Shown: piece by piece, positions 1 to 64,000 of the stretch
Layout of the letters: each line of letters opens with the position of its first letter
Position numbering within the stretch: position 1 is the first letter of the stretch
Assembly (NCBI GenBank): GCA_014728125.1
Contig: WJMD01000097.1
Span: forward strand, 2,833-66,832
From: Candidatus Effluviviaceae Genus V sp.
Lineage (GTDB): Bacteria; Joyebacterota; Joyebacteria; Joyebacterales; Joyebacteraceae
Direction: 5' to 3'
Length of the DNA stretch: 64,000 bases
Program-made: the position numbers and the translations under genes
Notes under the pieces: model-generated
Seen by the model: only the letters and a program-made list of their open reading frames with translations
Told to the model about the DNA's origin: nothing
Databases searched by the model: none

Positions 1-139
1 GTCGCCGGGGGCCTGCTCGCGCCGCGGGATCGTCCGATACCGACCGGAGCGACTGCCGGTCGTTAAGCGTCACTGGACCTTCACCCCATTCATACTCGCC
101 GCTTGCACGGCGGTCCGTTCTCGTACTCGGGGGGGCAGC

Positions 140-682
140 ATGAGGTGGGCATCGCTCATCACGGGACTCATTCTCGCGGCAGCCGTCGCGGCCGGTGCGC
201 AGACCGATGGCGCGACACCCGAACCGCCGGACACGGCCGAGGTCGGCCGGGAGGCGCGCGCCGACACGGCGACCGTTCCCGCGCCGTCGGACAGCGTGTC
301 GGCGGACGCGGGAGAGGGGGCGGAACCGGCGCCCGACGACGCCCCGGCCGGCGCCGGGCTCCGCGTGCTCCGAGCGTACGTCTGCAAGGGTATCGAGGAG
401 AGCGAGCCGGCCGAGGCGGGCCGGAGCTTCCTCTCGCCGGACGACGGGCTTCTGAGGCTCTGCTGCTTCAGCGAGATCGCCGCGACGGCGACCGACACCG
501 TTCTGCACGTCTGGTACTGGGGCGACAGGGAGATGGCCCGTGTGCCGCTCGAGGTCAGGGGCCCCCGTTGGAGGACCTGGAGCTCGAAGCGCATCATCGA
601 GGCGTGGCGCGGCGACTGGCGTGTCGATATAACGGACCGCGGGGGAGACGTGCTTGAGCGGCTCGACTTCTCGATCGAGTAG
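140..682 (+). CDS. hypothetical secreted protein (possibly DUF2914-like C-terminal domain)
   Basis: The N-terminus MRWASLITGLILAAAVAAGAQT is a signal peptide, followed by a low-complexity Ala/Pro/Asp linker. The C-terminal domain has conserved aromatics (VWYWGD, RTWSSKRI). GC3 is high in this frame. The DUF2914 family recall is from memory only. Confidence 0.55.
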   Translation: MRWASLITGLILAAAVAAGAQTDGATPEPPDTAEVGREARADTATVPAPSDSVSADAGEGAEPAPDDAPAGAGLRVLRAYVCKGIEESEPAEAGRSFLSPDDGLLRLCCFSEIAATATDTVLHVWYWGDREMARVPLEVRGPRWRTWSSKRIIEAWRGDWRVDITDRGGDVLERLDFSIE

Positions 683-826
683 CGCCTGCCCGTGCGAGCC
701 GCCTCGTACGGTGCTGACGCGCCCGGCGTTCCTGGGGACGCCGGGCGTTTCTGTGTCGTGCCCGGGCCGCTCGGCTCCCCGTCGTCAGGCGTCGGCCGGG
801 CACGAAGCCGCCCATCCACTTCTGAC

Positions 827-855
827 TTGACATGCATATATTCAGATTCTATAAT
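827..855 (+). promoter_or_regulatory. consensus sigma70 promoter (TTGACA-17nt-TATAAT) in an AT-rich island upstream of the arsR-trx operon
   Basis: TTGACA sits at 827-832, an exact 17-nt spacer follows, and TATAAT sits at 850-855. The surrounding 60 bp are AT-rich in a roughly 70% GC genome. Direct repeats TGCATA (833-838, 867-872) and ATATTC (838-843, 854-859) flank the -10 element. GGAGG at 887-891 lies 7 nt before the GTG at 899. Confidence 0.5.
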
Positions 856-898
856 ATTCTTAGTTTTGCATACTCAACGAGACACTGGAGGTTCTAAG

Positions 899-1216
899 GT
901 GGCCGGCTCGAAGCGGGCGGCGGGTGAGCGGCGTCAGCCGGACGATCCGGAGCGGACGGAGCGAGCGGCCGAGGTTCTGCGGGCGCTGGCGCATCCTGTG
1001 CGCGTCGAGATCGTGCGACTGCTCGGTGAAGGCGAACTCTGCGTCAAGAGGATCGAGGAGATCCTCGGCGTGCCGCAGCCGTCCGTGTCACAACACCTGG
1101 CGCGGTTGAAGTACGCCGGTGTCATCGAGTCGGAGCGGCGGGGGCATCTGGTCTGCTACCGACTCAGAAACACGGGCGCAGCCGACGCGGTCGATGCCGT
1201 GGTCAATGAGGAGTGA
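899..1216 (+). CDS. ArsR/SmtB-family transcriptional regulator
   Basis: A winged-HTH signature is present: LRALAHPVRVEIVRLL...LCVKRIEEILGVPQPSVSQHLARLKYAGVIESERRGHLVCYRL. The GTG start at 899 has an RBS. A single Cys sits in the alpha3 position (ELCVK). The upstream part of the longer ORF from 692 has no RBS or homology. Confidence 0.85.
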   Translation: MAGSKRAAGERRQPDDPERTERAAEVLRALAHPVRVEIVRLLGEGELCVKRIEEILGVPQPSVSQHLARLKYAGVIESERRGHLVCYRLRNTGAADAVDAVVNEE

Positions 1217-1261
1217 GTGCTGCGTGAGAGGAGAACCCCGAGTGGGGGAAGGGAGAGGCAC

Positions 1262-1594
1262 ATGGATTCGACGAACGCCGTGAACGTGACAGAGGCGACA
1301 TTCGAGAACGAGGTCACGAAGTCGGACACGCTGGTGCTGGCCGACTTCTGGGCTCCGTGGTGTGGTCCGTGCCGCATCGTCGGCCCGATCCTTGAGGAGG
1401 TCGCCGGCGAGAACGAGGGGAAGGTCAAGGTCGTCAAGATCAACGTCGACGACAATCCGGGGCTCGCTCAGCGGTTCGGCATCCGCGGAATCCCCACGAT
1501 GATCTTCTTCAAGGACGGCGAACAGAAGGACATGATGGTCGGAGCGGCCATGAAGGAGAAGATCCAGGAGAAGATCGACGCGCTGCTCGAGTAG
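1262..1594 (+). CDS. trxA: thioredoxin
   Basis: The canonical motif LADFWAPWCGPCRIVGPILEE is present. The protein is about 110 aa. The ATG at 1262 is preceded by GGGGGAAGGGAGAGG. The gene lies immediately downstream of arsR. Confidence 0.9.
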   Translation: MDSTNAVNVTEATFENEVTKSDTLVLADFWAPWCGPCRIVGPILEEVAGENEGKVKVVKINVDDNPGLAQRFGIRGIPTMIFFKDGEQKDMMVGAAMKEKIQEKIDALLE

Positions 1595-1617
1595 ATTCCC
1601 GAGGAAGGAGTGACCGG

Positions 1618-2217
1618 ATGAGACGAAGCACGTTGCTCGTTGCCGCGATGCTCGTGGCCGTCGCGGCGTTCAGTCTGCCGATGGCCGGGTGCGGCACGAC
1701 GGAGGAGACGCCCGGGACCGAGGAGACGAGCCGGGAGCCGGCAACGCCCGGGACCGGAGAGAACGACGATGTGACCGGAACGGCAGTCGGACAGTTCCCG
1801 CCCGAGTTCGAGCTTCCCGATCTCGACGACAACACCGTGACCCTGGCCGACTACGAGGGCGACGTCGTGATCATCGACCTCTGGGCGACGTGGTGCCCGC
1901 CGTGCCGCGAGGAGATCCCGTTCCTTATTGAGCTCTACGAGGAGCACAGGAACGACGGGCTCGTCGTGATCGGAATCGGACTCGACCAGGGCGGAGCGGA
2001 TGTGCTTCGGCCGTTCGCGGAGAAGCATGACATCTCCTATCCGATCCTCGTCGGCGGACGTGAGATATCGAGGACCTACAGGGCCTCGAGCATCCCGACA
2101 ACGTACATCATCGGTCGGGACGGCAGGATCGCGGCGCGCCACGTCGGTTTCCATCCATCGATGAAGGCGGAGATGCGCGAGATGGTCGAGGGGCTGCTCA
2201 AGCCTGTTGAGGCATAG
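1618..2217 (+). CDS. TlpA/ResA-like thiol-disulfide oxidoreductase lipoprotein (redoxin family)
   Basis: A signal peptide with lipobox LPMAGC is present. The thioredoxin-fold motif IIDLWATWCPPCREEIPFL is followed by a redoxin C-terminal region (GIPTTYIIGRDG). Confidence 0.85.
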   Translation: MRRSTLLVAAMLVAVAAFSLPMAGCGTTEETPGTEETSREPATPGTGENDDVTGTAVGQFPPEFELPDLDDNTVTLADYEGDVVIIDLWATWCPPCREEIPFLIELYEEHRNDGLVVIGIGLDQGGADVLRPFAEKHDISYPILVGGREISRTYRASSIPTTYIIGRDGRIAARHVGFHPSMKAEMREMVEGLLKPVEA

Positions 2218-2402
2218 GAGACCTGGGGGGTCCGTGTGAAGTGGAGCGGCATCCTCGTCCCGCTGGGCTTCGTCGCGCTGTGGATCATCCTGCAGCTCGT
2301 CGTGCTGCCCCGGCTGGGCGTGTCGACGTGACTCAGCCCGTCGTGCGGGCCCGCGGAGCGGGCCGAGTCGGAGGCTGAGGGGAACGATGAGGAGAGCGGC
2401 CT

Positions 2403-2795
2403 GTGAGCGGTTCGCGCGTCACGGTGCGCAAGTCCGCCGGCGAGCTGACGATCGAAGGGCCGGGTGGGGTGGAACGCTTCAGCGTGAGCATCGGCTCGAA
2501 CCCCGACCTCGCGGACAAGCTCGAGGTGGGAGACTGCAGGACGCCCGAGGGCGAGTTCCCGATCGTCTCGATCGAGGACTCCAGTGAGTGGGAGCATGAG
2601 GGCCGGCGGTCGTACGGGCGGTACTTCCTCCGGCTCTTGTGTCCCCCCTGGGAGGGCATCGGCATCCACGGCACCGACGAACCGGAGCGCCTCGGGACCC
2701 CCGCGTCGCGCGGCTGTATCCGCATGTCGGACGAAGGGCTCGCCCGCCTCGTCGAGCTCGTCGAGATCGGGACGATCGTGCGCATTGTCCCTTAG
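2403..2795 (+). CDS. L,D-transpeptidase catalytic-domain protein (YkuD-like)
   Basis: The catalytic signature GIHGTDEPERLGTPASRGCIRM (His...Cys of the YkuD fold) is present. The protein is short (130 aa) with no obvious signal peptide, so the start and topology are uncertain. Confidence 0.7.
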   Translation: MSGSRVTVRKSAGELTIEGPGGVERFSVSIGSNPDLADKLEVGDCRTPEGEFPIVSIEDSSEWEHEGRRSYGRYFLRLLCPPWEGIGIHGTDEPERLGTPASRGCIRMSDEGLARLVELVEIGTIVRIVP

Positions 2796-2920
2796 CGGGA
2801 GTGGACCGCCCCACAGCAAACAGGTTGACACGACCATGTGGCGGCGGGTACGATTCGCACTGCCTCGGTCGGCGCGCCGCGCCGGCCCATTCACGACCAC
2901 AACGAGATCCTGGAGCTTCG

Positions 2921-3595
2921 ATGTCGACGGGCCAGTTCGTCGCCGTCGCCGGCAACATCGGCGTGGGGAAGACCCACCTCACCACGCTCCTGGCTAACCA
3001 TCTGGGCTGGCGCGCGTACTACGAGCCGGTCATCGATAACCCGTATCTCGACGACTTCTACGCCGACATGAGGCGGTGGTCGTTCCACCTGCAGGTCTAC
3101 TTCCTTTCCCAGCGTTTCGAGATCCATCGCGCGATGCTCAGGACGCCCGGCCCGTGCATCCAGGACCGGACGATCTACGAGGACAAGGAGATCTTCGCCG
3201 AGACGCTGCACCGACGGGGACTGATGTCGGATCGCGACTATTCGAACTACCGGGCCCTCTTCGACGCCATGACGAGCTTCCTGCGCGCGCCCGATCTCGT
3301 CGTCTACCTCAGAGCGGATGTCGGCACGCTCGTCGACAGGATCTGCTCGAGGGGGCGGGACTGCGAGCGCGAGATCTCGCCGGACTACCTGGCGGAGCTC
3401 AACGATGCGTACGAGGCATGGTCCGAGAGGGCCGGCAGTCAGACGAGTGTGCTGGCCATCGAGACCGACGGGCTCGATCTGGTGACTGACGAGCAGGCCA
3501 TCAGGGACGTCCTGGAAGAGATCGTGGGCAGACTGGGGGTGGCCTCGGGGGGATCTCAGGCCGAGGACGTGCGGGAACGGGTCGTGGCTGCCTGA
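2921..3595 (+). CDS. deoxynucleoside kinase (dAK/dGK/dCK family)
   Basis: A P-loop VAVAGNIGVGKTHLTTLLA is present, followed by the dNK-family motifs YYEPVIDNPYLDDFY...FHLQVYFLSQRF...DRTIYED and a LID-like RICSRGRDCERE. The start was taken at the in-frame ATG 2921; the upstream part of ORF 2639 overlaps the Ldt gene. Confidence 0.85.
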   Translation: MSTGQFVAVAGNIGVGKTHLTTLLANHLGWRAYYEPVIDNPYLDDFYADMRRWSFHLQVYFLSQRFEIHRAMLRTPGPCIQDRTIYEDKEIFAETLHRRGLMSDRDYSNYRALFDAMTSFLRAPDLVVYLRADVGTLVDRICSRGRDCEREISPDYLAELNDAYEAWSERAGSQTSVLAIETDGLDLVTDEQAIRDVLEEIVGRLGVASGGSQAEDVRERVVAA

Positions 3596-3734
3596 AGTCG
3601 CGGTCCCGGGTCCGAATCCCACGCACATGAGCAACGTCCTGTTCCCCTGTGCGCTCGCCGCACGGGCGGGCCGGGAGAACCGTATCCCGGCGAACGAGGT
3701 TCGCGCGGCCGCACGCCGTAAGTACGGCATATTC

Positions 3735-3763
3735 TTGACGTTTGGGCATCGTGGTGGTATAAT
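3735..3763 (+). promoter_or_regulatory. consensus sigma70 promoter (TTGACG-17nt-TATAAT) upstream of the second TlpA-like gene
   Basis: TTGACG sits at 3735-3740, the spacer is 17 nt, and TATAAT sits at 3758-3763. The start codon ATG 3786 lies 23 nt downstream. Confidence 0.5.
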
Positions 3764-3785
3764 GAGCGTGAGAACAGGGGGGCCC

Positions 3786-4352
3786 ATGAAGAGCAGGAGA
3801 CGCGCCGTCCTTGCGACGGTTCTGGCGCTTGGTCTCGTGTTCGCGTGGACGTCTGTATCGTATTCCGACGACCGCGTGGCACCAGACTTCACACTCCCCA
3901 GCATCACCGGGGAGGATCTACAGCTTTCGGAGCTTCTTGAGGAAGGCCCGGTCATCGTGGACTTCTGGGCCACGTGGTGCAAGCCGTGCATCAAGGCCTT
4001 CCCGGAGCTTCAGTCGATCCTTGACAACTACACACACTGCGGTCTGAGGGTCGTCGCAGTCTCGATCGACGGTCCTCGTTCGAGCTCGAAGGTCCCTTCG
4101 TTCATAAAGTCGAAGGGGTTCACCTTCGACGTGGTGCTCGATCCCGGACAGAAGGTGGCGCGGAAGTACCACGTGACCTCTGTACCGCGGACGGTCCTGG
4201 TCGGACAGAACGGCCGGGAGATCTTCGCCTACACGGGCTACCGGCCGTCGCACCACAGGAAGATGGAGGAGGCGCTCGAGGAGCTTTTCCCGGAGGGCTG
4301 CGAGGAGCCGGAGGATGAAACGGCCGAGACGGCGGAGGATGCCGGTGAGTAG
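3786..4352 (+). CDS. TlpA-like periplasmic thiol-disulfide oxidoreductase
   Basis: MKSRRRAVLATVLALGLVFAWTSVSYS is a signal peptide. The motif VIVDFWATWCKPCIKAFPEL and a redoxin C-terminal part (VTSVPRTVLVGQNG) follow. An acidic C-terminal tail is present. The ATG at 3786 lies behind the perfect promoter. Confidence 0.85.
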   Translation: MKSRRRAVLATVLALGLVFAWTSVSYSDDRVAPDFTLPSITGEDLQLSELLEEGPVIVDFWATWCKPCIKAFPELQSILDNYTHCGLRVVAVSIDGPRSSSKVPSFIKSKGFTFDVVLDPGQKVARKYHVTSVPRTVLVGQNGREIFAYTGYRPSHHRKMEEALEELFPEGCEEPEDETAETAEDAGE

Positions 4353-5814
4353 ATACGCCACGATTCTCGCCGCGGCGCTCGCGCTGGCTCTGCCGCGGGC
4401 CGTCCCGGCCGACGAGATCTACGCGACGGGCGTCGTCACCTCCGAGTACGGCTATCACACCGAGGCGGAGGCGTCGCTCTTCGATGCCAGGGTCGAGCTC
4501 GACCTCGAGACCGGACCGGTCCGTCTGGGCTTCGTCCATCGCTTCTATGAGCCGAGCGACGAGGCGTATCCCGGCGCGCTCGACGTGCCGGGTTCCGAGT
4601 TCCGCCAGCGCTTCGCCGAGTTCACGAAGGACTCGTTCAGCGTGCGCGCGGGCGACTTCTTCGCCACGTTCGGGAACGGACTGACGCTCCGGAGCTACGA
4701 GGAGGTCGAGCTGGAGCACGACACCTCGCTCGACGGCGCGCTCGTCGAGATGGACCGGGGCAGCTTCTCGTTCCAGGGGCTCGCCGGGACGACCGAGGAG
4801 ACGGTGACGGCCTCGCGCGTTCGCGAGCACGTCGTCAGGGGTCTGAGGCTCAGCACGAACGTGGCCGGGAAGCTCGACATCGCGGCCAGCGCGGTCGGCA
4901 GGTCGTCGGAGCTTCAGGATGACGAGCAGGAACTGCCCGACGAGGTCGCCCATTTCGAGGACCGGACGCTGGGAGTCGAGACATCGGCATGGCTTGGTCC
5001 CGTGTCGTTCGCGGCCGAGTACGTCGGCCGCTCGGGCGAGAACCCATACGCGGAGACCGGTGACGTCGAGGGACACGGGACGTATCTCGCGACCACCGTC
5101 AACCTGCCGTGGGCGACGCTCTTCGGCGAGTACAAGGACTACTCCGAGCTCGGCCACTATCTGATCAACCCGCCGACCTGCGTGCGGGAGCACCTCTGGA
5201 CGCTGATGAACCGCGTGACCTACGAGATCGACCTCGAGGACGAACGCGGGTTTCTCGGCGAGATCAGCGCTCCGGTCGGGGACGCGCTCTACGTGACGGG
5301 CGGGGCCTCCGAGGCGCGCAGCCAGGACGGCGACCTGAGTCACTGGGAGATCTTCGGGCACGTCGACCACGCGTTCTCCGGCAGCATCTACGGCTCGTTC
5401 GCTGGCTCGTGGTCAAGGGAGTACCTGGGAAACGAGTATAACGACTTCACGGAGCACATGTCGGGCGCGGCCGAGCTGGTGCTCGTGCCGGCGTCGGGGC
5501 AGCCCGTGGAGCTGGTCGTCGAAGGACAACTGACCGAGGAGTTCTACGGGAGCGAGCACACTGATTACCTGTTCTCCTTCACGACCTATCCCGGTGACGG
5601 GATGACGTTCAGCGTCCTGGCCGAGACGACCGACGACGAGACGAGCGAGCGTACCGTGTGGACCTCCTTCGAGGTGCGGCGGCAGATCGTCAGGGACATC
5701 GAGGCGTCCTTCATGATGGGAACCGAGAGGGGCGGAAAGAAGTGCACCGGCGGGATCTGCTACAACGAGCCGGAGTTCGAGGGCGTTCGGGTCAGACTGA
5801 CCGGGTTCTTCTAG
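4345..5814 (+). CDS. putative outer-membrane beta-barrel protein (family unassigned)
   Basis: With the GTG start at 4345, GGAGG lies 6 nt upstream, giving MSRYATILAAALALALPRAVPA as a signal peptide. Alternative in-frame ATGs exist at 4315 and 4339. Alternating hydrophobic patterns run throughout and the protein ends in the aromatic residues LTGFF, typical of OMPs. The gene overlaps the TlpA-like stop. Confidence 0.5.
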   Translation: MSRYATILAAALALALPRAVPADEIYATGVVTSEYGYHTEAEASLFDARVELDLETGPVRLGFVHRFYEPSDEAYPGALDVPGSEFRQRFAEFTKDSFSVRAGDFFATFGNGLTLRSYEEVELEHDTSLDGALVEMDRGSFSFQGLAGTTEETVTASRVREHVVRGLRLSTNVAGKLDIAASAVGRSSELQDDEQELPDEVAHFEDRTLGVETSAWLGPVSFAAEYVGRSGENPYAETGDVEGHGTYLATTVNLPWATLFGEYKDYSELGHYLINPPTCVREHLWTLMNRVTYEIDLEDERGFLGEISAPVGDALYVTGGASEARSQDGDLSHWEIFGHVDHAFSGSIYGSFAGSWSREYLGNEYNDFTEHMSGAAELVLVPASGQPVELVVEGQLTEEFYGSEHTDYLFSFTTYPGDGMTFSVLAETTDDETSERTVWTSFEVRRQIVRDIEASFMMGTERGGKKCTGGICYNEPEFEGVRVRLTGFF

Positions 5815-5822
5815 GAGGGGTC

Positions 5823-7181
5823 GTGCCGAACACGCTCCGGACAACTCTCAGACGGGCCCTCGCGGTCGCGGCGCTCGCGGCCGTCGGCACAGCACTCGGC
5901 GGCGGCTGCGACTGGTTCGACGATCCGATCGAGCCGAACCTCACGCCCGAGACGTCAATGACGACCTGTCCGTCCCAGGTCGACGCCGGGACCTCGGTCA
6001 CGCTGTCGTGGACTGGGACCGACGTCGACGGCAGCGTGGTCGCCTACGCGTGGGCGTTCGACGACACGATCGACGGATACACGACGGAGACGACTGCCGT
6101 CTTCGACTCCGTGGATGCGGGGGCCCACACGTTCGAGGTCGCGGCGGTCGACGACGACGGCGACACCGACCCGTCGCCCGCGGTCTGCTCGTTCGTCGCG
6201 ATCGACGAGGAGGAGAACCTCCCGCCCGAGACCGAGATGATCACGTGTCCAGGAACGGTGTCGGTCGGAGACGACGTGACGCTCCGTTGGTCCGGCAGCG
6301 ATCTGGACGGAACGGTCGTCTCGTACCGTTGGACGCTGGACGGATCGGACGAGACGACGACGACCGACACGACGCTCGTCGTATCGGACGTCACGGAGGG
6401 CGGACATACCTTCAGCGTCGCGGCCGTCGATGACGACGGCGACGCCGACGGTACGCCCGCGACCTGCTCGTTCACCGCCACGGCGGCCGGGGAGCCGGTT
6501 CCGCGGATCGTGCTGGTCGAGCTCTTCACGACGCACTCGTGCGCGAACTGCCCGAACGCCGAGGAAGGGCTCCACATGATGCTCAGCGAGTACGGATCCG
6601 ACAGCCTCTGCGTCGTGGCCTACCACGACCTGGGGCCTCCGATCGGGCCGGACGTGCTGGCCACGCAGGAGATGATGGACAGGATCGACTGGTACACCGA
6701 CATCCACGGGTTCGAGGACCTGCATCCGCTGGCCCTCTTCGACGGGGACTTCTCGCGGCCGGTCCCGGGCGCGTTGAGTCCGGAGGCTGCCGCCGAGGAC
6801 TACCGTACGGAGATCGAGGTCAGCCGGAAGGTCCCGTCCGCTCTGTCGGTCGACCTGAGCGGGTCGCTGGACGGAGCGCGGGCGAGCGTGACGGTCCGGG
6901 TGCGCGCGCACGACGACCCCGGCGCCGGCGACCTGGTGCTCCGGACCGTGGTCGTCGAGGACGAGGTGCAATCGCAGGGGCGGGTGTTCGACTTCGTCGC
7001 CCGTGACCTTCTCCCGGACGAGCCTCTGACGATGACCGCAGTGGGTGATTCGGCCGTGGTGACCAGGTCGTTCGACGTGGGCCCCGGCTGGAACATGGAC
7101 CATATCGATGTGATCGCGTTCGTCCAGGACGACACGACGCAGGAGGTCATACAGGCCGGGCGACTCGCGACCGGCATGTAG
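5823..7181 (+). CDS. lipoprotein with two tandem Ig-like repeats and a C-terminal thioredoxin-like CxxC domain
   Basis: GTG 5823 follows AGGAGGGG. The lipobox is ALGGGC. Two 93-aa repeats are present (TCPxxV..VTLxWxGxDxDGxVVxYxW...HTFxVAAVDDDGD). The C-terminal domain carries IVLVELFTTHSCANCP and a region paralogous to the N-terminal domain of the next gene (FDFVARDLLP...DHIDVIAFVQDDTTQEVIQAG). Confidence 0.6.
   Translation: MPNTLRTTLRRALAVAALAAVGTALGGGCDWFDDPIEPNLTPETSMTTCPSQVDAGTSVTLSWTGTDVDGSVVAYAWAFDDTIDGYTTETTAVFDSVDAGAHTFEVAAVDDDGDTDPSPAVCSFVAIDEEENLPPETEMITCPGTVSVGDDVTLRWSGSDLDGTVVSYRWTLDGSDETTTTDTTLVVSDVTEGGHTFSVAAVDDDGDADGTPATCSFTATAAGEPVPRIVLVELFTTHSCANCPNAEEGLHMMLSEYGSDSLCVVAYHDLGPPIGPDVLATQEMMDRIDWYTDIHGFEDLHPLALFDGDFSRPVPGALSPEAAAEDYRTEIEVSRKVPSALSVDLSGSLDGARASVTVRVRAHDDPGAGDLVLRTVVVEDEVQSQGRVFDFVARDLLPDEPLTMTAVGDSAVVTRSFDVGPGWNMDHIDVIAFVQDDTTQEVIQAGRLATGM
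5946..6503 (+). repeat. tandem in-frame repeat (2 x 279 bp) encoding Ig-like modules
   Basis: PETSMTTCPSQV at 5946 and PETEMITCPGTV at 6225 begin two units that are similar at the protein and nucleotide level. The period is 279 bp. Confidence 0.6.
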
Positions 7182-7297
7182 ATACGACGACGACCGAAGA
7201 GAGTCAGCAAAGGGAAGAAGGAACACTGTCTCCACAGAGCGCACGGCGACAGGGGCCTCAGACAGTAGGAGTGAAATCGCCGCGAAAGGAGAGCAGC

Positions 7298-9316
7298 ATG
7301 ATGAAGCGAACGGCGATCGTGGCAGTGCTCTGCGCCGTACTGGTGGGAGTCTCAGTGAACGGGGTCGCGGCAGACCGCGTCGTCCTCGCCGAGATGTTCG
7401 GCGGGACGTGGTGCGGATACTGCCCCGACTCGTCAGGCGCCCTTCAGATCCTCAGGGGCGAGTTCAGGGACGACCAGTTCCTGGCCATTTACAATCACGT
7501 GGGCGGCGCCGACCCGTGGCGCACGTCCGAGTCCGAGAGCCGCGCCAGCTGGTACAGCGTCGGCGGCGTCCCGCACGTCGAGTTCGACGGGGTCACCGAC
7601 GTTGTCGGCTCGTACGGGTCGCCCGAGGCGACGGCCGACGCCTTCCGGCCGATCGTCAACAGCCGTCTGGGCGTCTCGGCTCCGCTGACGATCGAGGCCG
7701 TCGGCATCATCGGGTCGTCGGCCGGCTGGGTCGACGCCACCATCAAGGCGACCGAGTCGATCTCCCACACCGATCTCAGGGCGCAGTTCGTCCTCATCGA
7801 GAACGGGATGAGCTACGGCGGGAAGGACTACGACTTCACGGCCCGTGATTACCTGCCGGTCGAGAGTCTCTCGCTCTCCTCGCCCGGCGACTCCGTGGTG
7901 GTCAACAGGAACTTCACCATCGATCCGACCTGGGACCACACGAACATGGAGCTCGTCGTCTTCGTCGAGCGGACGACGGTCAAGCAGATCGTCAACGCCG
8001 GACTCATGACGAACCCCTATCAGTTCGACTTCGAGACGGAGGTCTACGCGGCCGAGGTGCCGCTGATGGGCGGCAGCGTCTTCACGACCGTTCTCAGGAA
8101 CACAGGAACGGTGACCGACACCATCACGGTCAACATCGAGAACGTCGAGATCCCCGACGGCGTCTCCTCGTTCGATTGGTTCGCGACCTACTGCGACGAG
8201 GAAGGTCTGTGCTACTTCGGCGAGCATGACTTCGTTCTGGCGCCTGGAGAGTTCGAGACGCTCGACGTGCACATGGACGACTACAATGGATCGGTCCCCG
8301 GCATGGCGGTCACTCGCCTCTTCGGCACCAGCGCCGGCGACACGACGGCGCTCGAGGAGGAGTACTACGCGACCTTCGTCGGCATGCCTTCCATCCTGGT
8401 CGTCGAGGACGACGGCGACGACACATACGGGACGTACATGAAGTCCGCTCTCGACAGCGTCGGATACGCCGGACACCTGTGGGACGCCCACACACTTGGG
8501 CGCCCGGGTGCGGACCGGCTGGCGTCGTACTGGGCCGTCCTGTGGACGACCGGCAACGGCGACGCCACCGACATCACGGCAGACGACGAGTCGGATCTCA
8601 TGAGCTTCCTCGACGACGGCGGCAACCTGTTCCTCGCCAGCATGAACTACCTGTCGTCGCGCGCCGCAACGAACACCTTCATCACCGACTACCTGAATGT
8701 CAGCTCGTGGACGGACGATGCCGGCGGCTTCGTGATGACGGGCGTGAGCGGCGACATCATCTCCGACGGCATGTCGCTCGGGCTTCTGGGCGGGGACTTC
8801 GCCCCGGGCGCGACCGACAAGTTCGTCATCTCCTCGCCGGCGGATTCGATCTTCTACGCCTCCAACGGCGTGCGCGGACTCAAGGTCGATGACGGCTACA
8901 AGGCCGTCTTCACCTCGTTCCCCTTCGAACTCGTGAAGACGACGACGGCCGACCCCGACAACCAGATGACGCTCATCGACCGCATCCTCACCTGGTTCCA
9001 GATGACGGGTGTCGACGATGTGATCCCGGGCGTGCAGAGGCTGTCGCTCGGCCAGAACTACCCGAACCCCTTCAACCCGGTGACGACCATCGAGTTCTCG
9101 GTGCCCGCGAGCGCGGAGCGCGTTGAGCTCGAGGTCTACAATGTGGCCGGAAGACTGGTCCGGACGCTCGTCGACGGCGAGCTCGAGGCCGGACCGCACA
9201 GGGTCATCTGGGACGGCACGGACGGGAACGGGAAGAGCTGCTCCTCCGGCATCTACTTCACCAGACTGACGGCCGGACGGGAGACGAAGACCGGGAAGAT
9301 GACGCTTCTCAAGTAG
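7298..9316 (+). CDS. T9SS cargo protein: N-terminal thioredoxin-like CxxC domain + uncharacterised middle domain + C-terminal T9SS sorting domain
   Basis: AAGGAG precedes ATG 7298, and MMKRTAIVAVLCAVLVGVSVNGVAA is a signal peptide. The N-terminal domain carries VVLAEMFGGTWCGYCP. The C-terminal 85 aa are GQNYPNPFNPVTTIEFSVP...VYNVAGRLVRTLVDG...GIYFTRL...KMTLLK, which is Por_Secre_tail/FlgD-Ig-like. Confidence 0.7.
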   Translation: MMKRTAIVAVLCAVLVGVSVNGVAADRVVLAEMFGGTWCGYCPDSSGALQILRGEFRDDQFLAIYNHVGGADPWRTSESESRASWYSVGGVPHVEFDGVTDVVGSYGSPEATADAFRPIVNSRLGVSAPLTIEAVGIIGSSAGWVDATIKATESISHTDLRAQFVLIENGMSYGGKDYDFTARDYLPVESLSLSSPGDSVVVNRNFTIDPTWDHTNMELVVFVERTTVKQIVNAGLMTNPYQFDFETEVYAAEVPLMGGSVFTTVLRNTGTVTDTITVNIENVEIPDGVSSFDWFATYCDEEGLCYFGEHDFVLAPGEFETLDVHMDDYNGSVPGMAVTRLFGTSAGDTTALEEEYYATFVGMPSILVVEDDGDDTYGTYMKSALDSVGYAGHLWDAHTLGRPGADRLASYWAVLWTTGNGDATDITADDESDLMSFLDDGGNLFLASMNYLSSRAATNTFITDYLNVSSWTDDAGGFVMTGVSGDIISDGMSLGLLGGDFAPGATDKFVISSPADSIFYASNGVRGLKVDDGYKAVFTSFPFELVKTTTADPDNQMTLIDRILTWFQMTGVDDVIPGVQRLSLGQNYPNPFNPVTTIEFSVPASAERVELEVYNVAGRLVRTLVDGELEAGPHRVIWDGTDGNGKSCSSGIYFTRLTAGRETKTGKMTLLK

Positions 9317-9339
9317 CGCCGCTTCGGAGCACACTGCAT

Positions 9340-9370
9340 CCCGGGCGCCCTGAAACGACGGGCGCCCGGG
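9340..9370 (+). terminator. GC-rich perfect hairpin (11-bp stem, 9-nt loop), likely intrinsic terminator
   Basis: CCCGGGCGCCC-tgaaacgac-GGGCGCCCGGG lies 24 nt after the stop of the T9SS cargo gene. There is no U-tract, as is common in high-GC genomes. Confidence 0.4.
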
Positions 9371-9409
9371 TGCCTTCCGGGGGGACGCACAGCTGAAAGG
9401 GCACGTTCG

Positions 9410-11734
9410 ATGCGACACGATTCGCGACTCCTGAGCCTTGTGCTCGCAGCGATCCTCGCCGTCACGCTTCAGGCCGCCGCCTATCCGAGGGACGATGCGG
9501 CTGTCGTCGAGATCGACGTCCATTCAAGGGCGGAGATCCACCATCTCAACGAGCTCGGCATGGACATCATGAACGTGCGGGACGGCGTTGCCGAGATCGC
9601 CGCCGTGCCCTCGGAGATCGACGTGCTGCGAGCCAACGGCTACATCCCGCGCATCGTCATGGAGCGCATGATCGACGGCGTGGCCTCGCTGCGTCTCGAG
9701 GACCGTGGGGAGTACCACAGCTACACCGAGCTGACGAACGACATGGCGGCGTGGGCTTCGGCCTATCCGAACATCACCGAGCTCGTCTCCATCGGTCAGA
9801 GCGTCCTCGGCCGCGAGCTCTGGGCGATGAAGATCACCGACAACCCGGCCATCGAGGAGTTCGAGCCGGAGATCCAGTGGATCGGGGCGCACCACGGCGA
9901 CGAGACGATCAGTGTCGAAGTGTGCTACTACATGATCGACCACCTTCTCGAGAACTACGGTACAGACCCCCAGGTCACGTGGCTCGTCGACGAACGCGAG
10001 ATCTGGATCATCCCGATGTTCAACCCCGACGGCCACACGAGCGGCTCCCGATACAACGGGAACGGCGAGGACCTCAACAGGGGCTACCTCTGTCCGTGCG
10101 GCTGCAACGCCGGCTCGGCCATGGCCCAGCCCGAGCACCAGGCGCTCGAGGCGTTCAACGAGCGGATGAACCCCGTGACGTCGCTCACGTTCCACTCGGG
10201 CGCGGTCTACGTCAACTACCTGTGGGACTACACGTATTCGGCCACGCCCGATGAGGCGATGCTCATCACGCTCTCCGAGGGCTACAGCTCGTACACGGGC
10301 CTCCCTGTGACGAACGGCGCCGACTGGTACATCGTCCACGGGAGCTGTCAGGACTGGTGCTACGACCAGCGCGGTGAGATCGACACGACCATCGAGGTCT
10401 CGACGACCAAGGACCCGCCCCAGTCTTCGATCGATCCGATCGTGTCGGACAACATCCCGGCGATGCTCTATCAGGCGCGGAAGTCGGGGAAGGGCATCCG
10501 GGGGCTTGTGACAGACGGCGAGACCGGCGAGCCGCTGTATGCGACGATCTCGATCCCCGAGATCGGAAAGGACGTCTACACGGACCCGGACGTCGGCGAC
10601 TACCACCGCATGGTCGAGTCGGGTACCTACACGGTTGTCTGTGAGGTCGAGGGATACCCCACCGAGACGGTCTACAACGTCTCGGCGAACCTCGACACGT
10701 TCGTCGTCGTCAACTTCGCCATGGAGCCTCCGCCCCGCGGCACGGTCGCGGGCTACGTCACCGACGAGCTCATGAACCCGATCGAGGCGACCGTCGAGGT
10801 CACCGACCTGACGGGCTACTCGGCCTCGTCGGACCCGGCGACCGGGTACTACGAGATCCCCTACATCCCGGCAGGCACGCACACGGTCCGGGCGAGCGCT
10901 CCGGGCTTCAGGACCGAGGAGCGGACCGGCGTCGAGGTTGTCGACAACACGACCTCGACGGAGAGCTTCGCGCTCGTCGCGCCGGTCTTCTACGACGACT
11001 TCGAGAGCGGGCTTTCGGGCTGGAACGGCTCGTGGGCGACGACCACCTCCGAGGCCATGAGTCCGACCCACTCGATGACCGACAGCCCGGGCGGCCAGTA
11101 CGGCAACAACGACTACACCGTGACCACACTGGCCAGCCCGGTCGATCTGACCGGTCATGCCGAGGCGGCGCTCGTCTTCTGGCACCGGTACGACACCGAG
11201 GCCGGATACGACATCTGCTACGTGGAGGTGAGTTCGGACGGCGGTTCGAGCTGGACGCAGGTCGGTTCGTACGACGGCCTGCAGAACGACTGGGTCGAGG
11301 AAGAGATCGACGTCTCTTCCTGGGCGGGGACGAGTCAGTTCCTCGTCAGGTTCACGCTGGACTCGGACGGCTGGATCACGGACGACGGATGGTACGTCGA
11401 CGACGTCCAGGTCTTCGGCGACCAGACGCTCTCGGGCATCGATGAGGAGATCGTCCGGGCCCCGCGCGTGGCCAACTACCCGAACCCGTTCAACCCGGTG
11501 ACCTCCGTGACCTACTCGGTACCGTCGCCCGGAAGCGTGACACTCGGGATCTACGACGTCTCGGGGCGGCTCGTCCGGACGCTGGTCGACGGAGCCGTCG
11601 AGGTCGCGGGCGAGCACAGCGCGACGTGGAACGGGACGGACGAGGGCGGCCGCTCGGTCGCCGGCGGCGTCTACTTCGCCCGTCTCGTGACCGACGCGGG
11701 GGAGGCCTCCTCGAAGCTCGTGCTGCTCAAGTAG
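9410..11734 (+). CDS. T9SS-secreted M14-family zinc carboxypeptidase with carboxypeptidase-regulatory-like domains
   Basis: A signal peptide is present. The M14 core is HSYTELT...ELWAMKITDNP...WIGAHHGDETIS (HxxE zinc ligands)...NRGY...FHSGA. Two CarboxypepD_reg-like beta-sandwich segments follow (GIRGLVTDGETGEPL; GTVAGYVTDELMNPIEATV). The C-terminal domain YPNPFNPVTSVTYSVP...VYFARL...KLVLLK is a T9SS sorting domain. Confidence 0.85.
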   Translation: MRHDSRLLSLVLAAILAVTLQAAAYPRDDAAVVEIDVHSRAEIHHLNELGMDIMNVRDGVAEIAAVPSEIDVLRANGYIPRIVMERMIDGVASLRLEDRGEYHSYTELTNDMAAWASAYPNITELVSIGQSVLGRELWAMKITDNPAIEEFEPEIQWIGAHHGDETISVEVCYYMIDHLLENYGTDPQVTWLVDEREIWIIPMFNPDGHTSGSRYNGNGEDLNRGYLCPCGCNAGSAMAQPEHQALEAFNERMNPVTSLTFHSGAVYVNYLWDYTYSATPDEAMLITLSEGYSSYTGLPVTNGADWYIVHGSCQDWCYDQRGEIDTTIEVSTTKDPPQSSIDPIVSDNIPAMLYQARKSGKGIRGLVTDGETGEPLYATISIPEIGKDVYTDPDVGDYHRMVESGTYTVVCEVEGYPTETVYNVSANLDTFVVVNFAMEPPPRGTVAGYVTDELMNPIEATVEVTDLTGYSASSDPATGYYEIPYIPAGTHTVRASAPGFRTEERTGVEVVDNTTSTESFALVAPVFYDDFESGLSGWNGSWATTTSEAMSPTHSMTDSPGGQYGNNDYTVTTLASPVDLTGHAEAALVFWHRYDTEAGYDICYVEVSSDGGSSWTQVGSYDGLQNDWVEEEIDVSSWAGTSQFLVRFTLDSDGWITDDGWYVDDVQVFGDQTLSGIDEEIVRAPRVANYPNPFNPVTSVTYSVPSPGSVTLGIYDVSGRLVRTLVDGAVEVAGEHSATWNGTDEGGRSVAGGVYFARLVTDAGEASSKLVLLK

Positions 11735-11761
11735 TTTTCGGAACGGTTCTGGCATTCTCAA

Positions 11762-11788
11762 GCGGGGCGGCTCATCGAGCCGCCCCGC
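11762..11788 (+). terminator. perfect 12-bp GC hairpin after the M14 gene
   Basis: GCGGGGCGGCTC-atc-GAGCCGCCCCGC lies 28 nt after the stop codon. Confidence 0.4.
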
Positions 11789-11807
11789 CGGTGTCTGTGG
11801 ACCGCCC

Positions 11808-11837
11808 TTGACACGCGGCGAGGGGCGGTGACATTAT
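11808..11837 (+). promoter_or_regulatory. putative sigma70 promoter for the transporter gene
   Basis: TTGACA sits at 11808-11813, an 18-nt spacer follows, and CATTAT sits at 11832-11837. The -10 element is weak. Confidence 0.3.
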
Positions 11838-11888
11838 CGCGCCCGTTGCGGAGACGGCGACTCGAAGAGGAAGGGACGCTTACTCTCG

Positions 11889-13274
11889 GTGAAGCGACGC
11901 AGGGTTCTGAGCATCCTGATCGCGCTGGTCGTCTGTGCGGGCATCATGCTGGCGCCGACGCCGTCCGGCCTCACGCGCGAGGGACAGAACGCGATCGCCA
12001 TCTTCGGGCTCTGTTTCGTTCTGTGGGTAGGGAACGCACTTCCCCTCTCCGTCACGAGTCTCTTCGCCATCGTCCTGCTCCCGACGCTCCGCGTGCTCCC
12101 GGCGTCGCGGTCGTTCGCCCTCTTCGGCAGCCCAGTCGTCTTCTTCATCCTCGGGGCCTTCATCCTGGCCGCGGCCATGATGCGGTCGGGTCTCTCGACG
12201 AGGCTGGCGCTCGCCTTCCTCAGACGTTTCGGTGGCAGTCCAGGCCAGCTGCTGGCCGGCGTCGTCTTCTCGGGCGGCTTCCTGGCCTTCTGGATGCCGT
12301 CGCACGCGGTCGCCGCGCTCCTGTTCCCGATCGTCCTCGAGATCGTCCACGCTCTTGAACTCCGTCCGATGCGGAGCGGCTACGGCCGCGCCCTGCTTCT
12401 CGCGCTCGCGTGGGGGGCCGTGATCGGCGGCGTCGCCACCTTCCTCGGCGGCGCCAGGAACCCGCTCGCGCTCGGCATCCTCCAGGAGCACTACGGGCAG
12501 TCGATCGGTTTCCTCGAGTGGATGATCGCCGTGGCCCCGTTCGCCGTGGCCCTCATGGGAGTCGGCTACCTCGTGCTCTCCAGGGGATGCAGGATCGAGA
12601 TCGACGACGTCTCGGAAGCCAGGCGGGCGCTCGACAGAAAGGCCACTGAGCTCGGGCCGCTGACGGCCAGGGAGAAGGGCGTCGCGACGATCATGGTCCT
12701 GACGATCGGCGCGTGGATCGTAGCCGGTCAGAACATGGGACTGGCCTCCATCTCTCTGCTCGCCGCTGTCTCGCTCTTCGTCTTCAACCTGATCGACTGG
12801 CAGAGCGTCGAGGAGTACGTCAACTGGGGCGTCATCCTGATGTACGGGGGTGCCATCGCGATCGCGACCGCGCTCCACGAGTCCGGCGGCGCGGCGTGGA
12901 TCGCGCAGGTAGCCGTCCAGCGCCTCTCGGGTCTGCCGCCCTTTGCGATGTTCATGGTCTTCGCGGTCGCCGCCATCTTCCTGACCGAGGCCATCAGCAA
13001 CGTCGCCGCCGTCGCACTCTTTCTTCCCATCGCCTTCGGGATCGCCGAGGGGAGCGGTCTCGCGCCGGTCCCGGTCGTCTTCGCCGTGGCGGTCCCCGCC
13101 GGTCTGGCGTTCGCGCTGCCGATGGGGACTCCGCCCAACGCGATCGCCTACTCGGCCGGCTACTACAGACTGAGGGACTCAGTGATTCTCGGAGCCGTCC
13201 TCAAGCTGGCCGCGCTCGCACTCCTGGCGCTCGCGGTGAAGGTCTACTGGCCGCTTCTCGGCATCGACATCTAG
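11889..13274 (+). CDS. DASS/SLC13-family anion:sodium symporter (CitT/ArsB-like permease superfamily)
   Basis: The protein is polytopic with duplicated halves. Recognisable motifs include FLTEAISNVAAVALFLPIA and GTPPNAIAYSAGYY, matching the SLC13/DASS hairpin-loop motifs. The start is GTG 11889. Confidence 0.7.
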   Translation: MKRRRVLSILIALVVCAGIMLAPTPSGLTREGQNAIAIFGLCFVLWVGNALPLSVTSLFAIVLLPTLRVLPASRSFALFGSPVVFFILGAFILAAAMMRSGLSTRLALAFLRRFGGSPGQLLAGVVFSGGFLAFWMPSHAVAALLFPIVLEIVHALELRPMRSGYGRALLLALAWGAVIGGVATFLGGARNPLALGILQEHYGQSIGFLEWMIAVAPFAVALMGVGYLVLSRGCRIEIDDVSEARRALDRKATELGPLTAREKGVATIMVLTIGAWIVAGQNMGLASISLLAAVSLFVFNLIDWQSVEEYVNWGVILMYGGAIAIATALHESGGAAWIAQVAVQRLSGLPPFAMFMVFAVAAIFLTEAISNVAAVALFLPIAFGIAEGSGLAPVPVVFAVAVPAGLAFALPMGTPPNAIAYSAGYYRLRDSVILGAVLKLAALALLALAVKVYWPLLGIDI

Positions 13275-13286
13275 GAGGAGGCCGTC

Positions 13287-13766
13287 GTGAAACGAATGCT
13301 GCTGCTGCTCTCGCCCGCGCGCGTCTCGCCGGTCTGCGTCGAGGAGGCTCTCGAGGAGGCGTCGACGTCCGACGCCGAGCTCGTCGCGTACTTCATTCTC
13401 GACACGACCATCAGCGAGGACCTCAGGAAGCGGATCCACGATACGGGGTTCCTCGGCGGCGCTCCGAGCGACGACTTCATGAAGGCGATGCGCCGGGAAC
13501 ACGAGCTTCAGGGGAGGGAGCAGCTGGAGCGCATCGGCGAGCGCGCCTCCGAGCTGGGGATACCCTACCGATCGGAGTTCGTCATCGGCGACTTCCTGAC
13601 GAGTTCGCTGGCGGCCGCCGACCGCGAGCATCCGGAGGCCATCTTCGTTTCGCGACGCGAACGGACGGCGATCGCCCGTCTGGTGGAGGGGTCCGCCGTC
13701 AGGGAACTCGAGGCGAGCGCCCCGTGCGAGGTTCTCGTGCACGACGAGGACAACGGTCTGGAGTGA
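13287..13766 (+). CDS. universal stress protein (UspA-like)
   Basis: The protein is about 160 aa and matches the Usp alpha/beta fold pattern (MKRMLLLLSPA..., C-terminal GSAVRELEASAPCEVLVH). Confidence 0.55.
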   Translation: MKRMLLLLSPARVSPVCVEEALEEASTSDAELVAYFILDTTISEDLRKRIHDTGFLGGAPSDDFMKAMRREHELQGREQLERIGERASELGIPYRSEFVIGDFLTSSLAAADREHPEAIFVSRRERTAIARLVEGSAVRELEASAPCEVLVHDEDNGLE

Positions 13767-13863
13767 CGCCGCCCGGGAACGTGAAAACGCCGCCCGGTTC
13801 TCGGCGCGTTTCTGCGCGCCTTGGGCCGGGCGGCGCCGTTCTGCCGAGCCTCGGTGGAATCGT

Positions 13864-16320
13864 CTAGCGCTTCTCCGAGCGGAGTCGCTCGAGCTCCTGC
13901 TCGAACGCGGCTCTGAGCCGCGGCCTTTCGGACAGCTCGATCGCCTTCTCCATCTCACGGATCGCCTCGTCGATGCGCCCGGTCTCCGCCAGGAGACTCG
14001 AGAGATTGGCGCGCGGAGACGGTGACTTCGGCGAGACGATGATCTCCTTCCGGAGCTCCTGCTCGGCCCGCTCCAGATCCCCCATGCGGTAGTAGGCCTG
14101 CGCGAGCCGCGTGTGTGCGTGCTCGACCCTCTGGTCGCCGGTCAGCGCCGCACGGAGAGCCTGGATGGCCTCGGGGTAGCGCTCCTGCGAGAGGTAGATG
14201 TCCGCGAGCCGCGACTGCGCGAGGCTGTTCCTCGGGTTGATAGCGATGGTCCGCTCGAGGTACTCGAGCTCCTGTTCGAGGTCACCCGTATCGAGATAGG
14301 TGAGCGCCAGCGTGTAGGCCGCGTCTGCGCTCGACGGATCGAGTTCGAGCGCCTTCTCGAGCGCCTCGATCGCGGCGTCCGGATTGCTCTGGAGCTTGAG
14401 CGTCTGCCCGAGCCCGACGTGGGCCGAGGCGTTCTCAGGATCGATCTCGATGGCCCTGCGGAAGACGCGGGCCGCCTCCGCCAGGCGGTCGAGCCGCATG
14501 TAGGCCGTTCCCAGGCTGACGTAGGCCGGACCGTATTCCGGATCGGCCTCGATGGCCTCCCTGAACGCCTCGACGGCCCCCTCGAAGTCGCCCGCACGGA
14601 ACATCTCGATCCCCCGGGAGAGCCGTCGCTGTTGCTCGGGCGAGAGACTCTCGTCGACCATCTCGAAGGTGCCGGAGGACCTCGTGACCTGCGCGAACGA
14701 GGTGTCATCGAGCTCGGATCTGAGGACCGGCAGGTCGGCCAGCCCGAGCGCCTGGAACGACACGAGAAGCGCGGCGCCGACGACCAGCAGGGCGGGCGCG
14801 AGAAGCTGCTTTCTGAGCGTCACCGTAAGCACGAAGCCCGCGGCTCCGGCGATGAGGCCCGCGATGAGAATGGAGGTCCGACCGAGCAGAGCTCCCGGAA
14901 GCGCACAGGCGATCAGGACGCAAGACGCCGCTATCCAGCTCGTGGCCGGGCTCTTGAGGGAGCCGAGGTTCCATCCGAAGCCGTACGACTTCGGGTCCTC
15001 CCAGAGACCCCGGGAGAGTGCGACGAGTGCCCCCGAGACAAGCGTGACGACGACCAGCGTCCTCGGCGTCCAGAGCGCGGCGGCGCCGCCCGCGTAGCCG
15101 CCGTATCCGAGAAGGAACGCGAAGAAGAGAGCGCTGGCTATCATGAGCTCCGCCAGCGGCGTGAACCGGCGGAGTTCGAAGGGCGGCGCGTAGTAGAAGT
15201 AGAAGATCGACAGCACACCGAGCACATAGGTGAGCGCGACGTAGCTCACCGAGAGCGCGAAGAGCGTCGACAATGAGAAGAGGAAGACCGAGGCGATGAG
15301 ACGCCGTCCCCGTTCGGGGTTGCCCGCGGGCGTCGCCGTCAGCCGTCGGAGAGAGGAGACCGTCAGTCCGGCCGAGCAGGACGCCGCCAGAAGCCCGATG
15401 ATCGAGATGGCATCGAACGGATGCGAGATCGCCAGCAGCCCCTCGCTCTGCATCAGAAGTCTGGCTCCGAAAGCCAGGCCCGCGAAAGTGACGAGCGGCA
15501 TCGAGACGGCGTGCACGAGGTCGAGCTCGCGGACGTCGGCCGCGAACCGCCCGGCGTCGTGGAGCCTGTACCAGAGGATGAGCACCGGTGTCACGACGAA
15601 CAGGTCGACGAGCGAGTTCGAAAGGTCGGAGAGCGCGAACGGCGTCACGTTCGCGAAGGCCCGGTGGATGTCGGCCCGGGCGAAGAACAGCTGGTAGACG
15701 TTCTCGATGTCGCCGCCGAACAGGTTGACCAGGGCCAGTGTGATCGGCGGGAGGGCGAAGAAGAAGAACATCGTCACGTAGATGACGAAGAACGACAGCA
15801 CGCTCCGGAGGACGTTCCGCGTCTTGAGAAAGACGTACCAGGCGCCGAGCAGGCAGCCGAGCGCTGCCTCCAGCCGGATGCCGACCGTCGTCCCCTGGAA
15901 ATCGTGGTAGGTCGGGTTGAGGAGGTTCAGGAACGCCCTGCCGATCGACCCGTCCTTCGGGATCAGATACCCGATGAGTTCGGGGGCATCGCCCGCCGAG
16001 GGAACGAGGAGATCGAGCACCGGCGGGAGCAGCGTCAGGAGCCAGGCGAAGAGCATGAGTCGCGTGACCCGCGCGATGCGCTCGCGCGACAGGAGCGCCA
16101 GGACGACCGAGAGCGCCAGAAGCGGCGCGATGTAGGCCAGAGGGTAGTGCAGGAAGTAGGAGAGGAAGTAGAGCGTTTTCTGCTGTCCGGAGACCTGCTC
16201 GAGGAAGTGCCTCAGGACGATGATCGACGCGAGGAAAAGGAGCCAGCGTCCCAGACCGATCTCGAGGTTCTCGATCCTCGACGAGATGGAGAGGACCCAT
16301 TCGTTGAGACTCTTCTTCAC
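13864..16320 (-). CDS. polytopic membrane protein with C-terminal TPR-repeat domain
   Basis: The N-terminal region of about 560 aa has 12 or more TM helices. The C-terminal region of about 250 aa has at least six TPR units (AYVSLGTAYMRLDRLAEAARVFRRAIEIDPENASAH...). GC3 is high in this frame, and the overlapping + ORFs are antisense artefacts. Confidence 0.7.
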   Translation of the reverse strand: MKKSLNEWVLSISSRIENLEIGLGRWLLFLASIIVLRHFLEQVSGQQKTLYFLSYFLHYPLAYIAPLLALSVVLALLSRERIARVTRLMLFAWLLTLLPPVLDLLVPSAGDAPELIGYLIPKDGSIGRAFLNLLNPTYHDFQGTTVGIRLEAALGCLLGAWYVFLKTRNVLRSVLSFFVIYVTMFFFFALPPITLALVNLFGGDIENVYQLFFARADIHRAFANVTPFALSDLSNSLVDLFVVTPVLILWYRLHDAGRFAADVRELDLVHAVSMPLVTFAGLAFGARLLMQSEGLLAISHPFDAISIIGLLAASCSAGLTVSSLRRLTATPAGNPERGRRLIASVFLFSLSTLFALSVSYVALTYVLGVLSIFYFYYAPPFELRRFTPLAELMIASALFFAFLLGYGGYAGGAAALWTPRTLVVVTLVSGALVALSRGLWEDPKSYGFGWNLGSLKSPATSWIAASCVLIACALPGALLGRTSILIAGLIAGAAGFVLTVTLRKQLLAPALLVVGAALLVSFQALGLADLPVLRSELDDTSFAQVTRSSGTFEMVDESLSPEQQRRLSRGIEMFRAGDFEGAVEAFREAIEADPEYGPAYVSLGTAYMRLDRLAEAARVFRRAIEIDPENASAHVGLGQTLKLQSNPDAAIEALEKALELDPSSADAAYTLALTYLDTGDLEQELEYLERTIAINPRNSLAQSRLADIYLSQERYPEAIQALRAALTGDQRVEHAHTRLAQAYYRMGDLERAEQELRKEIIVSPKSPSPRANLSSLLAETGRIDEAIREMEKAIELSERPRLRAAFEQELERLRSEKR

Positions 16321-16398
16321 AGATTCGTCCTCCGGAGTTCGGGCCCGAGCCGCAGGCGCTTCAGCCTACTCGCCGTCGCGGCGACCACGGTCGTACAG

Positions 16399-16587
16399 GG
16401 TCAGATAGATGGCGAACCCGAGGCACGCCATGGAGAACCGCCAGAGCGTCACGGGCGCCAGTCCTTGGGCGAAGCGCCCGCCGGAGAAGTTCACGATGAC
16501 GCCCAGAATGAAGACGATCGCCGCTACCGCGGCCAGTGCGAACGACACGAAGCGCACGAAGCACCCCCCTGACGGAACCGGGACCAC
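16399..16587 (-). CDS. small two-helix membrane protein (hypothetical)
   Basis: High-GC3 codons are present (MACLGFAIYLTLYDRGRRDGE at the C-terminus), along with two hydrophobic helices. The start is uncertain (ATG at 16587 or an internal GTG). Confidence 0.3.
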
Positions 16588-16730
16588 GCGACCTCAGACT
16601 TCGAGGGTACGTTCCCTGAATCCGGAGTGTCAAGCCACAAGGGCCGTTCCGCCTTGACCGGCCGGGCGCCACGGCGTAGAATCCGCGTAGGCACGTTACG
16701 GCACCCGAAGGAAGAGGATAGTGCAGGCAT

Positions 16731-17009
16731 ATGGACGACCGAACGTACGATCGCGAGATGGCCCAGCTCCTCGAGGAAGAGAACGAGAAGCTCGAGCAGC
16801 TTCGCGAGCTCGTCGACAGCGCGTGTGAGGAGATCCGGGGAGGTCGGCTCGACCGCCAGGAGGCGACGGTGCTCGCCCAGCGTGTTCGCAGGGAGGCCCG
16901 CGCGATCATCCCCGATCTGATGGACAAGTTCGACCTCATCTACAAGAGCCGCTTCGAGCGTCTCATCTCCCAGTACATCGACGAGGCCCGGAAGACCTCC
17001 GGTTCCTGA
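16731..17009 (+). CDS. hypothetical small acidic protein
   Basis: This 92-aa ORF shows coding-like GC3 and is charged and coiled-coil-like (LLEEENEKLEQLRELV). No homology was recognised. Confidence 0.35.
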   Translation: MDDRTYDREMAQLLEEENEKLEQLRELVDSACEEIRGGRLDRQEATVLAQRVRREARAIIPDLMDKFDLIYKSRFERLISQYIDEARKTSGS

Positions 17010-17183
17010 CCGTCTCGCACTCCCGTTCAAGGCCCGGATCCGCCGAGGGTCCGGGCGGTTCTGCGGCTGCGCGCAGCGGGCGAAACGTTTTGACCGAAGC
17101 CCGTGCCCTGTGGTACCTTGCGGGACCTGAACGTCCCGAGTCGGGGTCCGTTCCAGAGGAGCATCTGTGGCAATGGGGGAACG

Positions 17184-18014
17184 GTGACGATCGCAGTGCT
17201 GGCCAGCGGCAGTTCGGGGAACGCCATGGTCGTCTCTTCCGACGGCGTGAACCTCGTCATCGACGCCGGCGTCTCCGCGCGCCGTCTGGCGGGCGGTCTT
17301 CGGGAGCTGTCGATCGGGGAGGACGAGGTTTCGGCGGTGCTCGTCACGCACGAGCATCACGATCACGTCTGTGGGTTGGGCCCCGTGTCGAGACGTCTCG
17401 CTTCTCCGGTCGTCGCGACGCGCGGCACCCACGGCGCCGTGCGCTCGAGGCTCGGAGACGGCGGTATCGGCGTCACGATCTCCCCAGGCGACACCCTGAC
17501 GCTGGGCGGTCTCGAGGTCACCGCCTTCGCGACCAGCCACGACTGCGCGGAGCCCGTTGGGTATGCGATCACCGACGGCGAGGCGAGCGTCGCCGTCGCG
17601 ACCGACCTCGGCGTCGTCGACGGGGACGTACGGCGCCACCTGGCGAACGCCGACTGCGTCGTGCTCGAGTCGAACCACGACGAGAAGATGCTCGTCGACG
17701 GACGCTACCCCTGGCACCTCAAACGGCGCATCATGGGAAGGCTGGGGCATCTCTCGAACGCGGCCGCGGCCGCCGAGGTGACTGGGCTCACCGGCTCACC
17801 CCTCTCGCTTCTCGTTCTTGCGCACCTGTCGAAGGAGAACAACGACCCCGGGCTCGCTGTCGATATCGCGGCTGAGGCGCTCGACGGCGCGGGCCTCTCT
17901 GATGTGGAGCTTCACGTCGCCTCCCAGGAGCTGCTTCTCGGACCGCTCGACATCCCGGCCCGGCGTAGCGCCCGCGGGACCGCACCGGAGATGGAGCCAT
18001 CATGGACAAGATAG
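17184..18014 (+). CDS. MBL-fold metallo-hydrolase
   Basis: The HxHxDH motif LVTHEHHDHVCGL is present, with a downstream His/Asp pattern typical of the metallo-beta-lactamase fold. The start was taken at GTG 17184 (the ORF is open from 17103). The 3' end overlaps the ugd start by 13 nt. Confidence 0.7.
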   Translation: MTIAVLASGSSGNAMVVSSDGVNLVIDAGVSARRLAGGLRELSIGEDEVSAVLVTHEHHDHVCGLGPVSRRLASPVVATRGTHGAVRSRLGDGGIGVTISPGDTLTLGGLEVTAFATSHDCAEPVGYAITDGEASVAVATDLGVVDGDVRRHLANADCVVLESNHDEKMLVDGRYPWHLKRRIMGRLGHLSNAAAAAEVTGLTGSPLSLLVLAHLSKENNDPGLAVDIAAEALDGAGLSDVELHVASQELLLGPLDIPARRSARGTAPEMEPSWTR

Positions 18015-19330
18015 CAGTGGTCGGGACCGGGTACGTCGGGCTCGTCGGCGGCGCGGGACTGGCCGACTTCGGCAACACCGTCATCGGCGTCGACCTGGAC
18101 GAGTCCAAGATCCGGAAGCTGGAGAACGGACAGGTTCCCTTCTACGAGCCCGGACTCGCCGAGGTCGTCACGCGGAACGTCAAGGAGGGACGGCTCTCCT
18201 TCACGACCGACTTCGCGTCCGCCGTTGCGGAGTGCGGCATCATCTTCATAGCGGTCGGAACGCCGGAGGGCGAGGACGGCGCCGTCGATCTCTCCCAGGT
18301 CGACACGGTCGCCCGCGACATCGGCAGGCACATGACCGGCTACCGCGTCATCGTCCAGAAGAGCACCGTTCCGGTCGGCACGGCCGTCCGTCTACGCCGG
18401 ATTGTCGAAGAGAACCAGAGGGAGAAGCACCCGTTCGACGTCGTGTCGAACCCGGAGTTCCTGCGCGAGGGCTCGGCCGTCGAGGACTTCATGCGGCCGA
18501 ACCGTGTGGTCGTCGGCACGGAGAGCGAGAAGGCGCGCGAGATCATGCGGAACATCTACGCGCCGCTCTACCTCATCAAGACGCCGATCGTCGAGACCAC
18601 GTGCGAGACCGCGGAGCTCATCAAGTACGCCTCGAACGCCTTCCTCGCCACGAAGATCTCGTTCATCAACGAGATGGCGAACCTCTGTGAGAGGGTCGGG
18701 GCCGACGTCCAGACGCTGGCCTATGCCATGGGGCTCGACAAGCGCATCGGGCCGAAGTTCCTGCACGCCGGTGCCGGCTACGGCGGGTCGTGTTTTCCCA
18801 AGGACACCAAGGCGCTTGTGAAGATCGCCGAGGCCGCCGGTCGGGAGGCGAGCATCGTCGCCGCGGGGATCATAGTCAACGAAGCCCAGAAGCGGCGCAT
18901 GGTCGACAAGGTCCGTGAGGCGGCCGGCGGGAGCCTCGAGGGAAAGACGGTCGGCCTCCTCGGTCTCGCGTTCAAGCCCAACACGGACGACATGCGGTAC
19001 GCCGCCTCGGTCGTGCTGGCCGAGGGCGTGCGCGACGAGGGCGGGACCGTCCGGGCGTTCGACCCGGTCGCCGCTGAGAACGCCAGGGACCTCATGCCTT
19101 TCATCGAGTACTGCGACGATGCGTACTCGGTCGCGGAGGGCGCGGACGTGCTGGCCCTCGTGACCGAGTGGAACGAGTTCCGGCGGCTGGACATACCGCG
19201 GCTGAAGGATCTCATGGCCGCCCCGGTCGTCGTCGACTGCAGGAACGTCTACCATCCGTCCGATTTCGAGGAGCACGGGTTCACCTACGTCGGCGTCGGC
19301 CGCGGACGGTCGGAAGCCCAGGGTTCGTAG
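18002..19330 (+). CDS. ugd: UDP-glucose 6-dehydrogenase (nucleotide-sugar dehydrogenase family)
   Basis: A Rossmann motif MDKIAVVGTGYVGLV is present. The central domain carries the catalytic Cys region GGSCFPKD, and a C-terminal UDP-binding domain follows. Confidence 0.9.
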   Translation: MDKIAVVGTGYVGLVGGAGLADFGNTVIGVDLDESKIRKLENGQVPFYEPGLAEVVTRNVKEGRLSFTTDFASAVAECGIIFIAVGTPEGEDGAVDLSQVDTVARDIGRHMTGYRVIVQKSTVPVGTAVRLRRIVEENQREKHPFDVVSNPEFLREGSAVEDFMRPNRVVVGTESEKAREIMRNIYAPLYLIKTPIVETTCETAELIKYASNAFLATKISFINEMANLCERVGADVQTLAYAMGLDKRIGPKFLHAGAGYGGSCFPKDTKALVKIAEAAGREASIVAAGIIVNEAQKRRMVDKVREAAGGSLEGKTVGLLGLAFKPNTDDMRYAASVVLAEGVRDEGGTVRAFDPVAAENARDLMPFIEYCDDAYSVAEGADVLALVTEWNEFRRLDIPRLKDLMAAPVVVDCRNVYHPSDFEEHGFTYVGVGRGRSEAQGS

Positions 19331-19340
19331 GGGGGACGAC

Positions 19341-19847
19341 ATGTCGTCAGCAAGCGCGAGGAAGCTCCCGCCCGGCGTCCGGGCGAAGCGGCTCATCGAC
19401 GGTGTCGAGATCAAGGAGCTGCGCCTGATACCCGACGAGCGCGGCTATCTGATGGAGATGATGCGCGCCGACGATCCCTTCTTCACGAAGTTCGGGCAGG
19501 TCTACCTGTCGGTCGCCTATCCCGGCGTGGTCAAGGGCTGGCACTACCACAGGGTGCAGACCGACCACTTCACGATCGTCAAGGGCATGATGAAGGTCGT
19601 GCTCTACGACGACCGCGAGGACTCGCCGACGAAGGGCGAGGTCAACGAGTTCTTCATGGGCGAGCTCAACCCCATCCTCATCACGATTCCGCCCGGCGTT
19701 CTCCACGGCATGAAGGCCATAGGGACCGAGCCCGGCTACCTCGTCAACTGCCCGACCGAGACGTACGACTACGCGGAGCCCGACGAGTTCCGCGTCGACC
19801 CCCACGACAACGACATTCCCTACGATTGGGCACAGAAGGACGGGTAG
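19341..19847 (+). CDS. dTDP-4-dehydrorhamnose 3,5-epimerase-like cupin (RmlC family)
   Basis: DERGYLMEM...VKGWHYH...Q.KVV.V.KG...VV.D.R..SPT.G......L.......L.IP.G..HG matches the RmlC core pattern. Confidence 0.7.
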   Translation: MSSASARKLPPGVRAKRLIDGVEIKELRLIPDERGYLMEMMRADDPFFTKFGQVYLSVAYPGVVKGWHYHRVQTDHFTIVKGMMKVVLYDDREDSPTKGEVNEFFMGELNPILITIPPGVLHGMKAIGTEPGYLVNCPTETYDYAEPDEFRVDPHDNDIPYDWAQKDG

Positions 19848-19853
19848 GACCGG

Positions 19854-20813
19854 CTAGGACGCCGGTTCGCACGCGCCACGCACCGCCCGCAGCCGCGCTC
19901 GGGCGCGGCGGGCGCGCTCCGATGCCGCCTCGGAGGGCCTGATGGCGGCCAGCGCCGTCGTCAGGAGGGCGCGGACGGCGAGCGACGCGCGCAGGAGCGA
20001 CGCGTAGAGCCGGGCGCGGGCGGGCCCAGCGTGCTTCCTGACGAGGTCGGTCTTCGCGCGGAGGAGCCTGCGTTCGTACTCGGGGGAGACGTCGCCGGCC
20101 GTCGAGGACGCGCCACGCGAGTGGGCCACGACGGCGCGCTCATCGAGCACGACGCTCCATCCCCCGCGGCGGGCTCTCAGGCAGAAGTCCGCGTCCTCCG
20201 CGTAGAAGCGGAACGATTCATCGAATCCCCCCAGCTCCCGGAAGCACTCCCGCCTGATCGCCATGCAGGCCCCGTCGACATACTCCACCCGGCGCACCCG
20301 CCTCGGGCCGCCGGATGACCAGCGTGCCCCCGCCCGCCGCTCCGCGAGCGTATCCAGCAGGAACAGAGACCGGAGCGCCGAGAGGGCCGACGGAACGCGG
20401 CCCGACGCCCGCTGCCACCCGCCGTTCGGGTAGACGAGGGCCGGCCCCGCGACACCGACGTCCGGAGTCTCGAGCGTCTTGAGCAGCGGAGCGAGCGAGC
20501 CGTCGGATGTCCACTCGAGGTCGTTGTTCATGACGATGAGCACGCCGGTCGTCGCGCGGGAAACGCCGGCGTTGACCGCCGACGAGTAGGAGGGAGAGCG
20601 ACCCGTCTCGAGCACGAGGTCGACATCTCCCATCGAGGAGGCGTGCGCTGCGAGCGCGGCCGCTGAGAGCTCTCGAGTGTTGTCGACCACGATGAGCTCG
20701 CGCAGGAGCCGGGCGTCCGGGTGCGCGGCGAGCGTCTCGAGCAGTCTCGTGAGGATCTCACGCCGGCCGTAGTGAACGACCACCGCCGACGCCAATCCTC
20801 TCTCAGTCGTCAC
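19854..20813 (-). CDS. glycosyltransferase family 2
   Basis: A GT-A fold is indicated by SAVVVHYGRRE...LIVVDN...SSAVNAG...VMNNDLE...GACMAIRRECFRELGGFDE...FYAEDADFC. Confidence 0.8.
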   Translation of the reverse strand: MTTERGLASAVVVHYGRREILTRLLETLAAHPDARLLRELIVVDNTRELSAAALAAHASSMGDVDLVLETGRSPSYSSAVNAGVSRATTGVLIVMNNDLEWTSDGSLAPLLKTLETPDVGVAGPALVYPNGGWQRASGRVPSALSALRSLFLLDTLAERRAGARWSSGGPRRVRRVEYVDGACMAIRRECFRELGGFDESFRFYAEDADFCLRARRGGWSVVLDERAVVAHSRGASSTAGDVSPEYERRLLRAKTDLVRKHAGPARARLYASLLRASLAVRALLTTALAAIRPSEAASERARRARARLRAVRGACEPAS

Positions 20814-20942
20814 GCCGGACTCCTTCAGCCTTCAGTCAGGTGGCAATGGCGTCTTCATTCCGATAGAATCCACGGAGGCGCGGCCGCCGTGTCTCCGGCA
20901 TGATACACGACGACAGCCGCCTTCCCAAGCGGAGGAGAGCGG

Positions 20943-22463
20943 GTGCAGGAGAACCACGAGAACACGCTCAAGGTCGTCAAGGAGTCGGGCATCGGACTCA
21001 CGGGCCTGCTTTTCGGCACGGTCCTGAACTACGTCCTGCTGATGGTTCTGACGCGCTGGCTCGATACCGACGCCTTCGGCACGTTCGTCCTCGCCCAGTC
21101 GGTCGTGTGGCTCGCGGCCATCCTCGTGCTCTTCGGCAGTCCCCGCGCGCTCGATCGCTACATTCCGCTCTACAGGGCTAGAAACGAACCGGGGAGGGTC
21201 CGGACACTCGTCAGGTTCATTGCGATCATATCGATCGCGGTCGCCGTGCTGGCCGCGCTCGTGCTCTGGCTCCTGTCGCCCTGGCTCGCGGGCTCGGTCT
21301 TCCGGAACCCGCTTCTCGACGCGACCCTGGCGCTCATGGCATTGACGCTGCCGCTCATCGTCGTCGTGCGCCTCGTCTCGTTCGCCTTCGCCGGTCTCAA
21401 GGAGATGCGCTACGAGGTCTATCTGCAGCACCTGGCGACGCCGCTCTCGAAGATCGCGCTCGGCCTCGTCGTTCTCGCGCTCGGCCTCGGCTACATGGGC
21501 TGGCTGTGGGCCTACGTCGCCGCGCTGGCCTTCGTGGCGCTCCTGGCCGTATGGTTCGTCACGCGGCGGCTCCTGCCCGCCATCGGCTCCGGTCCTCGCG
21601 AACGGATAGACATTCGTGAGATCGTCGCCTACTCGTGGCCGCTCGGTCTGACCGGCGTCGTCGTCATGCTCCAGGGCCAGATCGATGTCCTCTTCCTGGG
21701 GCGCTACGGCCCACCGGCCGACGTGGGCATCTACCGCATCTACATCCAGATGTGCGCCCCGCTGCTGCTCGTCATGATGGCGTTCGCCCGCATCTACAAG
21801 CCGGTGCTCTGTGAGCTGATCGCCGGGGGCGGCACCCGCGACGCGCTCTCGCTCTACCGTCGCGTAGCTCGTTGGATCATGCTCGTCAACGCGCTCGGCT
21901 TCCTGCTGCTCGTTCTCTACGGTCGCGAGATCGTCGCCCTCGTCTTCCCCGTCGCCTACGCTGGTGCGCCGGCTGTCCTCGGGGTCCTGGTCGCCGGGCG
22001 CCTGGCCAACACGTCGTTCGGACCAGAGGGTATGACGCTGGAGGCCTTCGGCAACACGAAGCTCTCGCTCATGAACGCGGTTCTCATGCTGGCGGTGAAC
22101 GTCGGCGTCGACCTGGTTCTTGTTCCACGGATGGGTCTCCTGGGGGCCGCGATCGGGGCGACCTCCGCTACCACGATCGGGGGCCTCGCCGGGGTCATCG
22201 AGATACGCGTGCTTCACGGGTTTCAGCCCTACACCCGGCGGCACCTCGGGATCGCGGCGGCGATGGTGGCGGTCGTGGCTGCGGGACTGGGTGCCAGAAC
22301 GCTGCTGCCCGGGACCGGAGGGTTCTGGCTGGCCGCGCACCTCGCGATCGCCGTCGCCGTGTATGCGCTCGTCGTCCGCGTGACGGGTGTGCTCGATGAC
22401 ACCGACCGCGCGGTCGCGAGACGACTCGTGGACCGCGCGCGCGGGAACGGGAGACGAAGATGA
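20943..22463 (+). CDS. polysaccharide/O-antigen flippase (Wzx, MOP superfamily)
   Basis: The protein has about 14 TM helices and a polysaccharide-biosynthesis-protein-like N-terminus (KESGIGLTGLLFGTVLNYVLLMVLTRWLDTDAFGTF). Confidence 0.7.
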   Translation: MQENHENTLKVVKESGIGLTGLLFGTVLNYVLLMVLTRWLDTDAFGTFVLAQSVVWLAAILVLFGSPRALDRYIPLYRARNEPGRVRTLVRFIAIISIAVAVLAALVLWLLSPWLAGSVFRNPLLDATLALMALTLPLIVVVRLVSFAFAGLKEMRYEVYLQHLATPLSKIALGLVVLALGLGYMGWLWAYVAALAFVALLAVWFVTRRLLPAIGSGPRERIDIREIVAYSWPLGLTGVVVMLQGQIDVLFLGRYGPPADVGIYRIYIQMCAPLLLVMMAFARIYKPVLCELIAGGGTRDALSLYRRVARWIMLVNALGFLLLVLYGREIVALVFPVAYAGAPAVLGVLVAGRLANTSFGPEGMTLEAFGNTKLSLMNAVLMLAVNVGVDLVLVPRMGLLGAAIGATSATTIGGLAGVIEIRVLHGFQPYTRRHLGIAAAMVAVVAAGLGARTLLPGTGGFWLAAHLAIAVAVYALVVRVTGVLDDTDRAVARRLVDRARGNGRRR

Positions 22464-23941
22464 AACGTGTCCTCGTCATAGGACTGGACGGGGCCTGCTT
22501 CGATGTGATCGACCGTCTCGCGGACGGCGGCGCGGTGCCGACGCTCGAGAGGCTGATGCGTGACGGGGTGCGCGGGCCCCTCGAGAGCACCGTTCCGCCC
22601 ACGACGATCCCCGCATGGTTCAGCATGGCGACCGGGCTTCCGCCCGGGGAACTCGGCGTCAGCGATTTCCTGTACTTCGATCCACGTCAGGGGAGGATGC
22701 GCGGCGTCGGTTCGAGCATTCTCTGTGGACGGGCCGTCTGGGACGTGCTCGGCCGGGTCGGTTTGCGCGTCGGCCTTCTCAACTTCCCGCTTCTCTGGCC
22801 ACCGTGCCCCGTGAACGGGTTCGCCACGACGGGCGTCGGGGCCACCGCGGACGATGAGTACGCCTGGCCGCGCGAGCTGAAGCAGGAGATCGAGCGCGTG
22901 GCCGGAGGACGCTATCACCCCGTCGTGCCCTATCACAAACCCAGGTACGACGACCTCGACCTCTTCTTCGACGATCTCGAGACCGCCTTCGAGGGCCACG
23001 ACCGGGTCGCGACCCACTTCGCCCGGAAGGACGACTGGTCGCTCCTGTGGGTCGTCTTCTCCGCGACCGACTGGCTGCAGCACAGAACGTGGTCCGCGAT
23101 CGCCGGCGGATCGGACGGCGCCGAATCCGACACCCTCCGCCGGCACGACGCCTTCTGGACCCGGGTCGACCGCGCGATCGCCGGGCTCATCGAGGCGGCC
23201 GGCGATGGAACGACCGTGCTCGTCGTCTCCGACCACGGGTTCGGCTCGAACGACCTGGTGTTCAGGCTGAACGCGTGGCTCGAGCAGTGGGGATATCTCA
23301 CGAGGCGGGGGGAAGGGCGCGGCTCGACGGTGGCCGAGCGGTCGGCCAGGGCTGTCCGCGCCGTGGCGCGGGCCGTCGGCGTGCACCGGCTGGCGCCCGC
23401 GCTCTACGATCGAGGTCGGCGGGCCGCACGCCCCGCGTGGACGTCGGCGTCGCATCGCATCGACCTCGAGGAAAGCACGGCGTTCGATCCTGGGCATACC
23501 GTGCCGTTCGGCGGGATCTACGTGCGGGGGGCCGCGGACGAACCCGAACGTGCCGAGCGGATCGCGCGGGAGCTGTCGGAGTGGGGACGTGAGAACGGGG
23601 TCGAGATCGACTCCCGCGTACGACGTGGACAGCCCGTCTCAAACGGCAGACGCATGCCCGACATCATCGTCTCGGTCGAGGGGTGGTCCGGGGTGATTCT
23701 CAAAGAAGAGCTCGACGGTCCTCTGATCGAGCGCAGGCCCCTCTCGACGCGGCATACCGGCTCCCACCGGCCCGAGGGGATCCTCGTGGCGCACGGTCCG
23801 GGAGTCGCGAATGGCGTGCGCACCCGGGCCCGCATCACGCAGATCGCGCCGACGATTCTCCGATCCCTGGGGCTCGACGTGCCGCAGGAGATGACGGACG
23901 GAGTCATGTCGGAGTGCCTTCCGGACGACGACCGACCCTGA
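22460..23941 (+). CDS. alkaline-phosphatase-superfamily phosphodiesterase/nucleotide pyrophosphatase-like protein
   Basis: The N-terminal metal-site motif VLVIGLDGACFDVIDRL is present, with a later SDHGF. This matches the type I phosphodiesterase/NPP family pattern. Confidence 0.6.
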   Translation: MKRVLVIGLDGACFDVIDRLADGGAVPTLERLMRDGVRGPLESTVPPTTIPAWFSMATGLPPGELGVSDFLYFDPRQGRMRGVGSSILCGRAVWDVLGRVGLRVGLLNFPLLWPPCPVNGFATTGVGATADDEYAWPRELKQEIERVAGGRYHPVVPYHKPRYDDLDLFFDDLETAFEGHDRVATHFARKDDWSLLWVVFSATDWLQHRTWSAIAGGSDGAESDTLRRHDAFWTRVDRAIAGLIEAAGDGTTVLVVSDHGFGSNDLVFRLNAWLEQWGYLTRRGEGRGSTVAERSARAVRAVARAVGVHRLAPALYDRGRRAARPAWTSASHRIDLEESTAFDPGHTVPFGGIYVRGAADEPERAERIARELSEWGRENGVEIDSRVRRGQPVSNGRRMPDIIVSVEGWSGVILKEELDGPLIERRPLSTRHTGSHRPEGILVAHGPGVANGVRTRARITQIAPTILRSLGLDVPQEMTDGVMSECLPDDDRP

Positions 23942-23960
23942 CCGGTCGCCGGTCATCCCT

Positions 23961-25325
23961 TTACGCGTAACCCAGGTCCTTCAGTTTCTCGAGCGTTCTG
24001 CGGTCCTGCTCCACATCATCCTGTTCATCGCCGCCGCGGCTGGACCGTAAGAGTTCGATGTGCTCCCGAACATCTTCCGGCACATCAGGGCCCGGGCGCT
24101 CGTTGTGGCGCTCGAGCGGGTCTCGTGAAAGGTCATACCGCTCACTACCCGTGCGCTCGTCGTAGATGAACTTCTCCGTCGCGGTCCTCCGGGAGATCAC
24201 CCACTTCTCCTCCCATTCGAACTCGCTCCATGCCGCAGCGTCGGCGGCATCGACGTCACCCTCCGCTGAACTCAGGAGCGAGCGGCCCCGCATGCCCTCC
24301 GGCGGGAGGCCGGCCACCTCGAGCAGCGTCGGACCGATGTCGAGGTGCGACACGAGCCCGTCCTTCACCTCGGGCCGCCCGGAACCCGGCAGCTTGATCA
24401 GAAGCGGCACGTGGATGATCTCGTCGTAGAGCTTCGGTGTCGCGCCCATGTGTCCGTGACCGATCTCACCGTGCTCCCGGAACTCTTCGCCGTGGTCGGC
24501 CGTCACGACGATCGTCAGCCTGTCCAGCAGTCCCAGCTCCTCCAGGCCGTCGAGGAGGCGGCCGAGCTGGTCGTCGGCGGTGCGGATGTGCGCGTCGTAG
24601 AGGTCGATGAGCAGTTCGACGTCCTCCTTCGAGAGGCTCGCCTGCCGCGTCTCGACGTCGGCCATGACGCGCGCGAGTCTGCGCACGGACACCCGCCGTC
24701 GGAGGAAACACTCCCTGTGCTTCGGTATCGGAACGTAGGGTGAATGGGGCTCCGCGATGTGGAGCCACGCGAAGAAGGGAGCGTCGCCGTTCTCCCTGAT
24801 CCAGCTCAGGGCGCGATCCACGACCGAGCCGGCGGTCGGGTACGGCGGGATCCCGCTTCGAAGCTGCCTCGCGCGTTGCCACCTGAGAGCCGCGCGCGAG
24901 AGGGCGGGGAGCCCCCTGACGGCGGCGGCCGCTCTCCGCAGACGGGAGGGCGACGGTCCGTCCCCGGCAAGATCCGACTCGCCGACGAAGTCGTCGAAGC
25001 CGCGGTCCCAGCCGGCGCCGGGTGAGAGGAGCGGGTTGGAGACGACGGCGAGGGTCCGCGCTCCGGCGCTCCTGAACGTGTCCGGGACCGAACGCCGGAG
25101 ACCCGACAGCGAATCCGGGTCCGGCCGCTCGAGCGGGTAAGTCGAACTCAGGAGACCCTTCATGCACGATATCGTGGACGGCCCCGCGGCGAAGGCGCAC
25201 GAGTAGACGGTCGATCGCTCCGCCAGACGGCCGAGCGAAGGGGCCGTGTCGCGGTCGTACCGATGCCACGGTGTATGGTCGGCGCGCAGGCTGTCGAGCA
25301 CGACCAAGAGCACGCTGTCGTTCAA
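23961..25325 (-). CDS. sulfatase-family (AlkP-superfamily) hydrolase/transferase, soluble
   Basis: SVLLVVLDSLRADH is present at the N-terminus and TADHGE...GHGH later, which is a sulfatase-fold pattern. The canonical CxPxR formylglycine motif is not evident (SCAFAAGPST). There is no N-terminal membrane domain. Confidence 0.7.
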   Translation of the reverse strand: MNDSVLLVVLDSLRADHTPWHRYDRDTAPSLGRLAERSTVYSCAFAAGPSTISCMKGLLSSTYPLERPDPDSLSGLRRSVPDTFRSAGARTLAVVSNPLLSPGAGWDRGFDDFVGESDLAGDGPSPSRLRRAAAAVRGLPALSRAALRWQRARQLRSGIPPYPTAGSVVDRALSWIRENGDAPFFAWLHIAEPHSPYVPIPKHRECFLRRRVSVRRLARVMADVETRQASLSKEDVELLIDLYDAHIRTADDQLGRLLDGLEELGLLDRLTIVVTADHGEEFREHGEIGHGHMGATPKLYDEIIHVPLLIKLPGSGRPEVKDGLVSHLDIGPTLLEVAGLPPEGMRGRSLLSSAEGDVDAADAAAWSEFEWEEKWVISRRTATEKFIYDERTGSERYDLSRDPLERHNERPGPDVPEDVREHIELLRSSRGGDEQDDVEQDRRTLEKLKDLGYA

Positions 25326-25477
25326 CGCTTCACCCCCCGATGCTCCCTGCCCGCGTCCGGGCGACGCACGGCGGACCAGGTCATTGTAGCGGCTGGTCCG
25401 GCGATGACAACCCTCCAGTGGTGCTGCACTTGGGGCGTCCCTCGGCGCCGGAAAGCCTTTGACCGCGGCGGGTCACC

Positions 25478-27124
25478 ATGGTAGCCTCACCGGGGTTTGC
25501 CAGGCACCCCGAACGCCCGGCTCGATGCCGCGGTAAGGGAGGCGATGCCTTGTTGCCTCATGCGTTGCTGATCGGTCTCGCGACCGCCGTCCTCGGTCTC
25601 TCTCCAGGTGCGATGGACGAGGCCGACGCGCCGCGGAGCGAGCGGTCTCTCTCCTCGGTCCCCGCCGTGGCGGTCGACGCCCCGGTCGCCCGGGACCGGT
25701 ATGTCGTCGGGCCCGGAGACCGCTTCCTGCTCTCCGTCCTCGGTGATGTCACCGAGCTCCACACACTGACCGTCACGCCGACGGGCGCACTGACGCTTCC
25801 CGTCGGGGAGACCGTCGTGGTCGCCGGAGCCTCCATCCAGGATGCCGAGGCCGTCGTGCGGGACGTCCTGAGCGATTACTACCACGACGCTCGGATCACC
25901 CTGACGCTGGTCGGTGCGCGCCAGGTGATCGTCCACGTGACCGGCGCGGTCGAGAACCCGGGGATGCTCCGGCTTCCGGCCACAGCCCGCGTCTCGGCGG
26001 CGATCGATTCGGCGCTCGGGCCGCTCGAGACGGCCTCCATGCGACGAATCGAGGTCAAGGGGCCGGACGGCCGTTCGCAGCGGGCCGACCTGGTCCGCTT
26101 CGGGGCGCTCGGGGAGCTCGAGATGAACCCGCTCGTCGCCGCCGGGGCCGTGATCCATATCCCCCATCGCGCGTCGTGGGTCGAGGTGCTCGGAGCGGTC
26201 AACGCTCCCGGCGACTATGAACTTGTTGCAGGAGACGACGTCAGCACCCTGCTGGCGATCGCCGGCGGCTTCGCTCCCGGCGCGGATACGCTTCACATCG
26301 AGCTCGTGCGTTTTGATGAGGACGATCCCACCGAGTACCAGTCCTTCTCTCTGGACCTCACGGAGCTCGACCGGAGCGCAGTGCCGCTCCGGAACGGCGA
26401 CCGGCTCTTCGCGCGGTGGATCGAGGGCTGGCACCGCGAGGCTCACGTCGAGGTCATCGGTGAGGTCGAGTACCCCGGGGTCTATTCGATCCGGGAGGGG
26501 ACCGACCGTCTGAGCGACCTGATCGAGAGAGCCGGGGGCTTCACGGAAAGGGCGGACCTCAGCAGGGCGGCCGTCCTCAGGCGGAGCGCGGTCGCCAGGG
26601 AAACGGCCGTCGAGCGGAGCATCGAGTTCCTTTCGGAGAGCGATCCTGCCTCGCTGGGGCACACGGACTACGAGTTCCTGCGGCACGGCGTGGTCTCGCG
26701 ACGGGGTGCGCTCTCGATCGACTTCCGTAACGTCTTCGTGGTAGGCGAGGGGGCGGACGATGTCCTCCTGCGAGGGGGGGACTTCATCGATGTGCCGCGC
26801 CGCGTCGACGCGGTCGAGGTTGCGGGCGCGGTCTCCCGGCCCGGCCTGGTCGACTACGATCCCGACCACCACTACCGGGACTACATCAGGGCCGCCGGGG
26901 GCTTCACGAACTTCGCCGACCGGGGGCTTGCGAAGATCGTCCGCGGAGAGACGGGACAGCGCGAGCGCGCCACCGTGTCGGTCGAGATCGGGCCCGGCGA
27001 CGTCATCTGGGTACCGCCCGAGATCGAAACGGAGTTCGTGGAGACGTTGAAGGATGTCCTCGGCATCCTCGGCCAGCTGGCCACCATCTATCTGGTGATC
27101 GACAGCGTGCAGGACGGAAACTGA
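25478..27124 (+). CDS. polysaccharide export protein (Wza-like; Poly_export + SLBB domains)
   Basis: The Poly_export motif YVVGPGDRFLLSVLGD is present, followed by repeated soluble-ligand-binding beta-grasp segments (VHVTGAVENPGMLRL; VEVLGAVNAPGDYEL; VEVIGEVEYPGVYSI; VEVAGAVSRPGLV). The true start is probably internal, near 25550. Confidence 0.8.
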   Translation: MVASPGFARHPERPARCRGKGGDALLPHALLIGLATAVLGLSPGAMDEADAPRSERSLSSVPAVAVDAPVARDRYVVGPGDRFLLSVLGDVTELHTLTVTPTGALTLPVGETVVVAGASIQDAEAVVRDVLSDYYHDARITLTLVGARQVIVHVTGAVENPGMLRLPATARVSAAIDSALGPLETASMRRIEVKGPDGRSQRADLVRFGALGELEMNPLVAAGAVIHIPHRASWVEVLGAVNAPGDYELVAGDDVSTLLAIAGGFAPGADTLHIELVRFDEDDPTEYQSFSLDLTELDRSAVPLRNGDRLFARWIEGWHREAHVEVIGEVEYPGVYSIREGTDRLSDLIERAGGFTERADLSRAAVLRRSAVARETAVERSIEFLSESDPASLGHTDYEFLRHGVVSRRGALSIDFRNVFVVGEGADDVLLRGGDFIDVPRRVDAVEVAGAVSRPGLVDYDPDHHYRDYIRAAGGFTNFADRGLAKIVRGETGQRERATVSVEIGPGDVIWVPPEIETEFVETLKDVLGILGQLATIYLVIDSVQDGN

Positions 27125-28353
27125 TGGCACAACCGGACATCGATCTCCATTCCGACAGAGAGAAGTCGCTGACAGACTATCTCTACGTCATCGTGAAGCG
27201 CCGCAGGATGGTCTGTCTCAACGTCCTGGTGGTCGCGGTCATCACGGCGATCATCTCCCTGCTCGTCCCGAAGTGGTACGAATCGAGGGCTTCGCTTCTG
27301 CCCGACGAGACCATGGGGCTCGATTCGGGTCTCATGAGCTATGTCCAGAGCAACTTCCCGCTCTTCCAGCTGACCGGTGCCAGCACACCCGCGCAGGGTA
27401 CGGTCTCGATCCTGAAGAGCCGTCGCGTGGCCGAACAGGTGGTTCGTGCGAACGAGCTGACGGAAGTCTATGGAGCGGAGACGATGGACGCGGCCGTCGC
27501 GGCACTCCGAGAGCACCGTGACATTCTCATTGACGAGAACGGAACTGTCGTTCTGATCGTTGAGGCCCGCGATCCCCTGCGGGCGGCCGCGATGGCGCGT
27601 TCTCATCTGACGGCTCTCGAGGAGTACAACGCGGCGACGCGGGCGACGACCGGGAGGCGGATCAGGGAGTTCGTCGAGGAGCGTCTGGAGGAGACCGATT
27701 CGCGTCTCCGGGCGGCAGAGGATTCCCTGACGGCATTCCAGTCGAGGAACGCCACCTTTGAGATCTCCGAGCAGGCGCGAGCGATGATCAGCACGATGGC
27801 CGAGGTCGAGGCGAAGCTGACAATGGCCCAGATCCAGCTCGGGGTGATCCGCGCCTACGCGAGCGAGTCGCACCCGGAGGTCCGGAGGCTCCGGGCCGAG
27901 ATCGAGGAGTATCGCTCCCAGATCCGGAAGCTGACGGCGGGGGGAGACGAGCCGGGTTCCGGCGGTCCGCTCGGCACGCCGCTGACCGAGCTGCCGGACC
28001 TGGCGGTACGATACGCCCGCCTCATGAGAACGACCGAGGCCCTCGGGCAGGTCTACCTGTACCTTCTGCAGGAGTATGAGTCCGCGCGGATACAGGAGGC
28101 GCGCGACACGCCAACCGTCCAGATCCTCGACGAGCCGGAACCGCCGGAGCTCAGGGTCCGTCCGAAGCGCAAGGTGATGGTGGTCATCGGTGCGATGATC
28201 GGCCTTCTCGCCGGCGTGGTTGCGGCTCTGGGCATCGAGTACTACGAGTCGTCGGACCCCGACGAACCACACCGCCGGAACATCGATGCCGTCGTGCGCA
28301 TGCTGCGGTCGGATCTTCGCCGACTCACACCGGGCGGCGGGCGCGGGACCTGA
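27124..28353 (+). CDS. polysaccharide chain-length determinant protein (Wzz/GumC-like PCP, no kinase domain)
   Basis: The N-terminus reads DYLYVIVKRRRMV + TM. A long coiled-coil periplasmic region follows, then a second TM (VMVVIGAMIGLLAGVVAALGIEY). No Walker motifs are present. Confidence 0.7.
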   Translation: MAQPDIDLHSDREKSLTDYLYVIVKRRRMVCLNVLVVAVITAIISLLVPKWYESRASLLPDETMGLDSGLMSYVQSNFPLFQLTGASTPAQGTVSILKSRRVAEQVVRANELTEVYGAETMDAAVAALREHRDILIDENGTVVLIVEARDPLRAAAMARSHLTALEEYNAATRATTGRRIREFVEERLEETDSRLRAAEDSLTAFQSRNATFEISEQARAMISTMAEVEAKLTMAQIQLGVIRAYASESHPEVRRLRAEIEEYRSQIRKLTAGGDEPGSGGPLGTPLTELPDLAVRYARLMRTTEALGQVYLYLLQEYESARIQEARDTPTVQILDEPEPPELRVRPKRKVMVVIGAMIGLLAGVVAALGIEYYESSDPDEPHRRNIDAVVRMLRSDLRRLTPGGGRGT

Positions 28354-28456
28354 TGTGTCCGGCGCCGCCGGTTCTTCCCTTATCCCAGACTGACGAAGCC
28401 GGCCACTTGTTGTCTCCGAGGACGGGGCCGCGACCGTATCGAGAGCGGGAGTCCCC

Positions 28457-29962
28457 TTGACTGGCATGACCTTCCGCGACAGCGACCGAGCCTCGACGCG
28501 ACGAAGGGCCCTGCCCTTCGTCTTCGGCGTGGCGGTCGTTCTGCAAGTGCTCCTGGCGGTCTGGGGCTCGCGCGAGCCGGTGCTCCTGATCGGAGGCATC
28601 GTCTTCGCGATCGTGCTCTGTCTCTCGCTCGCGAACACGTTCGCGGGACTTATCGCGATCCTGCTGTTCCAGATACGCATCCTGCAGGGTTCCAGCGAGA
28701 TCGGCATCGACGAGCTCGCCTACGCAGCGCTTTTCGCCGCGACGTTCGGTGGTTGGCTGCTCCGGCACGGGCTCTCGTCGGAGTTTCGGCGGCTCCGATC
28801 GAGCCCCCTGACGGTTCCGCTCCTCGCGTTCTTCGTTGTCTGTGCTGTCTCCATCATCCCCTCGCTGGTCAACGGATACAGTCCCCTCTGGTGGTTCAGG
28901 GACCTGGTTCGGTTCTCGACGTTCCTCCTGATATTTCCCGTGGCGACGGTCGCGCGTTCCCGGAAGCGGGCCGCGGTCCTCGTCACCTGCTTCCTCGCCG
29001 TCGTTCTCTACTACGGGATCGATGCCTTCATGACATACCGGTCCATGCTGGAAGCAGCGAAGCACCTATGGCAGATGCAGTGGCAGCGCGCTCCCTCTCA
29101 CGAGGTGCTCCCGATGACGACGCTCGTCATCGCGCTCGCGGTCTTCCTGAGGACGAGGTCCTCGAGGGCGATGATCGCGTCCCTGTGCGTTGTCCTCATC
29201 TCGCTCGTCCCGCTGGCTGTCTCGCTCTCGCGCGGGTTCTGGGCCGCTTCAGGGCTCGCGATTCTGATCCTCCTGCTGGTCTCGAGGCCGGCCGCGCGCC
29301 GGGTCGTCGGCCTGGCCGTCACAACCACTGTCGGCGCGCTCATCGCGGGCTACATGGCGTTCGGGTGGCGCTTCGCCGGCGTGATCGAGAGCCTCACTGA
29401 GCGGTTCTCCTCGATCGCCTCGCCGCTGGCGGCGCTCTCGATCCAGGAGCGGCTGGCCGAGTCGTCGGCCCAGCTGGAACTCATCGCCGAGAACCCGATC
29501 ATCGGTCACGGTCTCGGGGCGACGCTCTCCTACATGTCGCCGATCGAGTCTCAGCTGATCACGAGCACGTACAGCCACAACGCCTATCTCTTCCTGATCT
29601 TCAAGCTCGGCATCGCCGGGCTTGTCGCGTTCCTCGCCTTCTACGTGAGAGGTGTTCTCCGCGTCAGAGCGGCGGCCCGCCGATCCGGATCGACGTTCGA
29701 GCGGACCCTGATGCTGGGCAGTCTCAGCCTGCTGATCGTGTTCCTGCCGCTCTCGATCACGTCGCCGCAGTTCTACGCGAAGACGTCGGTCCTCGTCATC
29801 GCGCTGATGTTCGGAATGGCCGAGGCCATCGTGGGACGGAGCGGGAGCGAGTCGGCCGAACCGGCTCCAAGAGCGCAGGGCGACCGGGCTGCTGCATCCG
29901 CTGTGCCTGAAGGCGGTCCGCGGGAGCATCGGTCCGCGGACGGCCCGGCGGAGGCGTCGTGA
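28457..29962 (+). CDS. O-antigen ligase/polymerase family membrane protein (Wzy/WaaL-like)
   Basis: The protein has at least 10 TM helices, with a large periplasmic loop between late helices typical of the Wzy_C domain. It lies immediately downstream of wzz. Confidence 0.6.
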   Translation: MTGMTFRDSDRASTRRRALPFVFGVAVVLQVLLAVWGSREPVLLIGGIVFAIVLCLSLANTFAGLIAILLFQIRILQGSSEIGIDELAYAALFAATFGGWLLRHGLSSEFRRLRSSPLTVPLLAFFVVCAVSIIPSLVNGYSPLWWFRDLVRFSTFLLIFPVATVARSRKRAAVLVTCFLAVVLYYGIDAFMTYRSMLEAAKHLWQMQWQRAPSHEVLPMTTLVIALAVFLRTRSSRAMIASLCVVLISLVPLAVSLSRGFWAASGLAILILLLVSRPAARRVVGLAVTTTVGALIAGYMAFGWRFAGVIESLTERFSSIASPLAALSIQERLAESSAQLELIAENPIIGHGLGATLSYMSPIESQLITSTYSHNAYLFLIFKLGIAGLVAFLAFYVRGVLRVRAAARRSGSTFERTLMLGSLSLLIVFLPLSITSPQFYAKTSVLVIALMFGMAEAIVGRSGSESAEPAPRAQGDRAAASAVPEGGPREHRSADGPAEAS

Positions 29963-31149
29963 GGGTCCTCTTTCTCACATCGCGACTCCCGTTCCCCCCG
30001 GACCGCGGCGACAAGGTCAGAACGCACAATCTGCTGAGGGCGTTCGCCGCGCGCCACGACGTGAAGCTCATCTCCTTCGTCGACGGCGGCGAACCCGGGG
30101 AAGGGGAGGAGATACTCCGGCAGTGGTGCGACGTCGAGACGGTTCATCTCCCGTCGTTCCGCTCGGTGCTCAACGCGGGCGCGGGCCTTCTGCGTAGACT
30201 GCCGCTTCAGGCTTGCTACTACTCGTCAGGAGAGATGTCGGAGCTCGTGCGAAGCGCACTTCGGGACGGTTGCGACGCGCTCTACGTGCACCTCTTCCGG
30301 ATGGCGCCGTTCGCGCTCGGTGCCCTCGGCGACGTTCATGCGCGGGCCGGACGCCCGGCCACCATCCTCGACCTGACCGACGCTATCTCGCGCGAGATCG
30401 AGCTGTCCCTTCCGAGGAGACGACCGCTCTCGCGGGCGGTCTACACGATCGAGCATCGCAGGGTGCGAAGCTACGAGGCGGCCATCTCGCCGCGCTTCGA
30501 CGACGTGTGGACGATCTCGGGAGCGGACGCCGACATCATCCGAAGCGCGGCGCCGACGTCGAACGTCACCGTCGTTCCCAACGGCGTCGACGACTCGCTC
30601 TTCGCGCTCGGGATTCCCGCCGAGCGACCGGTCTCCGTCCTGTTCGTCGGGAACTTCCGTGTGCCCCACAACGTGGACGCCGCGGCCTGGCTGGCCGGAG
30701 AGATCGCGCCGGCGGTGGCCGCCGAGGTCCCCGGCGTCGAGTTCGTGCTGGCCGGCGCGGCCTCCGACGAGGTCGTTCTGCCCGAACGGGGTGTCGTCTG
30801 GCGCCGCAGGGGCTTTGTGCCGGCGCTGAAGGACGTCTACGGTGGGGCCGGTGTTTTCGCCGCCCCGATGCGGTTCGCGGCGGGCGTTCAGAACAAGATC
30901 CTCGAGGCGATGGCTGCGGGCCTCCCCGTTGTCACAACATCGATCGCGAACGCCGGTCTCGGCGCCCGGCCCGATTCCGAACTTCTTGTCCGGGACGGGG
31001 CGCGGGCCTTCGCCGACGGCATCGTGGACCTGCTGTCGAAGAGGGAACTCGCGGGAGGGATCGCGGAGCGGGGACGCGCGTTCGTCAGGGAACGCTTCAC
31101 CTGGGACAGGGCTCTGGAACGACTCGAGGAGGTCTCGGCCGGCCTATGA
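29959..31149 (+). CDS. glycosyltransferase family 4 (resembles PEP-CTERM/EpsH1-associated sugar transferase subfamily)
   Basis: The N-terminus MRVLFLTSRLPFPPDRGDKVRTHNLLRAFA and the C-terminal GT-B EX7E region (KILEAMAAGLPVVTT) are present. Confidence 0.8.
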   Translation: MRVLFLTSRLPFPPDRGDKVRTHNLLRAFAARHDVKLISFVDGGEPGEGEEILRQWCDVETVHLPSFRSVLNAGAGLLRRLPLQACYYSSGEMSELVRSALRDGCDALYVHLFRMAPFALGALGDVHARAGRPATILDLTDAISREIELSLPRRRPLSRAVYTIEHRRVRSYEAAISPRFDDVWTISGADADIIRSAAPTSNVTVVPNGVDDSLFALGIPAERPVSVLFVGNFRVPHNVDAAAWLAGEIAPAVAAEVPGVEFVLAGAASDEVVLPERGVVWRRRGFVPALKDVYGGAGVFAAPMRFAAGVQNKILEAMAAGLPVVTTSIANAGLGARPDSELLVRDGARAFADGIVDLLSKRELAGGIAERGRAFVRERFTWDRALERLEEVSAGL

Positions 31150-32457
31150 GGAGCGGCCGCGCCCTCGAGCAAGACGCTCGCAGGCCTTCACGAGCGGGGA
31201 GTCGTCCGACGTCGCATCGTGCTCGGCGAACGCGAGTTTCCTCGCCGCCGCTCCGAGCCGCTCTCTCAGGCCGTCGTCATCGAGGACGGAGGTCACCTCC
31301 CTCGCGAACGACCTCGGATCGTCGGCCATCCTCACCTCTCTGTCGTGCTCGACGTGCAGTCCCTCGCAGCCCTTCGTCGTCGTGACGACCGCCTTGCCCA
31401 TCGCCATCGCCTGGATGATCTTGACCCTCACGCCGCTTCCGATGCGCAGCGGAACGACCAGGACGCGCGACCGGGCGAAGTGTTCGAACACGTCATCGAC
31501 GTCGCCGACGAACGATACCCTTCCGTCGCCGCCGGCCAGAAGCGACGCCCACTGGGGCACGGGGGAACCGACGACGGTCACCGTCGTACCGGGTCGTGTC
31601 GCCCGAATGGCCGGGAGGATCTCTTCGAGGAACCAACGCAGGCTGTCCTGGTTTGGGCGCCAGCCGAACGAGCCGACGAAGAGAACGTCGTTCTCCTCGG
31701 CGTGTGGCGGCTCCGGCAGGGCTCCGACGTCGATCGCGAGCGGTACGGCCTCGACCCGGGCTTCCTCGGACATCTCCTCCAACGCTCGCCGGTCGACGTC
31801 ACTGAAGGTGAGCGTCAGGTCGAAGAGCGGCAGGACGGAGGCCTCGTATCGCTCCATGCGCCGCCACTGCAGCGTCGCGTAGAGGCGGGCGGCGGACGAC
31901 GCCTGGAAGTCCGCGAAGAGCCTCATCACGGTCGACTGGACGTTGTGTTCGAAGAGCACGGCTGGCGCATCCGAGGCAGCGCCCGCGGCGGGGAGCGCCG
32001 GAGCGCTGTGAAGGCTGTTGAAGAAGATGAGGTCGTAGCGCTCCGCGGCCGCCTCCGCGACCCTCGCGAGGAAGCGCCGCGATGTGTAGCGTCGAATGGG
32101 GACGGGGAGCGGGTCGGTGAGCCCCCTCAGATAGCCGGCGGTCGAGACCTTCGGCAGCTCGGGCACGGCGATGACGTCGGCGAGTCCGCCGAGCTCCGCG
32201 TCCTGCGACACCGTACCGTCCGGGACGATCGTCAGGAATGTGACGCCGTGCCCCGCCCGGGCAAGCTGCGAGATCTGGTAGAACGTGGCGATCTGACCAC
32301 CTGTTCTGCGCCTGCCGGGCAGATCCTGTCCGATGAAGAGGACACGCAACGCTATAGTCTCCCGGTTGAGCGTGACGGCGTCGGCGGAGGCTCCGCCGGA
32401 CGACCGCCCGAAGCTAGCGCAGGACGGCGGCGCGGTCAAGAGCCTCGAGCCGGGCAT
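31144..32457 (-). CDS. glycosyltransferase family 4
   Basis: The GT-B pattern LRVLFIGQDLPGRRRTGGQ...VLFVGSFGWRPNQDSLRWF...RVKIIQAMAMGKAVVTT is present. The true start is probably an internal TTG near 32349; the ORF is open to 32457. Confidence 0.75.
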   Translation of the reverse strand: MPGSRLLTAPPSCASFGRSSGGASADAVTLNRETIALRVLFIGQDLPGRRRTGGQIATFYQISQLARAGHGVTFLTIVPDGTVSQDAELGGLADVIAVPELPKVSTAGYLRGLTDPLPVPIRRYTSRRFLARVAEAAAERYDLIFFNSLHSAPALPAAGAASDAPAVLFEHNVQSTVMRLFADFQASSAARLYATLQWRRMERYEASVLPLFDLTLTFSDVDRRALEEMSEEARVEAVPLAIDVGALPEPPHAEENDVLFVGSFGWRPNQDSLRWFLEEILPAIRATRPGTTVTVVGSPVPQWASLLAGGDGRVSFVGDVDDVFEHFARSRVLVVPLRIGSGVRVKIIQAMAMGKAVVTTTKGCEGLHVEHDREVRMADDPRSFAREVTSVLDDDGLRERLGAAARKLAFAEHDATSDDSPLVKACERLARGRGRSS

Positions 32458-32607
32458 GACGATTGCACGTGGAGGGGACCGGGAGAAAGGTGCTTGCTCG
32501 ACGGTGCGGCGGGCTGTATACTCCGTCTTCTAACTGAGGGGTGAAGAATATCTGTCGCAGCCCGTCGTACGAGCGTGCTGACGACGCGACTTCATGGGAA
32601 GACACGG

Positions 32608-33567
32608 ATGAAAGCACTCGTCACCGGCGGCGCTGGGTTCATCGGTTCGCATCTGGTCGAGGCGCTCCTCGACCGGGGCGACCGCGTGTGGGTCATCGAC
32701 GACCTCTCGACCGGCCGCTTTGAGAACATCGCCCACCTCGAGGGAAACCCGGACTTCAGCTACGTCATCGACACGATCCTCGACGAGGAGATCGTCGCCG
32801 AGCTGACGTCCAAGGTCGACGTGGTCTTCCATCTCGCGGCGGCCGTCGGCGTCGCCTACATCATCGAGAACCCGTTGAAGTCGCTCGAGACGAACATACA
32901 GGGCACCGAGATCGTCCTTCAGAAGGCGAACGAGGGGAAGAAGAAGGTCGTTCTCTTCTCGACCTCGGAGATCTACGGCAAGGCCGACTCCCAGCCGTGC
33001 AGCGAGACCGACGATCGGATCCTGGGCTCGACGATGATCGCCCGCTGGGGCTACTCCTCCTCGAAGGCGATCGACGAGTTCCTGGCGCTGGCATACCATC
33101 GCGAGAAGCAGCTCCCGGTGGTCATCGTGCGATGCTTCAACACCTGCGGACCGCGCCAGACCGGTCAGTACGGCATGGTCATCCCGCGTTTCGTCAAGCA
33201 GGCGCTGCTCGACCATCCGATCACGGTCTACGGGGACGGACAGCAGACCCGCTGCTTCTGCGACGTGTCCGATGTGATTCGCGGCGTCCTGGCCCTGGTC
33301 GACGAGCCCTCGGCGAACGGCGAGGTCTTCAACATCGGGAGCGACGAGGAGACGACGATCGAGGCGCTCGCCGAGAGGATCAAGGAGCTCACGGGAAGCC
33401 AGTCGGTCGTGGAGCACATTCCCTACGAGAAGGCGTACGAGGAGGGATTCGAGGACATGCGGCGCCGCATTCCCGATCTCGCGAAGATCCGCGAGACCGT
33501 GGGATACGAGCCGCAGATCGGGCTCTCGGAGCTCCTGGAACGCATCGTAGCGCACTTTAAGAAGTAA
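32608..33567 (+). CDS. NAD-dependent epimerase/dehydratase (UDP-sugar 4-epimerase / UDP-glucuronate decarboxylase family)
   Basis: MKALVTGGAGFIGSHL is present, with the SDR catalytic motifs STSEIYG and YSSSK. Confidence 0.85.
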   Translation: MKALVTGGAGFIGSHLVEALLDRGDRVWVIDDLSTGRFENIAHLEGNPDFSYVIDTILDEEIVAELTSKVDVVFHLAAAVGVAYIIENPLKSLETNIQGTEIVLQKANEGKKKVVLFSTSEIYGKADSQPCSETDDRILGSTMIARWGYSSSKAIDEFLALAYHREKQLPVVIVRCFNTCGPRQTGQYGMVIPRFVKQALLDHPITVYGDGQQTRCFCDVSDVIRGVLALVDEPSANGEVFNIGSDEETTIEALAERIKELTGSQSVVEHIPYEKAYEEGFEDMRRRIPDLAKIRETVGYEPQIGLSELLERIVAHFKK

Positions 33568-33676
33568 ACTGAGGCCGCCGTACACGGGAGGGCGTACAGA
33601 ACGAGCTTGACAGCTACGAATGAGTCCTGAATAATCCCGATTCCGACGTTTGGCAGGGATCTGTCAGGAAACTGTC

Positions 33677-34840
33677 ATGATCTTCATCTGTGCGTTCGGC
33701 CTGTCGCTTCTGGCGGTCTTGGCGCTCACCCCGGCGGTGCGCACCCTCGCCACCAGGCTCAGGTTTCTGGACTACCCCAATCGGGCGAAGGCCCATCGGC
33801 GGCCCACGCCGCTGATGGGCGGTCTCGCCGTCGCCATCGCGAGCCTCGCCGCCGCGGCGAGCGCGCTGGCGCTGATTCGTTCTCCCTACAGCGCACGGAT
33901 CGTCGGCTTCATGTCCGGCGGACTGATCGTCGTGGTGCTCGGTCTGGCCGACGACGCCAACGGCATGAGGCCCCGCGTCAAATTGGCCGGCCAGGCCGCG
34001 GCCGCCACCGTCATGCTGCTCTCGGGCGGCATCGACGGCATCCCGCTGCCGCTTCCGCTCGCCTTCGGGCTCGCCCTCCTCTGGATGGTCGGGCTCATGA
34101 ACGCGTTCAACTTCCTGGACAACATGGACGGTATCACGTCCGGTCTGGCGTCGATCGCCTCGTTCGGCATCTTCTCGCTGGCGCTCGGCCACGGCCACAT
34201 CCATACCGCGATCGCGGCCATCTCCGTGGCCGGCGGGGCGCTCGGGTTCCTCAGGTACAACTTCTCCCCGGCCTCGATCTTCCTCGGGGACGCCGGCAGT
34301 CTCTTCCTCGGATATGTCGTTGGTGGACTGTCCCTCAGGGCTGTATCGTATGCGGGGGCCGACCCGACCGCGCTCCTGATACCCGTCCTGATGCTCGGCT
34401 ACCCCATTTTCGATGCGACGCTCGTCACGGTCGCGCGGCTGACCGACGGCCGGGACGTCGCGCAGGGCGGCACCGACCACAGCTCGCATCGGCTGGCGCG
34501 GCTCGGACTGAGCGCCAGGCAGACGGCTCGAACGATCTACACCATATCCGCCCTCCTTACGGGAACGGCGGTCTATCTCTCGCTCGCCCACAGCGGTCGC
34601 ACCGGTCTCCTCGGCCTGGCGGCTCTGGCGGCCGGGGGCGGCATGCTGCTGCTCGGCATGCGTCTCGTCCGCGTTCCCATCGCAGCGCGGTCGGACAAGG
34701 TGGCCCGCAGCGTTCGGATCCTGCGGGAGCTGTCGGACGAGGAGATGGTGCTCCTCTCGGGACACCGGCAGGAACCCGCCGACGCCGAGACGAGAGAGCC
34801 CTCAGAGACGAAGACCCGCGAAAAAGTCGCGTCGAGGTAA
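33677..34840 (+). CDS. undecaprenyl-phosphate N-acetylhexosamine-1-phosphate transferase (WecA/MraY family)
   Basis: The MraY/WecA motifs NAFNFLDNMDGI and FLGDAGSLFLGY are present in a polytopic membrane protein. Confidence 0.8.
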   Translation: MIFICAFGLSLLAVLALTPAVRTLATRLRFLDYPNRAKAHRRPTPLMGGLAVAIASLAAAASALALIRSPYSARIVGFMSGGLIVVVLGLADDANGMRPRVKLAGQAAAATVMLLSGGIDGIPLPLPLAFGLALLWMVGLMNAFNFLDNMDGITSGLASIASFGIFSLALGHGHIHTAIAAISVAGGALGFLRYNFSPASIFLGDAGSLFLGYVVGGLSLRAVSYAGADPTALLIPVLMLGYPIFDATLVTVARLTDGRDVAQGGTDHSSHRLARLGLSARQTARTIYTISALLTGTAVYLSLAHSGRTGLLGLAALAAGGGMLLLGMRLVRVPIAARSDKVARSVRILRELSDEEMVLLSGHRQEPADAETREPSETKTREKVASR

Positions 34841-34888
34841 CGGCCCGGTGGTTCCCCCCGAGGGGAGCTCCGGCCCGTGGAGGAGTCT

Positions 34889-36160
34889 ATGCTGGACCTG
34901 AAGTACGTCCGTGCTCATCCCGACGATGTGCGCCGCGCCGTCGAGAACAAGGGTGAGAACGCCGACATCGACCGGCTGCTCGCTCTCGACGAGAAGCTCC
35001 GGGGCCTCATCGTGGAGGCCGACGAGCTCAAGCAGCAGCGGAACGAGGAGAGCGACCGCATCGCCCTGCTCAAGAAGGCGGGCGAGGACGCGTCGGACAC
35101 GATCGCCCGCATGCGGGAGGTCTCGGCGCGCATCAAGGAGTTCGACCGTGAGATGTCCGAACTCCGCGAAGAGCTGGCGACGCTCGAGCTGACCGTCCCC
35201 AACATCCCTCATGAGTCCGTCCCGGTCGGGAAGGACGAAGACGACAACGTGCTCGTCCGGGAGTGGGGTGAGCCCAGTTCTCTTGTCAGTGAACCGGCAC
35301 CCCACTGGGAGGTCGGGGAATCGCTCGACATCCTCGATATCACGGCCGGGAGCCGCGTGGCCGGTTCGGGCTTCGTCGCGCTCAAGGGTCTGGGCTCTCG
35401 CCTCAGCCGCGCGCTCATCTCGTTCATGCTCGATGTTCACACGAAGGAGCACGGGTACCGGGAGGTCTCGCCGCCGTATCTGGCCGACCGGCAGGCGATG
35501 ACCGGCACCGGTCAGCTCCCGAAGCTCGAGGAGGACATGTACCTGGCGGAGACGGACGATCTCTTCCTGATCCCGACGGCCGAGGTGCCCCTGACGAACC
35601 TGCATCGGGACGAGATCCTCGAGCCGGGAACCCTGCCGCTCCGCTACACAGCGCACACGCCGTGCTTCCGCCGCGAGGCGGGGTCGTACGGGAAGGACAC
35701 GCGCGGGCTCATCCGGGTGCATCAGTTCGACAAGGTCGAGCTCGTCCAGGTCGTCGAGCCGGAGTCGTCGTACGATGTGCTCGAGACGCTGACGGGCCAC
35801 GCCGAGACGATCCTCCAGCGCCTGGAGCTTCCGTACCGAGTCAAGGTGCTCTGCACGGGCGACCTCTCCTTCGCCGCCGCGAAGTGCTACGATATCGACG
35901 TCTGGGCGGCCGGCATCGGCCGCTGGCTCGAGGTATCGTCCTGCTCGAACTTTGAGGATTTCCAGGCGAGGCGGGCCGGGATCAGATACCGCCCGGAGGA
36001 CGGCGGCAAGGCCCGGTACGCACACACCCTTAACGGCTCCGGCGTCGCGCTCCCGAGGACCATCATCGCCATCCTCGAGAACTACCAGACCGACCGAGGC
36101 ACTGTCGCCGTGCCGGACGCGCTTCACCCCTATATGGACGGCCTGGACGAGATCGCGTGA
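34889..36160 (+). CDS. serS: seryl-tRNA synthetase
   Basis: MLDLKYVRAHPDDVRRAVENKG opens the N-terminal coiled-coil arm. The class II core is present (GSRVAGSGF..., TPCFRREAGSYGKDTRGLIRVHQFDKVE, motif 3 GSGVALPRTIIAILENYQ). Confidence 0.9.
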   Translation: MLDLKYVRAHPDDVRRAVENKGENADIDRLLALDEKLRGLIVEADELKQQRNEESDRIALLKKAGEDASDTIARMREVSARIKEFDREMSELREELATLELTVPNIPHESVPVGKDEDDNVLVREWGEPSSLVSEPAPHWEVGESLDILDITAGSRVAGSGFVALKGLGSRLSRALISFMLDVHTKEHGYREVSPPYLADRQAMTGTGQLPKLEEDMYLAETDDLFLIPTAEVPLTNLHRDEILEPGTLPLRYTAHTPCFRREAGSYGKDTRGLIRVHQFDKVELVQVVEPESSYDVLETLTGHAETILQRLELPYRVKVLCTGDLSFAAAKCYDIDVWAAGIGRWLEVSSCSNFEDFQARRAGIRYRPEDGGKARYAHTLNGSGVALPRTIIAILENYQTDRGTVAVPDALHPYMDGLDEIA

Positions 36161-36200
36161 CCGTGGACCGCCGTCCGTCCTCCGCCCGGAGGAGCCCGGA

Positions 36201-37337
36201 TTGCGCATCGCCTTTCTGACGACCGGAGATCCCAGACGGAGGGATTTCTGGTCCGGCACACCGTACTCGATGCTGCACTCGCTGCGCCGCCGGTGCGGCG
36301 AGGTTGTGCCGCTCGGCCCTCTCCGATCGGTGACGCGTGAGGTCGTACGCGCGTGCGTGGGGGCGAGAAACCGGCTGACGAGGGGCCGTTTCGACCACAC
36401 GCACTCGCGCGTCGTCGCGCGGGCTTACGCGAGAGCGGCCGGGCGCCGGCTCAGTGAGGGACGATACGACATCATCGTGGCCCCGGCGGCGAGCGAGGCC
36501 GTCGCCTACCTCGAGACGGACCTGCCGATCGTCTACCTCTCCGACGCGACATTCCGGCTGATGGTGGACTACTACCCGGCGTTCTCCTCTCTCACCAGGG
36601 CCTCACTCTCCCAAGGTGAGGAGATCGAACGACGCGCCATCGAACGATCGTGCGCTGTCGTCCATCCGACGCGGTGGAGCGCTCGGTCGGTCGTCGAGGA
36701 CTACGGCGCCGACCCGTCACGCGTGCACGTGATCCCCTACGGTCCGAACCTCGACGCGATTCCCGATGCGGCGGTCGCCCGGCGTCATTCGACCGACGTC
36801 TGCAGGTTGCTCTTCATCGGCGTCGACTGGGTCCGCAAGGGCGGGGACATAGCGCTGGGGACCCTTCGCGCGCTCAGGGAGCGTGGCATACCGGCCGAAC
36901 TCGTCATCGTCGGTTGTGCGCCACCCGACGACCCCGACGTTCCCGGCGTGCGTCTCATGGGCAGACTCGACAAGTCCTCGACCAGGGACGTCCGGGTGCT
37001 CGACGAGCTGTTCGCATCGTCCACCTTCCTCCTGCTTCCGACGCGGGCGGAGTGTTCCGGAATCGTCTTCGCCGAGGCCTCGGCCTACGGGCTCCCGTCG
37101 ATCGCCAACAGAACGGGTGGCGTGCCCGATGTCGTACTGGATGGCAGAAACGGATTCCTGCTCGATCCCGACGCCGGTCCGCGCGAGTACGCCTCGCTGA
37201 TTGGTTCGGTCTGCGGGGACGCGCAGGAGTATCAGGATCTCTGCAGAAGAGCCCGGGGAGAGTACGAGACCCGCCTGAACTGGGATGCCTGGGCGCGTCG
37301 CACGGTCGCCGTCCTCGAATCGTGCCTGGGCTCCTGA
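36201..37337 (+). CDS. glycosyltransferase family 4
   Basis: TTG 36201 has GGAGG 7 nt upstream. The start is LRIAFLTTGDP. The GT-B C-terminal domain is present (RLLFIGVDWVRKGGDIAL...ECSGIVFAEASAYGLPSIANRTGGVPDVV). Confidence 0.75.
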   Translation: MRIAFLTTGDPRRRDFWSGTPYSMLHSLRRRCGEVVPLGPLRSVTREVVRACVGARNRLTRGRFDHTHSRVVARAYARAAGRRLSEGRYDIIVAPAASEAVAYLETDLPIVYLSDATFRLMVDYYPAFSSLTRASLSQGEEIERRAIERSCAVVHPTRWSARSVVEDYGADPSRVHVIPYGPNLDAIPDAAVARRHSTDVCRLLFIGVDWVRKGGDIALGTLRALRERGIPAELVIVGCAPPDDPDVPGVRLMGRLDKSSTRDVRVLDELFASSTFLLLPTRAECSGIVFAEASAYGLPSIANRTGGVPDVVLDGRNGFLLDPDAGPREYASLIGSVCGDAQEYQDLCRRARGEYETRLNWDAWARRTVAVLESCLGS

Positions 37338-37478
37338 CGCGTGGCGGGTTTCTTGACTGCCGTCGCGGCCGTGCTAGACTGACGTCGTAGGGAGTTTCAG
37401 GGTCGCCTGAATGGGGGCAAGGTGGCAAACCGTACGCGAGGAAGCTGGCGGGATCCCGACGCGATCGGCGCGCCGAGA

Positions 37479-38705
37479 ATGCGCGCCTACGTCTTCGTCG
37501 CCGTCTCCGTGCTCGCGATCGCCATCTTCCTCTATACGAACAGCCTCATCAGGCGGCTCGAGGTTCAGGCGGCCACCCTCTCCCGGTCGATCGCCGGGCT
37601 CTGCGCCACGGCGACCTATGCTGCGAGGGAGAACGAGGAACTCCGTGTGATCTTCACGGAGCTCATCGAGACGATCAACTTCCCGATCGTCATCACCGAC
37701 GTCAGAGGAGTCCCGATCACGTGGAAGGGGCTCCCGATGGAGATCGACCCGTACGACGTCACGCACGAGGACTACCTCAACGCCGATCCCCAGGCCGGTG
37801 ACGAGACACCGCTGGGCGAGATCATGGCGTTCACGAGAGAGCTCGACCGCAAGCAGTCCCCGATTCCGATGACGCATCTCGGCGACGACACGGTGCTCGG
37901 CTACATTCACTACGGCGAGTCGAGCATGATCCGCGAGATGCGGTACGTCCCGCTCCTGGAGCTTCTGGCCTTCGGGATCCTCGTTGCGCTGGGTTTCCTG
38001 GGGTTCCGGAACGCGAAGCTCGCGGAGCTCAGGTCGATCTGGGTCGGCATGGCCAAGGAGACCGCACACCAGCTGGGCACGCCGATCTCCTCTCTGATGG
38101 GGTGGGTCGAGCTTCTCAGAAGCAGCGCTGACGAGGACTGCGTGGCCTGCAGCCGGATGAGCGGCATGGCCGACGAGATGCAGCGCGACCTGGAGCGGCT
38201 CGAAAAGATATCGCTCAGGTTCAACCAGATCGGCTCGATCCCGAAGACGAAACGTCAGGACGTCGTCATCGTCCTCAGAGAGGCGGTCGACTATCTCAGG
38301 CGGCGGCTCCGGGCGCTCGGCAAGGACGTCGCTCTCGAGGAGCTCTATCACGAGGTTCCGCCGGTCGACGTCAACCGCGAACTGATGGAATGGGTCGTCG
38401 AGAACCTGGTCAAGAACTCGACCGAGGCCCTGCCGCCCGAGGGAGGCAGGATCGTCATCTCGACGGAGTACGATCCGAAGCAGGGCTGCGTCCGCCTGCT
38501 CTTCACCGACAACGGCAAGGGACTCTCGCAGTCTGAGCGCCGCCGGATCTTCCTGCCCGGCTACTCCACCAAACGGCGGGGATGGGGCCTCGGACTGGCC
38601 CTCGCGCGGCGCATCATCGAGGAGTATCACAAGGGTCGGCTCTACGTCGGGTGGTCCGAGCCCGGCAAGGGGACGACCTTCGTCATATCGCTTCCGGCGA
38701 CGTAG
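37479..38705 (+). CDS. sensor histidine kinase (PorY-like)
   Basis: Two TM helices are present (MRAYVFVAVSVLAIAIFLY; LLAFGILVALGFLGF). The HisKA motif is ETAHQLGTPISSLMGW, and the HATPase_c motifs are ENLVKNSTEA...TDNGKGL...GWGLGLALARRI. Confidence 0.8.
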   Translation: MRAYVFVAVSVLAIAIFLYTNSLIRRLEVQAATLSRSIAGLCATATYAARENEELRVIFTELIETINFPIVITDVRGVPITWKGLPMEIDPYDVTHEDYLNADPQAGDETPLGEIMAFTRELDRKQSPIPMTHLGDDTVLGYIHYGESSMIREMRYVPLLELLAFGILVALGFLGFRNAKLAELRSIWVGMAKETAHQLGTPISSLMGWVELLRSSADEDCVACSRMSGMADEMQRDLERLEKISLRFNQIGSIPKTKRQDVVIVLREAVDYLRRRLRALGKDVALEELYHEVPPVDVNRELMEWVVENLVKNSTEALPPEGGRIVISTEYDPKQGCVRLLFTDNGKGLSQSERRRIFLPGYSTKRRGWGLGLALARRIIEEYHKGRLYVGWSEPGKGTTFVISLPAT

Positions 38706-38759
38706 CGTGGCCGCTTCGGCGCGCACGCCGCAGAGGGGTGTGATGGGAGGGGAGGACAC

Positions 38760-40325
38760 ATGAACGGTCCCGTGAGGCGCATCCTCTGGGTCGACGACGA
38801 GATCGACCTCCTGAAGCCCCACATCATCTTCCTTGAGGGAAAGGGATACGAGGTCGGCACGGCGACGGGCGGCGAGGAAGCTGTCGAGATGATCCGTGAG
38901 AAGCCGTACGACATCGTGTTGCTGGACGAGATGATGGTCGGCATGGACGGACTGGAGACGCTCGGGCTCATCAAGGAGATCGACCCGGCACTCCACGTCG
39001 TCATGGTGACCAAGAGTGAGGAAGAGGAACTGATGAACGATGCGCTCGGGCGGCGCATCGACGACTTCCTGATCAAGCCGGTCAAGCCGACGCAGGTGCT
39101 TCTGGCGATCAAGCGCATCCTGGACGGGCGAAAGATGCGGCGCGACCAGACCGCCCAGAGCTACGCATCCGAGTTCAACGAGCTCCAGCGCCGACTGATG
39201 GAGCCGATGAACTGGGAGGAGTGGATCCAGCTCTACGTGCGTCTGGTGCACTGGGATCTCGAGCTCGACAAGAACCGCGATCCCGGACTTCAGCAGACGC
39301 ACGGAGACCTCAGACAGACCGCCAACGCGGAGTTCGGGCGCTTCGTCTCCGGGGAGTACGGGGCCTGGGTCAACGACGAGATCGACCGTCCCACGCTGTC
39401 GGTCGACATCTTCGAACGCTTCGTGGCGCCGCTTCTCAAGGCGCGAAAGAAGGTCTACTTCGTCGTTCTGGACTGCATGCGGCTCGATCACTGGCTGAGC
39501 ATCCAGAGCGACCTCGAAGGACTTTTCTCGATCACGAACAGCTACTACTACTCGATCCTGCCGACGGCCACGCCGTTCTCGAGGAACTCGCTCTTCGCGG
39601 GCCTGTGGCCGGTCGAGATCACGCAGTACGTGCCGGATCTCTGGGCGACCCCGGCGCGCGACGAGTTCAGCAAGAACCGGCATGAGCGGAGGCTCATGGA
39701 CCTGCAGATCGACCGCCACGGACTCCGCTTCTCGCCGGAGCACAAGTACGTGAAGATCTACGAGAAGGACGAGGCCGAGAACGTCAAACGGCAGATGGCC
39801 TCGTTCGTCGACCGGCGGTTCGTCTCGCTGGTCTATAACTTCGTCGACATCCTCTCGCACTCGCGTTCCGAGTCGGAGATCCTCCAGGAGATCGCGCCGG
39901 ACGAGGCGGCGTTCCGCTCCCTCGTGCGGTCATGGTTCAACCACTCGGCGCTCTACGACATCATCGCGGAGATGGCCAGGCAGGGCGCGACGGTCGTCCT
40001 GACCACCGACCACGGCGCGGTGCTCGGCAGGAGGGCAGCGCTGATCCGCGGCAACCGCGACACCTCGACCAACCTGCGCTACAAGTTCGGCAGCAACCTC
40101 GGATGCGACGAGAAGGAGACGTTCCTCATCAAGGAGCCGGCGAGGTTCAAACTCCCGGCCGACGGCGCCAGCAAGCAGTACGCGATCGCCAAGGAGGACT
40201 ACTACTTCGTCTACCCGACGGAGTTCCACCGTTACGAGCGGCAGTACAAGGGCAGCTTCCAGCACGGCGGCATCTCGCTCGAGGAGATGATCCTGCCGTG
40301 CGCCGTCATGGAGCCGAGATCGTGA
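38760..40325 (+). CDS. response regulator with receiver domain and C-terminal PglZ (alkaline-phosphatase-like) domain (PorX-like)
   Basis: The receiver domain is RILWVDDEIDLLKPHIIFLEGKGYEVGTATGGEEAVEMIREKPYDIVLLDEMMVGMDG...DFLIKP (the phospho-acceptor is likely the Asp in LLDEMM). The C-terminal 330 aa have PglZ-like metal-site residues (VVLDCMRLDHW; TTDHGAV). The total length is 521 aa. Confidence 0.8.
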   Translation: MNGPVRRILWVDDEIDLLKPHIIFLEGKGYEVGTATGGEEAVEMIREKPYDIVLLDEMMVGMDGLETLGLIKEIDPALHVVMVTKSEEEELMNDALGRRIDDFLIKPVKPTQVLLAIKRILDGRKMRRDQTAQSYASEFNELQRRLMEPMNWEEWIQLYVRLVHWDLELDKNRDPGLQQTHGDLRQTANAEFGRFVSGEYGAWVNDEIDRPTLSVDIFERFVAPLLKARKKVYFVVLDCMRLDHWLSIQSDLEGLFSITNSYYYSILPTATPFSRNSLFAGLWPVEITQYVPDLWATPARDEFSKNRHERRLMDLQIDRHGLRFSPEHKYVKIYEKDEAENVKRQMASFVDRRFVSLVYNFVDILSHSRSESEILQEIAPDEAAFRSLVRSWFNHSALYDIIAEMARQGATVVLTTDHGAVLGRRAALIRGNRDTSTNLRYKFGSNLGCDEKETFLIKEPARFKLPADGASKQYAIAKEDYYFVYPTEFHRYERQYKGSFQHGGISLEEMILPCAVMEPRS

Positions 40326-40825
40326 CCGGACCACCAGCAGAAGAGGGTGCGCTCAGGTTCAGGACGACGTCGCCGGACGAGACGCGTGAGCTGGGCCGTC
40401 GTGTGGGTCAACGCGTCGAACCGGGTGCGTTCATCGGCCTGATCGGCGACCTCGGCAGCGGGAAGACCGTCTTCGTGCAGGGACTCGCGCTCGGTCTCGA
40501 GTGCGACGAACCTGTGTCCAGCCCGACCTTCGTGATCATCAACGAGTACTCCGGCAGGCTTCCCGTCCATCACGTCGACCTCTACCGGTTGACGGACGAG
40601 GCGGCGGTCGAGTCGCTCGGTTACCGTGAGCTCTTCTGGAGCGACGGCGTGACCGTCGTCGAGTGGGCCGAGAGGGCGGGCGCGCTGGTGCCCGACGACC
40701 GACTCGACATTCGGCTCGGCCATGTTTCGGAGTCCGTTCGGTCGTTCGATGTCCGCGCGACAGGTCCGTCCTCGTCGGCGCTCCTGTCGCTGCTCGAAGC
40801 GGCGGTCGGGGGAGAAGACACATGA
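40322..40825 (+). CDS. tsaE: tRNA threonylcarbamoyladenosine biosynthesis ATPase TsaE
   Basis: The P-loop GLIGDLGSGKTVFVQGLA is present, with SPTFVIINEY and VHHVDLYRL. The GTG start overlaps the porX-like stop by 4 nt. Confidence 0.8.
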   Translation: MTGPPAEEGALRFRTTSPDETRELGRRVGQRVEPGAFIGLIGDLGSGKTVFVQGLALGLECDEPVSSPTFVIINEYSGRLPVHHVDLYRLTDEAAVESLGYRELFWSDGVTVVEWAERAGALVPDDRLDIRLGHVSESVRSFDVRATGPSSSALLSLLEAAVGGEDT

Positions 40826-41499
40826 AGGCGCTGACGATCGAAACATCGACAGAGCTCGAGTGCGTCGGCCTGGTGGTCGACAACGAGCTTGTGAGCGAGC
40901 GGAGCGTCGAGGCCGGGAGAGGACGGGACCTCGAACTGCTCGAGGTGGTGCGCGAGGTGCTCGCCGGCGCCGGCATGCGACCCGGTGATCTCGATCTCGT
41001 GGCCGTCTCGTCGGGGCCGGGGCGCTTCACGGGCCTCCGGGTCGGCATGGCCACCGCCAAGGGACTGGCGGCGCCCGGCGGACCGGACGTTGTTGCGGTC
41101 TCGACGCTGAGGGCCCTGGCTGCCTCGTCGGGCCTGGCCGGCACGGTCGCGCCGCTTCTCGACGCGCGGCGTGGCGAGGTCTACGCGGCGCTCTTCGAGG
41201 GCGGCCGGAGGCTCTCGGACGACATCGCCTGTGCGCCGGGCGAGCTGGGACGCGCGCTCCCGAAGGTGGACGGCGCGATCGCGTGCGTCGGCGGCGGCGC
41301 GCTGGCCTACCGGGACGCGGTCGCCGACGCGCTGGGAACCTCCGCGGTCATCGTCGAGGAGGCGCCCGTGAGACCCGATCCGGGCGCGCTCGCACGTCTC
41401 GCTGAGACGGCTCCGCCTACCGCTCTCGCGGACATCGAGCCGATCTATGTTCGTGGCGTGGGGGCCGTGAAGCCGGTTCCCCCGAGGGACTCCGGATGA
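40822..41499 (+). CDS. tsaB: tRNA threonylcarbamoyladenosine biosynthesis protein TsaB (YeaZ)
   Basis: MKALTIETSTELECVGLV and VAVSSGPGRFTGLRVGMATAKGLA are present. The gene has a 4-nt ATGA overlap with tsaE. Confidence 0.8.
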   Translation: MKALTIETSTELECVGLVVDNELVSERSVEAGRGRDLELLEVVREVLAGAGMRPGDLDLVAVSSGPGRFTGLRVGMATAKGLAAPGGPDVVAVSTLRALAASSGLAGTVAPLLDARRGEVYAALFEGGRRLSDDIACAPGELGRALPKVDGAIACVGGGALAYRDAVADALGTSAVIVEEAPVRPDPGALARLAETAPPTALADIEPIYVRGVGAVKPVPPRDSG

Positions 41500-41954
41500 G
41501 CGAGGTGACCGTGCGCCCGATGCGGTTCACCGACCTCGAGGCGGTCGAGGCCATCGAGCAGAAGGTCTTCTCGACGCCTTGGAGCCTGAGCTCGTTCCGG
41601 GAGGGGCTCGCCGCCGGCGCCTCGTTCTCGTGGACGGCCGAGGAACGGGGCCGAGTCGTCGGGTATCTTGTCTCCTGGGTGGTCGAGGACGAGCTTCACA
41701 TCGGCAATCTGGCCGTCGCCCCGGCACACCAGGGGCGTGGGATCGCCAGACGGATGGTCGAGCACGCACTCGGCGACGCCGCCGGGCGCGGGGTCACTTG
41801 GGCCGCTCTCGAGGTGCGCCGCTCGAACGTCAGGGCCCAGCGACTCTACGCATCGTTCGGGTTCAGCCGGGTCGGCGTTCGCCGCAGATACTACTCGGAC
41901 GATGGGGAGGACGCGATCGTCATGGGGCTCGAGGTGCGCGGGGGAGCGCGATGA
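41496..41954 (+). CDS. rimI: ribosomal-protein-alanine N-acetyltransferase (GNAT)
   Basis: The GNAT motif is IGNLAVAPAHQGRGIARRMVEHAL. The conserved tsaB-rimI linkage is present, with a 4-nt overlap. Confidence 0.8.
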   Translation: MSEVTVRPMRFTDLEAVEAIEQKVFSTPWSLSSFREGLAAGASFSWTAEERGRVVGYLVSWVVEDELHIGNLAVAPAHQGRGIARRMVEHALGDAAGRGVTWAALEVRRSNVRAQRLYASFGFSRVGVRRRYYSDDGEDAIVMGLEVRGGAR

Positions 41955-42742
41955 GCCGCTCCCGCGTTCGGGAGGCTGCGGCCGAGCTCAGGCGCTTCGG
42001 TGTCGAGGCGCCCGCGGCCGGCATCGTGCTCGGCTCCGGGCTGTCGTCGTTCGTCGACGGCCTCGCAGGTCCGATGTCGCTTCCGCTGGCGGAGCTCCCT
42101 GGCGCTCCGGTCACCAGCGTCGGCGGACACCGCGGCGCGGTCGTCCGCGGCTCGCTCGCGGGGCGCGAGGTCGTCGCTCTCGCGGGCCGCGTTCACTACT
42201 ACGAAGGGCGAGGCGTCGACGAGGTCGCGTTCGGGGTTCGGCTTCTGGCGGAGCTCGGCGTGGAGACGCTCATCCTGACGAACGCGTCAGGCGGCATCGA
42301 CACAGGCTTCTCGGTCGGCGACCTGGTGCTGATCGCGGACCAGATAGGCCTCATCTGGGGCAGAGCGGTTCCCGGCGAGACGTTCCGCGCGGCGGGCGCC
42401 TACTCGAAGCGACTGCGCGCGCTGGCCCGGGACGCCGCGTTCGACGCGGGCGTCCCGGTCAGAGACGGTGTCTACCTCGGCGTGCTGGGTCCCTCATACG
42501 AGACGCCCGCGGAGATAGCGTTCGCGAGGCGCACCGGGGCGTCCTGCATCGGCATGTCGACCGTCACGGAGGCCGCGGAGGCCCACAGGCTGGGGCTTGA
42601 GCTCCTCGGTGTGGCGCTCGTGACGAACATCCCGCTGCCGGGGCGGGCCGAGGAGACGACGCACGACGAGGTGCTCGCCTCGGGACGGACGGGGGCGAAG
42701 CGGCTCCTTTCCCTCGTATCCGGGGTGCTCGAGCGTCTATAA
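41951..42742 (+). CDS. purine nucleoside phosphorylase (PNP/MTAP family 1)
   Basis: The family motifs GIVLGSGLSSF...GHRGAVVRGSLAGREVVALAGRVHYYEG...CIGMSTVTEA are present. The gene has a 4-nt overlap with rimI. Confidence 0.8.
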   Translation: MSRSRVREAAAELRRFGVEAPAAGIVLGSGLSSFVDGLAGPMSLPLAELPGAPVTSVGGHRGAVVRGSLAGREVVALAGRVHYYEGRGVDEVAFGVRLLAELGVETLILTNASGGIDTGFSVGDLVLIADQIGLIWGRAVPGETFRAAGAYSKRLRALARDAAFDAGVPVRDGVYLGVLGPSYETPAEIAFARRTGASCIGMSTVTEAAEAHRLGLELLGVALVTNIPLPGRAEETTHDEVLASGRTGAKRLLSLVSGVLERL

Positions 42743-42806
42743 TGGATGCGCGGACGCGCCACCACCTCGAGGCGGGCGAAGCGCTCGGCGACTGGAGGAG
42801 ACCACG

Positions 42807-43706
42807 ATGGACGGCATATCCTGGCTGAGACGCCGCAAACCGGGCATCAAGGAGACCGCCAAGCGGGAGGTGCCCGACGGCCTCTGGAGGAAGTGCGACG
42901 CCTGCGGCGAGATCATCTACCACAAGGAACTCGAACGGAACCTGTGGACCTGCCCGTCGTGCGGGTACCACTTCCGGATCTCTGCGCCGCAGTACCGGGA
43001 CATCCTGGTCGACACCGGGAGCTTCGTCGAACTCCTCTCAGGCATCGAGTCGGTCGACCCCCTGGGGTTCGTCGACTCGAAGAAGTACACGGACAGGCTC
43101 GAAGCCGCCAGGCAGAAGACCGGGCAGCGCTCGGCCGTCATGACCGGCAGCGGCCGCATGGACGGTCATCTCGTGATGCTCGGGATCCTCGACTTCCGTT
43201 TTCTCGGCGGCAGCATGGGCTCAGTGATGGGTGAGAAGCTCGCCAGGCTCACCCGAATGGCTATCGAGGAGCGGGTTCCGCTCGTCACGCTGTCGAGCAC
43301 GGGCGGCGCCAGAATGCAGGAGGGGATCCTCTCTCTCATGCAGATGGCCAAGACGAGCGCCATGCTGGCACGTCTCCACGACGATGGGTTGCTGCACGTC
43401 GCCATCCAGGCGCACCCCACGACCGGGGGCGTGACGGCGAGCTTCGCGTCGCTCGGCGACGTCATCATTGCCGAGCCCGGGGCGCTCATCGGCTTCGCCG
43501 GGCCGCGCGTCATTCAGCAGACCATCAGGGCCGAGCTGCCGGAGGGGTTCCAGCGTTCCGAGTTCCTGCTGGAGCACGGGATGGTCGACATGGTCGTTCA
43601 CAGGAAGGAACTCAAGAACGCCGTCGTGAGGCTCCTCAGGTTCTTCGAGGAGGAGCGGAGCGGGACGGAGGACGCGCTTGGACAGGCAAGAAGGCAGGGC
43701 CTTTAG
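42807..43706 (+). CDS. accD: acetyl-CoA carboxylase carboxyltransferase beta subunit
   Basis: The zinc ribbon is CDACGEIIYHKELERNLWTCPSCGYHFR. The carboxyltransferase domain carries GGSMGSVMGEK...GGARMQEG. Confidence 0.9.
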   Translation: MDGISWLRRRKPGIKETAKREVPDGLWRKCDACGEIIYHKELERNLWTCPSCGYHFRISAPQYRDILVDTGSFVELLSGIESVDPLGFVDSKKYTDRLEAARQKTGQRSAVMTGSGRMDGHLVMLGILDFRFLGGSMGSVMGEKLARLTRMAIEERVPLVTLSSTGGARMQEGILSLMQMAKTSAMLARLHDDGLLHVAIQAHPTTGGVTASFASLGDVIIAEPGALIGFAGPRVIQQTIRAELPEGFQRSEFLLEHGMVDMVVHRKELKNAVVRLLRFFEEERSGTEDALGQARRQGL

Positions 43707-44994
43707 TTCGTATCGGGCGTGCCTCGACTGGCTCTTCGCCCGGCATCGCTTCGTCATGAAGCCGGGGCTTGAGCGCGTCGAGCGGCTGCTCTCATCGGTG
43801 GGTTCGCCCCATCGGAAGTTCCGCATCGTCCACGTCGGAGGCACCAACGGGAAGGGCTCCACGGCCTGCCTGATCGCATCCATCCTCACCGAGCACGGGC
43901 TCCGGACGGGACTCTACATGTCGCCGCACGTCACGAGCTTCGTTGAGCGGATGTCGATCGACGGCCGGGCCATCGCACCCGAGCGTGTCCTCGACATCGT
44001 CGAGCGTCTCAAACCGGCCGCCGACGAGATCGAGGCCACGTTCTTCGAGATAACGACCGCCGCGGCAGCCGTCTACTTTGCGGAAGAGGGGGTCGACATC
44101 GTCGTGGCGGAGGTCGGTCTCGGCGGGAGGCTCGACGCGACGAACGCCCTCGAATCGGCTCTGTCGGTCATCACGCGGGTCGCGATCGACCACGCCGACA
44201 TCCTCGGGAGCGACGTGGCGGCCATCGCCGCAGAGAAGGCCGGGATCATCCGGCAGAGCGGCTCCGTGGTCTGCGGCGCCGAGGGCGACGCCCTCGACGT
44301 GGTCCGGGGTGTCGCGGCCGCCAGGAAGGCCCGGTTCATCGATGTCCGCGACGCGTCGAAGCTCTCCGGGATCCAGGTGTCGACGAACGGCAGTTCGTTC
44401 GACTTCACGTACGGAGACCGGAGCTACGAAGAGCTCTCGATCTCGATGCTGGGAGGCTTCCAGCTGGAGAACGCGCGTGTCGCGCTCGTGGCCGCGCACG
44501 AGCTGGACCGCCTGGGGATCGTCACACTCAACGAGCCCGCGCTCAGGAGAGGGCTTCTCGAGGGAAGCTGTCTGGGCCGCATGCAGATCATCGACCGACG
44601 CCCGACCATCGTGGCCGACGTCGCGCACAACCCCGACGGCGCCCACGCACTCATGGTCTCGGTCGGCGAGGTCGTCAAGTACGAGAGGATGATCGTCGTC
44701 CTGGGCATCATGGGCGACAAGGACATCAAGGGCTTCGTTGCCGCTCTCGTCGACTACGTTGACCTCGTGATCGCGACAGCGCCGTCGGCGGACCGCGCCG
44801 CGGACGCGGAGGAGCTGGCTGAGGCCGCGCGCGAAGTGGGCATCGAGGCGAGGGCGGTTCCCTCGCCCGGCGCCGCCATCGAGCAGGCGATCTCCGAGGC
44901 CCGGGAGGGTGACCTTGTCTTGGTGACGGGTTCCCACTACACTGTTGGCGATGTCATGACGAGTCTGGGCGTCGGTCAGACGCTGGGCGCATAG
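43678..44994 (+). CDS. folC: bifunctional folylpolyglutamate synthase / dihydrofolate synthase
   Basis: The Mur-ligase-family P-loop VHVGGTNGKGST is present, with the FolC patterns GLYMSPHV and VAEVGLGGRLDATN. Confidence 0.8.
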   Translation: MDRQEGRAFSSYRACLDWLFARHRFVMKPGLERVERLLSSVGSPHRKFRIVHVGGTNGKGSTACLIASILTEHGLRTGLYMSPHVTSFVERMSIDGRAIAPERVLDIVERLKPAADEIEATFFEITTAAAAVYFAEEGVDIVVAEVGLGGRLDATNALESALSVITRVAIDHADILGSDVAAIAAEKAGIIRQSGSVVCGAEGDALDVVRGVAAARKARFIDVRDASKLSGIQVSTNGSSFDFTYGDRSYEELSISMLGGFQLENARVALVAAHELDRLGIVTLNEPALRRGLLEGSCLGRMQIIDRRPTIVADVAHNPDGAHALMVSVGEVVKYERMIVVLGIMGDKDIKGFVAALVDYVDLVIATAPSADRAADAEELAEAAREVGIEARAVPSPGAAIEQAISEAREGDLVLVTGSHYTVGDVMTSLGVGQTLGA

Positions 44995-45013
44995 GCACGG
45001 CTGGGAGGAAGCA

Positions 45014-46129
45014 ATGGCGAACGTCGTCCTCAAGGGAGTCACGAAGGTCTTCGACGGCGACGTCGTCGCGGTCGACAACGTGAGCCTCGAGGTCCAGGAC
45101 CGGGAGTTCGTCGTCCTTGTCGGACCATCGGGGTGCGGCAAGTCGACGCTTCTGAGGATGATCGCAGGGCTCGAGGAGATCACGGAGGGCGAGATCTCCA
45201 TCGACGATAGGATCGTGAACGACGTGCCCCCGAAGGACCGCGACATCGCCATGGTCTTCCAGAACTACGCTCTCTACCCTCACATGTCGGTCTACGACAA
45301 CATGGCGTTCGGGCTGAAGCTCAGGAAGCTCCCGAAGGACGAGATCGACGCGAGGGTCCGTGAGGCGGCAGAGATCCTCGGGATCGAGCAGCTTCTCGAC
45401 CGGAGGCCGAAGGCTCTCTCCGGCGGCCAGCGCCAGCGCGTGGCGGTCGGCCGCGCCATCGTGCGGAAGCCGAAGGTGTTCCTCTTCGACGAGCCGCTGT
45501 CGAATCTCGACGCGAAGCTCAGGGTCCAGACCCGGACGGAGATCTCGAAGCTGCACGAGCGTCTCAAGGCCACCATCATCTACGTCACGCACGACCAGAC
45601 GGAAGCCATGACGATGGGAAGCCGGATCGTCGTTCTGAAGGACGGCCTGGCCCAGCAGGTGGCGGGTCCTCTCGAGATCTACCAGAAGCCGGTCAACCGC
45701 TTCGTCGCCGGCTTCATCGGGAGCCCCGCGATGAACTTCATCGAGGGGAAGCTCGAGCGCGAGAACGGCCGCGTACGCTTCGTCTCGGAGGGCATCGAGG
45801 CGGACGTACCGGAAGCACGTGCCGCGGGCCTCGGAGGCACCGAGAGCGCGGTCGTCTTCGGCATCCGCCCGGAGGACATCTTCGACGCGTCCGAGGAGTC
45901 GAGGCTCGAGAACAGCACCCGAATCTCGGCGAAACTCGATGTCGTCGAACCCATGGGGAACGAGATCTACCTCTACTTCAAGCTCGGCGGTCAGGACATG
46001 GTCGCGCGGATCGACGTGCGTGAGCCCCCGGCGGTCAACACCACCCTCGATCTGGTCATCGACATGGACAGCGCTCACTTCTTCGATCTCGAAAGCGGCC
46101 GTTCGCTGGTCGCCGACGGTGAGGAGTGA
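45014..46129 (+). CDS. sugar ABC transporter ATP-binding protein (MalK/UgpC/MsmK family), orphan
   Basis: Walker A GPSGCGKST is present, with the signature LSGGQRQRVAVGRA, Walker B VFLFDEPLSNLD, and a C-terminal TOBE/MalK regulatory domain. No permease or binding-protein genes lie nearby. Confidence 0.85.
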   Translation: MANVVLKGVTKVFDGDVVAVDNVSLEVQDREFVVLVGPSGCGKSTLLRMIAGLEEITEGEISIDDRIVNDVPPKDRDIAMVFQNYALYPHMSVYDNMAFGLKLRKLPKDEIDARVREAAEILGIEQLLDRRPKALSGGQRQRVAVGRAIVRKPKVFLFDEPLSNLDAKLRVQTRTEISKLHERLKATIIYVTHDQTEAMTMGSRIVVLKDGLAQQVAGPLEIYQKPVNRFVAGFIGSPAMNFIEGKLERENGRVRFVSEGIEADVPEARAAGLGGTESAVVFGIRPEDIFDASEESRLENSTRISAKLDVVEPMGNEIYLYFKLGGQDMVARIDVREPPAVNTTLDLVIDMDSAHFFDLESGRSLVADGEE

Positions 46130-47076
46130 GCGGTCCCTTGCCTCACACGCTCGGTATCGACATAGGCGGAACGAACGTCCGGGTCGCCGTCGTCGACGAC
46201 GACGGCCGTCCGGATGAACTCGAGGGCAGCGGCTGGAGCGGCGGCGCGCCCGAGGAGTGCGTGTCGGTCGTCTCCTCGCTCGTCGAGCGCGTCGGTCCGT
46301 CCGGCCCCCTCGCCGTGGCGGGATGCGGCTGCGCCGGTCTGGTCGACCATGACCACGGCATCGTCACGAGCTCTCCGAATCTCCCGTTGTGGCGCGACGT
46401 CCCACTGGGCGCGATGCTGAGCTCCAGACTCGACATGCCCGTCATTATCGAGAACGACGCCAACGCGGCAGCGTACGGAGAGTACGCGGCCGGCGCCGCG
46501 GCCGGAGCGAGGAACGCCGTGATGCTGACCCTGGGTACGGGACTCGGCGCCGGATTCGTCCTGGGCGGTCGTCTCTACCGTGGGAGCCACGGACTCGCGG
46601 CCGAGTACGGACACACGACGATCGAGGTCTCCGGCGAGCCCTGCGCCTGCGGGGGGTCGGGCTGCCTCGAGAACCTCGTCAGCGCCGGTGCCCTGACGGC
46701 CCGCGCCCGAAGGCTCATCGCCTCGGGGCGGCAGAGCTCGCTCGGCGAGGCCGGAGACGAGTTCACCGCGGCCGAGGGCGGCCGCGCGGCGTCTTCGGGC
46801 GATGCTGTCGCACTGGACGCCCTCGCCGAGACCGGCCGCTATCTGGGCGTCGGTCTGGCCAACCTCGTCAGGACGCTCGATCCCGATGTGGTCGTGATCG
46901 GCGGCGGCGTCGCCGGCGCGGGTCAAACGCTTCTCACCCCCGCCCGCGAGGAACTCGAACGCCGGCTCTCCGGCTGTCCATCCCCGCTGCCGCGGCTCGT
47001 CTTCGCCGAGCTGGGGAACGCGGCCGGCGTGGTCGGCGCGGCTCTTCTGGCGCGCGCCTCGCTGGCCGGTTCCTGA
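46126..47076 (+). CDS. ROK-family sugar kinase (glucokinase-like)
   Basis: LGIDIGGTNVRVA is present, together with the ROK zinc motif CACGGSGCLE. Confidence 0.8.
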   Translation: MSGPLPHTLGIDIGGTNVRVAVVDDDGRPDELEGSGWSGGAPEECVSVVSSLVERVGPSGPLAVAGCGCAGLVDHDHGIVTSSPNLPLWRDVPLGAMLSSRLDMPVIIENDANAAAYGEYAAGAAAGARNAVMLTLGTGLGAGFVLGGRLYRGSHGLAAEYGHTTIEVSGEPCACGGSGCLENLVSAGALTARARRLIASGRQSSLGEAGDEFTAAEGGRAASSGDAVALDALAETGRYLGVGLANLVRTLDPDVVVIGGGVAGAGQTLLTPAREELERRLSGCPSPLPRLVFAELGNAAGVVGAALLARASLAGS

Positions 47077-47142
47077 CGCCCGGCGTGGACGTGGGACGCA
47101 GGCCGCGGCGCCGGGGGTTCTCCGAGGACGCGAGGCGGTAAC

Positions 47143-50100
47143 GTGATCCCCATCCTCTTTCTTGCGCTCGCCCTGTCAGCGACCTCCCCGCAGCAGGCGG
47201 GGGGCGATGACGGCTTCATCATCTCAGCCGACACGGTCGAGGGAAGCGAGGGCCCCGAGGGAAGGGTCGTCGAACTCTACGGGAACGTCTCGATCACGCG
47301 TCGCGGCGCCGTCCTCACCGGCGCTCGAGGCACGGTCTACGAGGACACCGGACTCGCCGTCATCAGGGGGAACGTGCGCGGAACCGACGGGCCCGCCTCG
47401 ATCGCATGCGACTCGCTCAGATACTATCGTGACGACGACGTGGCCGTTCTGACCGGGAATGCGTCGTACGCCGACACATCGGTCGTCGCCCGCGCGCGCC
47501 GCATCGACATCTACCGTCTGGACGAGATCGCTGTCTTCTCGGGGGACGTCGTGGCCGAGGACGTCGACGGCGAGGCCGAGCTCACCGCGCAGCGGCTCGT
47601 CTACGACGCCGCCCGCGGCGAGGCCCGATCGTACGGGGATCCAGTCCTCACGACCTATGACGATGAGGGTGCGATCGATGCCGTGCTTCGTGGAGACGTC
47701 ATCGAGATGGCCACGGAGACGGAGACGATCAGGGCCTTCGGAAGCACGCGGATCGAGACGCGCGACGTCATGGCGCGGGCCGGGGTGGCGACACTCTTCG
47801 GGGAGGACGAGAGGATCGTGCTCGACGGCTCGCCGTCGGTGCAGCAGGACACCGACCGGATGAGCGGCGGGCGCGTGGTCGTCGCGACGGCGGACGGCGA
47901 GATCGAGCGCGTCGACGTGACGGGGGGTGCGCGAGCCGACTACACGATCGAACCCGACGAGCCCGGAGGTGACCTTGAGTCCGGCTACGTCGCGGGCGAC
48001 AGTCTGACGATGTACTTCGCGAACGGGGATCCGGTCAGGACCTTCGTCCGCGGTCGGGCCGAGAGCGAGCACGCCGTCGGGCTCTCCGGCGAGCGCAACA
48101 CGCTGTCGGCGCGGACCATCGACGTCAGGTTCTCCGAGGGCAGGATCAACCGGGCGACCTTCCGCGGGAACGCCCAGGGCGTCTACGTCTTCGTCCCGGA
48201 GGATGGGGGAGAGACGGCCGGGAGCGACACGACGGCCTTCGACCGGGTGGCCTACGCGTCGACGACGATCGACTACTACGTTCCCAGGAACAGGATCGTC
48301 CTCACGAAAGGAGCCCGGGTCGAGTACAAGAGCACCGAGCTCAGGGCCGGGCGGATCGAGTTCGACCCAGAAGAGGAACTGATGATCGCGAGCGAGAGTC
48401 CTGACCTCCTTGAGGAGGGCGAGCGACTCGTGGGGTCGCGTCTCGGCTACGACCTGAGCGACGAGTCGGGCGCCGTCGTCGGTGGCGTCACGACATTCGA
48501 GGAGGGGCTCTACGCCGGCGACTGGATCGTACGCGAGTCCGACGGCTCACTGAGCGTCAGGGACGGCGTCTACACGACGTGCGCCGACGAGCACCCGCAC
48601 TATCGGCTGGTCGCGTCGCGGATGCGCATCTACCTCGATGACAAGGTCGTCGCGCGGCCCGTCATCCTCTACATCGGTGAGATCCCGGTGCTGGCACTCC
48701 CGTTCTATGTCTTTCCCATCCGCAAGGACAGGCACTCGGGGTTCCTCATTCCGACCATCGAGGTCGGCCTGTCCGGGGACAAGGGCCGGTTCGTGCGGAA
48801 CTTCGGCTACTACTGGGCCCCGAACGACTACGTCGACGTCTCCGCCTGGGCCGACTACTACGAGCAGACGAGATGGGTCGGTCACCTCAAGGCGCGCTAC
48901 AAGGTGCGCTATGCCCTGTCCGGATCGGTCGAGTCGTCGTTCACCGACGAGCTGGCGGGCGGAAAGCGCCGCTGGGACCTCAAGGTCACCCACCGCCAGG
49001 AGTTCGGCCGCCACTGGACGGCCGGCGCCTCCGGGGACTTCCGGAGCGATGCCGCGTACGCCACCGACACGAACCAGACGATCGAGGAGAGCGTCAACAG
49101 GAGCCTCCACTCCCAGCTGTGGTTCCGGGGGCGGTGGAGCGGTGTCTCGGTCGGCGTGACGCTCGACCGCAGGGAGGAGCTCGACCAGGACCGCGTGTCG
49201 GAGCTCCTGCCCAAGGCCGACATCTCGTTCTCGTCGAAGCCCATTCTGTCGGCGGAGAGGGACGACGGCGCGTTCAGAAAACTGCTCTCCGAGATATCCG
49301 TCGGCTGGAGGGCGCTCGCCGTCAACGACAGGGACACCTCGGGAGACGACGAGGAGGTGCACCAGGGCGTGGGGGTGTCGATGTCCCTGCGTTCGAGCAT
49401 CAAGGCGTTCCGGTGGGTCAACCTGACCCCGCGGCTCAACATCAGGGCGAACGTCTACGACCGGGGCCGCGACGGCGGGGAGTTCCCGACGAGGGTGACC
49501 TACGACGCGGGTGTCTCGGCCGGCACGACGGTCTACGGGACCTTCATGCCCGAGATCGGCCCCGTCAGAGGGGTGCGCCACATCGTGGAGCCGTCGGCCT
49601 CCTTCTCCTGGACCCCGGAGTTTTCGCAGTACTTCGAAGAGGACGGGACCGACCGCTTCTACTCCTTCAGCGGGTTCGGAGGCACGCCGGGGGCGAGGAA
49701 GTCCCTGAGCCTCTCGCTCGTGAACAGGCTTCAGGTGAAGCTCTCCTCTGGTGACGACACCCGCAAGCTGGACAATCTGGCGAGGCTGTCGTTCCGGAGC
49801 AGCTACGACTTCCGTCGCGACGACGAACGGTGGTCCGATCTGTCATCGGGGTTCGAGCTTCGCCCGGGCCGGGCGCTCTCCTTCCGGTGGTCGGGACGCC
49901 ACGACCCGTACGACGGCTGGGCCATTCAGAACTCCAGTCTGACGACGACGGTCACGCTGAACGGGAGCGCACCGGCGGCCGACCGGACGTGGGAGGACCG
50001 CGTGCAGGACATGGCGTCTCCGAGCCCGGTCGACGAGCTGAGACAGCAGATCGCGGAGCGCGCGAGATCGGGACTCACGACGCTGAAGCCGTGGAGCGCC

Positions 50101-50406
50101 TCGATGACCTTCCGGTACTCGAGAGGAGCGTCGTCCGCCAGCGAATCGTACTGGGTCGACGGCAGCGTGGCCTTCTCGCCGACGCCGAAGTGGCGGCTCA
50201 ACTACTCGCTGCACTACGATCTCGAGGCCGGCGAGGTCGCCAGCCAGGAGTACACGATCTATCGTGACCTCCACTGCTGGGAGGCCCAGTTCACGCGCCG
50301 CTACTACAACGACGAGTGGCAGTACTACTTCAGGATCAGTGTCAAGGCGCTTCCCGAGCTCCAGGCCGAGTCCGGCGAGCGCTACCTTTCACGAGGAATC
50401 CGCTAG
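47143..50406 (+). CDS. lptD: LPS-assembly protein LptD-like outer-membrane protein (extended N-terminal OstA-like repeats + C-terminal beta-barrel)
   Basis: A signal peptide is present. Repeated OstA/LptA-like beta-jellyroll segments follow (LYGNVSITRRGAVLTGARG; VFSGDVVAEDVDGEAELTAQRLVYD...). The C-terminal portion of about 500 aa is LptD_C-like (GFLIPTIEVGLSGDKGRFVRNFGYYWAPNDYVD...). At 1087 aa it is longer than E. coli LptD. Confidence 0.65.
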   Translation: MIPILFLALALSATSPQQAGGDDGFIISADTVEGSEGPEGRVVELYGNVSITRRGAVLTGARGTVYEDTGLAVIRGNVRGTDGPASIACDSLRYYRDDDVAVLTGNASYADTSVVARARRIDIYRLDEIAVFSGDVVAEDVDGEAELTAQRLVYDAARGEARSYGDPVLTTYDDEGAIDAVLRGDVIEMATETETIRAFGSTRIETRDVMARAGVATLFGEDERIVLDGSPSVQQDTDRMSGGRVVVATADGEIERVDVTGGARADYTIEPDEPGGDLESGYVAGDSLTMYFANGDPVRTFVRGRAESEHAVGLSGERNTLSARTIDVRFSEGRINRATFRGNAQGVYVFVPEDGGETAGSDTTAFDRVAYASTTIDYYVPRNRIVLTKGARVEYKSTELRAGRIEFDPEEELMIASESPDLLEEGERLVGSRLGYDLSDESGAVVGGVTTFEEGLYAGDWIVRESDGSLSVRDGVYTTCADEHPHYRLVASRMRIYLDDKVVARPVILYIGEIPVLALPFYVFPIRKDRHSGFLIPTIEVGLSGDKGRFVRNFGYYWAPNDYVDVSAWADYYEQTRWVGHLKARYKVRYALSGSVESSFTDELAGGKRRWDLKVTHRQEFGRHWTAGASGDFRSDAAYATDTNQTIEESVNRSLHSQLWFRGRWSGVSVGVTLDRREELDQDRVSELLPKADISFSSKPILSAERDDGAFRKLLSEISVGWRALAVNDRDTSGDDEEVHQGVGVSMSLRSSIKAFRWVNLTPRLNIRANVYDRGRDGGEFPTRVTYDAGVSAGTTVYGTFMPEIGPVRGVRHIVEPSASFSWTPEFSQYFEEDGTDRFYSFSGFGGTPGARKSLSLSLVNRLQVKLSSGDDTRKLDNLARLSFRSSYDFRRDDERWSDLSSGFELRPGRALSFRWSGRHDPYDGWAIQNSSLTTTVTLNGSAPAADRTWEDRVQDMASPSPVDELRQQIAERARSGLTTLKPWSASMTFRYSRGASSASESYWVDGSVAFSPTPKWRLNYSLHYDLEAGEVASQEYTIYRDLHCWEAQFTRRYYNDEWQYYFRISVKALPELQAESGERYLSRGIR

Positions 50407-50790
50407 CCGCCACATCGATCCCCGGGGCCCCGCCGGTCACCCCTCAGCTCGAGCGGTGTACGGAGGTCTTCTCTCCGCTACGAAGGGCATCCCACGGCCT
50501 GACCCCCGCAGGGCGGGCGGCTTCTGCATTCGAGACCGCCCTCCCGTGTCACGCGTCCGCCGGACGACCGAAGCCGCACGTTGCGCGCCGCGGTTCGACG
50601 GGGTCTCGGCCCCGGTCCAGTGTCGACCAGATACGCCTCTAAGTGGCCATGGGACAAGTCCTTACAGATTTAGCGCGCGACCCCACGAGGGGGGGCCAAC
50701 ACGGCCGGTGCCGCCTTGTGAAAAGGCCCGTTCGATGGGGCCTTCCTCAGGGGGGTGCGCCGGAAGCGCCAGCCAGTAGGGGAATTCCTG

Positions 50791-50819
50791 TTGACAGAAT
50801 GAGGGGTGTGTTGTAGCGT
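50791..50819 (+). promoter_or_regulatory. putative sigma70 promoter for hup
   Basis: TTGACA sits at 50791-50796, a 17-nt spacer follows, and TAGCGT sits at 50814-50819. This lies 69 nt before the hup ATG. Confidence 0.3.
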
Positions 50820-50887
50820 GTCCCCAACTTCGTCAGCTTGAGCGGATGTGGTGCTTGTGAGACTGGTTCCTGAGAGGGGGTTGCAGG

Positions 50888-51172
50888 ATGAACAAGGCGG
50901 AACTCATCGAGAAGGTCGCGCAGCGTTCAGGGCTTTCGAACCGTGCAGCGAAGGACGTCGTCGACTCGATCTTCGCGGTCGACAACGGGATCATCGCCGA
51001 GGAGCTCAAGAGCCGCGGCAAGGTCCAGATCACGGGCTTCGGCACCTTCCAGGCCGACAAGCGCAACGCCCGCGACTGGCGGATCCCCGGCACCGACAGG
51101 ACGAAGCACGTGCCGGAGCACTTCGCGCCGAAGTTCAAGGCCGGTAAGTCGCTGAAGGACACGGTCAAGTAG
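50888..51172 (+). CDS. hup: HU-family nucleoid DNA-binding protein
   Basis: MNKAELIEKVAQRSGLSNRAAKDVVDSIFAV...GFGTF......R.P.T is the HU/IHF fold signature. The protein is 94 aa. Confidence 0.9.
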   Translation: MNKAELIEKVAQRSGLSNRAAKDVVDSIFAVDNGIIAEELKSRGKVQITGFGTFQADKRNARDWRIPGTDRTKHVPEHFAPKFKAGKSLKDTVK

Positions 51173-51281
51173 AACGACCCGAGCAGGGTACACGACTCAA
51201 CGGGGAGCGGAGAGTCCTGGACTCTTCTCTCCCCGTTTCTCTTTGCTCGCCGGATGACGCACGTCCGGCGGGAGGACGAGT

Positions 51282-52649
51282 ATGCAGCAGCTGGTCGCTA
51301 CCGTCATCAGGCGGACCGAGACCGGGCGCCGGACGACGTCCACGGGGCTGTCGGCGAGACGGCTGTCGCTCCGCGTCAGGGTCGAGGGGCCCGTCGAGAA
51401 GGCCCTCGCCGTTCCTGACCGGGTGAAGGGCAGGGAGATGACCATCGTGCGCGAGGTGCCGGGTCGATGGGGCATCCGCCGGGGCGACACGATCGTGCTC
51501 AGCCGGAAGGAGAGCGCGAGGGCGCTGTGTCCAAGGAGGGCATCGCTTCCCGAGCTCCCGTCGGGCGCCGACGCGGTGAGGCTCGACACCGGCGACATCG
51601 ACAGAGACGGCTTCGAGGAGGACCGTCTCTCGAACGCCTTCGTGGAGGCGGTGCTCAAGCCCCACCGCGGCGCGCGCCTCGCATCGCTCAGGGACTGCGG
51701 CGGCGTCGACCGCTTCGCGCAGCCCTTCGAGCACATCATGGCGGGGAAGTACGTGCTCCTCGGGGGCGCCGAGGACCTCATCTTCGAATCGGGTTCGCCC
51801 GGGAAGCTCTGGAACGCCGCCCTCGAACGCGAGCAGGGCGGGGCCGGCGAGGCCGTGTACGGAACGAAGCTCAAGAGCCCCGCCCACGTTCGCCTCCGGA
51901 AGCGCGCGTGGACGGAGCCGGGTCTCCCCGGTGTCATCACCGAGGTCCGCATCCGGTATGACGGTACGTCGAACGACGAGGCCGGACGGGAGAGCGCGGA
52001 CGAGGACAGGACGGCGATCTCGTACGGCATCAGGCTCTCGACGGCGGTCACCGGAACCGCGTCGAGGAACGTCTTCGACGTCCCCGGCCCCGGCGGCGTC
52101 AAGGTCGTCCGGTACGTCAGGCCGCCTCACGGCAGGCGCTGGCGATGGCGCGACTGGAGGGACGAGAGCTTCGGGCTGAGGGGAGGCTTCCTGATCAGCC
52201 GTCACGAGGTGCTCGGGCGCCCTCTCATGGTGCTTTTCAGCGCCCGCCGGGCGCTCTGCGTGGGCATCCGGAACGACCTTCCGGGGCCGGAGGTCGTGCT
52301 GCGGCACAGGACGGTCCGCCTCAGAGCGGATGCTGAGCGGCCGTGGGGCGCGGCCTTTCTGTCGGGCGATGCCTCGTGCGCGTCCGGTAAGAGCGCGCTG
52401 CTTCTTTCCCGCGACAGAACGGGCACAAGACTTGCGGTCAGCGTCCGGACGGCGCGACGTGTCGAGCGGATCCGGGCCTCGCTTCTGACGGCGGGCGGAC
52501 GGCGGCGGCTGACGCTCCGCCCCGTCGAGGTCCCGTACGCCGGACATCTGCATACGGGCGTGCTCGAGGACCTGGACGCCATGAGGCGGCTGGCATGCCG
52601 CGTGCGCGTCGCCGACGACGTGCTCCGCGCGGCGCTGGAGGACGCATGA
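51282..52649 (+). CDS. hypothetical protein (translationally coupled to the downstream GCS2 ligase)
   Basis: This 455-aa ORF has coding-like GC3. The opposite-strand ORF is antisense-like. The stop TGA overlaps the ATG of the next gene (ATGA). No family was recognised. Confidence 0.5.
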   Translation: MQQLVATVIRRTETGRRTTSTGLSARRLSLRVRVEGPVEKALAVPDRVKGREMTIVREVPGRWGIRRGDTIVLSRKESARALCPRRASLPELPSGADAVRLDTGDIDRDGFEEDRLSNAFVEAVLKPHRGARLASLRDCGGVDRFAQPFEHIMAGKYVLLGGAEDLIFESGSPGKLWNAALEREQGGAGEAVYGTKLKSPAHVRLRKRAWTEPGLPGVITEVRIRYDGTSNDEAGRESADEDRTAISYGIRLSTAVTGTASRNVFDVPGPGGVKVVRYVRPPHGRRWRWRDWRDESFGLRGGFLISRHEVLGRPLMVLFSARRALCVGIRNDLPGPEVVLRHRTVRLRADAERPWGAAFLSGDASCASGKSALLLSRDRTGTRLAVSVRTARRVERIRASLLTAGGRRRLTLRPVEVPYAGHLHTGVLEDLDAMRRLACRVRVADDVLRAALEDA

Positions 52650-53884
52650 TAAGGGCGCTCGAACCCCTGACGCTCGGATACGACTGGGAGATGGCCGTTC
52701 TCAGGCCGTCGGGTGAGAACGTGTCCGAGAAGGACGTCACCGAGCTGGGCGACGACCTGCGCTCGAAGCTGTCCTGGGCGGAGACCGGCACCGATTTGGA
52801 GCTTCTGGAGAGCCGGATCGGCGCGGTCCGGAGCTTCGGTGAACTCCTGAAGAAGAGCGAGCGCTTCGACGAGGTGCTCACGGAGGAACTCGAGCGCCGA
52901 GGGTGGGGGCTGCTCCGGCTCGGAGCGAGGCCGTTCCAGATGGAGCCCGTCGGGGCGCACGTCCACGTGGGGACCGTGTCGAGCACGCGGGCGGCGATCG
53001 GTATCCAGAACGGGATGATCCCGTACACTGCGCCTCTCGCCGCGCTCTGCGTCAACAGCGCCGTCTACCGGTCGCGCTGGGGCGACTACAAGAGCTACCG
53101 CGTCGCGTCGTTCGCGGAGGGCTGCTCGACCCCACAGGGCGTCTACCGACCCGAGACGTCGCAGTGGATCTGGGGTACGGACGTCAACGCGAAGCATGCC
53201 TGGGGCTCGACCGTCGAGCTCCGGGTCGCAGACTGTACAGGGTCGGTCCGCCTGATGTGCGAGGTCACCGCGTTCGTCGCGGGCATGATGTTCCACGTCG
53301 CGGAGCACGGGCTCGACCGCGAGGTCGGCACGGACGAGTATCGCGAGTTCCTCGTGAACCGCTGGCGGGCCGCTCGGCACGGTCTTCAGGCCGTGTTCGA
53401 GCGGAACGGACGAGGGATCGAGGTCGTCTCACTGTTGACAGAGATGCTGGAGATGGCGCAGGATGGCCTTGAACTCCTCGGGACGTCCGTCGGAGATCTG
53501 AAGGTCGTCCGGGCCATGCTCAGGAAGCGCCAGACGCAGGCCGACTTCCAGAGGGCGCTTTTCGAGATGGACGGGTGCGATCCCTATCGCCACACGCGGA
53601 CCATGATGAACGTTCAGAGGGATCCCAGGGCCTTCGAGCGCTACCTGCGGACGGCGCCGATGCTCGAAGCACTCGAGCCCGAGGACCACGACGCGTTCCT
53701 CCTCGGCCTGGTCGAGGTCGAGACGCCCTACCATATGCTGCTCCGTGCGACTCCGCTCGGACCGGACGCTCTCGACCGTCTGCTCGAGCGTCTCGTGCGC
53801 GAGGGCCTCGTCGTCGAGGGGCGGGACCCCATGGGGGTCAGAACGTATACGCGGGCCGGCGCCCTGCCCGAGCAGCCGAACTGA
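52646..53884 (+). CDS. glutamate-cysteine ligase family 2 (GCS2/YbdK-type carboxylate-amine ligase)
   Basis: LTLGYDWEMAVLRPSG and the GCS2 hallmark GAHVHVGTVSS are present, with the later ELRVAD pattern. The start was set at ATG 52646; the ORF is open from 52595. Confidence 0.7.
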   Translation: MIRALEPLTLGYDWEMAVLRPSGENVSEKDVTELGDDLRSKLSWAETGTDLELLESRIGAVRSFGELLKKSERFDEVLTEELERRGWGLLRLGARPFQMEPVGAHVHVGTVSSTRAAIGIQNGMIPYTAPLAALCVNSAVYRSRWGDYKSYRVASFAEGCSTPQGVYRPETSQWIWGTDVNAKHAWGSTVELRVADCTGSVRLMCEVTAFVAGMMFHVAEHGLDREVGTDEYREFLVNRWRAARHGLQAVFERNGRGIEVVSLLTEMLEMAQDGLELLGTSVGDLKVVRAMLRKRQTQADFQRALFEMDGCDPYRHTRTMMNVQRDPRAFERYLRTAPMLEALEPEDHDAFLLGLVEVETPYHMLLRATPLGPDALDRLLERLVREGLVVEGRDPMGVRTYTRAGALPEQPN

Positions 53885-53913
53885 CGGCCGGGGCGTCCGC
53901 CGGGAGGTGACGC

Positions 53914-54261
53914 ATGGGAGAGGTGTCCAGCATGGTCGAGCTTCTGGGAGTGCTCCTGAGGCTTCTGGGACTCGATCGGAACGCCCTGCTGCCGGCCGTC
54001 GCGCTGCTCATACTCTTCTTCCTTCTGGCGGTCCCCGCGGGTCTCCTCGCGCAGTCCCGCAGGATCGCCACGGGGCGACAGGGGATCGTCGGCGAGCGGG
54101 GAAGGACGGTCGGCGCACTGGACCCGGAGGGCAAGGTCTTCGTCCACAGCGAGTACTGGAACGCCGTCGCCGACGAGCCGATCGGTGAAGGAGAACGGAT
54201 CGTCGTGACCGGCGTCGACGGCATGAGGCTCAGGGTCGAGCGGGATCCTCAAGGGAGGTAG
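53914..54261 (+). CDS. NfeD-family membrane protein (stomatin partner, OB-fold C-terminus)
   Basis: The N-terminus has TM helices. The C-terminus is GIVGERGRTVGALDPEGKVFVHSEYWNAVADEPIGEGERIVVTGVDGMRLRVE, the NfeD OB-fold pattern. The gene lies directly upstream of the SPFH gene. Confidence 0.7.
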   Translation: MGEVSSMVELLGVLLRLLGLDRNALLPAVALLILFFLLAVPAGLLAQSRRIATGRQGIVGERGRTVGALDPEGKVFVHSEYWNAVADEPIGEGERIVVTGVDGMRLRVERDPQGR

Positions 54262-54264
54262 CGC

Positions 54265-55020
54265 ATGGTTGGAACCGTCATACTCATACTGGTCGTGCTC
54301 GTCCTGCTCGCGAAGTCGGTCTACGTGCTTCGCGAGTACGAGCGCGGCGTCGTCTTCCGGCTCGGCCGGTTCACCGGCGTCAGGGGCCCGGGCTTCATCC
54401 TCATTATCCCGTTCATCGACCGACTCGTCCGCGTGGGGCTTCGGATCATCGCCATGGACGTCCCGCCGCAGGATGTGGTGACGAGGGACAACGTCTCCGT
54501 CAAGGTGAATGCGGTCGTCTACTACCGGGTGTTCGAGCCGAATCTCGCCATCATCGAGGTCGAGGATTTCGACTACGCGACCTCCCAGCTCTCGCAGACG
54601 ACGCTTCGAAGCGTGATCGGTTCTGTAGAGCTCGACGAGCTATTGTCCGAGCGGGACAAGATCAACCAGGAGCTGCAGTCGATCCTCGACAAGCAGACCG
54701 ACAGCTGGGGCATCAAGGTCTCGGCGGTCGAGGTCAAGCACGTCGACCTGCCCGAGGGCATGCAGCGCGCCATCGCCCGCCAGGCCGAGGCCGAGCGCGA
54801 GCGCCGCGCAAAGATCATCCACGCCGAGGGCGAGCTCCAGGCTTCAGAGAAGCTCTCTCAGGCCGCGACGGTCCTCGCCAAGGAGCCGTCCTCGATGCAG
54901 CTCCGTTTCCTGTCGACATTGACCGAGATCTCGGCCGAGAAGAATTCGACGATCATCTTCCCCGTGCCGATCGATCTGGTCGAGGCGTTCATGAAGAGAT
55001 TCAGACCGAACGAGTCCTGA
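54265..55020 (+). CDS. SPFH/band-7 stomatin-like protein
   Basis: [12 protein letters not shown]...[13 protein letters not shown]...[31 protein letters not shown] is present. Confidence 0.9.
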
Positions 55021-55087
55021 CCTCTCTACGAAGGGGGAGAACGACACATCGGCCGGGCGGCGCGCCGCCCGGCCGAGCGTCGAGACC

Positions 55088-56755
55088 ATGCGCTATCAGG
55101 GAGAACGCTACATCTGGGAGCACGAGGAGCCTGACGCCGCCACGGTCGAGCGGGTCGCCCGGGCGGCCGGGGTCTCCGGGATCCTCGCCCGCGTGCTCGC
55201 TTCCCGCGGTATCGAGACCGGCGAGGCGGCCGAGGCGATGCTCGACCCGGGAAGGAACAGACTGCCTCACCCTCACCTCCTTCCGGACGCCGACCGCGCC
55301 GTCGAACGCGTGCGGCGGGCGCTCCTCGGAAGGGAACGCATCTGCGTGCACGGCCACGACGACGCCGACGGCGTCACGGCCACGACGATCGTGACGGAGG
55401 CGCTGGCGCAGCTCGGAGCCGAGGCGCTGACCTACATCCCCGACCGCCGGACCGAGGGTCACGGACTGAACCGGGCGGAGATCGACGGACTGAAGACCGA
55501 GGGCGTCAGGCTCATCGTCACGGTCGACAGCTGCGTCAGCGATGTCCGTGAGATCGAGTACGCCCGGTCGGTCGGCATCGACGTCGTCGTCACCGACCAT
55601 CACGAGATCCCTCCGACGCTCCCGCCGGCGGCCGCCATCGTCAACCCGAAGCTCGAGCACGGCGCCTACCCCTACAGGTTGATGGCCGGGGCCGGCGTCG
55701 CGCTGCGCTTCGCGGAGCTTCTCACGGACGAGCTGGGCGGCACGTTTCCACCCCTGCCGGCCGGGGCGCCGTGGTACGGACCCGGATGGCTCGACGAGGC
55801 GTTCGCCGTGGCGACGATCGGTACGATCGCGGACAAGGTCCCCCTGACGGGGGACAACCGCTCGATCGTTGCGGAGGGGCTCGATGCGATGGCCGCGTCT
55901 GCGAGGCCGGCCATCCGGGCCATGCTCGATGACGCGGGGCTCGGCGGGAAGAGGATCGAGGTCGGCGACGTGCGGGAGTCGGTGGCGCCGCTCTTCGGCA
56001 GGGTCTCCGACGGTTCGGGCGGCAACCCCGCGCTCGACCTCATGCTCGAGCGGGACGGAGACAGGGCGCTCATTCTGGTCGCCCGACTCGGGGCCCGACG
56101 TGACGAGTGGCGACGGAAGGCGCAGACGGCCTGGCGGGAAGCATCGAAGGCCCTCGACTCCCCGGGCGACGAGCGGGTCGTCGTCACGGAGCTCGACGCG
56201 CCGGTCGAGGTTCTCGGCTACGTCACCTCGCGACTGGCCGACGAGATGGGTCGGCCCGCGTTCGTTCTCTCCCGCACGTCCGGGGGGTTCATGGCCGAGG
56301 CCCGCGGACCGGAGGGGTTCGACCTGGTGTCGGCGCTCCGGTCGATGGACGGGCTCTTCGAGGGGTACGGGGGGCATCCCCGCGCGGCCGGGTTCACCAT
56401 CTCGGCCGACCGGGTTGAGCGCTTCCGCGAGGGGCTGGCACGGTACGTGGAGGAACACCCTCCGACCCCGACGCCGCGGCGCTTCGATGCGTACGTGGAC
56501 CTCGGCGACGTCTCCCTCGAACTGGCCGGCGAGCTGGACCGCATGAAGCCGTTCGGCCACGGGCACTGGCCGGCCGCGCTCTACGCGCGAGTGGTCAGGC
56601 GCGACGACGTCGAGGCCGTGAGAGAGCGCGGCGTCCGGTTCGCAACGCCGCCGCCCGTATCGAAAGCGCCGGTCGGACTCGTCTACCGCCTCCGCGAGAC
56701 CGGAGGCGTCCCGAGCCTCAGCGTGATCGACACGGTACGGACGTCGTCCGACTGA
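55088..56755 (+). CDS. recJ: single-stranded-DNA-specific exonuclease RecJ
   Basis: The DHH motifs are ICVHGHDDADGVTA and IVTVDSCVSDV...VVVTDHHE. A DHHA1 region (GGHPRAAG) is also present. Confidence 0.85.
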   Translation: MRYQGERYIWEHEEPDAATVERVARAAGVSGILARVLASRGIETGEAAEAMLDPGRNRLPHPHLLPDADRAVERVRRALLGRERICVHGHDDADGVTATTIVTEALAQLGAEALTYIPDRRTEGHGLNRAEIDGLKTEGVRLIVTVDSCVSDVREIEYARSVGIDVVVTDHHEIPPTLPPAAAIVNPKLEHGAYPYRLMAGAGVALRFAELLTDELGGTFPPLPAGAPWYGPGWLDEAFAVATIGTIADKVPLTGDNRSIVAEGLDAMAASARPAIRAMLDDAGLGGKRIEVGDVRESVAPLFGRVSDGSGGNPALDLMLERDGDRALILVARLGARRDEWRRKAQTAWREASKALDSPGDERVVVTELDAPVEVLGYVTSRLADEMGRPAFVLSRTSGGFMAEARGPEGFDLVSALRSMDGLFEGYGGHPRAAGFTISADRVERFREGLARYVEEHPPTPTPRRFDAYVDLGDVSLELAGELDRMKPFGHGHWPAALYARVVRRDDVEAVRERGVRFATPPPVSKAPVGLVYRLRETGGVPSLSVIDTVRTSSD

Positions 56756-56773
56756 TCGGGAGGCGGTGAGCAC

Positions 56774-57463
56774 ATGGCGGATCGGCCTGGAACGGGCACG
56801 CTCTATCTGGTGGCGACTCCGATAGGCAACCTCGGGGACGTGACCCGGAGAGCGCTCGACATCCTGGGCACGGTCGACTCGATCGCCTGCGAGGACACGA
56901 GGCGCACCCGGAAGCTCCTGTCACACTACGACATCGATACGAAGCTCACGGCCTACCACGACCACAACGAAGAGAGGGCCTCGCGCGGGATCGTCGAGCG
57001 TCTGCGCGAAGGGAAGGACGTCGCCCTCGTCACCGACTCGGGGACACCCCTCATTTCCGACCCGGGTTACCGCCTGGTCTCGATGGCCGTCGAGGAGGGC
57101 CTCGACGTGGTTCCCGTTCCGGGCCCGTCGGCCGTCGTCGCGGCGCTCTCCGCGGCGGGGCTTCCGCCGCATCCGTTCCTGTTCGCGGGCTTTCTCCCCA
57201 GGAAATCGGGGGCACGGAGACGCCGCATCGAAGAGCTGGGCGCCGTGCACGCCACCCTCGTTCTCTATGAGTCTCCGCACAGGATCGCCGCGGCGCTCGC
57301 CGACCTCGCCGACGTTCTGGGCGATCGGCGCGGGGCCGTCCTGAGGGAGCTCACGAAGGTCCACGAGGAGATCCTGCGCGGTACGCTCCCGGAACTGGCG
57401 GATGAGGTTTCCCGGCGTCGGCTCAAGGGAGAGATCGTCATCGTCATCGGCCCCGGCGCCTGA
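56774..57463 (+). CDS. rsmI: 16S rRNA (cytidine1402-2'-O)-methyltransferase
   Basis: GTLYLVATPIGNLGDVTRRALDIL...ACEDTR...VALVTDSGTPLISDPG is the tetrapyrrole-methylase-fold RsmI signature. Confidence 0.85.
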   Translation: MADRPGTGTLYLVATPIGNLGDVTRRALDILGTVDSIACEDTRRTRKLLSHYDIDTKLTAYHDHNEERASRGIVERLREGKDVALVTDSGTPLISDPGYRLVSMAVEEGLDVVPVPGPSAVVAALSAAGLPPHPFLFAGFLPRKSGARRRRIEELGAVHATLVLYESPHRIAAALADLADVLGDRRGAVLRELTKVHEEILRGTLPELADEVSRRRLKGEIVIVIGPGA

Positions 57464-57482
57464 GCGTCCGGAGGGGGGCGGA

Positions 57483-58559
57483 GTGAGCGTCCTGAGCGTG
57501 GTTGTGGCCCTGGTGCTGGCCGTAACGCCGGCTGAGGAGCGGGAACTCGATCGGATCGCCACGCTGGGCTACGTGGCGGGCTCGGTTCCCGCCGTCGATA
57601 CGACCGGCGTGCTGGTGCGCGAGCCGGACCGAATGGCTTCAGGCCTGACGCTCTACACGCCCTCGGCGGGTCCGGAGGCGCTCCTCATCGACTCGGAGGG
57701 CAGGACCGTTCACCGCTGGAGCCTGCGCGGCTCGTCGTACTGGGCCAGGGTCAGGATGATGGACGACGGTTCGCTCCTCGTCATCACGTGTGACCCGGCG
57801 CGGCTCATGAAGATCGACCACACCTCGGAGAGGCTCTGGCGCGCCTCGGGGACCGCCCACCACGATCTCGACGTCGACTCGGAAGGCAGGATCTACGTCC
57901 TCATGCGGGAGGCCGTGACGCGGGACGGCATCCACGACGGCGGTAACATCCTCGACGACGAGATCGCGATCCTCGACCAGTATGGCAAGGGTCTGGGGAC
58001 GGTGTCGATACTTGACGCGTTCCGTGCGTCCGACAGGTACGCCTCGTGGGTCTCCGACGACGCCCTGCCCGAGGGACCGGACATCCTCCACACGAACTCG
58101 ATCGAGGTCTACGAACGGGACGGTCGGAGAGAGGCTCTGGTGTCGATCAGGAGCATCGGAACGATAGCCCTCATCGACCTCGACGGGGGCGGTCTCGTCT
58201 GGGCCCTGCGTGGAGCGTGGCGGATGCAGCACGAAGCGCACTTCGTCTCGGACCGCATCCTGCTCTTCGACAACCTCGGACTCGGTGACGACCGGTCGCG
58301 GGTCATCGAGGTCGACCCCGCGAGCGGGGAGATCCTCTGGGAGTGGACCGAGCCGGGCTTCTTCTCACGGGGAGCGGGAGCGGTCCAGAGGCTCTCGAAC
58401 GGCAACACGCTCATCACGGAGTCGGAGAACGGCCGGATCATCGAGATCGACCCATCCGGCTCGGTCGTCTGGGAGTATCTCAATCCGGTGACGATCGACC
58501 GGGGCCGGACGCTCACTCTGGGGATCATGCGCGCCGAGCGCATCGAGCAGAGTCCCTAG
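57483..58559 (+). CDS. arylsulfotransferase (ASST)-like beta-propeller protein
   Basis: GTG 57483 follows GGAGGGGGG, and the signal/anchor is VSVLSVVVALVLAV. Repeated propeller blades are present, with HHDLDVDSEGRIYVL, ILHTNSIEVYERDG and NGNTLITESENGRIIEID. Confidence 0.55.
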   Translation: MSVLSVVVALVLAVTPAEERELDRIATLGYVAGSVPAVDTTGVLVREPDRMASGLTLYTPSAGPEALLIDSEGRTVHRWSLRGSSYWARVRMMDDGSLLVITCDPARLMKIDHTSERLWRASGTAHHDLDVDSEGRIYVLMREAVTRDGIHDGGNILDDEIAILDQYGKGLGTVSILDAFRASDRYASWVSDDALPEGPDILHTNSIEVYERDGRREALVSIRSIGTIALIDLDGGGLVWALRGAWRMQHEAHFVSDRILLFDNLGLGDDRSRVIEVDPASGEILWEWTEPGFFSRGAGAVQRLSNGNTLITESENGRIIEIDPSGSVVWEYLNPVTIDRGRTLTLGIMRAERIEQSP

Positions 58560-58654
58560 GCCGCGGCCGCCTGCTTGACACCTCTTTCGCGGCGGTGCTA
58601 GACTGCGCCGTTCGGCAGACACCTCGTCGGAAGGAACCCGGGGCTTCAGTTCCC

Positions 58655-59263
58655 ATGGCTGTGAAGGGCATCAAGGCACGGGCCCGTTCCGTGCTCGATC
58701 CGGTGGCTCGATTCGCGGCCGACGTCGGGGTGACGCCCGCGGGGCTGACGCTGGCCGGACTGGCGTTGTCCGGTCTGGCGGGGTTCAGCATCGCCCACGG
58801 CAGGTTCCCTGTCGCGGGCGTGCTGCTCGTGCTGGCCGGTGTCTGCGACATGCTCGACGGTGCGGTAGCGCGCCTGTCGAACCGGACGAGCGACGAAGGT
58901 GCCTTCCTCGACTCGACGGTCGACAGGTATGCCGAGGCCGTGGTGCTCCTCGGGGCGCTTCACTACTACCTCTTCCGGTCCGCGACCGCCCCTGAGACCG
59001 CGACGGCGATCGCGATCTTCCTGGCGTTCTGGGGCTCTTTGCTCGTGAGCTACACGCGGGCGCGGGCCGAGGGGCTCGGGAGGAGCTGCACCGTCGGAAT
59101 AGCCGAGAGACCCGAGCGTGTCGTGCTGCTGATCGTCGGGGCGCTCCTGGGTTCCGGCGTCATGCGGATCGTGTTGTGGGTCCTGGTCGTTCTCACCCAC
59201 CTCACGGCGCTCCAGCGTATCCTCCATGTTCTCTATGCGGGCGGAGGGCGGCCGCGCTCCTAG
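58655..59263 (+). CDS. CDP-alcohol phosphatidyltransferase (probable phosphatidylinositol-phosphate synthase-type)
   Basis: The D-G-x2-A-R...G...D-x3-D motif appears as CDMLDGAVARLSN...GAFLDSTVDRYAE. The protein is 202 aa with several TM helices. Confidence 0.75.
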   Translation: MAVKGIKARARSVLDPVARFAADVGVTPAGLTLAGLALSGLAGFSIAHGRFPVAGVLLVLAGVCDMLDGAVARLSNRTSDEGAFLDSTVDRYAEAVVLLGALHYYLFRSATAPETATAIAIFLAFWGSLLVSYTRARAEGLGRSCTVGIAERPERVVLLIVGALLGSGVMRIVLWVLVVLTHLTALQRILHVLYAGGGRPRS

Positions 59264-59296
59264 CGTAGCCCCCGTGCCCGGGGAGACGGACAACTT

Positions 59297-60466
59297 ATGT
59301 CGAAGAACAAGGTACGTGTCGCGATCATAGGCATCGGCAACTGCGCATCGTCGCTGGTCCAGGGCGTCCAGTACTACAAGGACGCTCCCGAGGACGCCTT
59401 CGTGCCCGGTCTCATGCATGTCAACCTGGGCGGCTATCACGTGGGCGACGTCGAGTTCTCGGCGGCGATCGACATCGACAGGAACAAGGTCGGTAAGGAC
59501 CTCTCCGAGGCCATCTTCATCGAGCCCAACAACACCTACAGGTTCTCCGACGTTCCGAAGCTCGATGTTCCGGTCGTACGCGGCATGACCCACGACGGTC
59601 TCGGCAAGTACCTCTCCGAGATCATCGAGAAGGCGCCCGGGCCGACGGACGACATCACGGGCATTCTGAAGGAAACGAAGACGGACGTCGTCGTCAACTT
59701 CCTGCCGGTCGGCAGCGAGGAGGCGACGAAGTGGTACGTGGAGCAGATCCTCGATGCCGGATGCGGCTTCGTGAACGGCATCCCCGTCTTCATCGCGCGG
59801 GAGCGGTACTGGCAGCAGCGCTTCGAAAAGAAGGGCCTGCCCGTCATGGGAGACGACATCAAGTCTCAGGTCGGCGCGACGATCGTCCACCGGGTCCTGA
59901 CGCGGCTCTTCCGCGACCGCGGCGTCAGGCTCGAGAGAACGAGCCAGCTCAACGTGGGCGGCAACACGGACTTTCTGAACATGCTCGAGCGGTCCCGGCT
60001 CGAGTCGAAGAAGATCTCGAAGACCGGCGCCGTCACCTCGCAGCTCGACTACGACATCGGCAAGGGCAACGTCCACATCGGTCCCTCGGACTACGTCGAG
60101 TGGCTCTCCGACCGGAAGTGGGCCTATGTGCGGATGGAGGGACGGACGTTCGGCGACGTGCCGCTCAACGCCGAACTCAAGCTCGAGGTCTGGGATTCGC
60201 CGAACTCGGCCGGCGTCATGATCGACGCCGTCAGGTGCATGAAGCTTGCGATGAACCACGGGCTCTCGGGCGCAATAGCGGCGCCGTCCTCGTACTTCTT
60301 CAAATCTCCTCCAGTGCAGTACACGGACGACGAAGCCCGGCACCTGACCGAGCGCTTCATCGAGGAGCACGCTCTCGACGCCGGCAGGGAGACCGACGCC
60401 GGGATCGGGTCCGACGGGGAATCCGGACCGCAGGAGGAGCTGATCAAGGAGCCGTCCGGTTCCTGA
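59297..60466 (+). CDS. ino1: myo-inositol-1-phosphate synthase (bacterial/archaeal type)
   Basis: A Rossmann motif [18 protein letters not shown] is present. The MIPS core motifs are [19 protein letters not shown] and SYFFKSPP. The protein is 389 aa. Confidence 0.8.
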
Positions 60467-60539
60467 GCGTCCCGGCGGGACGCGACGGCGGACTGTCGGG
60501 CCGGGCGACGCCCGGCCCGCTCGCTGGAACGGAGCGCGC

Positions 60540-61205
60540 ATGTCGGCGTGGAGCGGTCTCTTCATAACCTTTGAGGGCGTTGAGGGGTCCGGCAAGTCGA
60601 CCCAGGCGGACGCTCTCGCTCGCTCGCTTTCGGAGTTCGGGCTCGAGGTCGTGCGCTCCAGAGAGCCCGGCGGCACGCCGCTCGGCGAGCGGATCCGCGA
60701 GATACTGCTCGACCGGTCGGTGTCCGGGATGGAGCCCAGGGCGGAGCTCATGCTCTTCCTGGCGTCCCGGGCCGAGCATGTCGAGAGGCTGGTCCTGCCG
60801 GCCCTGAGGCGCGGGGCGGTCGTGATCTCGGATCGGTACGCCGACGCGAGCGTCGCCTATCAGGGTGGTGGACGGGAACTTGGTACCGATCTCGTCGAAC
60901 GGTTGAACGAAACGGCCACGGGCGGCGTCCAACCGGATGTGACCTTTCTCATCGACGTCACCCCCGAGGCGGGTCAACGACGGAAGTCGCGCGACCCGCA
61001 CGCTCCCGACCGCATCGAGGAGGAGACCCTCGCGTTTCACGAGCGGGTCAGGAACGCCTACCTCGGGCTGGCGTCGCGCGAGCCCTCACGCTTCGTCATC
61101 GTGAACGGCGAGCGCGACCGCGATGAAATTGCCGACGAGATCCTGGCGCGGACGCGGGATCTCATGAAGACGCGGCGCACCGGCCGCGGGGAAGGAAGGA
61201 CATGA
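60540..61205 (+). CDS. tmk: thymidylate kinase
   Basis: FITFEGVEGSGKSTQ and DRY are present, with a lid region and the Tmk C-terminus. Confidence 0.85.
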   Translation: MSAWSGLFITFEGVEGSGKSTQADALARSLSEFGLEVVRSREPGGTPLGERIREILLDRSVSGMEPRAELMLFLASRAEHVERLVLPALRRGAVVISDRYADASVAYQGGGRELGTDLVERLNETATGGVQPDVTFLIDVTPEAGQRRKSRDPHAPDRIEEETLAFHERVRNAYLGLASREPSRFVIVNGERDRDEIADEILARTRDLMKTRRTGRGEGRT

Positions 61206-62779
61206 CACGGCGACTCAGACGACACGGCCTCGTCCTTGTTGCTCTCTGCGTGGGGTTCCTGCTGGGCGGTCTGACCGTCGGGACCGTCAGCGCGCGCCGG
61301 GAGCTGCTGTCGTATCTCGACCTCTTCAACGACGCGCTGGCGAAGGTCGAGGGAACGTACGTCGAGGAGGTCGATTCTCAGCAGATCATGTACGGCGCCA
61401 TCCGCGGAATGCTCTCGTCCCTGGACCCGTATTCGATGTTCCTCGATGAGGAGTCGTTCGAGGAGTTTCAGGTGACGACCGAGGGCGAGTTCGGCGGACT
61501 CGGCATACAGATCACGGTGAGGGACGGCGTGCTCACGGTCGTCAGTCCGATCGAGGGAACGCCCGCCTACGACCTCGGGATCCTGTCCGGCGACCGCATC
61601 ATCGCCATAGAGGAGGAGTCGACCCGCGGGATCACGGTCGACGAGGCGATCGAGAAGCTCCGCGGCGAGCCGGGGACCGACGTGGACATCACCATCAGAC
61701 GCGAGGGCGTCGAGGAGCCTCTGGACTACACGGTGACGCGCGAGATCATCAGGATCGACAGCGTACCGTACGCCTTCATGATGGACGACGGCGTGGGCTA
61801 CGTCCGCATTTCGCGGTTCTCGAGGACGACGGCGGAGGAACTCCGGGAGAGTCTCGGTCAGCTCCGCGACCAGGGCATGGAGCGGCTCGTGCTCGATCTC
61901 AGATCGAATCCCGGCGGGCTCCTGTCCCAGGCGGTCGACGTCACCGACGTCTTCCTGGAGACCGGAGAGCTCATCGTGAGCACGAAGGGCCGCATCAGCG
62001 AACAGAACCAGGAGTTCCACGCGCGCACCCCCGCCATGTTCGATCGAGGATTCCCGATCGTCGTGCTGATCAACGGCGGCAGCGCGAGCGCGTCCGAGAT
62101 TCTCGCCGGCGCCATCCAGGACTGGGACCGCGGTCTGGTCGTCGGCACGACGAGTTTCGGCAAGGGCTCAGTGCAGACGTTGATGCGTCTGAGACCTCTC
62201 ACCAAGGGCTGCGCGATGAAGATCACGACGGCCAAGTGGTACATCGCGAGCGGCCGGGCCATCGAGAAGCCCGAGCGCTGGATGGTCGAGGGTGAGGGCG
62301 AGGACGAGGAACCGGAACGCCCCGAGTACCTTACGGCCGCGGGCCGGACCGTTTACGGCGGCGGCGGCGTGACGCCCGATGTCGAGATCGAGTTCGAACG
62401 CCGGGCCGACGTGCTGGTCGACCTCGAGCGCCGGCGCGAGTTCTTCGAGTTCGCCATCGAATACACGGCGGAGCATCCGATCGAGAGCGTCGATTTCGAA
62501 GTGACCGCCCCGATGTGGGATGCATTCATCGATTTCCTCGGCGAGGACGGCTTCGAGTACGACGCGGAGGCGCTCGAGGAGCACCGCGACGAGGTCGAGC
62601 TGGCCATCAAGCGGGACATGATCCGCAAATCGTTCGGCCGCGAGGAGGCGTACGAGGCGGCCGTCAGGGGCGACGACCAGTTGTCGAGGACCGCCGAGCT
62701 GGCCGCCGAGGCCGGCACAGTGGACGACCTCTTCCGCACCGCGGCCGACCTCGCGGAGGCCGAGGTCACCGAGGAGTAG
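61202..62779 (+). CDS. ctpA: carboxyl-terminal processing protease (S41 family)
   Basis: A TM anchor and a PDZ domain (GDRIIAIEEES) are present. The S41 catalytic region is LDLRSNPGGLL...GSASASEILAGA...GKGSVQT. The gene has a 4-nt overlap with tmk. Confidence 0.85.
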   Translation: MTRRLRRHGLVLVALCVGFLLGGLTVGTVSARRELLSYLDLFNDALAKVEGTYVEEVDSQQIMYGAIRGMLSSLDPYSMFLDEESFEEFQVTTEGEFGGLGIQITVRDGVLTVVSPIEGTPAYDLGILSGDRIIAIEEESTRGITVDEAIEKLRGEPGTDVDITIRREGVEEPLDYTVTREIIRIDSVPYAFMMDDGVGYVRISRFSRTTAEELRESLGQLRDQGMERLVLDLRSNPGGLLSQAVDVTDVFLETGELIVSTKGRISEQNQEFHARTPAMFDRGFPIVVLINGGSASASEILAGAIQDWDRGLVVGTTSFGKGSVQTLMRLRPLTKGCAMKITTAKWYIASGRAIEKPERWMVEGEGEDEEPERPEYLTAAGRTVYGGGGVTPDVEIEFERRADVLVDLERRREFFEFAIEYTAEHPIESVDFEVTAPMWDAFIDFLGEDGFEYDAEALEEHRDEVELAIKRDMIRKSFGREEAYEAAVRGDDQLSRTAELAAEAGTVDDLFRTAADLAEAEVTEE

Positions 62780-62863
62780 TCGTTCTCGACCGCTCTGATC
62801 CCGGAACACGCATGCGCCCGCTTCCTTGACCGGAGGAGGCGGGCGCTTCATACTCGCCTGGTC

Positions 62864-63853
62864 ATGATGATCGAATCCGTGCAGATTGAGCCGAACGTCG
62901 TTCTCGCGCCGCTGGCCGGCTACACCGACAGTCCGATGCGCCGCATCGCGCGTTCGATGGGCGCGGGGCTCGTCTGGACCGAGATGGTCAGCGCGGAGGG
63001 CCTCGTTCGGGACAGTCGCAGGTCCATGGACCTGCTCCGCTTCGAACCGGAGGAGCGTCCGATCGCCGCGCAGCTCTTCGGCGCCCGACCCGAGGCGTTC
63101 CGCGGCGCCGCGCGTATGGTCTCTTCGCTCCGACCGGATCTCATCGACATCAACGCGGGGTGTCCCGCCAGGAAGGTCGTGAAGTCCGGCTCGGGCGCGG
63201 CGCTCATGCTCGATACGGGACGCGTGCGCGAGATCGTCGAGGCGACGGTCGAGGGCGCGGGCGACATCCCGGTCACGATCAAGACCCGGAGCGGCTGGTC
63301 GGACGACGAACCCTCCGCCGTCGAGACCGCGCTCGCAGCGGTCGCCGGGGGGGCAAGGGCGGTCGCGGTCCACCCGAGGACCAGGACGCAGGGTTTCAAG
63401 GGGCGGGCGGACTGGTCGGTCATCCGTGCGGTCAACGACGCGGTCGGGGTCCCCGTGATGGGCAGCGGCGATGTAGCGACGCCCGGGGACGCGATACGGA
63501 TGCTGGACGAGACCGGCGCGGCCGCCGTGATGATCGGCCGCGCGGCCGTCGGAAACCCCTGGCTGCTCGAGCGGTCGGCGGCGGCCCTGGCCGGCGAACG
63601 GCCGCCTCCCGAGCCCGACCTCGGCGGGAGGCTCCGTGTGGCGCGCCGTCACTTCACCCTGATGCTTGAATGGAAGGGCCGGCCGAAGGGCGTTTTCGAG
63701 ATGAGGAAGCACTTCGTGGCGTACCTCAGGGGTTTTCCGGGCGTCTCCGATCTCCGGAAGAGGATCGTGCTGATCGACGATCCGGACGAGGTGCTGGCGC
63801 TTCTCGACGACGCCCTTCGGAAGGTCGGCCCGGAAGCCGGAGGGAGTCCATGA
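62864..63853 (+). CDS. dusB: tRNA-dihydrouridine synthase (DusB-like)
   Basis: VLAPLAGYTDSPMRR, AQLFG and IDINAGCPARKVVKSGSGAALM (catalytic Cys) are present in a TIM-barrel Dus pattern. Confidence 0.8.
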   Translation: MMIESVQIEPNVVLAPLAGYTDSPMRRIARSMGAGLVWTEMVSAEGLVRDSRRSMDLLRFEPEERPIAAQLFGARPEAFRGAARMVSSLRPDLIDINAGCPARKVVKSGSGAALMLDTGRVREIVEATVEGAGDIPVTIKTRSGWSDDEPSAVETALAAVAGGARAVAVHPRTRTQGFKGRADWSVIRAVNDAVGVPVMGSGDVATPGDAIRMLDETGAAAVMIGRAAVGNPWLLERSAAALAGERPPPEPDLGGRLRVARRHFTLMLEWKGRPKGVFEMRKHFVAYLRGFPGVSDLRKRIVLIDDPDEVLALLDDALRKVGPEAGGSP

Positions 63854-64000
63854 CTCCGCTACGAGTGAGGACCGCGCTCGTTGCCGCGGCCATCGGGCTG
63901 GCGGCGACCCTCATGCAGGGCTGCGCCGGATACTGGGAGACGAGCGGAAGCGGCGGACGTGCGACCGAGACCGTCGTGCACACGGTCGGCTCGGGAGAGA
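63850..64000 (+). CDS. lipoprotein, 5' partial (truncated by window end)
   Basis: The N-terminus is MTPLRVRTALVAAAIGLAATLMQGCAG, a signal peptide plus lipobox. The gene has a 4-nt overlap with dusB and runs off the window. Confidence 0.4.
   Translation, partial: MTPLRVRTALVAAAIGLAATLMQGCAGYWETSGSGGRATETVVHTVGSGE

Follow-up and report, generated by a model that had tools for sequence, protein, structure and literature searches.

Carboxylate-amine ligases of the GCS2 type have a GhExE Mg/ATP signature and conserved Arg residues, whose definition and role, respectively, are given in PMC2588565. YbdK has a weak gamma-Glu-Cys ligase activity (Lehmann 2004, via PMC2588565). PafA and Dop are derived from a GCS2-like ancestor and demonstrate that this fold is able to act on protein glutamates, and an uncharacterised family of carboxylate-amine ligases has been linked to GATase-like thiol peptidases (PMC2588565). 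Dop has its fold and catalytic residues in common with the ligases (PMC7947786).

Layout of the locus

The window, a 64,000-nt stretch of DNA, belongs to a Candidatus Eisenbacteria MAG. Positions 51282-55020 hold four plus-strand genes, encoding a 455-aa protein, a ligase, NfeD and SPFH, and the features mapped within and just ahead of them lie on this strand. An earlier note, made from the sequence of this DNA, had proposed four ORFs here, and gene calls and Pfam agree with their positions. The first gene (51282..52649; NCBI "hypothetical protein" GF405_05790), here called the partner gene, ends in an ATGA (52646..52649) in which its stop is overlapped by the start codon of the ligase gene (52646..53884, 412 aa), as the earlier note had reported. 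The longest ligase ORF starts at 52595, yet the NCBI model P0028, like every homolog, begins at 52646.

Upstream of the partner gene lies an HU gene (50888-51172), followed by a likely intrinsic terminator, a hairpin with a U-rich tail (51199..51246). RNA folding gave a dG of -28.6 kcal/mol and a z of -4.5, equalled by none of 200 shuffles, and the hairpin is followed by the U-run UUUCUCUUU. It likely separates HU from the gene pair; a simple terminator scan overlooked it, probably because of a mismatch within the stem. Inspection of the sequence revealed a Shine-Dalgarno-like GGAGG (51271..51275) 6 nt ahead of the partner ATG. This, together with the hairpin and U-run after HU, indicates that the 455-aa ORF opens the transcription unit.

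The genes directly downstream encode, as had been noted, a short NfeD (53914..54261, 115 aa) and, after a 3-nt gap, a stomatin-like SPFH/Band_7 protein (54265..55020, 251 aa). Both match Pfam above threshold (PF01957, 1e-15, 58.1 bits against a cut-off of 29.1; PF01145, 3.4e-42, 144.9 bits against 23.6).

A divergent GCS2/YbdK-type ligase

The window ligase scores 12.7 bits (E 0.081) against Pfam GCS2 (PF04107), below the gathering score of 21, and its assignment to GCS2 therefore rests on family-level matches, NCBIfam models, profile comparison with the PDB, and fold. Pfam GCS2 matches all 32 aligned members of the ligase family at E <= 1 (best 9.6e-14), while the NCBIfam YbdK/GCL models give partial matches to the window ligase, up to 6e-18, at 31-65 bits against cut-offs of 176-437. 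A profile of the ligase found YbdK in the PDB, colinear, at E 3.5e-22. The AF2 model (pLDDT 90.7) has a glutamine-synthetase-type fold with YbdK (1tt4/1r8g) as top Foldseek matches (E 1e-15, TM 0.65-0.77), at a sequence identity of about 19-20%. Because every aligned member matches GCS2, the ligase represents a divergent subfamily of the GCS2/YbdK superfamily and an atypical member of it. The superfamily membership claimed in the earlier note is thereby upheld, with the window copy itself below threshold.

The subfamily is rare, comprising 52 clusters at 50% identity among 1.84 billion, and has a sharp edge: E values jump from 1e-30 to 1e-20, where generic YbdK-like proteins are only partly covered.

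The GhExE Mg/ATP signature takes the form G-Y-D-W-E in the subfamily alignment (aa 11-15, 52676..52690). D13, W14 and E15 are invariant; the first signature Glu is thus replaced by Asp in 32 of 32 aligned ligases, a conservative substitution, and the second Glu is invariant. The HVHVG hallmark named in the earlier note was found at residues 105-109 (52958..52972), aligned with GQHVHVG of YbdK and with H105, H107 and G109 invariant among ligases. Strand 5, with E191-x-R193-x-x-D196 (53216..53233), bears the Glu that binds metal and the Arg of the active site; it aligns with TVEVRVMD of YbdK, and all three named residues are invariant, as are E55, the Glu that follows strand 2, and R152, the loop Arg. 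The metal and phosphate ligands E55, H105/H107, E191, R193 and R152 align with their equivalents in YbdK. Residues at the positions of the Mg/ATP ligands and active-site arginines, namely D13, E15, E55, H105, E191, R193 and R152, do not vary in the alignment, D13 being the Asp that replaces the first signature Glu.

Two further features set the subfamily apart. The segment K-R-Q-T-Q-A-D-F-Q (aa 294-302, 53525..53551) is a hallmark defined by the alignment and lies outside the canonical active site. Tandem ligase variants of about 800 aa keep it even in their second copy, which is degenerate, and they still have the partner gene upstream; the degeneracy of that copy suggests that the ligase acts as a dimer. 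The other is a C-terminal winged-helix-like domain (approximately aa 345-405, 53678..53860), missing in YbdK and covered only by the 52 matches at E <= 1e-30. AF2 places helices at 348-355, 362-367 and 373-385, followed by strands at 389-393 and 399-403, with pLDDT above 90, and Pfam gives weak matches of winged-helix type.

The partner protein and its pairing with the ligase

The 455-aa ORF is a real coding gene and no high-GC shadow ORF. Its GC content by codon position is 0.70/0.55/0.88 (GC3 0.88), whereas an antisense 462-aa ORF (51165-52553) was not kept by a codon-composition screen. Its homologs, 38-59% identical to it, fall into 27 clusters and keep about 50 alignment columns invariant, and the AF2 model is well folded (pLDDT 84.6, pTM 0.85). 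The protein is all-beta, matches no Pfam family and has no predicted signal peptide. It consists of three parts.

The N-terminal orphan domain (approximately aa 1-85 from alignments, 51282..51536) is the best-conserved part across clades, and a sequence search of the PDB gave no relative of it. P45 and E77 alone are invariant in 17 sequences from more than 10 clades, with R57 and G68 nearly so; E77 sits in a well-ordered helix of the AF2 model (pLDDT ~85-89). For the partner from Armatimonadota and the short ones of clade 2, the strong match is confined to this domain.

The central domain (approximately aa 100-380, 51579..52421, boundaries approximate; from Foldseek and profile comparison with the PDB) opens with a DxDxDG-type loop (D105-E113, 51594-51620). 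Its fold is a beta supersandwich of the galactose mutarotase/GH57 domain II type, typical of carbohydrate-active enzymes, so the protein is not "unclassifiable" as it had been called. Foldseek matched it to 3mwx (1e-9), and also to 4bze, 3dcd, YidC P1, GH38 and 1k1x (E ~1e-5); TM-scores to mutarotases are modest (0.41 query-normalised, 0.56 target-normalised). The supersandwich fold is also found in proteins without a sugar role, such as YidC P1. Profile comparison with the PDB aligned residues 388-428 of the Thermococcus litoralis 4-alpha-glucanotransferase (1k1w) at E 0.022. PF09095 matches the window partner at E 0.15, with 12.1 bits against a threshold of 22, and sub-threshold matches occur in three of 11 partners (best E 0.0065). 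A distant relationship to PF09095, short of membership, is probable. The likeness to aldose 1-epimerase/galactose mutarotase is one of fold only, with no match to a Pfam model of that family even at E <= 10. As to a catalytic His, H128 is unconserved beyond Eisenbacteria. The loop RRWRWRDWRDE (aa 285-295, 52134..52166) does not vary among 25 Eisenbacteria-type partners and is modelled with low AF2 confidence; W287 is its sole residue universal across clades.

The third part, a beta-sandwich (approximately aa 381-455, 52422..52646, boundaries approximate; from AF2 secondary structure), is modelled at pLDDT ~90, and the C-terminus is unconserved across clades.

Of 11 ligase clades, 10 have a partner homolog directly adjoining the ligase, even where ligase identity has fallen to about 31%. 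The same holds for 46 of 47 informative loci, and the pair is spread over several uncultured bacterial groups. In other clades the coding regions overlap by 4, 8 or 11 nt, abut, or stand 3 nt apart. Two clades (L018, L020) have the genes in the opposite order, and the flanking genes differ between clades and are otherwise unrelated. The partner lies next to the ligase with mostly overlapping coding regions, so the two proteins almost certainly work together. This supports the two-protein functional unit proposed in the earlier note. That finding stands, since the 455-aa ORF is conserved in relatives, and hence coding, and the ligase has retained its catalytic residues.

The genomic surroundings contain one hint of gamma-glutamyl chemistry. 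In two of the 11 clades (L002/L003, L015/L016), whose ligases are 32% identical to each other, a Peptidase_C26/GATase gene lies no more than two genes from the pair. Such a neighbour would fit the turnover of gamma-glutamyl amides, or the supply of ammonia for amidation. The window itself holds no C26 gene. Furthermore, a Pfam scan of approximately 48 window proteins revealed no glutathione, ergothioneine or mycothiol genes, in agreement with the earlier note, which had seen no known thiol-pathway genes nearby. None of the four proteins encoded at the locus matched PADLOC anti-phage defence profiles at E <= 0.01.

Proposed mechanism, alternatives and comparison with known systems

We give about an even chance to the reading that the pair is an obligate two-protein, ATP-dependent, amide-forming carboxylate-amine ligase, in which the partner is a non-catalytic subunit. 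The 412-aa protein would be the catalytic subunit, with a YbdK-type glutamine-synthetase-fold core; it would activate a carboxylate by phosphorylation, most likely a gamma-carboxylate of the glutamate type, before transferring the acyl group to an amine. The KRQTQADFQ helix and the C-terminal winged-helix domain would form a probable docking surface. Translational coupling would tie the synthesis of the 455-aa subunit to that of the ligase. The N-terminal domain of this subunit, which is universally conserved, would bind the ligase, and its mutarotase/GH57-type supersandwich would provide a cleft on which the choice of substrate depends, possibly an acceptor that is sugar-containing or otherwise bulky. 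A universal role as binding cleft is weakened by the poor conservation of the middle of the partner in the short clade-2 and Armatimonadota proteins. With a low probability, the pair would be a two-subunit enzyme making an undescribed amide-linked metabolite or, less likely, modifying protein at Glu77 of the partner. If so, the product could, for example, be a sugar or amino-sugar to which a gamma-glutamyl or aminoacyl group is joined, such as a solute or a low-molecular-weight thiol of a new kind, with the sugar-enzyme-like partner delivering the acceptor.

Other explanations were considered. The partner could itself be the substrate or carrier, the ligase joining an amine to a carboxylate of the partner or building its product on it in the manner of LysW, with the invariant Glu77 as candidate site. 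The structural neighbours of the ligase include PafA/Dop, whose target is a protein glutamate, Glu77 and P45 are the sole invariant residues of the N-terminal domain, and coupled 1:1 synthesis suits an enzyme and a stoichiometric substrate. However, Glu77 lies in an ordered helix, unlike the flexible tails of Pup and LysW, the partner C-terminus is not kept across clades, a three-domain protein of 455 aa would be an odd tag or carrier, and the Pfam scan of the window proteins revealed no Pup-like, proteasome or carrier-pathway genes; we regard this explanation as rather unlikely. It appears quite improbable that the ligase is an ordinary GshA-like gamma-glutamylcysteine ligase making a glutathione-type thiol precursor, with the partner as a mere GCLM-like modifier. 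The weak activity of YbdK, the annotation of homologs as "glutamate-cysteine ligase family" in source databases and the precedent of the two-subunit GCL of eukaryotes are consistent with it. Against it, the equivalog models for GCS2-type glutamate-cysteine ligases reach 31-65 bits where cut-offs are 371-437, the subfamily is sharply set apart from generic YbdK-like proteins, no glutathione synthetase was found nearby in the window Pfam scan, and the partner shares nothing with GCLM. Dop is a hydrolase with the same fold, so the ligase direction of the reaction is a probable one, and the family-wide change from GhExE to GhDWE could alter the chemistry. That the "ligase" is a Dop-like amidase or deamidase acting on a partner-bound amide is nevertheless very doubtful: the ATP/Mg-binding residues are all kept, and the nearby hydrolase, where present, is a separate Peptidase_C26 gene.

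The two proteins could also act separately in one pathway, or merely be co-expressed without forming a complex, their adjacency reflecting operon inheritance. In support of this, sequence change within Eisenbacteria is much faster in the partner than in the ligase (38-59% against 55-78% identity). But the adjacency outlasts divergence to about 31% ligase identity, a full turnover of neighbours and, in two clades, a swap of the two genes, and the coding regions overlap or nearly abut throughout; such order-independent, overlapping adjacency is expected, through translational coupling, for subunits of one enzyme. Separate action is thus unlikely. A four-gene system, in which the pair would operate with an NfeD-SPFH membrane scaffold, is hardly credible. 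It draws on the 29-nt gap between ligase and NfeD, within which a terminator scan of the window found no terminator-like site, and on four other Eisenbacteria loci that keep the ligase-NfeD-SPFH arrangement. However, a block of about 12 genes (ROK-LptD-HU-...-RecJ-RsmI) is syntenic as a whole throughout Eisenbacteria, so the adjacency carries no specific signal, and NfeD and SPFH are absent beside the pair in every other clade examined. A link between the ligase pair and NfeD-SPFH is unsupported, the two downstream genes following the ligase only within that block. NfeD-SPFH is a self-contained pair, widespread elsewhere; the downstream genes are a textbook case of this operon, with no link to the ligase pair outside the phylum, and represent an ordinary, independent membrane-scaffold pair lying outside the module.

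Among described systems, YbdK of E. coli and Salmonella (1R8G, 1TT4) shares with the ligase the fold, HxHxG, the E-x-R strand and the upstream Glu and Arg. It differs in having GhExE, where the ligase has GhDWE, KRQTQADFQ, the extra C-terminal winged-helix domain and an obligate neighbouring partner gene, which is not known for YbdK. PafA/Dop belong to the same superfamily, with lower TM-scores (0.47-0.54) and different domain additions, and no proteasome or Mpa Pfam matches were found among the window proteins scanned or the called genes of the 11 clade contexts. The eukaryotic GCLC-GCLM holoenzyme is likewise a carboxylate-amine ligase dependent on a second subunit without catalytic function, but the fold of GCLM is aldo-keto-reductase-like and unrelated to that of the partner, and GCLC belongs to a different GCL group. 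In PuuA/PuuD-type cycles and GATase-linked ligases, a GS-fold ligase stands beside a Peptidase_C26/class-I GATase, as in the two C26-bearing clades; those systems are without a beta-sandwich partner, and the ligase described here is of the GCS2 and not the GS/PuuA type. Domain II of GH57 4-alpha-glucanotransferase (1K1W/1K1X, PF09095) and the galactose-mutarotase-like 3MWX and 4BZE share with the central domain of the partner the supersandwich and the opening motif D-x-D-x-DG-x-x-E...N...PH-x-G-[AG]-x-[LI], whereas the partner differs in its sub-threshold similarity (E 0.0065-0.15), in having no glycoside-hydrolase catalytic domain, and in flanking domains that are its own.

Locus layout and anatomy of the partner protein

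The four plus-strand ORFs that an earlier note had placed between 51282 and 55020 were all recovered there by ORF calling. They encode a 455-aa protein, hereafter the partner (51282-52649), a 412-aa ligase of the YbdK/GCS2 type (52646-53884), a 115-aa NfeD protein (53914-54261; PF01957, 1e-15) and a 251-aa SPFH/Band_7 protein (54265-55020; PF01145, 3e-42). The GC content of the window is approximately 67%, and the partner and ligase are 100% identical to proteins GF405_05790 and GF405_05795 of a Candidatus Eisenbacteria MAG. The ATGA shared by the partner stop and the ligase start was likewise found, at 52646-52649; the longest ORF of the second gene begins at 52595, and all homologs and the public gene model begin at the overlapping ATG. 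Upstream of the partner lies an HU gene (50888-51172; Pfam 4e-23). Between it and the partner come a strong hairpin (dG -28.6 kcal/mol, z -4.5) with a U-run, and then a GGAGG 6 nt ahead of the partner ATG at 51282, so the 455-aa ORF opens a transcription unit. A terminator scan revealed no terminator-like site between the four genes; its single match falls within the first gene and is not above chance expectation.

Long shadow ORFs are abundant in high-GC genomes, and the coding status of the 455-aa ORF was therefore checked. Codon-position GC in the ORF runs 0.70/0.55/0.88, its homologs fall into 27 clusters (38-59% identity), an alignment of 25 sequences contains about 50 invariant columns, and its AF2 model is confident (pLDDT 84.6, pTM 0.85). 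On these grounds the plus-strand frame is the coding one, and the worry that the ORF might be non-coding can be set aside. An antisense ORF of 462 aa (51165-52553, minus strand) spans nearly all of the partner gene; a codon-composition screen did not keep it, and it is no gene but a shadow ORF of the kind that high GC produces.

The partner had been described as unclassifiable. This still holds in that no Pfam or NCBIfam family could be assigned, but not for the central domain, which shows a supersandwich of the mutarotase/GH57-domain-II type. The AF2 model consists of beta structure throughout, in three parts: a small N-terminal domain (residues 1-85), the beta supersandwich (residues about 100-380) and a second beta sandwich (residues about 381-455). 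The partner lacks a signal peptide, since its N-terminus is conserved in the alignment and a beta strand starts at residue 4 of the model; it is a folded cytoplasmic beta protein. A profile of the N-terminal domain found no sequence relative in the PDB, and among 17 aligned N-terminal domains only P45 and E77 are invariant, with R57 and G68 nearly so.

The best PDB matches of the supersandwich are galactose-mutarotase-like (3mwx, E 1e-9, target-normalised TM 0.56; 4bze; 3dcd), followed by the periplasmic domain of YidC, GH38 mannosidases, polysaccharide lyases and cellobiose phosphorylase. Domain II of the GH57 4-alpha-glucanotransferase 1k1x was also matched, in weak agreement with which the GH57 C-terminal domain PF09095 matches 3 of 11 partner sequences (best E 0.0065). 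Furthermore, the partner profile matches residues 388-428 of 1k1w (E 0.022), running through the motif D-x-D-x-DG-x-x-E...N...P-H-x-G-[AG]-x-[LI]. The supersandwich, which stays below the threshold of every family model, is probably related, at a distance, to GH57 domain II and the mutarotase-like sandwiches. The loop RRWRWRDWRDE (aa 285-295), modelled with low confidence, is invariant inside the Eisenbacteria, and W287 alone is kept in other lineages.

Pairing of partner and ligase across lineages

The ligase subfamily is rare and sharply bounded. An exhaustive profile search over 1.84 billion representatives returned 1786 relatives at E <= 1e-3, of which just 52 reached E <= 1e-30; these are full length, including the C-terminal domain. 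The scores below these fall to about 1e-20 and belong to generic YbdK-like proteins that match in part.

The window was compared with 53 loci carrying ligase relatives, collected by exact-protein look-ups, a genome scan and a metagenome scan, and all ORFs were scored with HMMs of the partner and ligase families. One locus, L053, holds a generic YbdK-like gene and no partner, and in six of the other 53, counting the window, the ligase is truncated at a contig end, without upstream DNA. A partner homolog directly adjoins the ligase in 46 of the 47 informative loci, the sole exception being L017, an ambiguous 1.6-kb contig. When the ligases are grouped at 50% identity they form 11 subfamily clades, with L053 as a twelfth group; ten of the 11 have the partner, and the other consists of the ambiguous L017. 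Among called genes, the two overlap by 4 nt in the window and in L002, L008, L012 and L020, by 8 nt in L001 and L010 and by 11 nt in L014; they abut in L015 and are separated by 3 nt in L018. The ligase comes first in L018 and L020, where the downstream proteins are clear partner homologs (HMM E 2e-61 and 5e-23).

Three results support homology between the partners of different clades. A BLASTP comparison with the L001 partner yields 23% identity across 385 aa (E 2e-33), and hhalign reaches a probability of 100% (E 7e-45) with that of L014. In addition, the N-terminal domain is recognisable in the partners of all clades, including the one from Armatimonadota and the short clade-2 partners (320-327 aa). 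Using a multi-clade alignment as query, a third word-indexed protein search added one protein only.

The flanking genes are wholly different from clade to clade: folate, pantoate and dNK genes in L001/L010, an EPSP-synthase-like gene and two NamZ genes in L008, a PIN/MazE pair in L012, a sigma-70-like gene in L014 and pyruvate:ferredoxin oxidoreductase genes in L015. Clustering all neighbours in the 53 loci revealed no third gene conserved across clades except generic ABC ATPases. The co-occurrence analysis supports the two-protein unit proposed in the earlier note, as the pairing is kept in 10 of 11 clades despite these differing flanks and two reversals of order. The two genes have been inherited together and stay translationally coupled through deep divergence and a change of gene order; the pairing is robust and the partner is an orphan family without a Pfam model.

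Variants of the arrangement were also found. In L048-L052 (e.g. L049:5024-6007) the ligase clade is about 31% identical to the window ligase, and the partner, of only 320-327 aa, retains the N-terminal domain and little recognisable supersandwich sequence; in L050 a partner-like ORF lies downstream of the ligase on the opposite strand. Three representatives of about 800 aa (P0091-P0093) were considered as partner fusions and rejected, being tandem ligases with a degenerate second copy that has lost GhDWE and HxHxG and kept KRQ(T/S)(Q/C)AD and the winged helix. One tandem ligase retains a partner gene overlapping its start (L014:4079-8424; JGI Ga0315282_10008915), and there a small sigma-70 region-2-like gene stops 1 nt ahead of the partner. 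P0134 (770 aa, from the representative library) was not counted as a Rosetta-stone fusion of partner and ligase, as DWE and HxHxG are destroyed in a frameshift-like manner; it probably arose from the overlapping genes through an error of assembly or gene calling. YbdK and other superfamily members act as dimers (PMC2588565). The degenerate second copy suggests that the ligase, like YbdK, functions as a dimer, and the tandem proteins also suggest a structural role for its C-terminal part.

Other neighbours and features of the window

Two further links were considered and discarded. FolB/HPPK genes adjoin the pair in L001/L010 and FolC lies 6 kb upstream in the window, a coincidence confined to a single clade. 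An inositol- or mycothiol-like link, drawn from INO1 and a CDP-alcohol transferase 4-6 kb downstream, was rejected as these genes lie inside a phylum-wide syntenic block and not elsewhere. At 58343-60466 the CDP-alcohol phosphatidyltransferase adjoins the myo-inositol-1-phosphate synthase, which suggests synthesis of inositol phospholipids or inositol-phosphate solutes by this member of the Eisenbacteria; INO1 recurs downstream in L004, L006 and L007, with a clear CDP-alcohol transferase match in L004 only. Defence-system models matched none of the four proteins.

A large surface-polysaccharide cluster (18002-34840) encodes a UDP-glucose dehydrogenase, a dTDP-sugar epimerase-like protein, an NAD-dependent epimerase/dehydratase, GT2 and GT4 glycosyltransferases, a WecA-like GT4 initiating transferase, a Wzx-like flippase, a Wza-like exporter (Poly_export/SLBB), a Wzz/GNVR chain-length protein, a Wzy_C polymerase, a phosphodiesterase and a sulfatase. 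At 37422-40325 a histidine-kinase-like protein precedes a response regulator with an uncommon output domain, a fused PglZ (alkaline-phosphatase-like) domain. Two large secreted proteins (7271-11734) end in sorting domains of the FlgD_ig or Por_Secre_tail type, which point to a type IX-like secretion system; one of the two is an M14 zinc carboxypeptidase that also contains CarboxypepD_reg and MAM-like domains. Taken from its longest start, an arylsulfotransferase-like beta-propeller ORF (57402-58559; PF14269/PF05935) shares 62 nt with the RsmI-like methylase gene, and its true start probably lies further downstream. At 1217-4352 lies a deoxynucleoside kinase whose N-terminus is extended by about 100 aa; its flanking genes encode a thioredoxin and two AhpC/TSA-type peroxiredoxin-like proteins.

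The ligase and its possible mechanism

The window ligase matches Pfam GCS2 weakly (E 0.081, 12.7 bits; threshold 21) and falls far under all NCBIfam cut-offs, with partial matches down to 6e-18. The Pfam model is matched by 32 of 32 aligned family members (best 9.6e-14), and the family profile covers the entire core of YbdK structures (3.5e-22). In agreement, the AF2 model (pLDDT 90.7, pTM 0.91) superposes best on YbdK 1r8g/1tt4 (TM 0.65-0.77), with plant GCL, Dop/PafA and glutamine synthetases as the next matches. The superfamily is defined by the GhExE signature, conserved Glu and His and two Arg (Iyer et al., PMC2588565). The ligase signature reads G-Y-D-W-E, with D13, W14 and E15 invariant, as are E55, H105, H107, E191, R193, D196 and R152. 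Since signature and ligand residues are invariant, with a single family-wide Glu-to-Asp change, the active site of this YbdK-type enzyme looks competent, judging from sequence; the loss of catalytic residues that the earlier note had allowed for was not seen.

A Peptidase_C26/class-I GATase gene lies near the pair in 2 of 11 clades, and in neither the other clades nor the window. In the Armatimonadota clade it is on the same strand, two genes downstream (L002:8157-8903; L003:4042-4788), and in the other it is convergent, immediately after the ligase (L015:3378-4082 and L016:1899-2603, both minus strand). Between the two types the ligases are 32% and the C26 proteins 38% identical. Given one to three such genes per genome, recurrence by chance is unlikely, of the order of 1e-3 to 1e-4 by a rough estimate. 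PuuA and PuuD constitute a known ligase-hydrolase gamma-glutamyl cycle. Another carboxylate-amine ligase family has been linked to GATase-like thiol peptidases (PMC2588565). By analogy, the C26 neighbours hint at turnover of gamma-glutamyl amides, or at glutamine-derived ammonia for amidation.

We propose, with about even confidence, that the pair is a two-subunit amide ligase. Partner and ligase would form a complex in which the partner N-terminal domain docks onto a ligase-specific surface, and the supersandwich may supply a cleft that binds a bulky substrate, possibly one containing a sugar. The reaction would proceed by ATP-dependent acyl-phosphate formation and then amide formation. Nothing in the evidence so far contradicts ordinary small-molecule amide ligation.

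The partner could itself be the substrate or carrier, with the invariant E77 as candidate site, which we regard as unlikely. Its conserved C-terminal Glu was considered as a Pup- or LysW-like acceptor and discarded, as the "LE" ending is limited to Eisenbacteria-type partners and absent elsewhere. Slightly less likely again is that the two proteins work separately, set beside a pairing that persists through changes of flanks and order. A plain gamma-Glu-Cys ligase aided by a modifier subunit seems improbable to us, and a Dop-like hydrolase very improbable.

A four-gene unit including NfeD and SPFH is hardly credible. The classic NfeD/SPFH operon noted downstream is indeed there, the PF01957 and PF01145 genes lying 3 nt apart, and four other loci from Eisenbacteria share the syntenic block ROK kinase-LptD-HU-partner-ligase-NfeD-SPFH-RecJ-RsmI. 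As the entire block is syntenic, the adjacency carries no specific information, and in the loci compared outside the Eisenbacteria neither NfeD nor SPFH accompanies the pair. The two are an ordinary pair and bystanders to partner and ligase.

YbdK-type ligases are widespread, and their physiological substrates are mostly not established. Literature searches found no published description of the pair; public annotation calls the partner "hypothetical protein" and the ligase "glutamate-cysteine ligase family protein" or "YbdK". Since the partner is dedicated and strictly co-inherited, the pair is easy to co-express and offers a structural handle on specificity, and the finding defines an orphan protein family lacking a Pfam model. 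Should the partner prove to select the substrate, the pair would become the first GCS2-type ligase from bacteria with a demonstrated requirement for a second subunit. It could then also bring to light a new amide-linked metabolite or modification in phyla that are still little known, among them Eisenbacteria and Armatimonadota. The importance is moderate, because the family is rare and no long-standing open question is touched.

Within the GCS2/YbdK superfamily the ligase is an atypical member. Unlike YbdK, it carries the nearly invariant subfamily hallmark KRQTQADFQ (aa 294-302) and an extra C-terminal domain (aa about 345-405) of three helices and two strands, which is winged-helix-like. Compared with the superfamily as a whole, it combines scores under the curated thresholds, an altered signature and this extra domain with an obligate partner.

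Follow-up and report, generated by a model that had tools for sequence, protein, structure and literature searches.

Results and Discussion

Organization of the locus

The pair of genes described here lies in a 64-kb window (the whole stretch of DNA analyzed, 64,000 nucleotides) from a Candidatus Eisenbacteria MAG, representing an uncultured soil or sediment bacterium of the diderm type, with LptD present. The initial annotation had placed a gene for MIPS, the synthase that makes myo-inositol-1-phosphate, directly downstream of a gene for a small CDP-alcohol phosphatidyltransferase, and the ORF list together with the Pfam matches to both genes bears out this arrangement. The features of the locus are:

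58575..58604, + strand: promoter-like sequence with TTGACA and TAGACT 18 nt apart and a TG preceding the -10 element; 10/12 consensus matches, a consensus match only
58655..59263, + strand: 202-aa predicted phosphatidylinositol-phosphate synthase (PIPS), a CDP-alcohol phosphotransferase that falls in the inositol-phosphate-transferring clade (PF01066, NCBIfam, PDB, structural model, residues)
59264..59296, + strand: intergenic spacer, 33 nt, with a GGAG Shine-Dalgarno-like motif at 59282-59285, which precedes the ATG of MIPS by 11 nt
59297..60466, + strand: myo-inositol-1-phosphate (inositol-3-phosphate) synthase, predicted short actinobacterial/archaeal type, 389 aa (PF01658, TIGR03450, PDB 1gr0)

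The transferase gene is enclosed in a longer ORF (58343-59263, + strand), of which the ATG at 58655 is the biologically supported start, because two homologues (P0002 and P0005, 77-80% identity) and an identical NCBI protein (P0001) all begin there. Its product matches PF01066 (CDP-OH_P_transf; 57.5 bits, cut-off 22) and possesses in TM2-TM3 the signature of class I CDP-alcohol phosphotransferases, which can be read straight from the translation as D65-x2-D68-G69-x2-A72-R73-x8-G82-x3-D86-x3-D90, with 8/8 catalytic-motif residues kept. The product of the downstream gene matches PF01658 (Inos-1-P_synth; 123.7 bits, cut-off 27), aligns through residues 4-355 with Ino1 of M. tuberculosis (PDB 1gr0; 471 bits, E 2e-140), and ends in an acidic tail of ~34 aa; the second-ranked match, a five-membered cyclitol-phosphate synthase, attains 183.5 bits only. 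The best NCBIfam model, TIGR03450 (mycothiol_INO1), is matched over its full length with 528.6 bits, which is below its cut-off of 638. On these matches, we classify the protein as a predicted MIPS (EC 5.5.1.4) of the short prokaryotic type, outside the mycothiol-linked actinobacterial equivalog. Given 4107 homologues of the transferase at E <= 1e-5 among the candidates scored, and the E-value of MIPS against Ino1, the predicted identities of both proteins are far beyond chance.

Both genes lie on one strand and are separated by 33 nt; the gaps between their counterparts in the relatives are likewise short (28-41 nt). The scan of the + strand between 57300 and 61300 revealed no terminator-like site in the gap, and this region contains only two such sites, at 59019-59034 (weak, within the ORF of the transferase) and at 61218. 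The promoter-like site is situated upstream of the transferase, in a gap of 95 nt and inside the extension of the longer ORF, and is one of 2 sites found by the promoter scan, compared to 0.3 in shuffles. The upstream promoter-like site, the narrow gap, and the lack of a terminator within it suggest that the two genes may be co-transcribed as a small operon.

Classification of the transferase

By sequence and by structure, the transferase is nearer to the characterized PIPS enzymes than to PgsA, PssA or the DIPP synthase (DIPPS). Among the NCBIfam models, it scores 151.8 bits with the archaeal archaetidylinositol-phosphate synthase (AIPS), 122.4 with PIPS, 120.4 with the Bacteroides PIPS, 56.7 with DIPPS, and 26.6 with pgsA (TIGR00560, cut-off 109.1); the other PgsA model, PRK10832, gives 26.1 bits against a cut-off of 304. 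The PDB sequence search retrieved PIPS of R. salmoninarum with an E-value of 4e-23 and the mycobacterial PIPS enzymes with 3e-17 to 4e-16, followed by DIPPS (1e-10) and S. aureus PgsA (4e-3); identity to the solved PIPS enzymes amounts to 28-36%. The AlphaFold model (pLDDT 92.7) consists of an N-terminal helix and six long helices, predicted to form a compact six-TM-helix bundle that superimposes on the PIPS structures with an rmsd of ~2 Å. Foldseek, with TM-scores normalised to the query, aligned this model to PIPS at 0.79-0.86, to AF2299/DIPPS at 0.73-0.81 and to PgsA at 0.53-0.55. In a simple neighbour-joining tree calculated with no bootstrap, which serves solely to separate PgsA coarsely from PIPS/AIPS, the transferase groups with an archaeal homologue and those PIPS enzymes whose structures are solved, while E. 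coli PgsA forms a long outgroup branch. PgsA identity had been named beforehand as the outcome that would speak against an inositol-lipid role; although PgsA of E. coli or S. aureus shares the superfamily and the signature motif, this identity was rejected on the concordant HMM scores, PDB matches, tree and TM-scores, and on the acceptor-site residues described below.

The scores remain below the curated cut-offs of AIPS (NF040950, 180), PIPS (NF045883, 170) and BT_1523 (NF052561, 350) and, on this measure, the transferase falls outside all three narrow equivalogs. All ten family members scanned, including those from operons of the GT4/PIM type, are under the PIPS and BT_1523 cut-offs, and the AIPS cut-off is reached by one only (L044).

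In the M. tuberculosis PIPS, PgsA1, the phosphate of inositol-1-phosphate (Ins-1-P) is bound by R94, S132, Y133, K135, R137, R155 and R195, with R152 as the floor residue (PMC6506517, PMC9385802; PgsA1 numbering, as in these papers). The transferase has kept these positions as R91, S132, Y133, R135, R137, R155 and R188, and R152, with Arg in place of the mycobacterial K135. According to the alignment mapping, they are invariant in 83/83 members of the family, whereas E. coli PgsA differs at six of them (K, A, W, T, Q, Y).

Gene neighborhood and phyletic distribution

Within Eisenbacteria, the pair belongs to a housekeeping block that is conserved (recJ-rsmI-PIPS-MIPS-tmk-S41 protease-dusB), and it is kept in 6/6 of the Eisenbacteria-type loci examined (the window, L002, L004, L015, L085 and L086). 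Its place in such a block suggests a membrane trait that is constitutive and inherited vertically, not an island of recent acquisition. Zixibacteria and Gemmatimonadota show the order rsmI-transferase-MIPS-tmk-S41 protease as well, the latter having in the same slot a different MIPS, of the long type (PF07994, 346 bits). Because the pair sits in housekeeping synteny conserved among related phyla, its adjacency there is partly inherited and not independently selected. Across the family as a whole, at least five gene orders and two divergent types of MIPS are found:

transferase-MIPS-tmk: Eisenbacteria, Zixibacteria
transferase-MIPS-GT4: Thermoleophilia/Actinomycetes
MIPS-acyltransferase-GT4-transferase: Chloroflexota, resembling the mycobacterial PIM operon
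MIPS-transferase: Nitrospirota
transferase-MIPS: Methanoperedens (archaeon), locus L083

Of 80 species-representative loci, 26-29 have MIPS no more than 4.5 kb away from the transferase, and 51 have no MIPS within this distance. When the neighbors from 82 related loci were clustered, the recurring ones were MIPS, GT4, a lipid A-type acyltransferase, tmk, rsmI and the S41 protease; no conserved phosphatase was among them.

At least 594 species-representative genomes encode a member of the transferase family, and diderm phyla contribute many of these genomes. The initial statement that inositol lipids are uncommon in Gram-negative bacteria is thus overstated at the level of genes.

Proposed pathway

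We consider it probable, with good confidence, that the pair constitutes an operon by which an inositol glycerophospholipid is made de novo, from glucose-6-phosphate through Ins-1-P and phosphatidylinositol phosphate (PIP) to phosphatidylinositol (PI). The inositol phospholipid reading proposed from the initial inspection is strengthened by the PIPS-like placement of the transferase, the retention of its inositol-phosphate site, and the pairing with MIPS across phyla in independent gene orders. In the proposed scheme, MIPS would use NAD to cyclise glucose-6-phosphate to L-myo-inositol-1-phosphate (= D-myo-inositol-3-phosphate). The six-helix membrane transferase would bind CDP-diacylglycerol via a two-metal site (D65, D68, D86, D90), while R91, S132, Y133, R135, R137, R155 and R188 would hold the phosphate of inositol-phosphate. 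With D90 acting as the base, the phosphatidyl group would be transferred to the inositol 1-hydroxyl, yielding PIP and CMP, and a phosphatase presumably encoded outside the window would then convert PIP to PI. The scans of the concatenated ORFs against Pfam, together with NCBIfam scans, detected no PIP phosphatase, IMPase, CdsA, or PgsA/second CDP-alcohol transferase in the 64-kb window. In Bacteroides, the PIP phosphatase is a PgpA-like protein (PMC9246714), and the mycobacterial one is described as unidentified in the papers cited here.

The pathway itself is well understood, with the same chemistry as in mycobacteria and Bacteroides, and the novelty lies in a lineage that lacks a prior report rather than in the mechanism. 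No paper linking Eisenbacteria to inositol lipids was found in the literature searched, and the search for polar lipids of Gemmatimonadetes containing PI returned nothing relevant.

Alternative functions

According to a review, archaeal glycerol-phosphate transferases group inside the inositol-phosphate transferase clade, and therefore membership in this clade alone leaves the acceptor unfixed. It could be that the transferase is an archaeal-like PGP/AGP synthase that uses glycerol phosphate, that its adjacency to MIPS is an inherited order without function, and that MIPS feeds another use of inositol. This would agree with the lack of a canonical PgsA in the window, with the PgsA label carried by the family at JGI, and with two loci (L003 and L043) that retain transferase-tmk without MIPS. 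However, a 64-kb window is too small to show the absence of PgsA, the contacts to Ins-1-P are invariant in the family and differ at six positions in E. coli PgsA, the linkage to both types of MIPS recurs in unrelated gene orders, and the members from Chloroflexota sit in PIM-like operons together with an acyltransferase and GT4; we regard a glycerol-phosphate acceptor as unlikely. It is also unlikely that MIPS chiefly supplies non-lipid products, such as mycothiol-like thiols, inositol glycans or capsule, with a minor flux, if any, into lipids. The top-scoring mycothiol_INO1 model and the large polysaccharide gene cluster at about 17-37 kb of the window would fit such a role, but the score is below the cut-off of that model and the window showed no genes for mycothiol, while the tight pairing with a lipid transferase of the inositol-phosphate type speaks for lipid as one destination at least. 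Moreover, non-lipid products are compatible with the synthesis of PI rather than exclusive of it.

Another conceivable product is soluble, for example the inositol compound di-myo-inositol phosphate (DIP), which would serve in osmotic or heat protection and be made by a DIPP synthase from CDP-inositol and Ins-1-P. MIPS catalyzes the first step of DIP synthesis as well, and the IPCT-DIPPS proteins of Archaeoglobus and Thermococcales share with our protein the CDP-alcohol phosphotransferase fold and the Ins-1-P acceptor, which is reflected in the weak matches to DIPPS (56.7 bits; 4mnd with 1e-10; TM 0.73). However, the PIPS structures and models fit better throughout, and the inositol-1-phosphate cytidylyltransferase (IPCT) is neither fused to the transferase, nor adjacent to it, nor present elsewhere in the 64-kb window. 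DIP is typical of hyperthermophiles, and there is no sign of such a lifestyle here. We rejected the DIPP synthase identity on account of the missing IPCT in the window and the weak model score (cut-off 580); a soluble product, in contrast to the lipid predicted here, appears extremely improbable. The transferase might instead be a functional AIPS acting on an isoprenoid ether donor similar to CDP-archaeol, in which case mixed or ether membranes would partly bridge the lipid divide between Bacteria and Archaea. The AIPS model indeed gives the highest curated score, the inositol-phosphate residues are common to both groups, and the homologue from Methanoperedens is 41% identical and followed by MIPS in identical order. 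In addition, donor specificity is unreadable from sequence, and the review cites work in which these transferases are reported to take, to some extent, bacterial as well as archaeal donors. Nevertheless, bacterial controls, including members of GT4/PIM-type operons, also score higher with AIPS than with PIPS (160.8 vs 142.5 for L055, 168.3 vs 146.7 for L082). Because actinobacterial and other bacterial members show this pattern too, the AIPS-best score is uninformative about the donor, and the argument that an AIPS-like protein uses an archaeal donor was rejected, the pattern being common to ordinary bacterial PIPS controls. The host is a bacterium, the AIPS cut-off is missed, and no CarS-, GGGPS- or DGGGPS-like gene of archaeal lipid synthesis is found in the 64-kb window; an ether donor therefore seems very improbable. 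It is likelier that Eisenbacteria, Zixibacteria and Gemmatimonadota share the synthesis of inositol lipids as a core trait of ancestral origin, inherited vertically and fixed in the rsmI-PIPS-MIPS-tmk slot, with the MIPS of Gemmatimonadota swapped in place.

Comparison with characterized systems and implications

The synthesis of PI proposed here would follow the two-step logic via PIP known for the mycobacterial and actinobacterial PIPS enzymes, i.e. M. tuberculosis PgsA1 (Rv2612c; 6h53/6h59), those of M. kansasii (6wm5/6wmv) and R. salmoninarum (5d92), with Ino1 (1gr0) as the MIPS. The likeness extends to the fold, the signature motif and the residues of the inositol-phosphate site, whereas the modest identity, the score below the NCBIfam PIPS cut-off, and the diderm host with LptD set the Eisenbacteria protein apart. 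The loci differ as well, in that the Actinobacteria-type pairs are followed by GT4 genes. In the window, no PimA-like GT4 or acyltransferase gene adjoins the pair, and therefore nothing suggests glycolipids of the PIM/LAM type. Another closely comparable system is the BT_1522-BT_1526 cluster of Bacteroides thetaiotaomicron, a diderm that makes PI via PIP, with the PIPS BT_1523 and the MIPS BT_1526 clustered (Heaver et al. 2022, PMC9246714). Here the similarity concerns the cell envelope of the host, the clustering of the two genes and the proposed PIP intermediate. On the other hand, the transferase scores far below the BT_1523 cut-off, and equivalents of the clustered PgpA-like PIP phosphatase (BT_1525) and inositol-phosphoceramide synthase (BT_1522) are absent both from the window and from the flanks in the relatives.

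If our prediction is correct, members of a candidate phylum with an LPS-type outer membrane have PI as a standing component of their membranes. To our knowledge, Eisenbacteria have no cultured representatives. The textbook list of bacteria with inositol lipids comprises Actinobacteria, Bacteroidetes and myxobacteria; the extension of the same locus design to Zixibacteria and Gemmatimonadota would be further evidence that environmental bacteria carry these lipids far more widely. Lipids of the PI type recovered from soil or sediment would then not need to be of eukaryotic or actinobacterial origin, which is relevant to work on lipid biomarkers. The window yielded no matches in the tRNA scan or in Rfam at gathering thresholds. 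Finally, members of the transferase family are named "PgsA" or generic CDP-alcohol transferase in public records, and this annotation can be corrected.

The gene pair and its surroundings

The initial annotation had placed a CDP-alcohol phosphotransferase gene (hereafter the transferase) next to a gene for MIPS (myo-inositol-1-phosphate synthase) in this high-GC (~67%) window, and both genes were recovered at 58655-60466:

58575-58604, +: promoter-like site TTGACA-18-TAGACT, a consensus match, within the upstream extension of the mechanical transferase ORF
58655-59263, +: transferase, 202 aa (Pfam PF01066, 57.5 bits)
59297-60466, +: MIPS, 389 aa (Pfam PF01658, 123.7 bits)

For the transferase, whose mechanical ORF opens at 58343, we prefer the ATG at 58655, because close homologues begin at the equivalent methionine, because the promoter-like site falls inside the extension of the longer ORF, and because the 100%-identical NCBI protein P0001 ('MAG: CDP-alcohol phosphatidyltransferase family protein [Candidatus Eisenbacteria bacterium]') is equally long. 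The two genes share a strand and are separated by 33 nt; GGAG precedes the MIPS ATG by 11 nt, no terminator-like site was found in the gap, and the genes are presumably co-transcribed.

The pair belongs to a housekeeping run that reads LptD, HU, NfeD, an SPFH protein, RecJ, RsmI, an arylsulfotransferase-like β-propeller, transferase, MIPS, Tmk, an S41 protease and DusB, and its LptD points to LPS transport in a diderm envelope:

47143-50406: LptD
57402-58559, +: arylsulfotransferase-like β-propeller, between rsmI and the transferase (PF14269, 76.8 bits; PF05935, 50.5 bits)

The β-propeller gene is shared with the 80%-identity relative at locus L085 and is missing from that slot in the more distant Eisenbacteria (L002, L086); therefore it resembles a lineage-specific insertion.

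Identity of the two enzymes

According to five independent lines of evidence (HMMs, solved structures, fold, residues and tree), the transferase is of the inositol-phosphate type, as had been proposed, and not a PgsA. Its scores against curated HMMs are 151.8 bits for archaeal archaetidylinositol-phosphate synthase (AIPS), 122.4 for actinobacterial phosphatidylinositol-phosphate synthase (PIPS), 120.4 for the Bacteroides BT_1523-type PIPS, 56.7 for di-myo-inositol-phosphate-phosphate (DIPP) synthase and 26.6 for pgsA. None of the three narrow equivalog models (AIPS and both PIPS) is matched at its cut-off, so the transferase is filed under none of them and is placed in the broader inositol-phosphate-transferring PIPS/AIPS clade. 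Among solved structures, a sequence search retrieved the PIPS of R. salmoninarum (4e-23) and of mycobacteria (3e-17 to 4e-16), followed by DIPP synthase (DIPPS) and AF2299 (~1e-10) and S. aureus PgsA (4e-3). The AlphaFold model (22-sequence alignment; pLDDT 92.7, pTM 0.86) superimposes in Foldseek on PIPS entries with TM 0.79-0.86 and rmsd ~2 Å, on AF2299/DIPPS with TM 0.73-0.81, and on PgsA with TM 0.53-0.55.

In M. tuberculosis PgsA1 the metal ligands are D68, D71, D89 and D93, the inositol-phosphate site comprises R94, S132, Y133, K135, R137, R155 and R195, and R152 is a conserved floor residue (PMC6506517, PMC9385802). The aligned residues of the transferase (D65, D68, D86, D90, R91, S132, Y133, R135, R137, R152, R155 and R188) are all invariant across the 83-member family alignment, whereas six acceptor-site positions carry other residues in E. 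coli PgsA (from NC_000913.3): K, A, W, T, Q and Y. A phylogeny had been suggested as a check; in a neighbour-joining tree that has E. coli PgsA as its root, lacks bootstrap support and serves only for the coarse split between PgsA and PIPS/AIPS, the transferase groups with other Eisenbacteria, in an ingroup that also includes two PIPS enzymes of solved structure and one homologue from an archaeon.

Residues 4-355 of the MIPS align to M. tuberculosis Ino1 (PDB 1gr0; 471 bits, E 2e-140), while the second-best structure, a five-membered cyclitol-phosphate synthase, reaches merely 183.5 bits. The enzyme is of the short MIPS type and carries an additional acidic tail of ~34 aa.

Distribution and gene linkage

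Our scan, in which each GTDB species was represented by a single genome, confirmed at least 594 relatives of the transferase, so that the family is present in hundreds of species. The best 80 of these come from Eisenbacteria, Zixibacteria, Gemmatimonadota, Krumholzibacteriota, Chloroflexota, Nitrospirota, Nitrospinota, Desulfobacterota, Acidobacteriaceae, Aquificota, Thermoleophilia/Actinomycetes and one Methanoperedens archaeon, and in 26-29 of these 80 loci a MIPS lies within 4.5 kb of the transferase. The RecJ-RsmI-transferase-MIPS-Tmk-S41-Dus block is kept in Eisenbacteria-type contigs (L002, L085, L086, L004 and L015; transferase identity 58-80%), and the pair sits in a conserved core synteny common to Eisenbacteria, Zixibacteria and Gemmatimonadota, phyla usually assigned to or near the FCB group.

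Gene orders of transferase and MIPS by lineage
Eisenbacteria and Zixibacteria: transferase-MIPS-Tmk(-S41)
Gemmatimonadota and Longimicrobiales: Eisenbacteria-type slot with long-type MIPS (441 aa; PF07994, 346 bits)
Thermoleophilia and Actinomycetes: transferase-MIPS-GT4
Chloroflexota: MIPS-lipid A-type acyltransferase-GT4-transferase
Nitrospirota: MIPS-transferase
Methanoperedens: transferase-MIPS

The long-type MIPS, undetected by tblastn with the window MIPS, occupies the slot between transferase and tmk in L020, L027 (6687-8012), L038, L041 and L072, and in Gemmatimonadota one MIPS type seems to have replaced another at the same position. That transferase and MIPS act together is well supported by their independent, repeated joining in differing gene orders and with MIPS of two divergent types. 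The Chloroflexota loci L010, L013, L016, L022, L048 and L080 (MIPS, PF03279 acyltransferase, GT4, transferase) resemble the mycobacterial PIM operon, which suggests acylated PI-glycolipids.

The Krumholzibacteriota locus L043 has the order transferase-tmk without MIPS. In L003, a 2.39-Mb contig of the P0103 protein lineage (51% identity), a β-eliminating lyase/aminotransferase-fold gene (6958-8588; PF01212, 316.5 bits) overlaps the transferase start; tmk is still downstream, and no MIPS was found within 8 kb.

Proposed pathway and alternatives

Judging by the computed family membership, fold, conserved sites and gene linkage, we consider it probable that the pair serves inositol phospholipid synthesis via phosphatidylinositol phosphate (PIP). 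MIPS would convert glucose-6-phosphate to L-myo-inositol-1-phosphate, and the transferase, probably dimeric by analogy with its solved relatives, would take the phosphatidyl group from CDP-DAG and attach it to the 1-hydroxyl of inositol, with PIP and CMP as products; a phosphatase encoded elsewhere would then yield PI. Pfam scanning of the 43 remaining predicted window proteins revealed no inositol monophosphatase and no PgpA/PAP2/HAD-type lipid phosphatase, hence the predicted PIP phosphatase would be encoded outside the window; nor did neighbour clustering across the relatives' loci reveal a conserved phosphatase. The same 43 proteins include no cytidylyltransferase, CdsA, second CDP-alcohol transferase or archaeal lipid enzyme. 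The route via PIP to PI is established in mycobacteria (PMC6506517, PMC9385802), and B. thetaiotaomicron makes PI via PIP with the PgpA-like phosphatase BT_1525 (Heaver et al. 2022, PMC9246714). The pathway, the gene pairing and the broad prokaryotic spread have been described in that study and, according to a review, by Morii et al. 2014; our literature search found no paper tying Eisenbacteria to inositol lipids.

The archaeal AIPS model scores highest for the transferase, and it is tempting to read this as an archaeal-type lipid donor. However, in a control of ten other family members, bacterial proteins gave the same order: actinobacterial MAG proteins in GT4 operons (160.8 vs 142.5 bits, L055; 168.3 vs 146.7, L082) as well as members from Zixibacteria, Gemmatimonadota, Nitrospirota and Aquificota. 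The ranking is thus a product of model construction and no sign of donor preference; the control speaks against inferring the donor from the AIPS score, and CDP-archaeol is a highly improbable donor. Least probable of all is a DIPP synthase, given its weak model score and the lack of inositol-1-phosphate cytidylyltransferase (IPCT) in the window. Glycerol-phosphate as the acceptor is improbable, even though archaeal G3P transferases cluster inside the inositol-phosphate group according to the review. That MIPS feeds chiefly non-lipid products is quite improbable too; its score against the full mycothiol-linked equivalog TIGR03450 is 528.6 bits, under the cut-off of 638.

AIPS outscores PIPS among NCBIfam models for most bacterial members scanned; nearly all are under every equivalog cut-off, and therefore form a clade without a specific curated model. 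Public annotations of the family are generic, or PgsA; most members carry the JGI label 'CDP-diacylglycerol--glycerol-3-phosphate 3-phosphatidyltransferase', probably a systematic misannotation.

Other features of the window

No tRNA genes (ARAGORN) or Rfam families (gathering threshold) were found in the 64-kb window. Its other features include:

7271-9316 and 9410-11734, +: a pair of large secreted proteins with C-terminal FlgD_ig / Por_Secre_tail-type sorting domains, one an M14 carboxypeptidase
17103-37337: surface-polysaccharide/O-antigen-type cluster with UDP-glucose dehydrogenase, Wzx-like flippase, Wzy_C and Wza/Wzz-like export proteins
38760-40325, +: response-regulator receiver fused to PglZ (alkaline-phosphatase fold), adjoining a histidine kinase (37422-38705)
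51282-52649, +: 455-aa ORF without Pfam match, with coding-type GC3 (0.88), just upstream of the following ligase
52595-53884: GCS2/YbdK-like carboxylate-amine ligase (weak NCBIfam matches only, no Pfam hit)

The polysaccharide cluster, ~20 kb away from the inositol genes, also encodes several GT2/GT4 glycosyltransferases, an epimerase/dehydratase and a GT4-family WecA/MraY-like transferase. The sorting domains of the two secreted proteins suggest a type IX-like secretion route.
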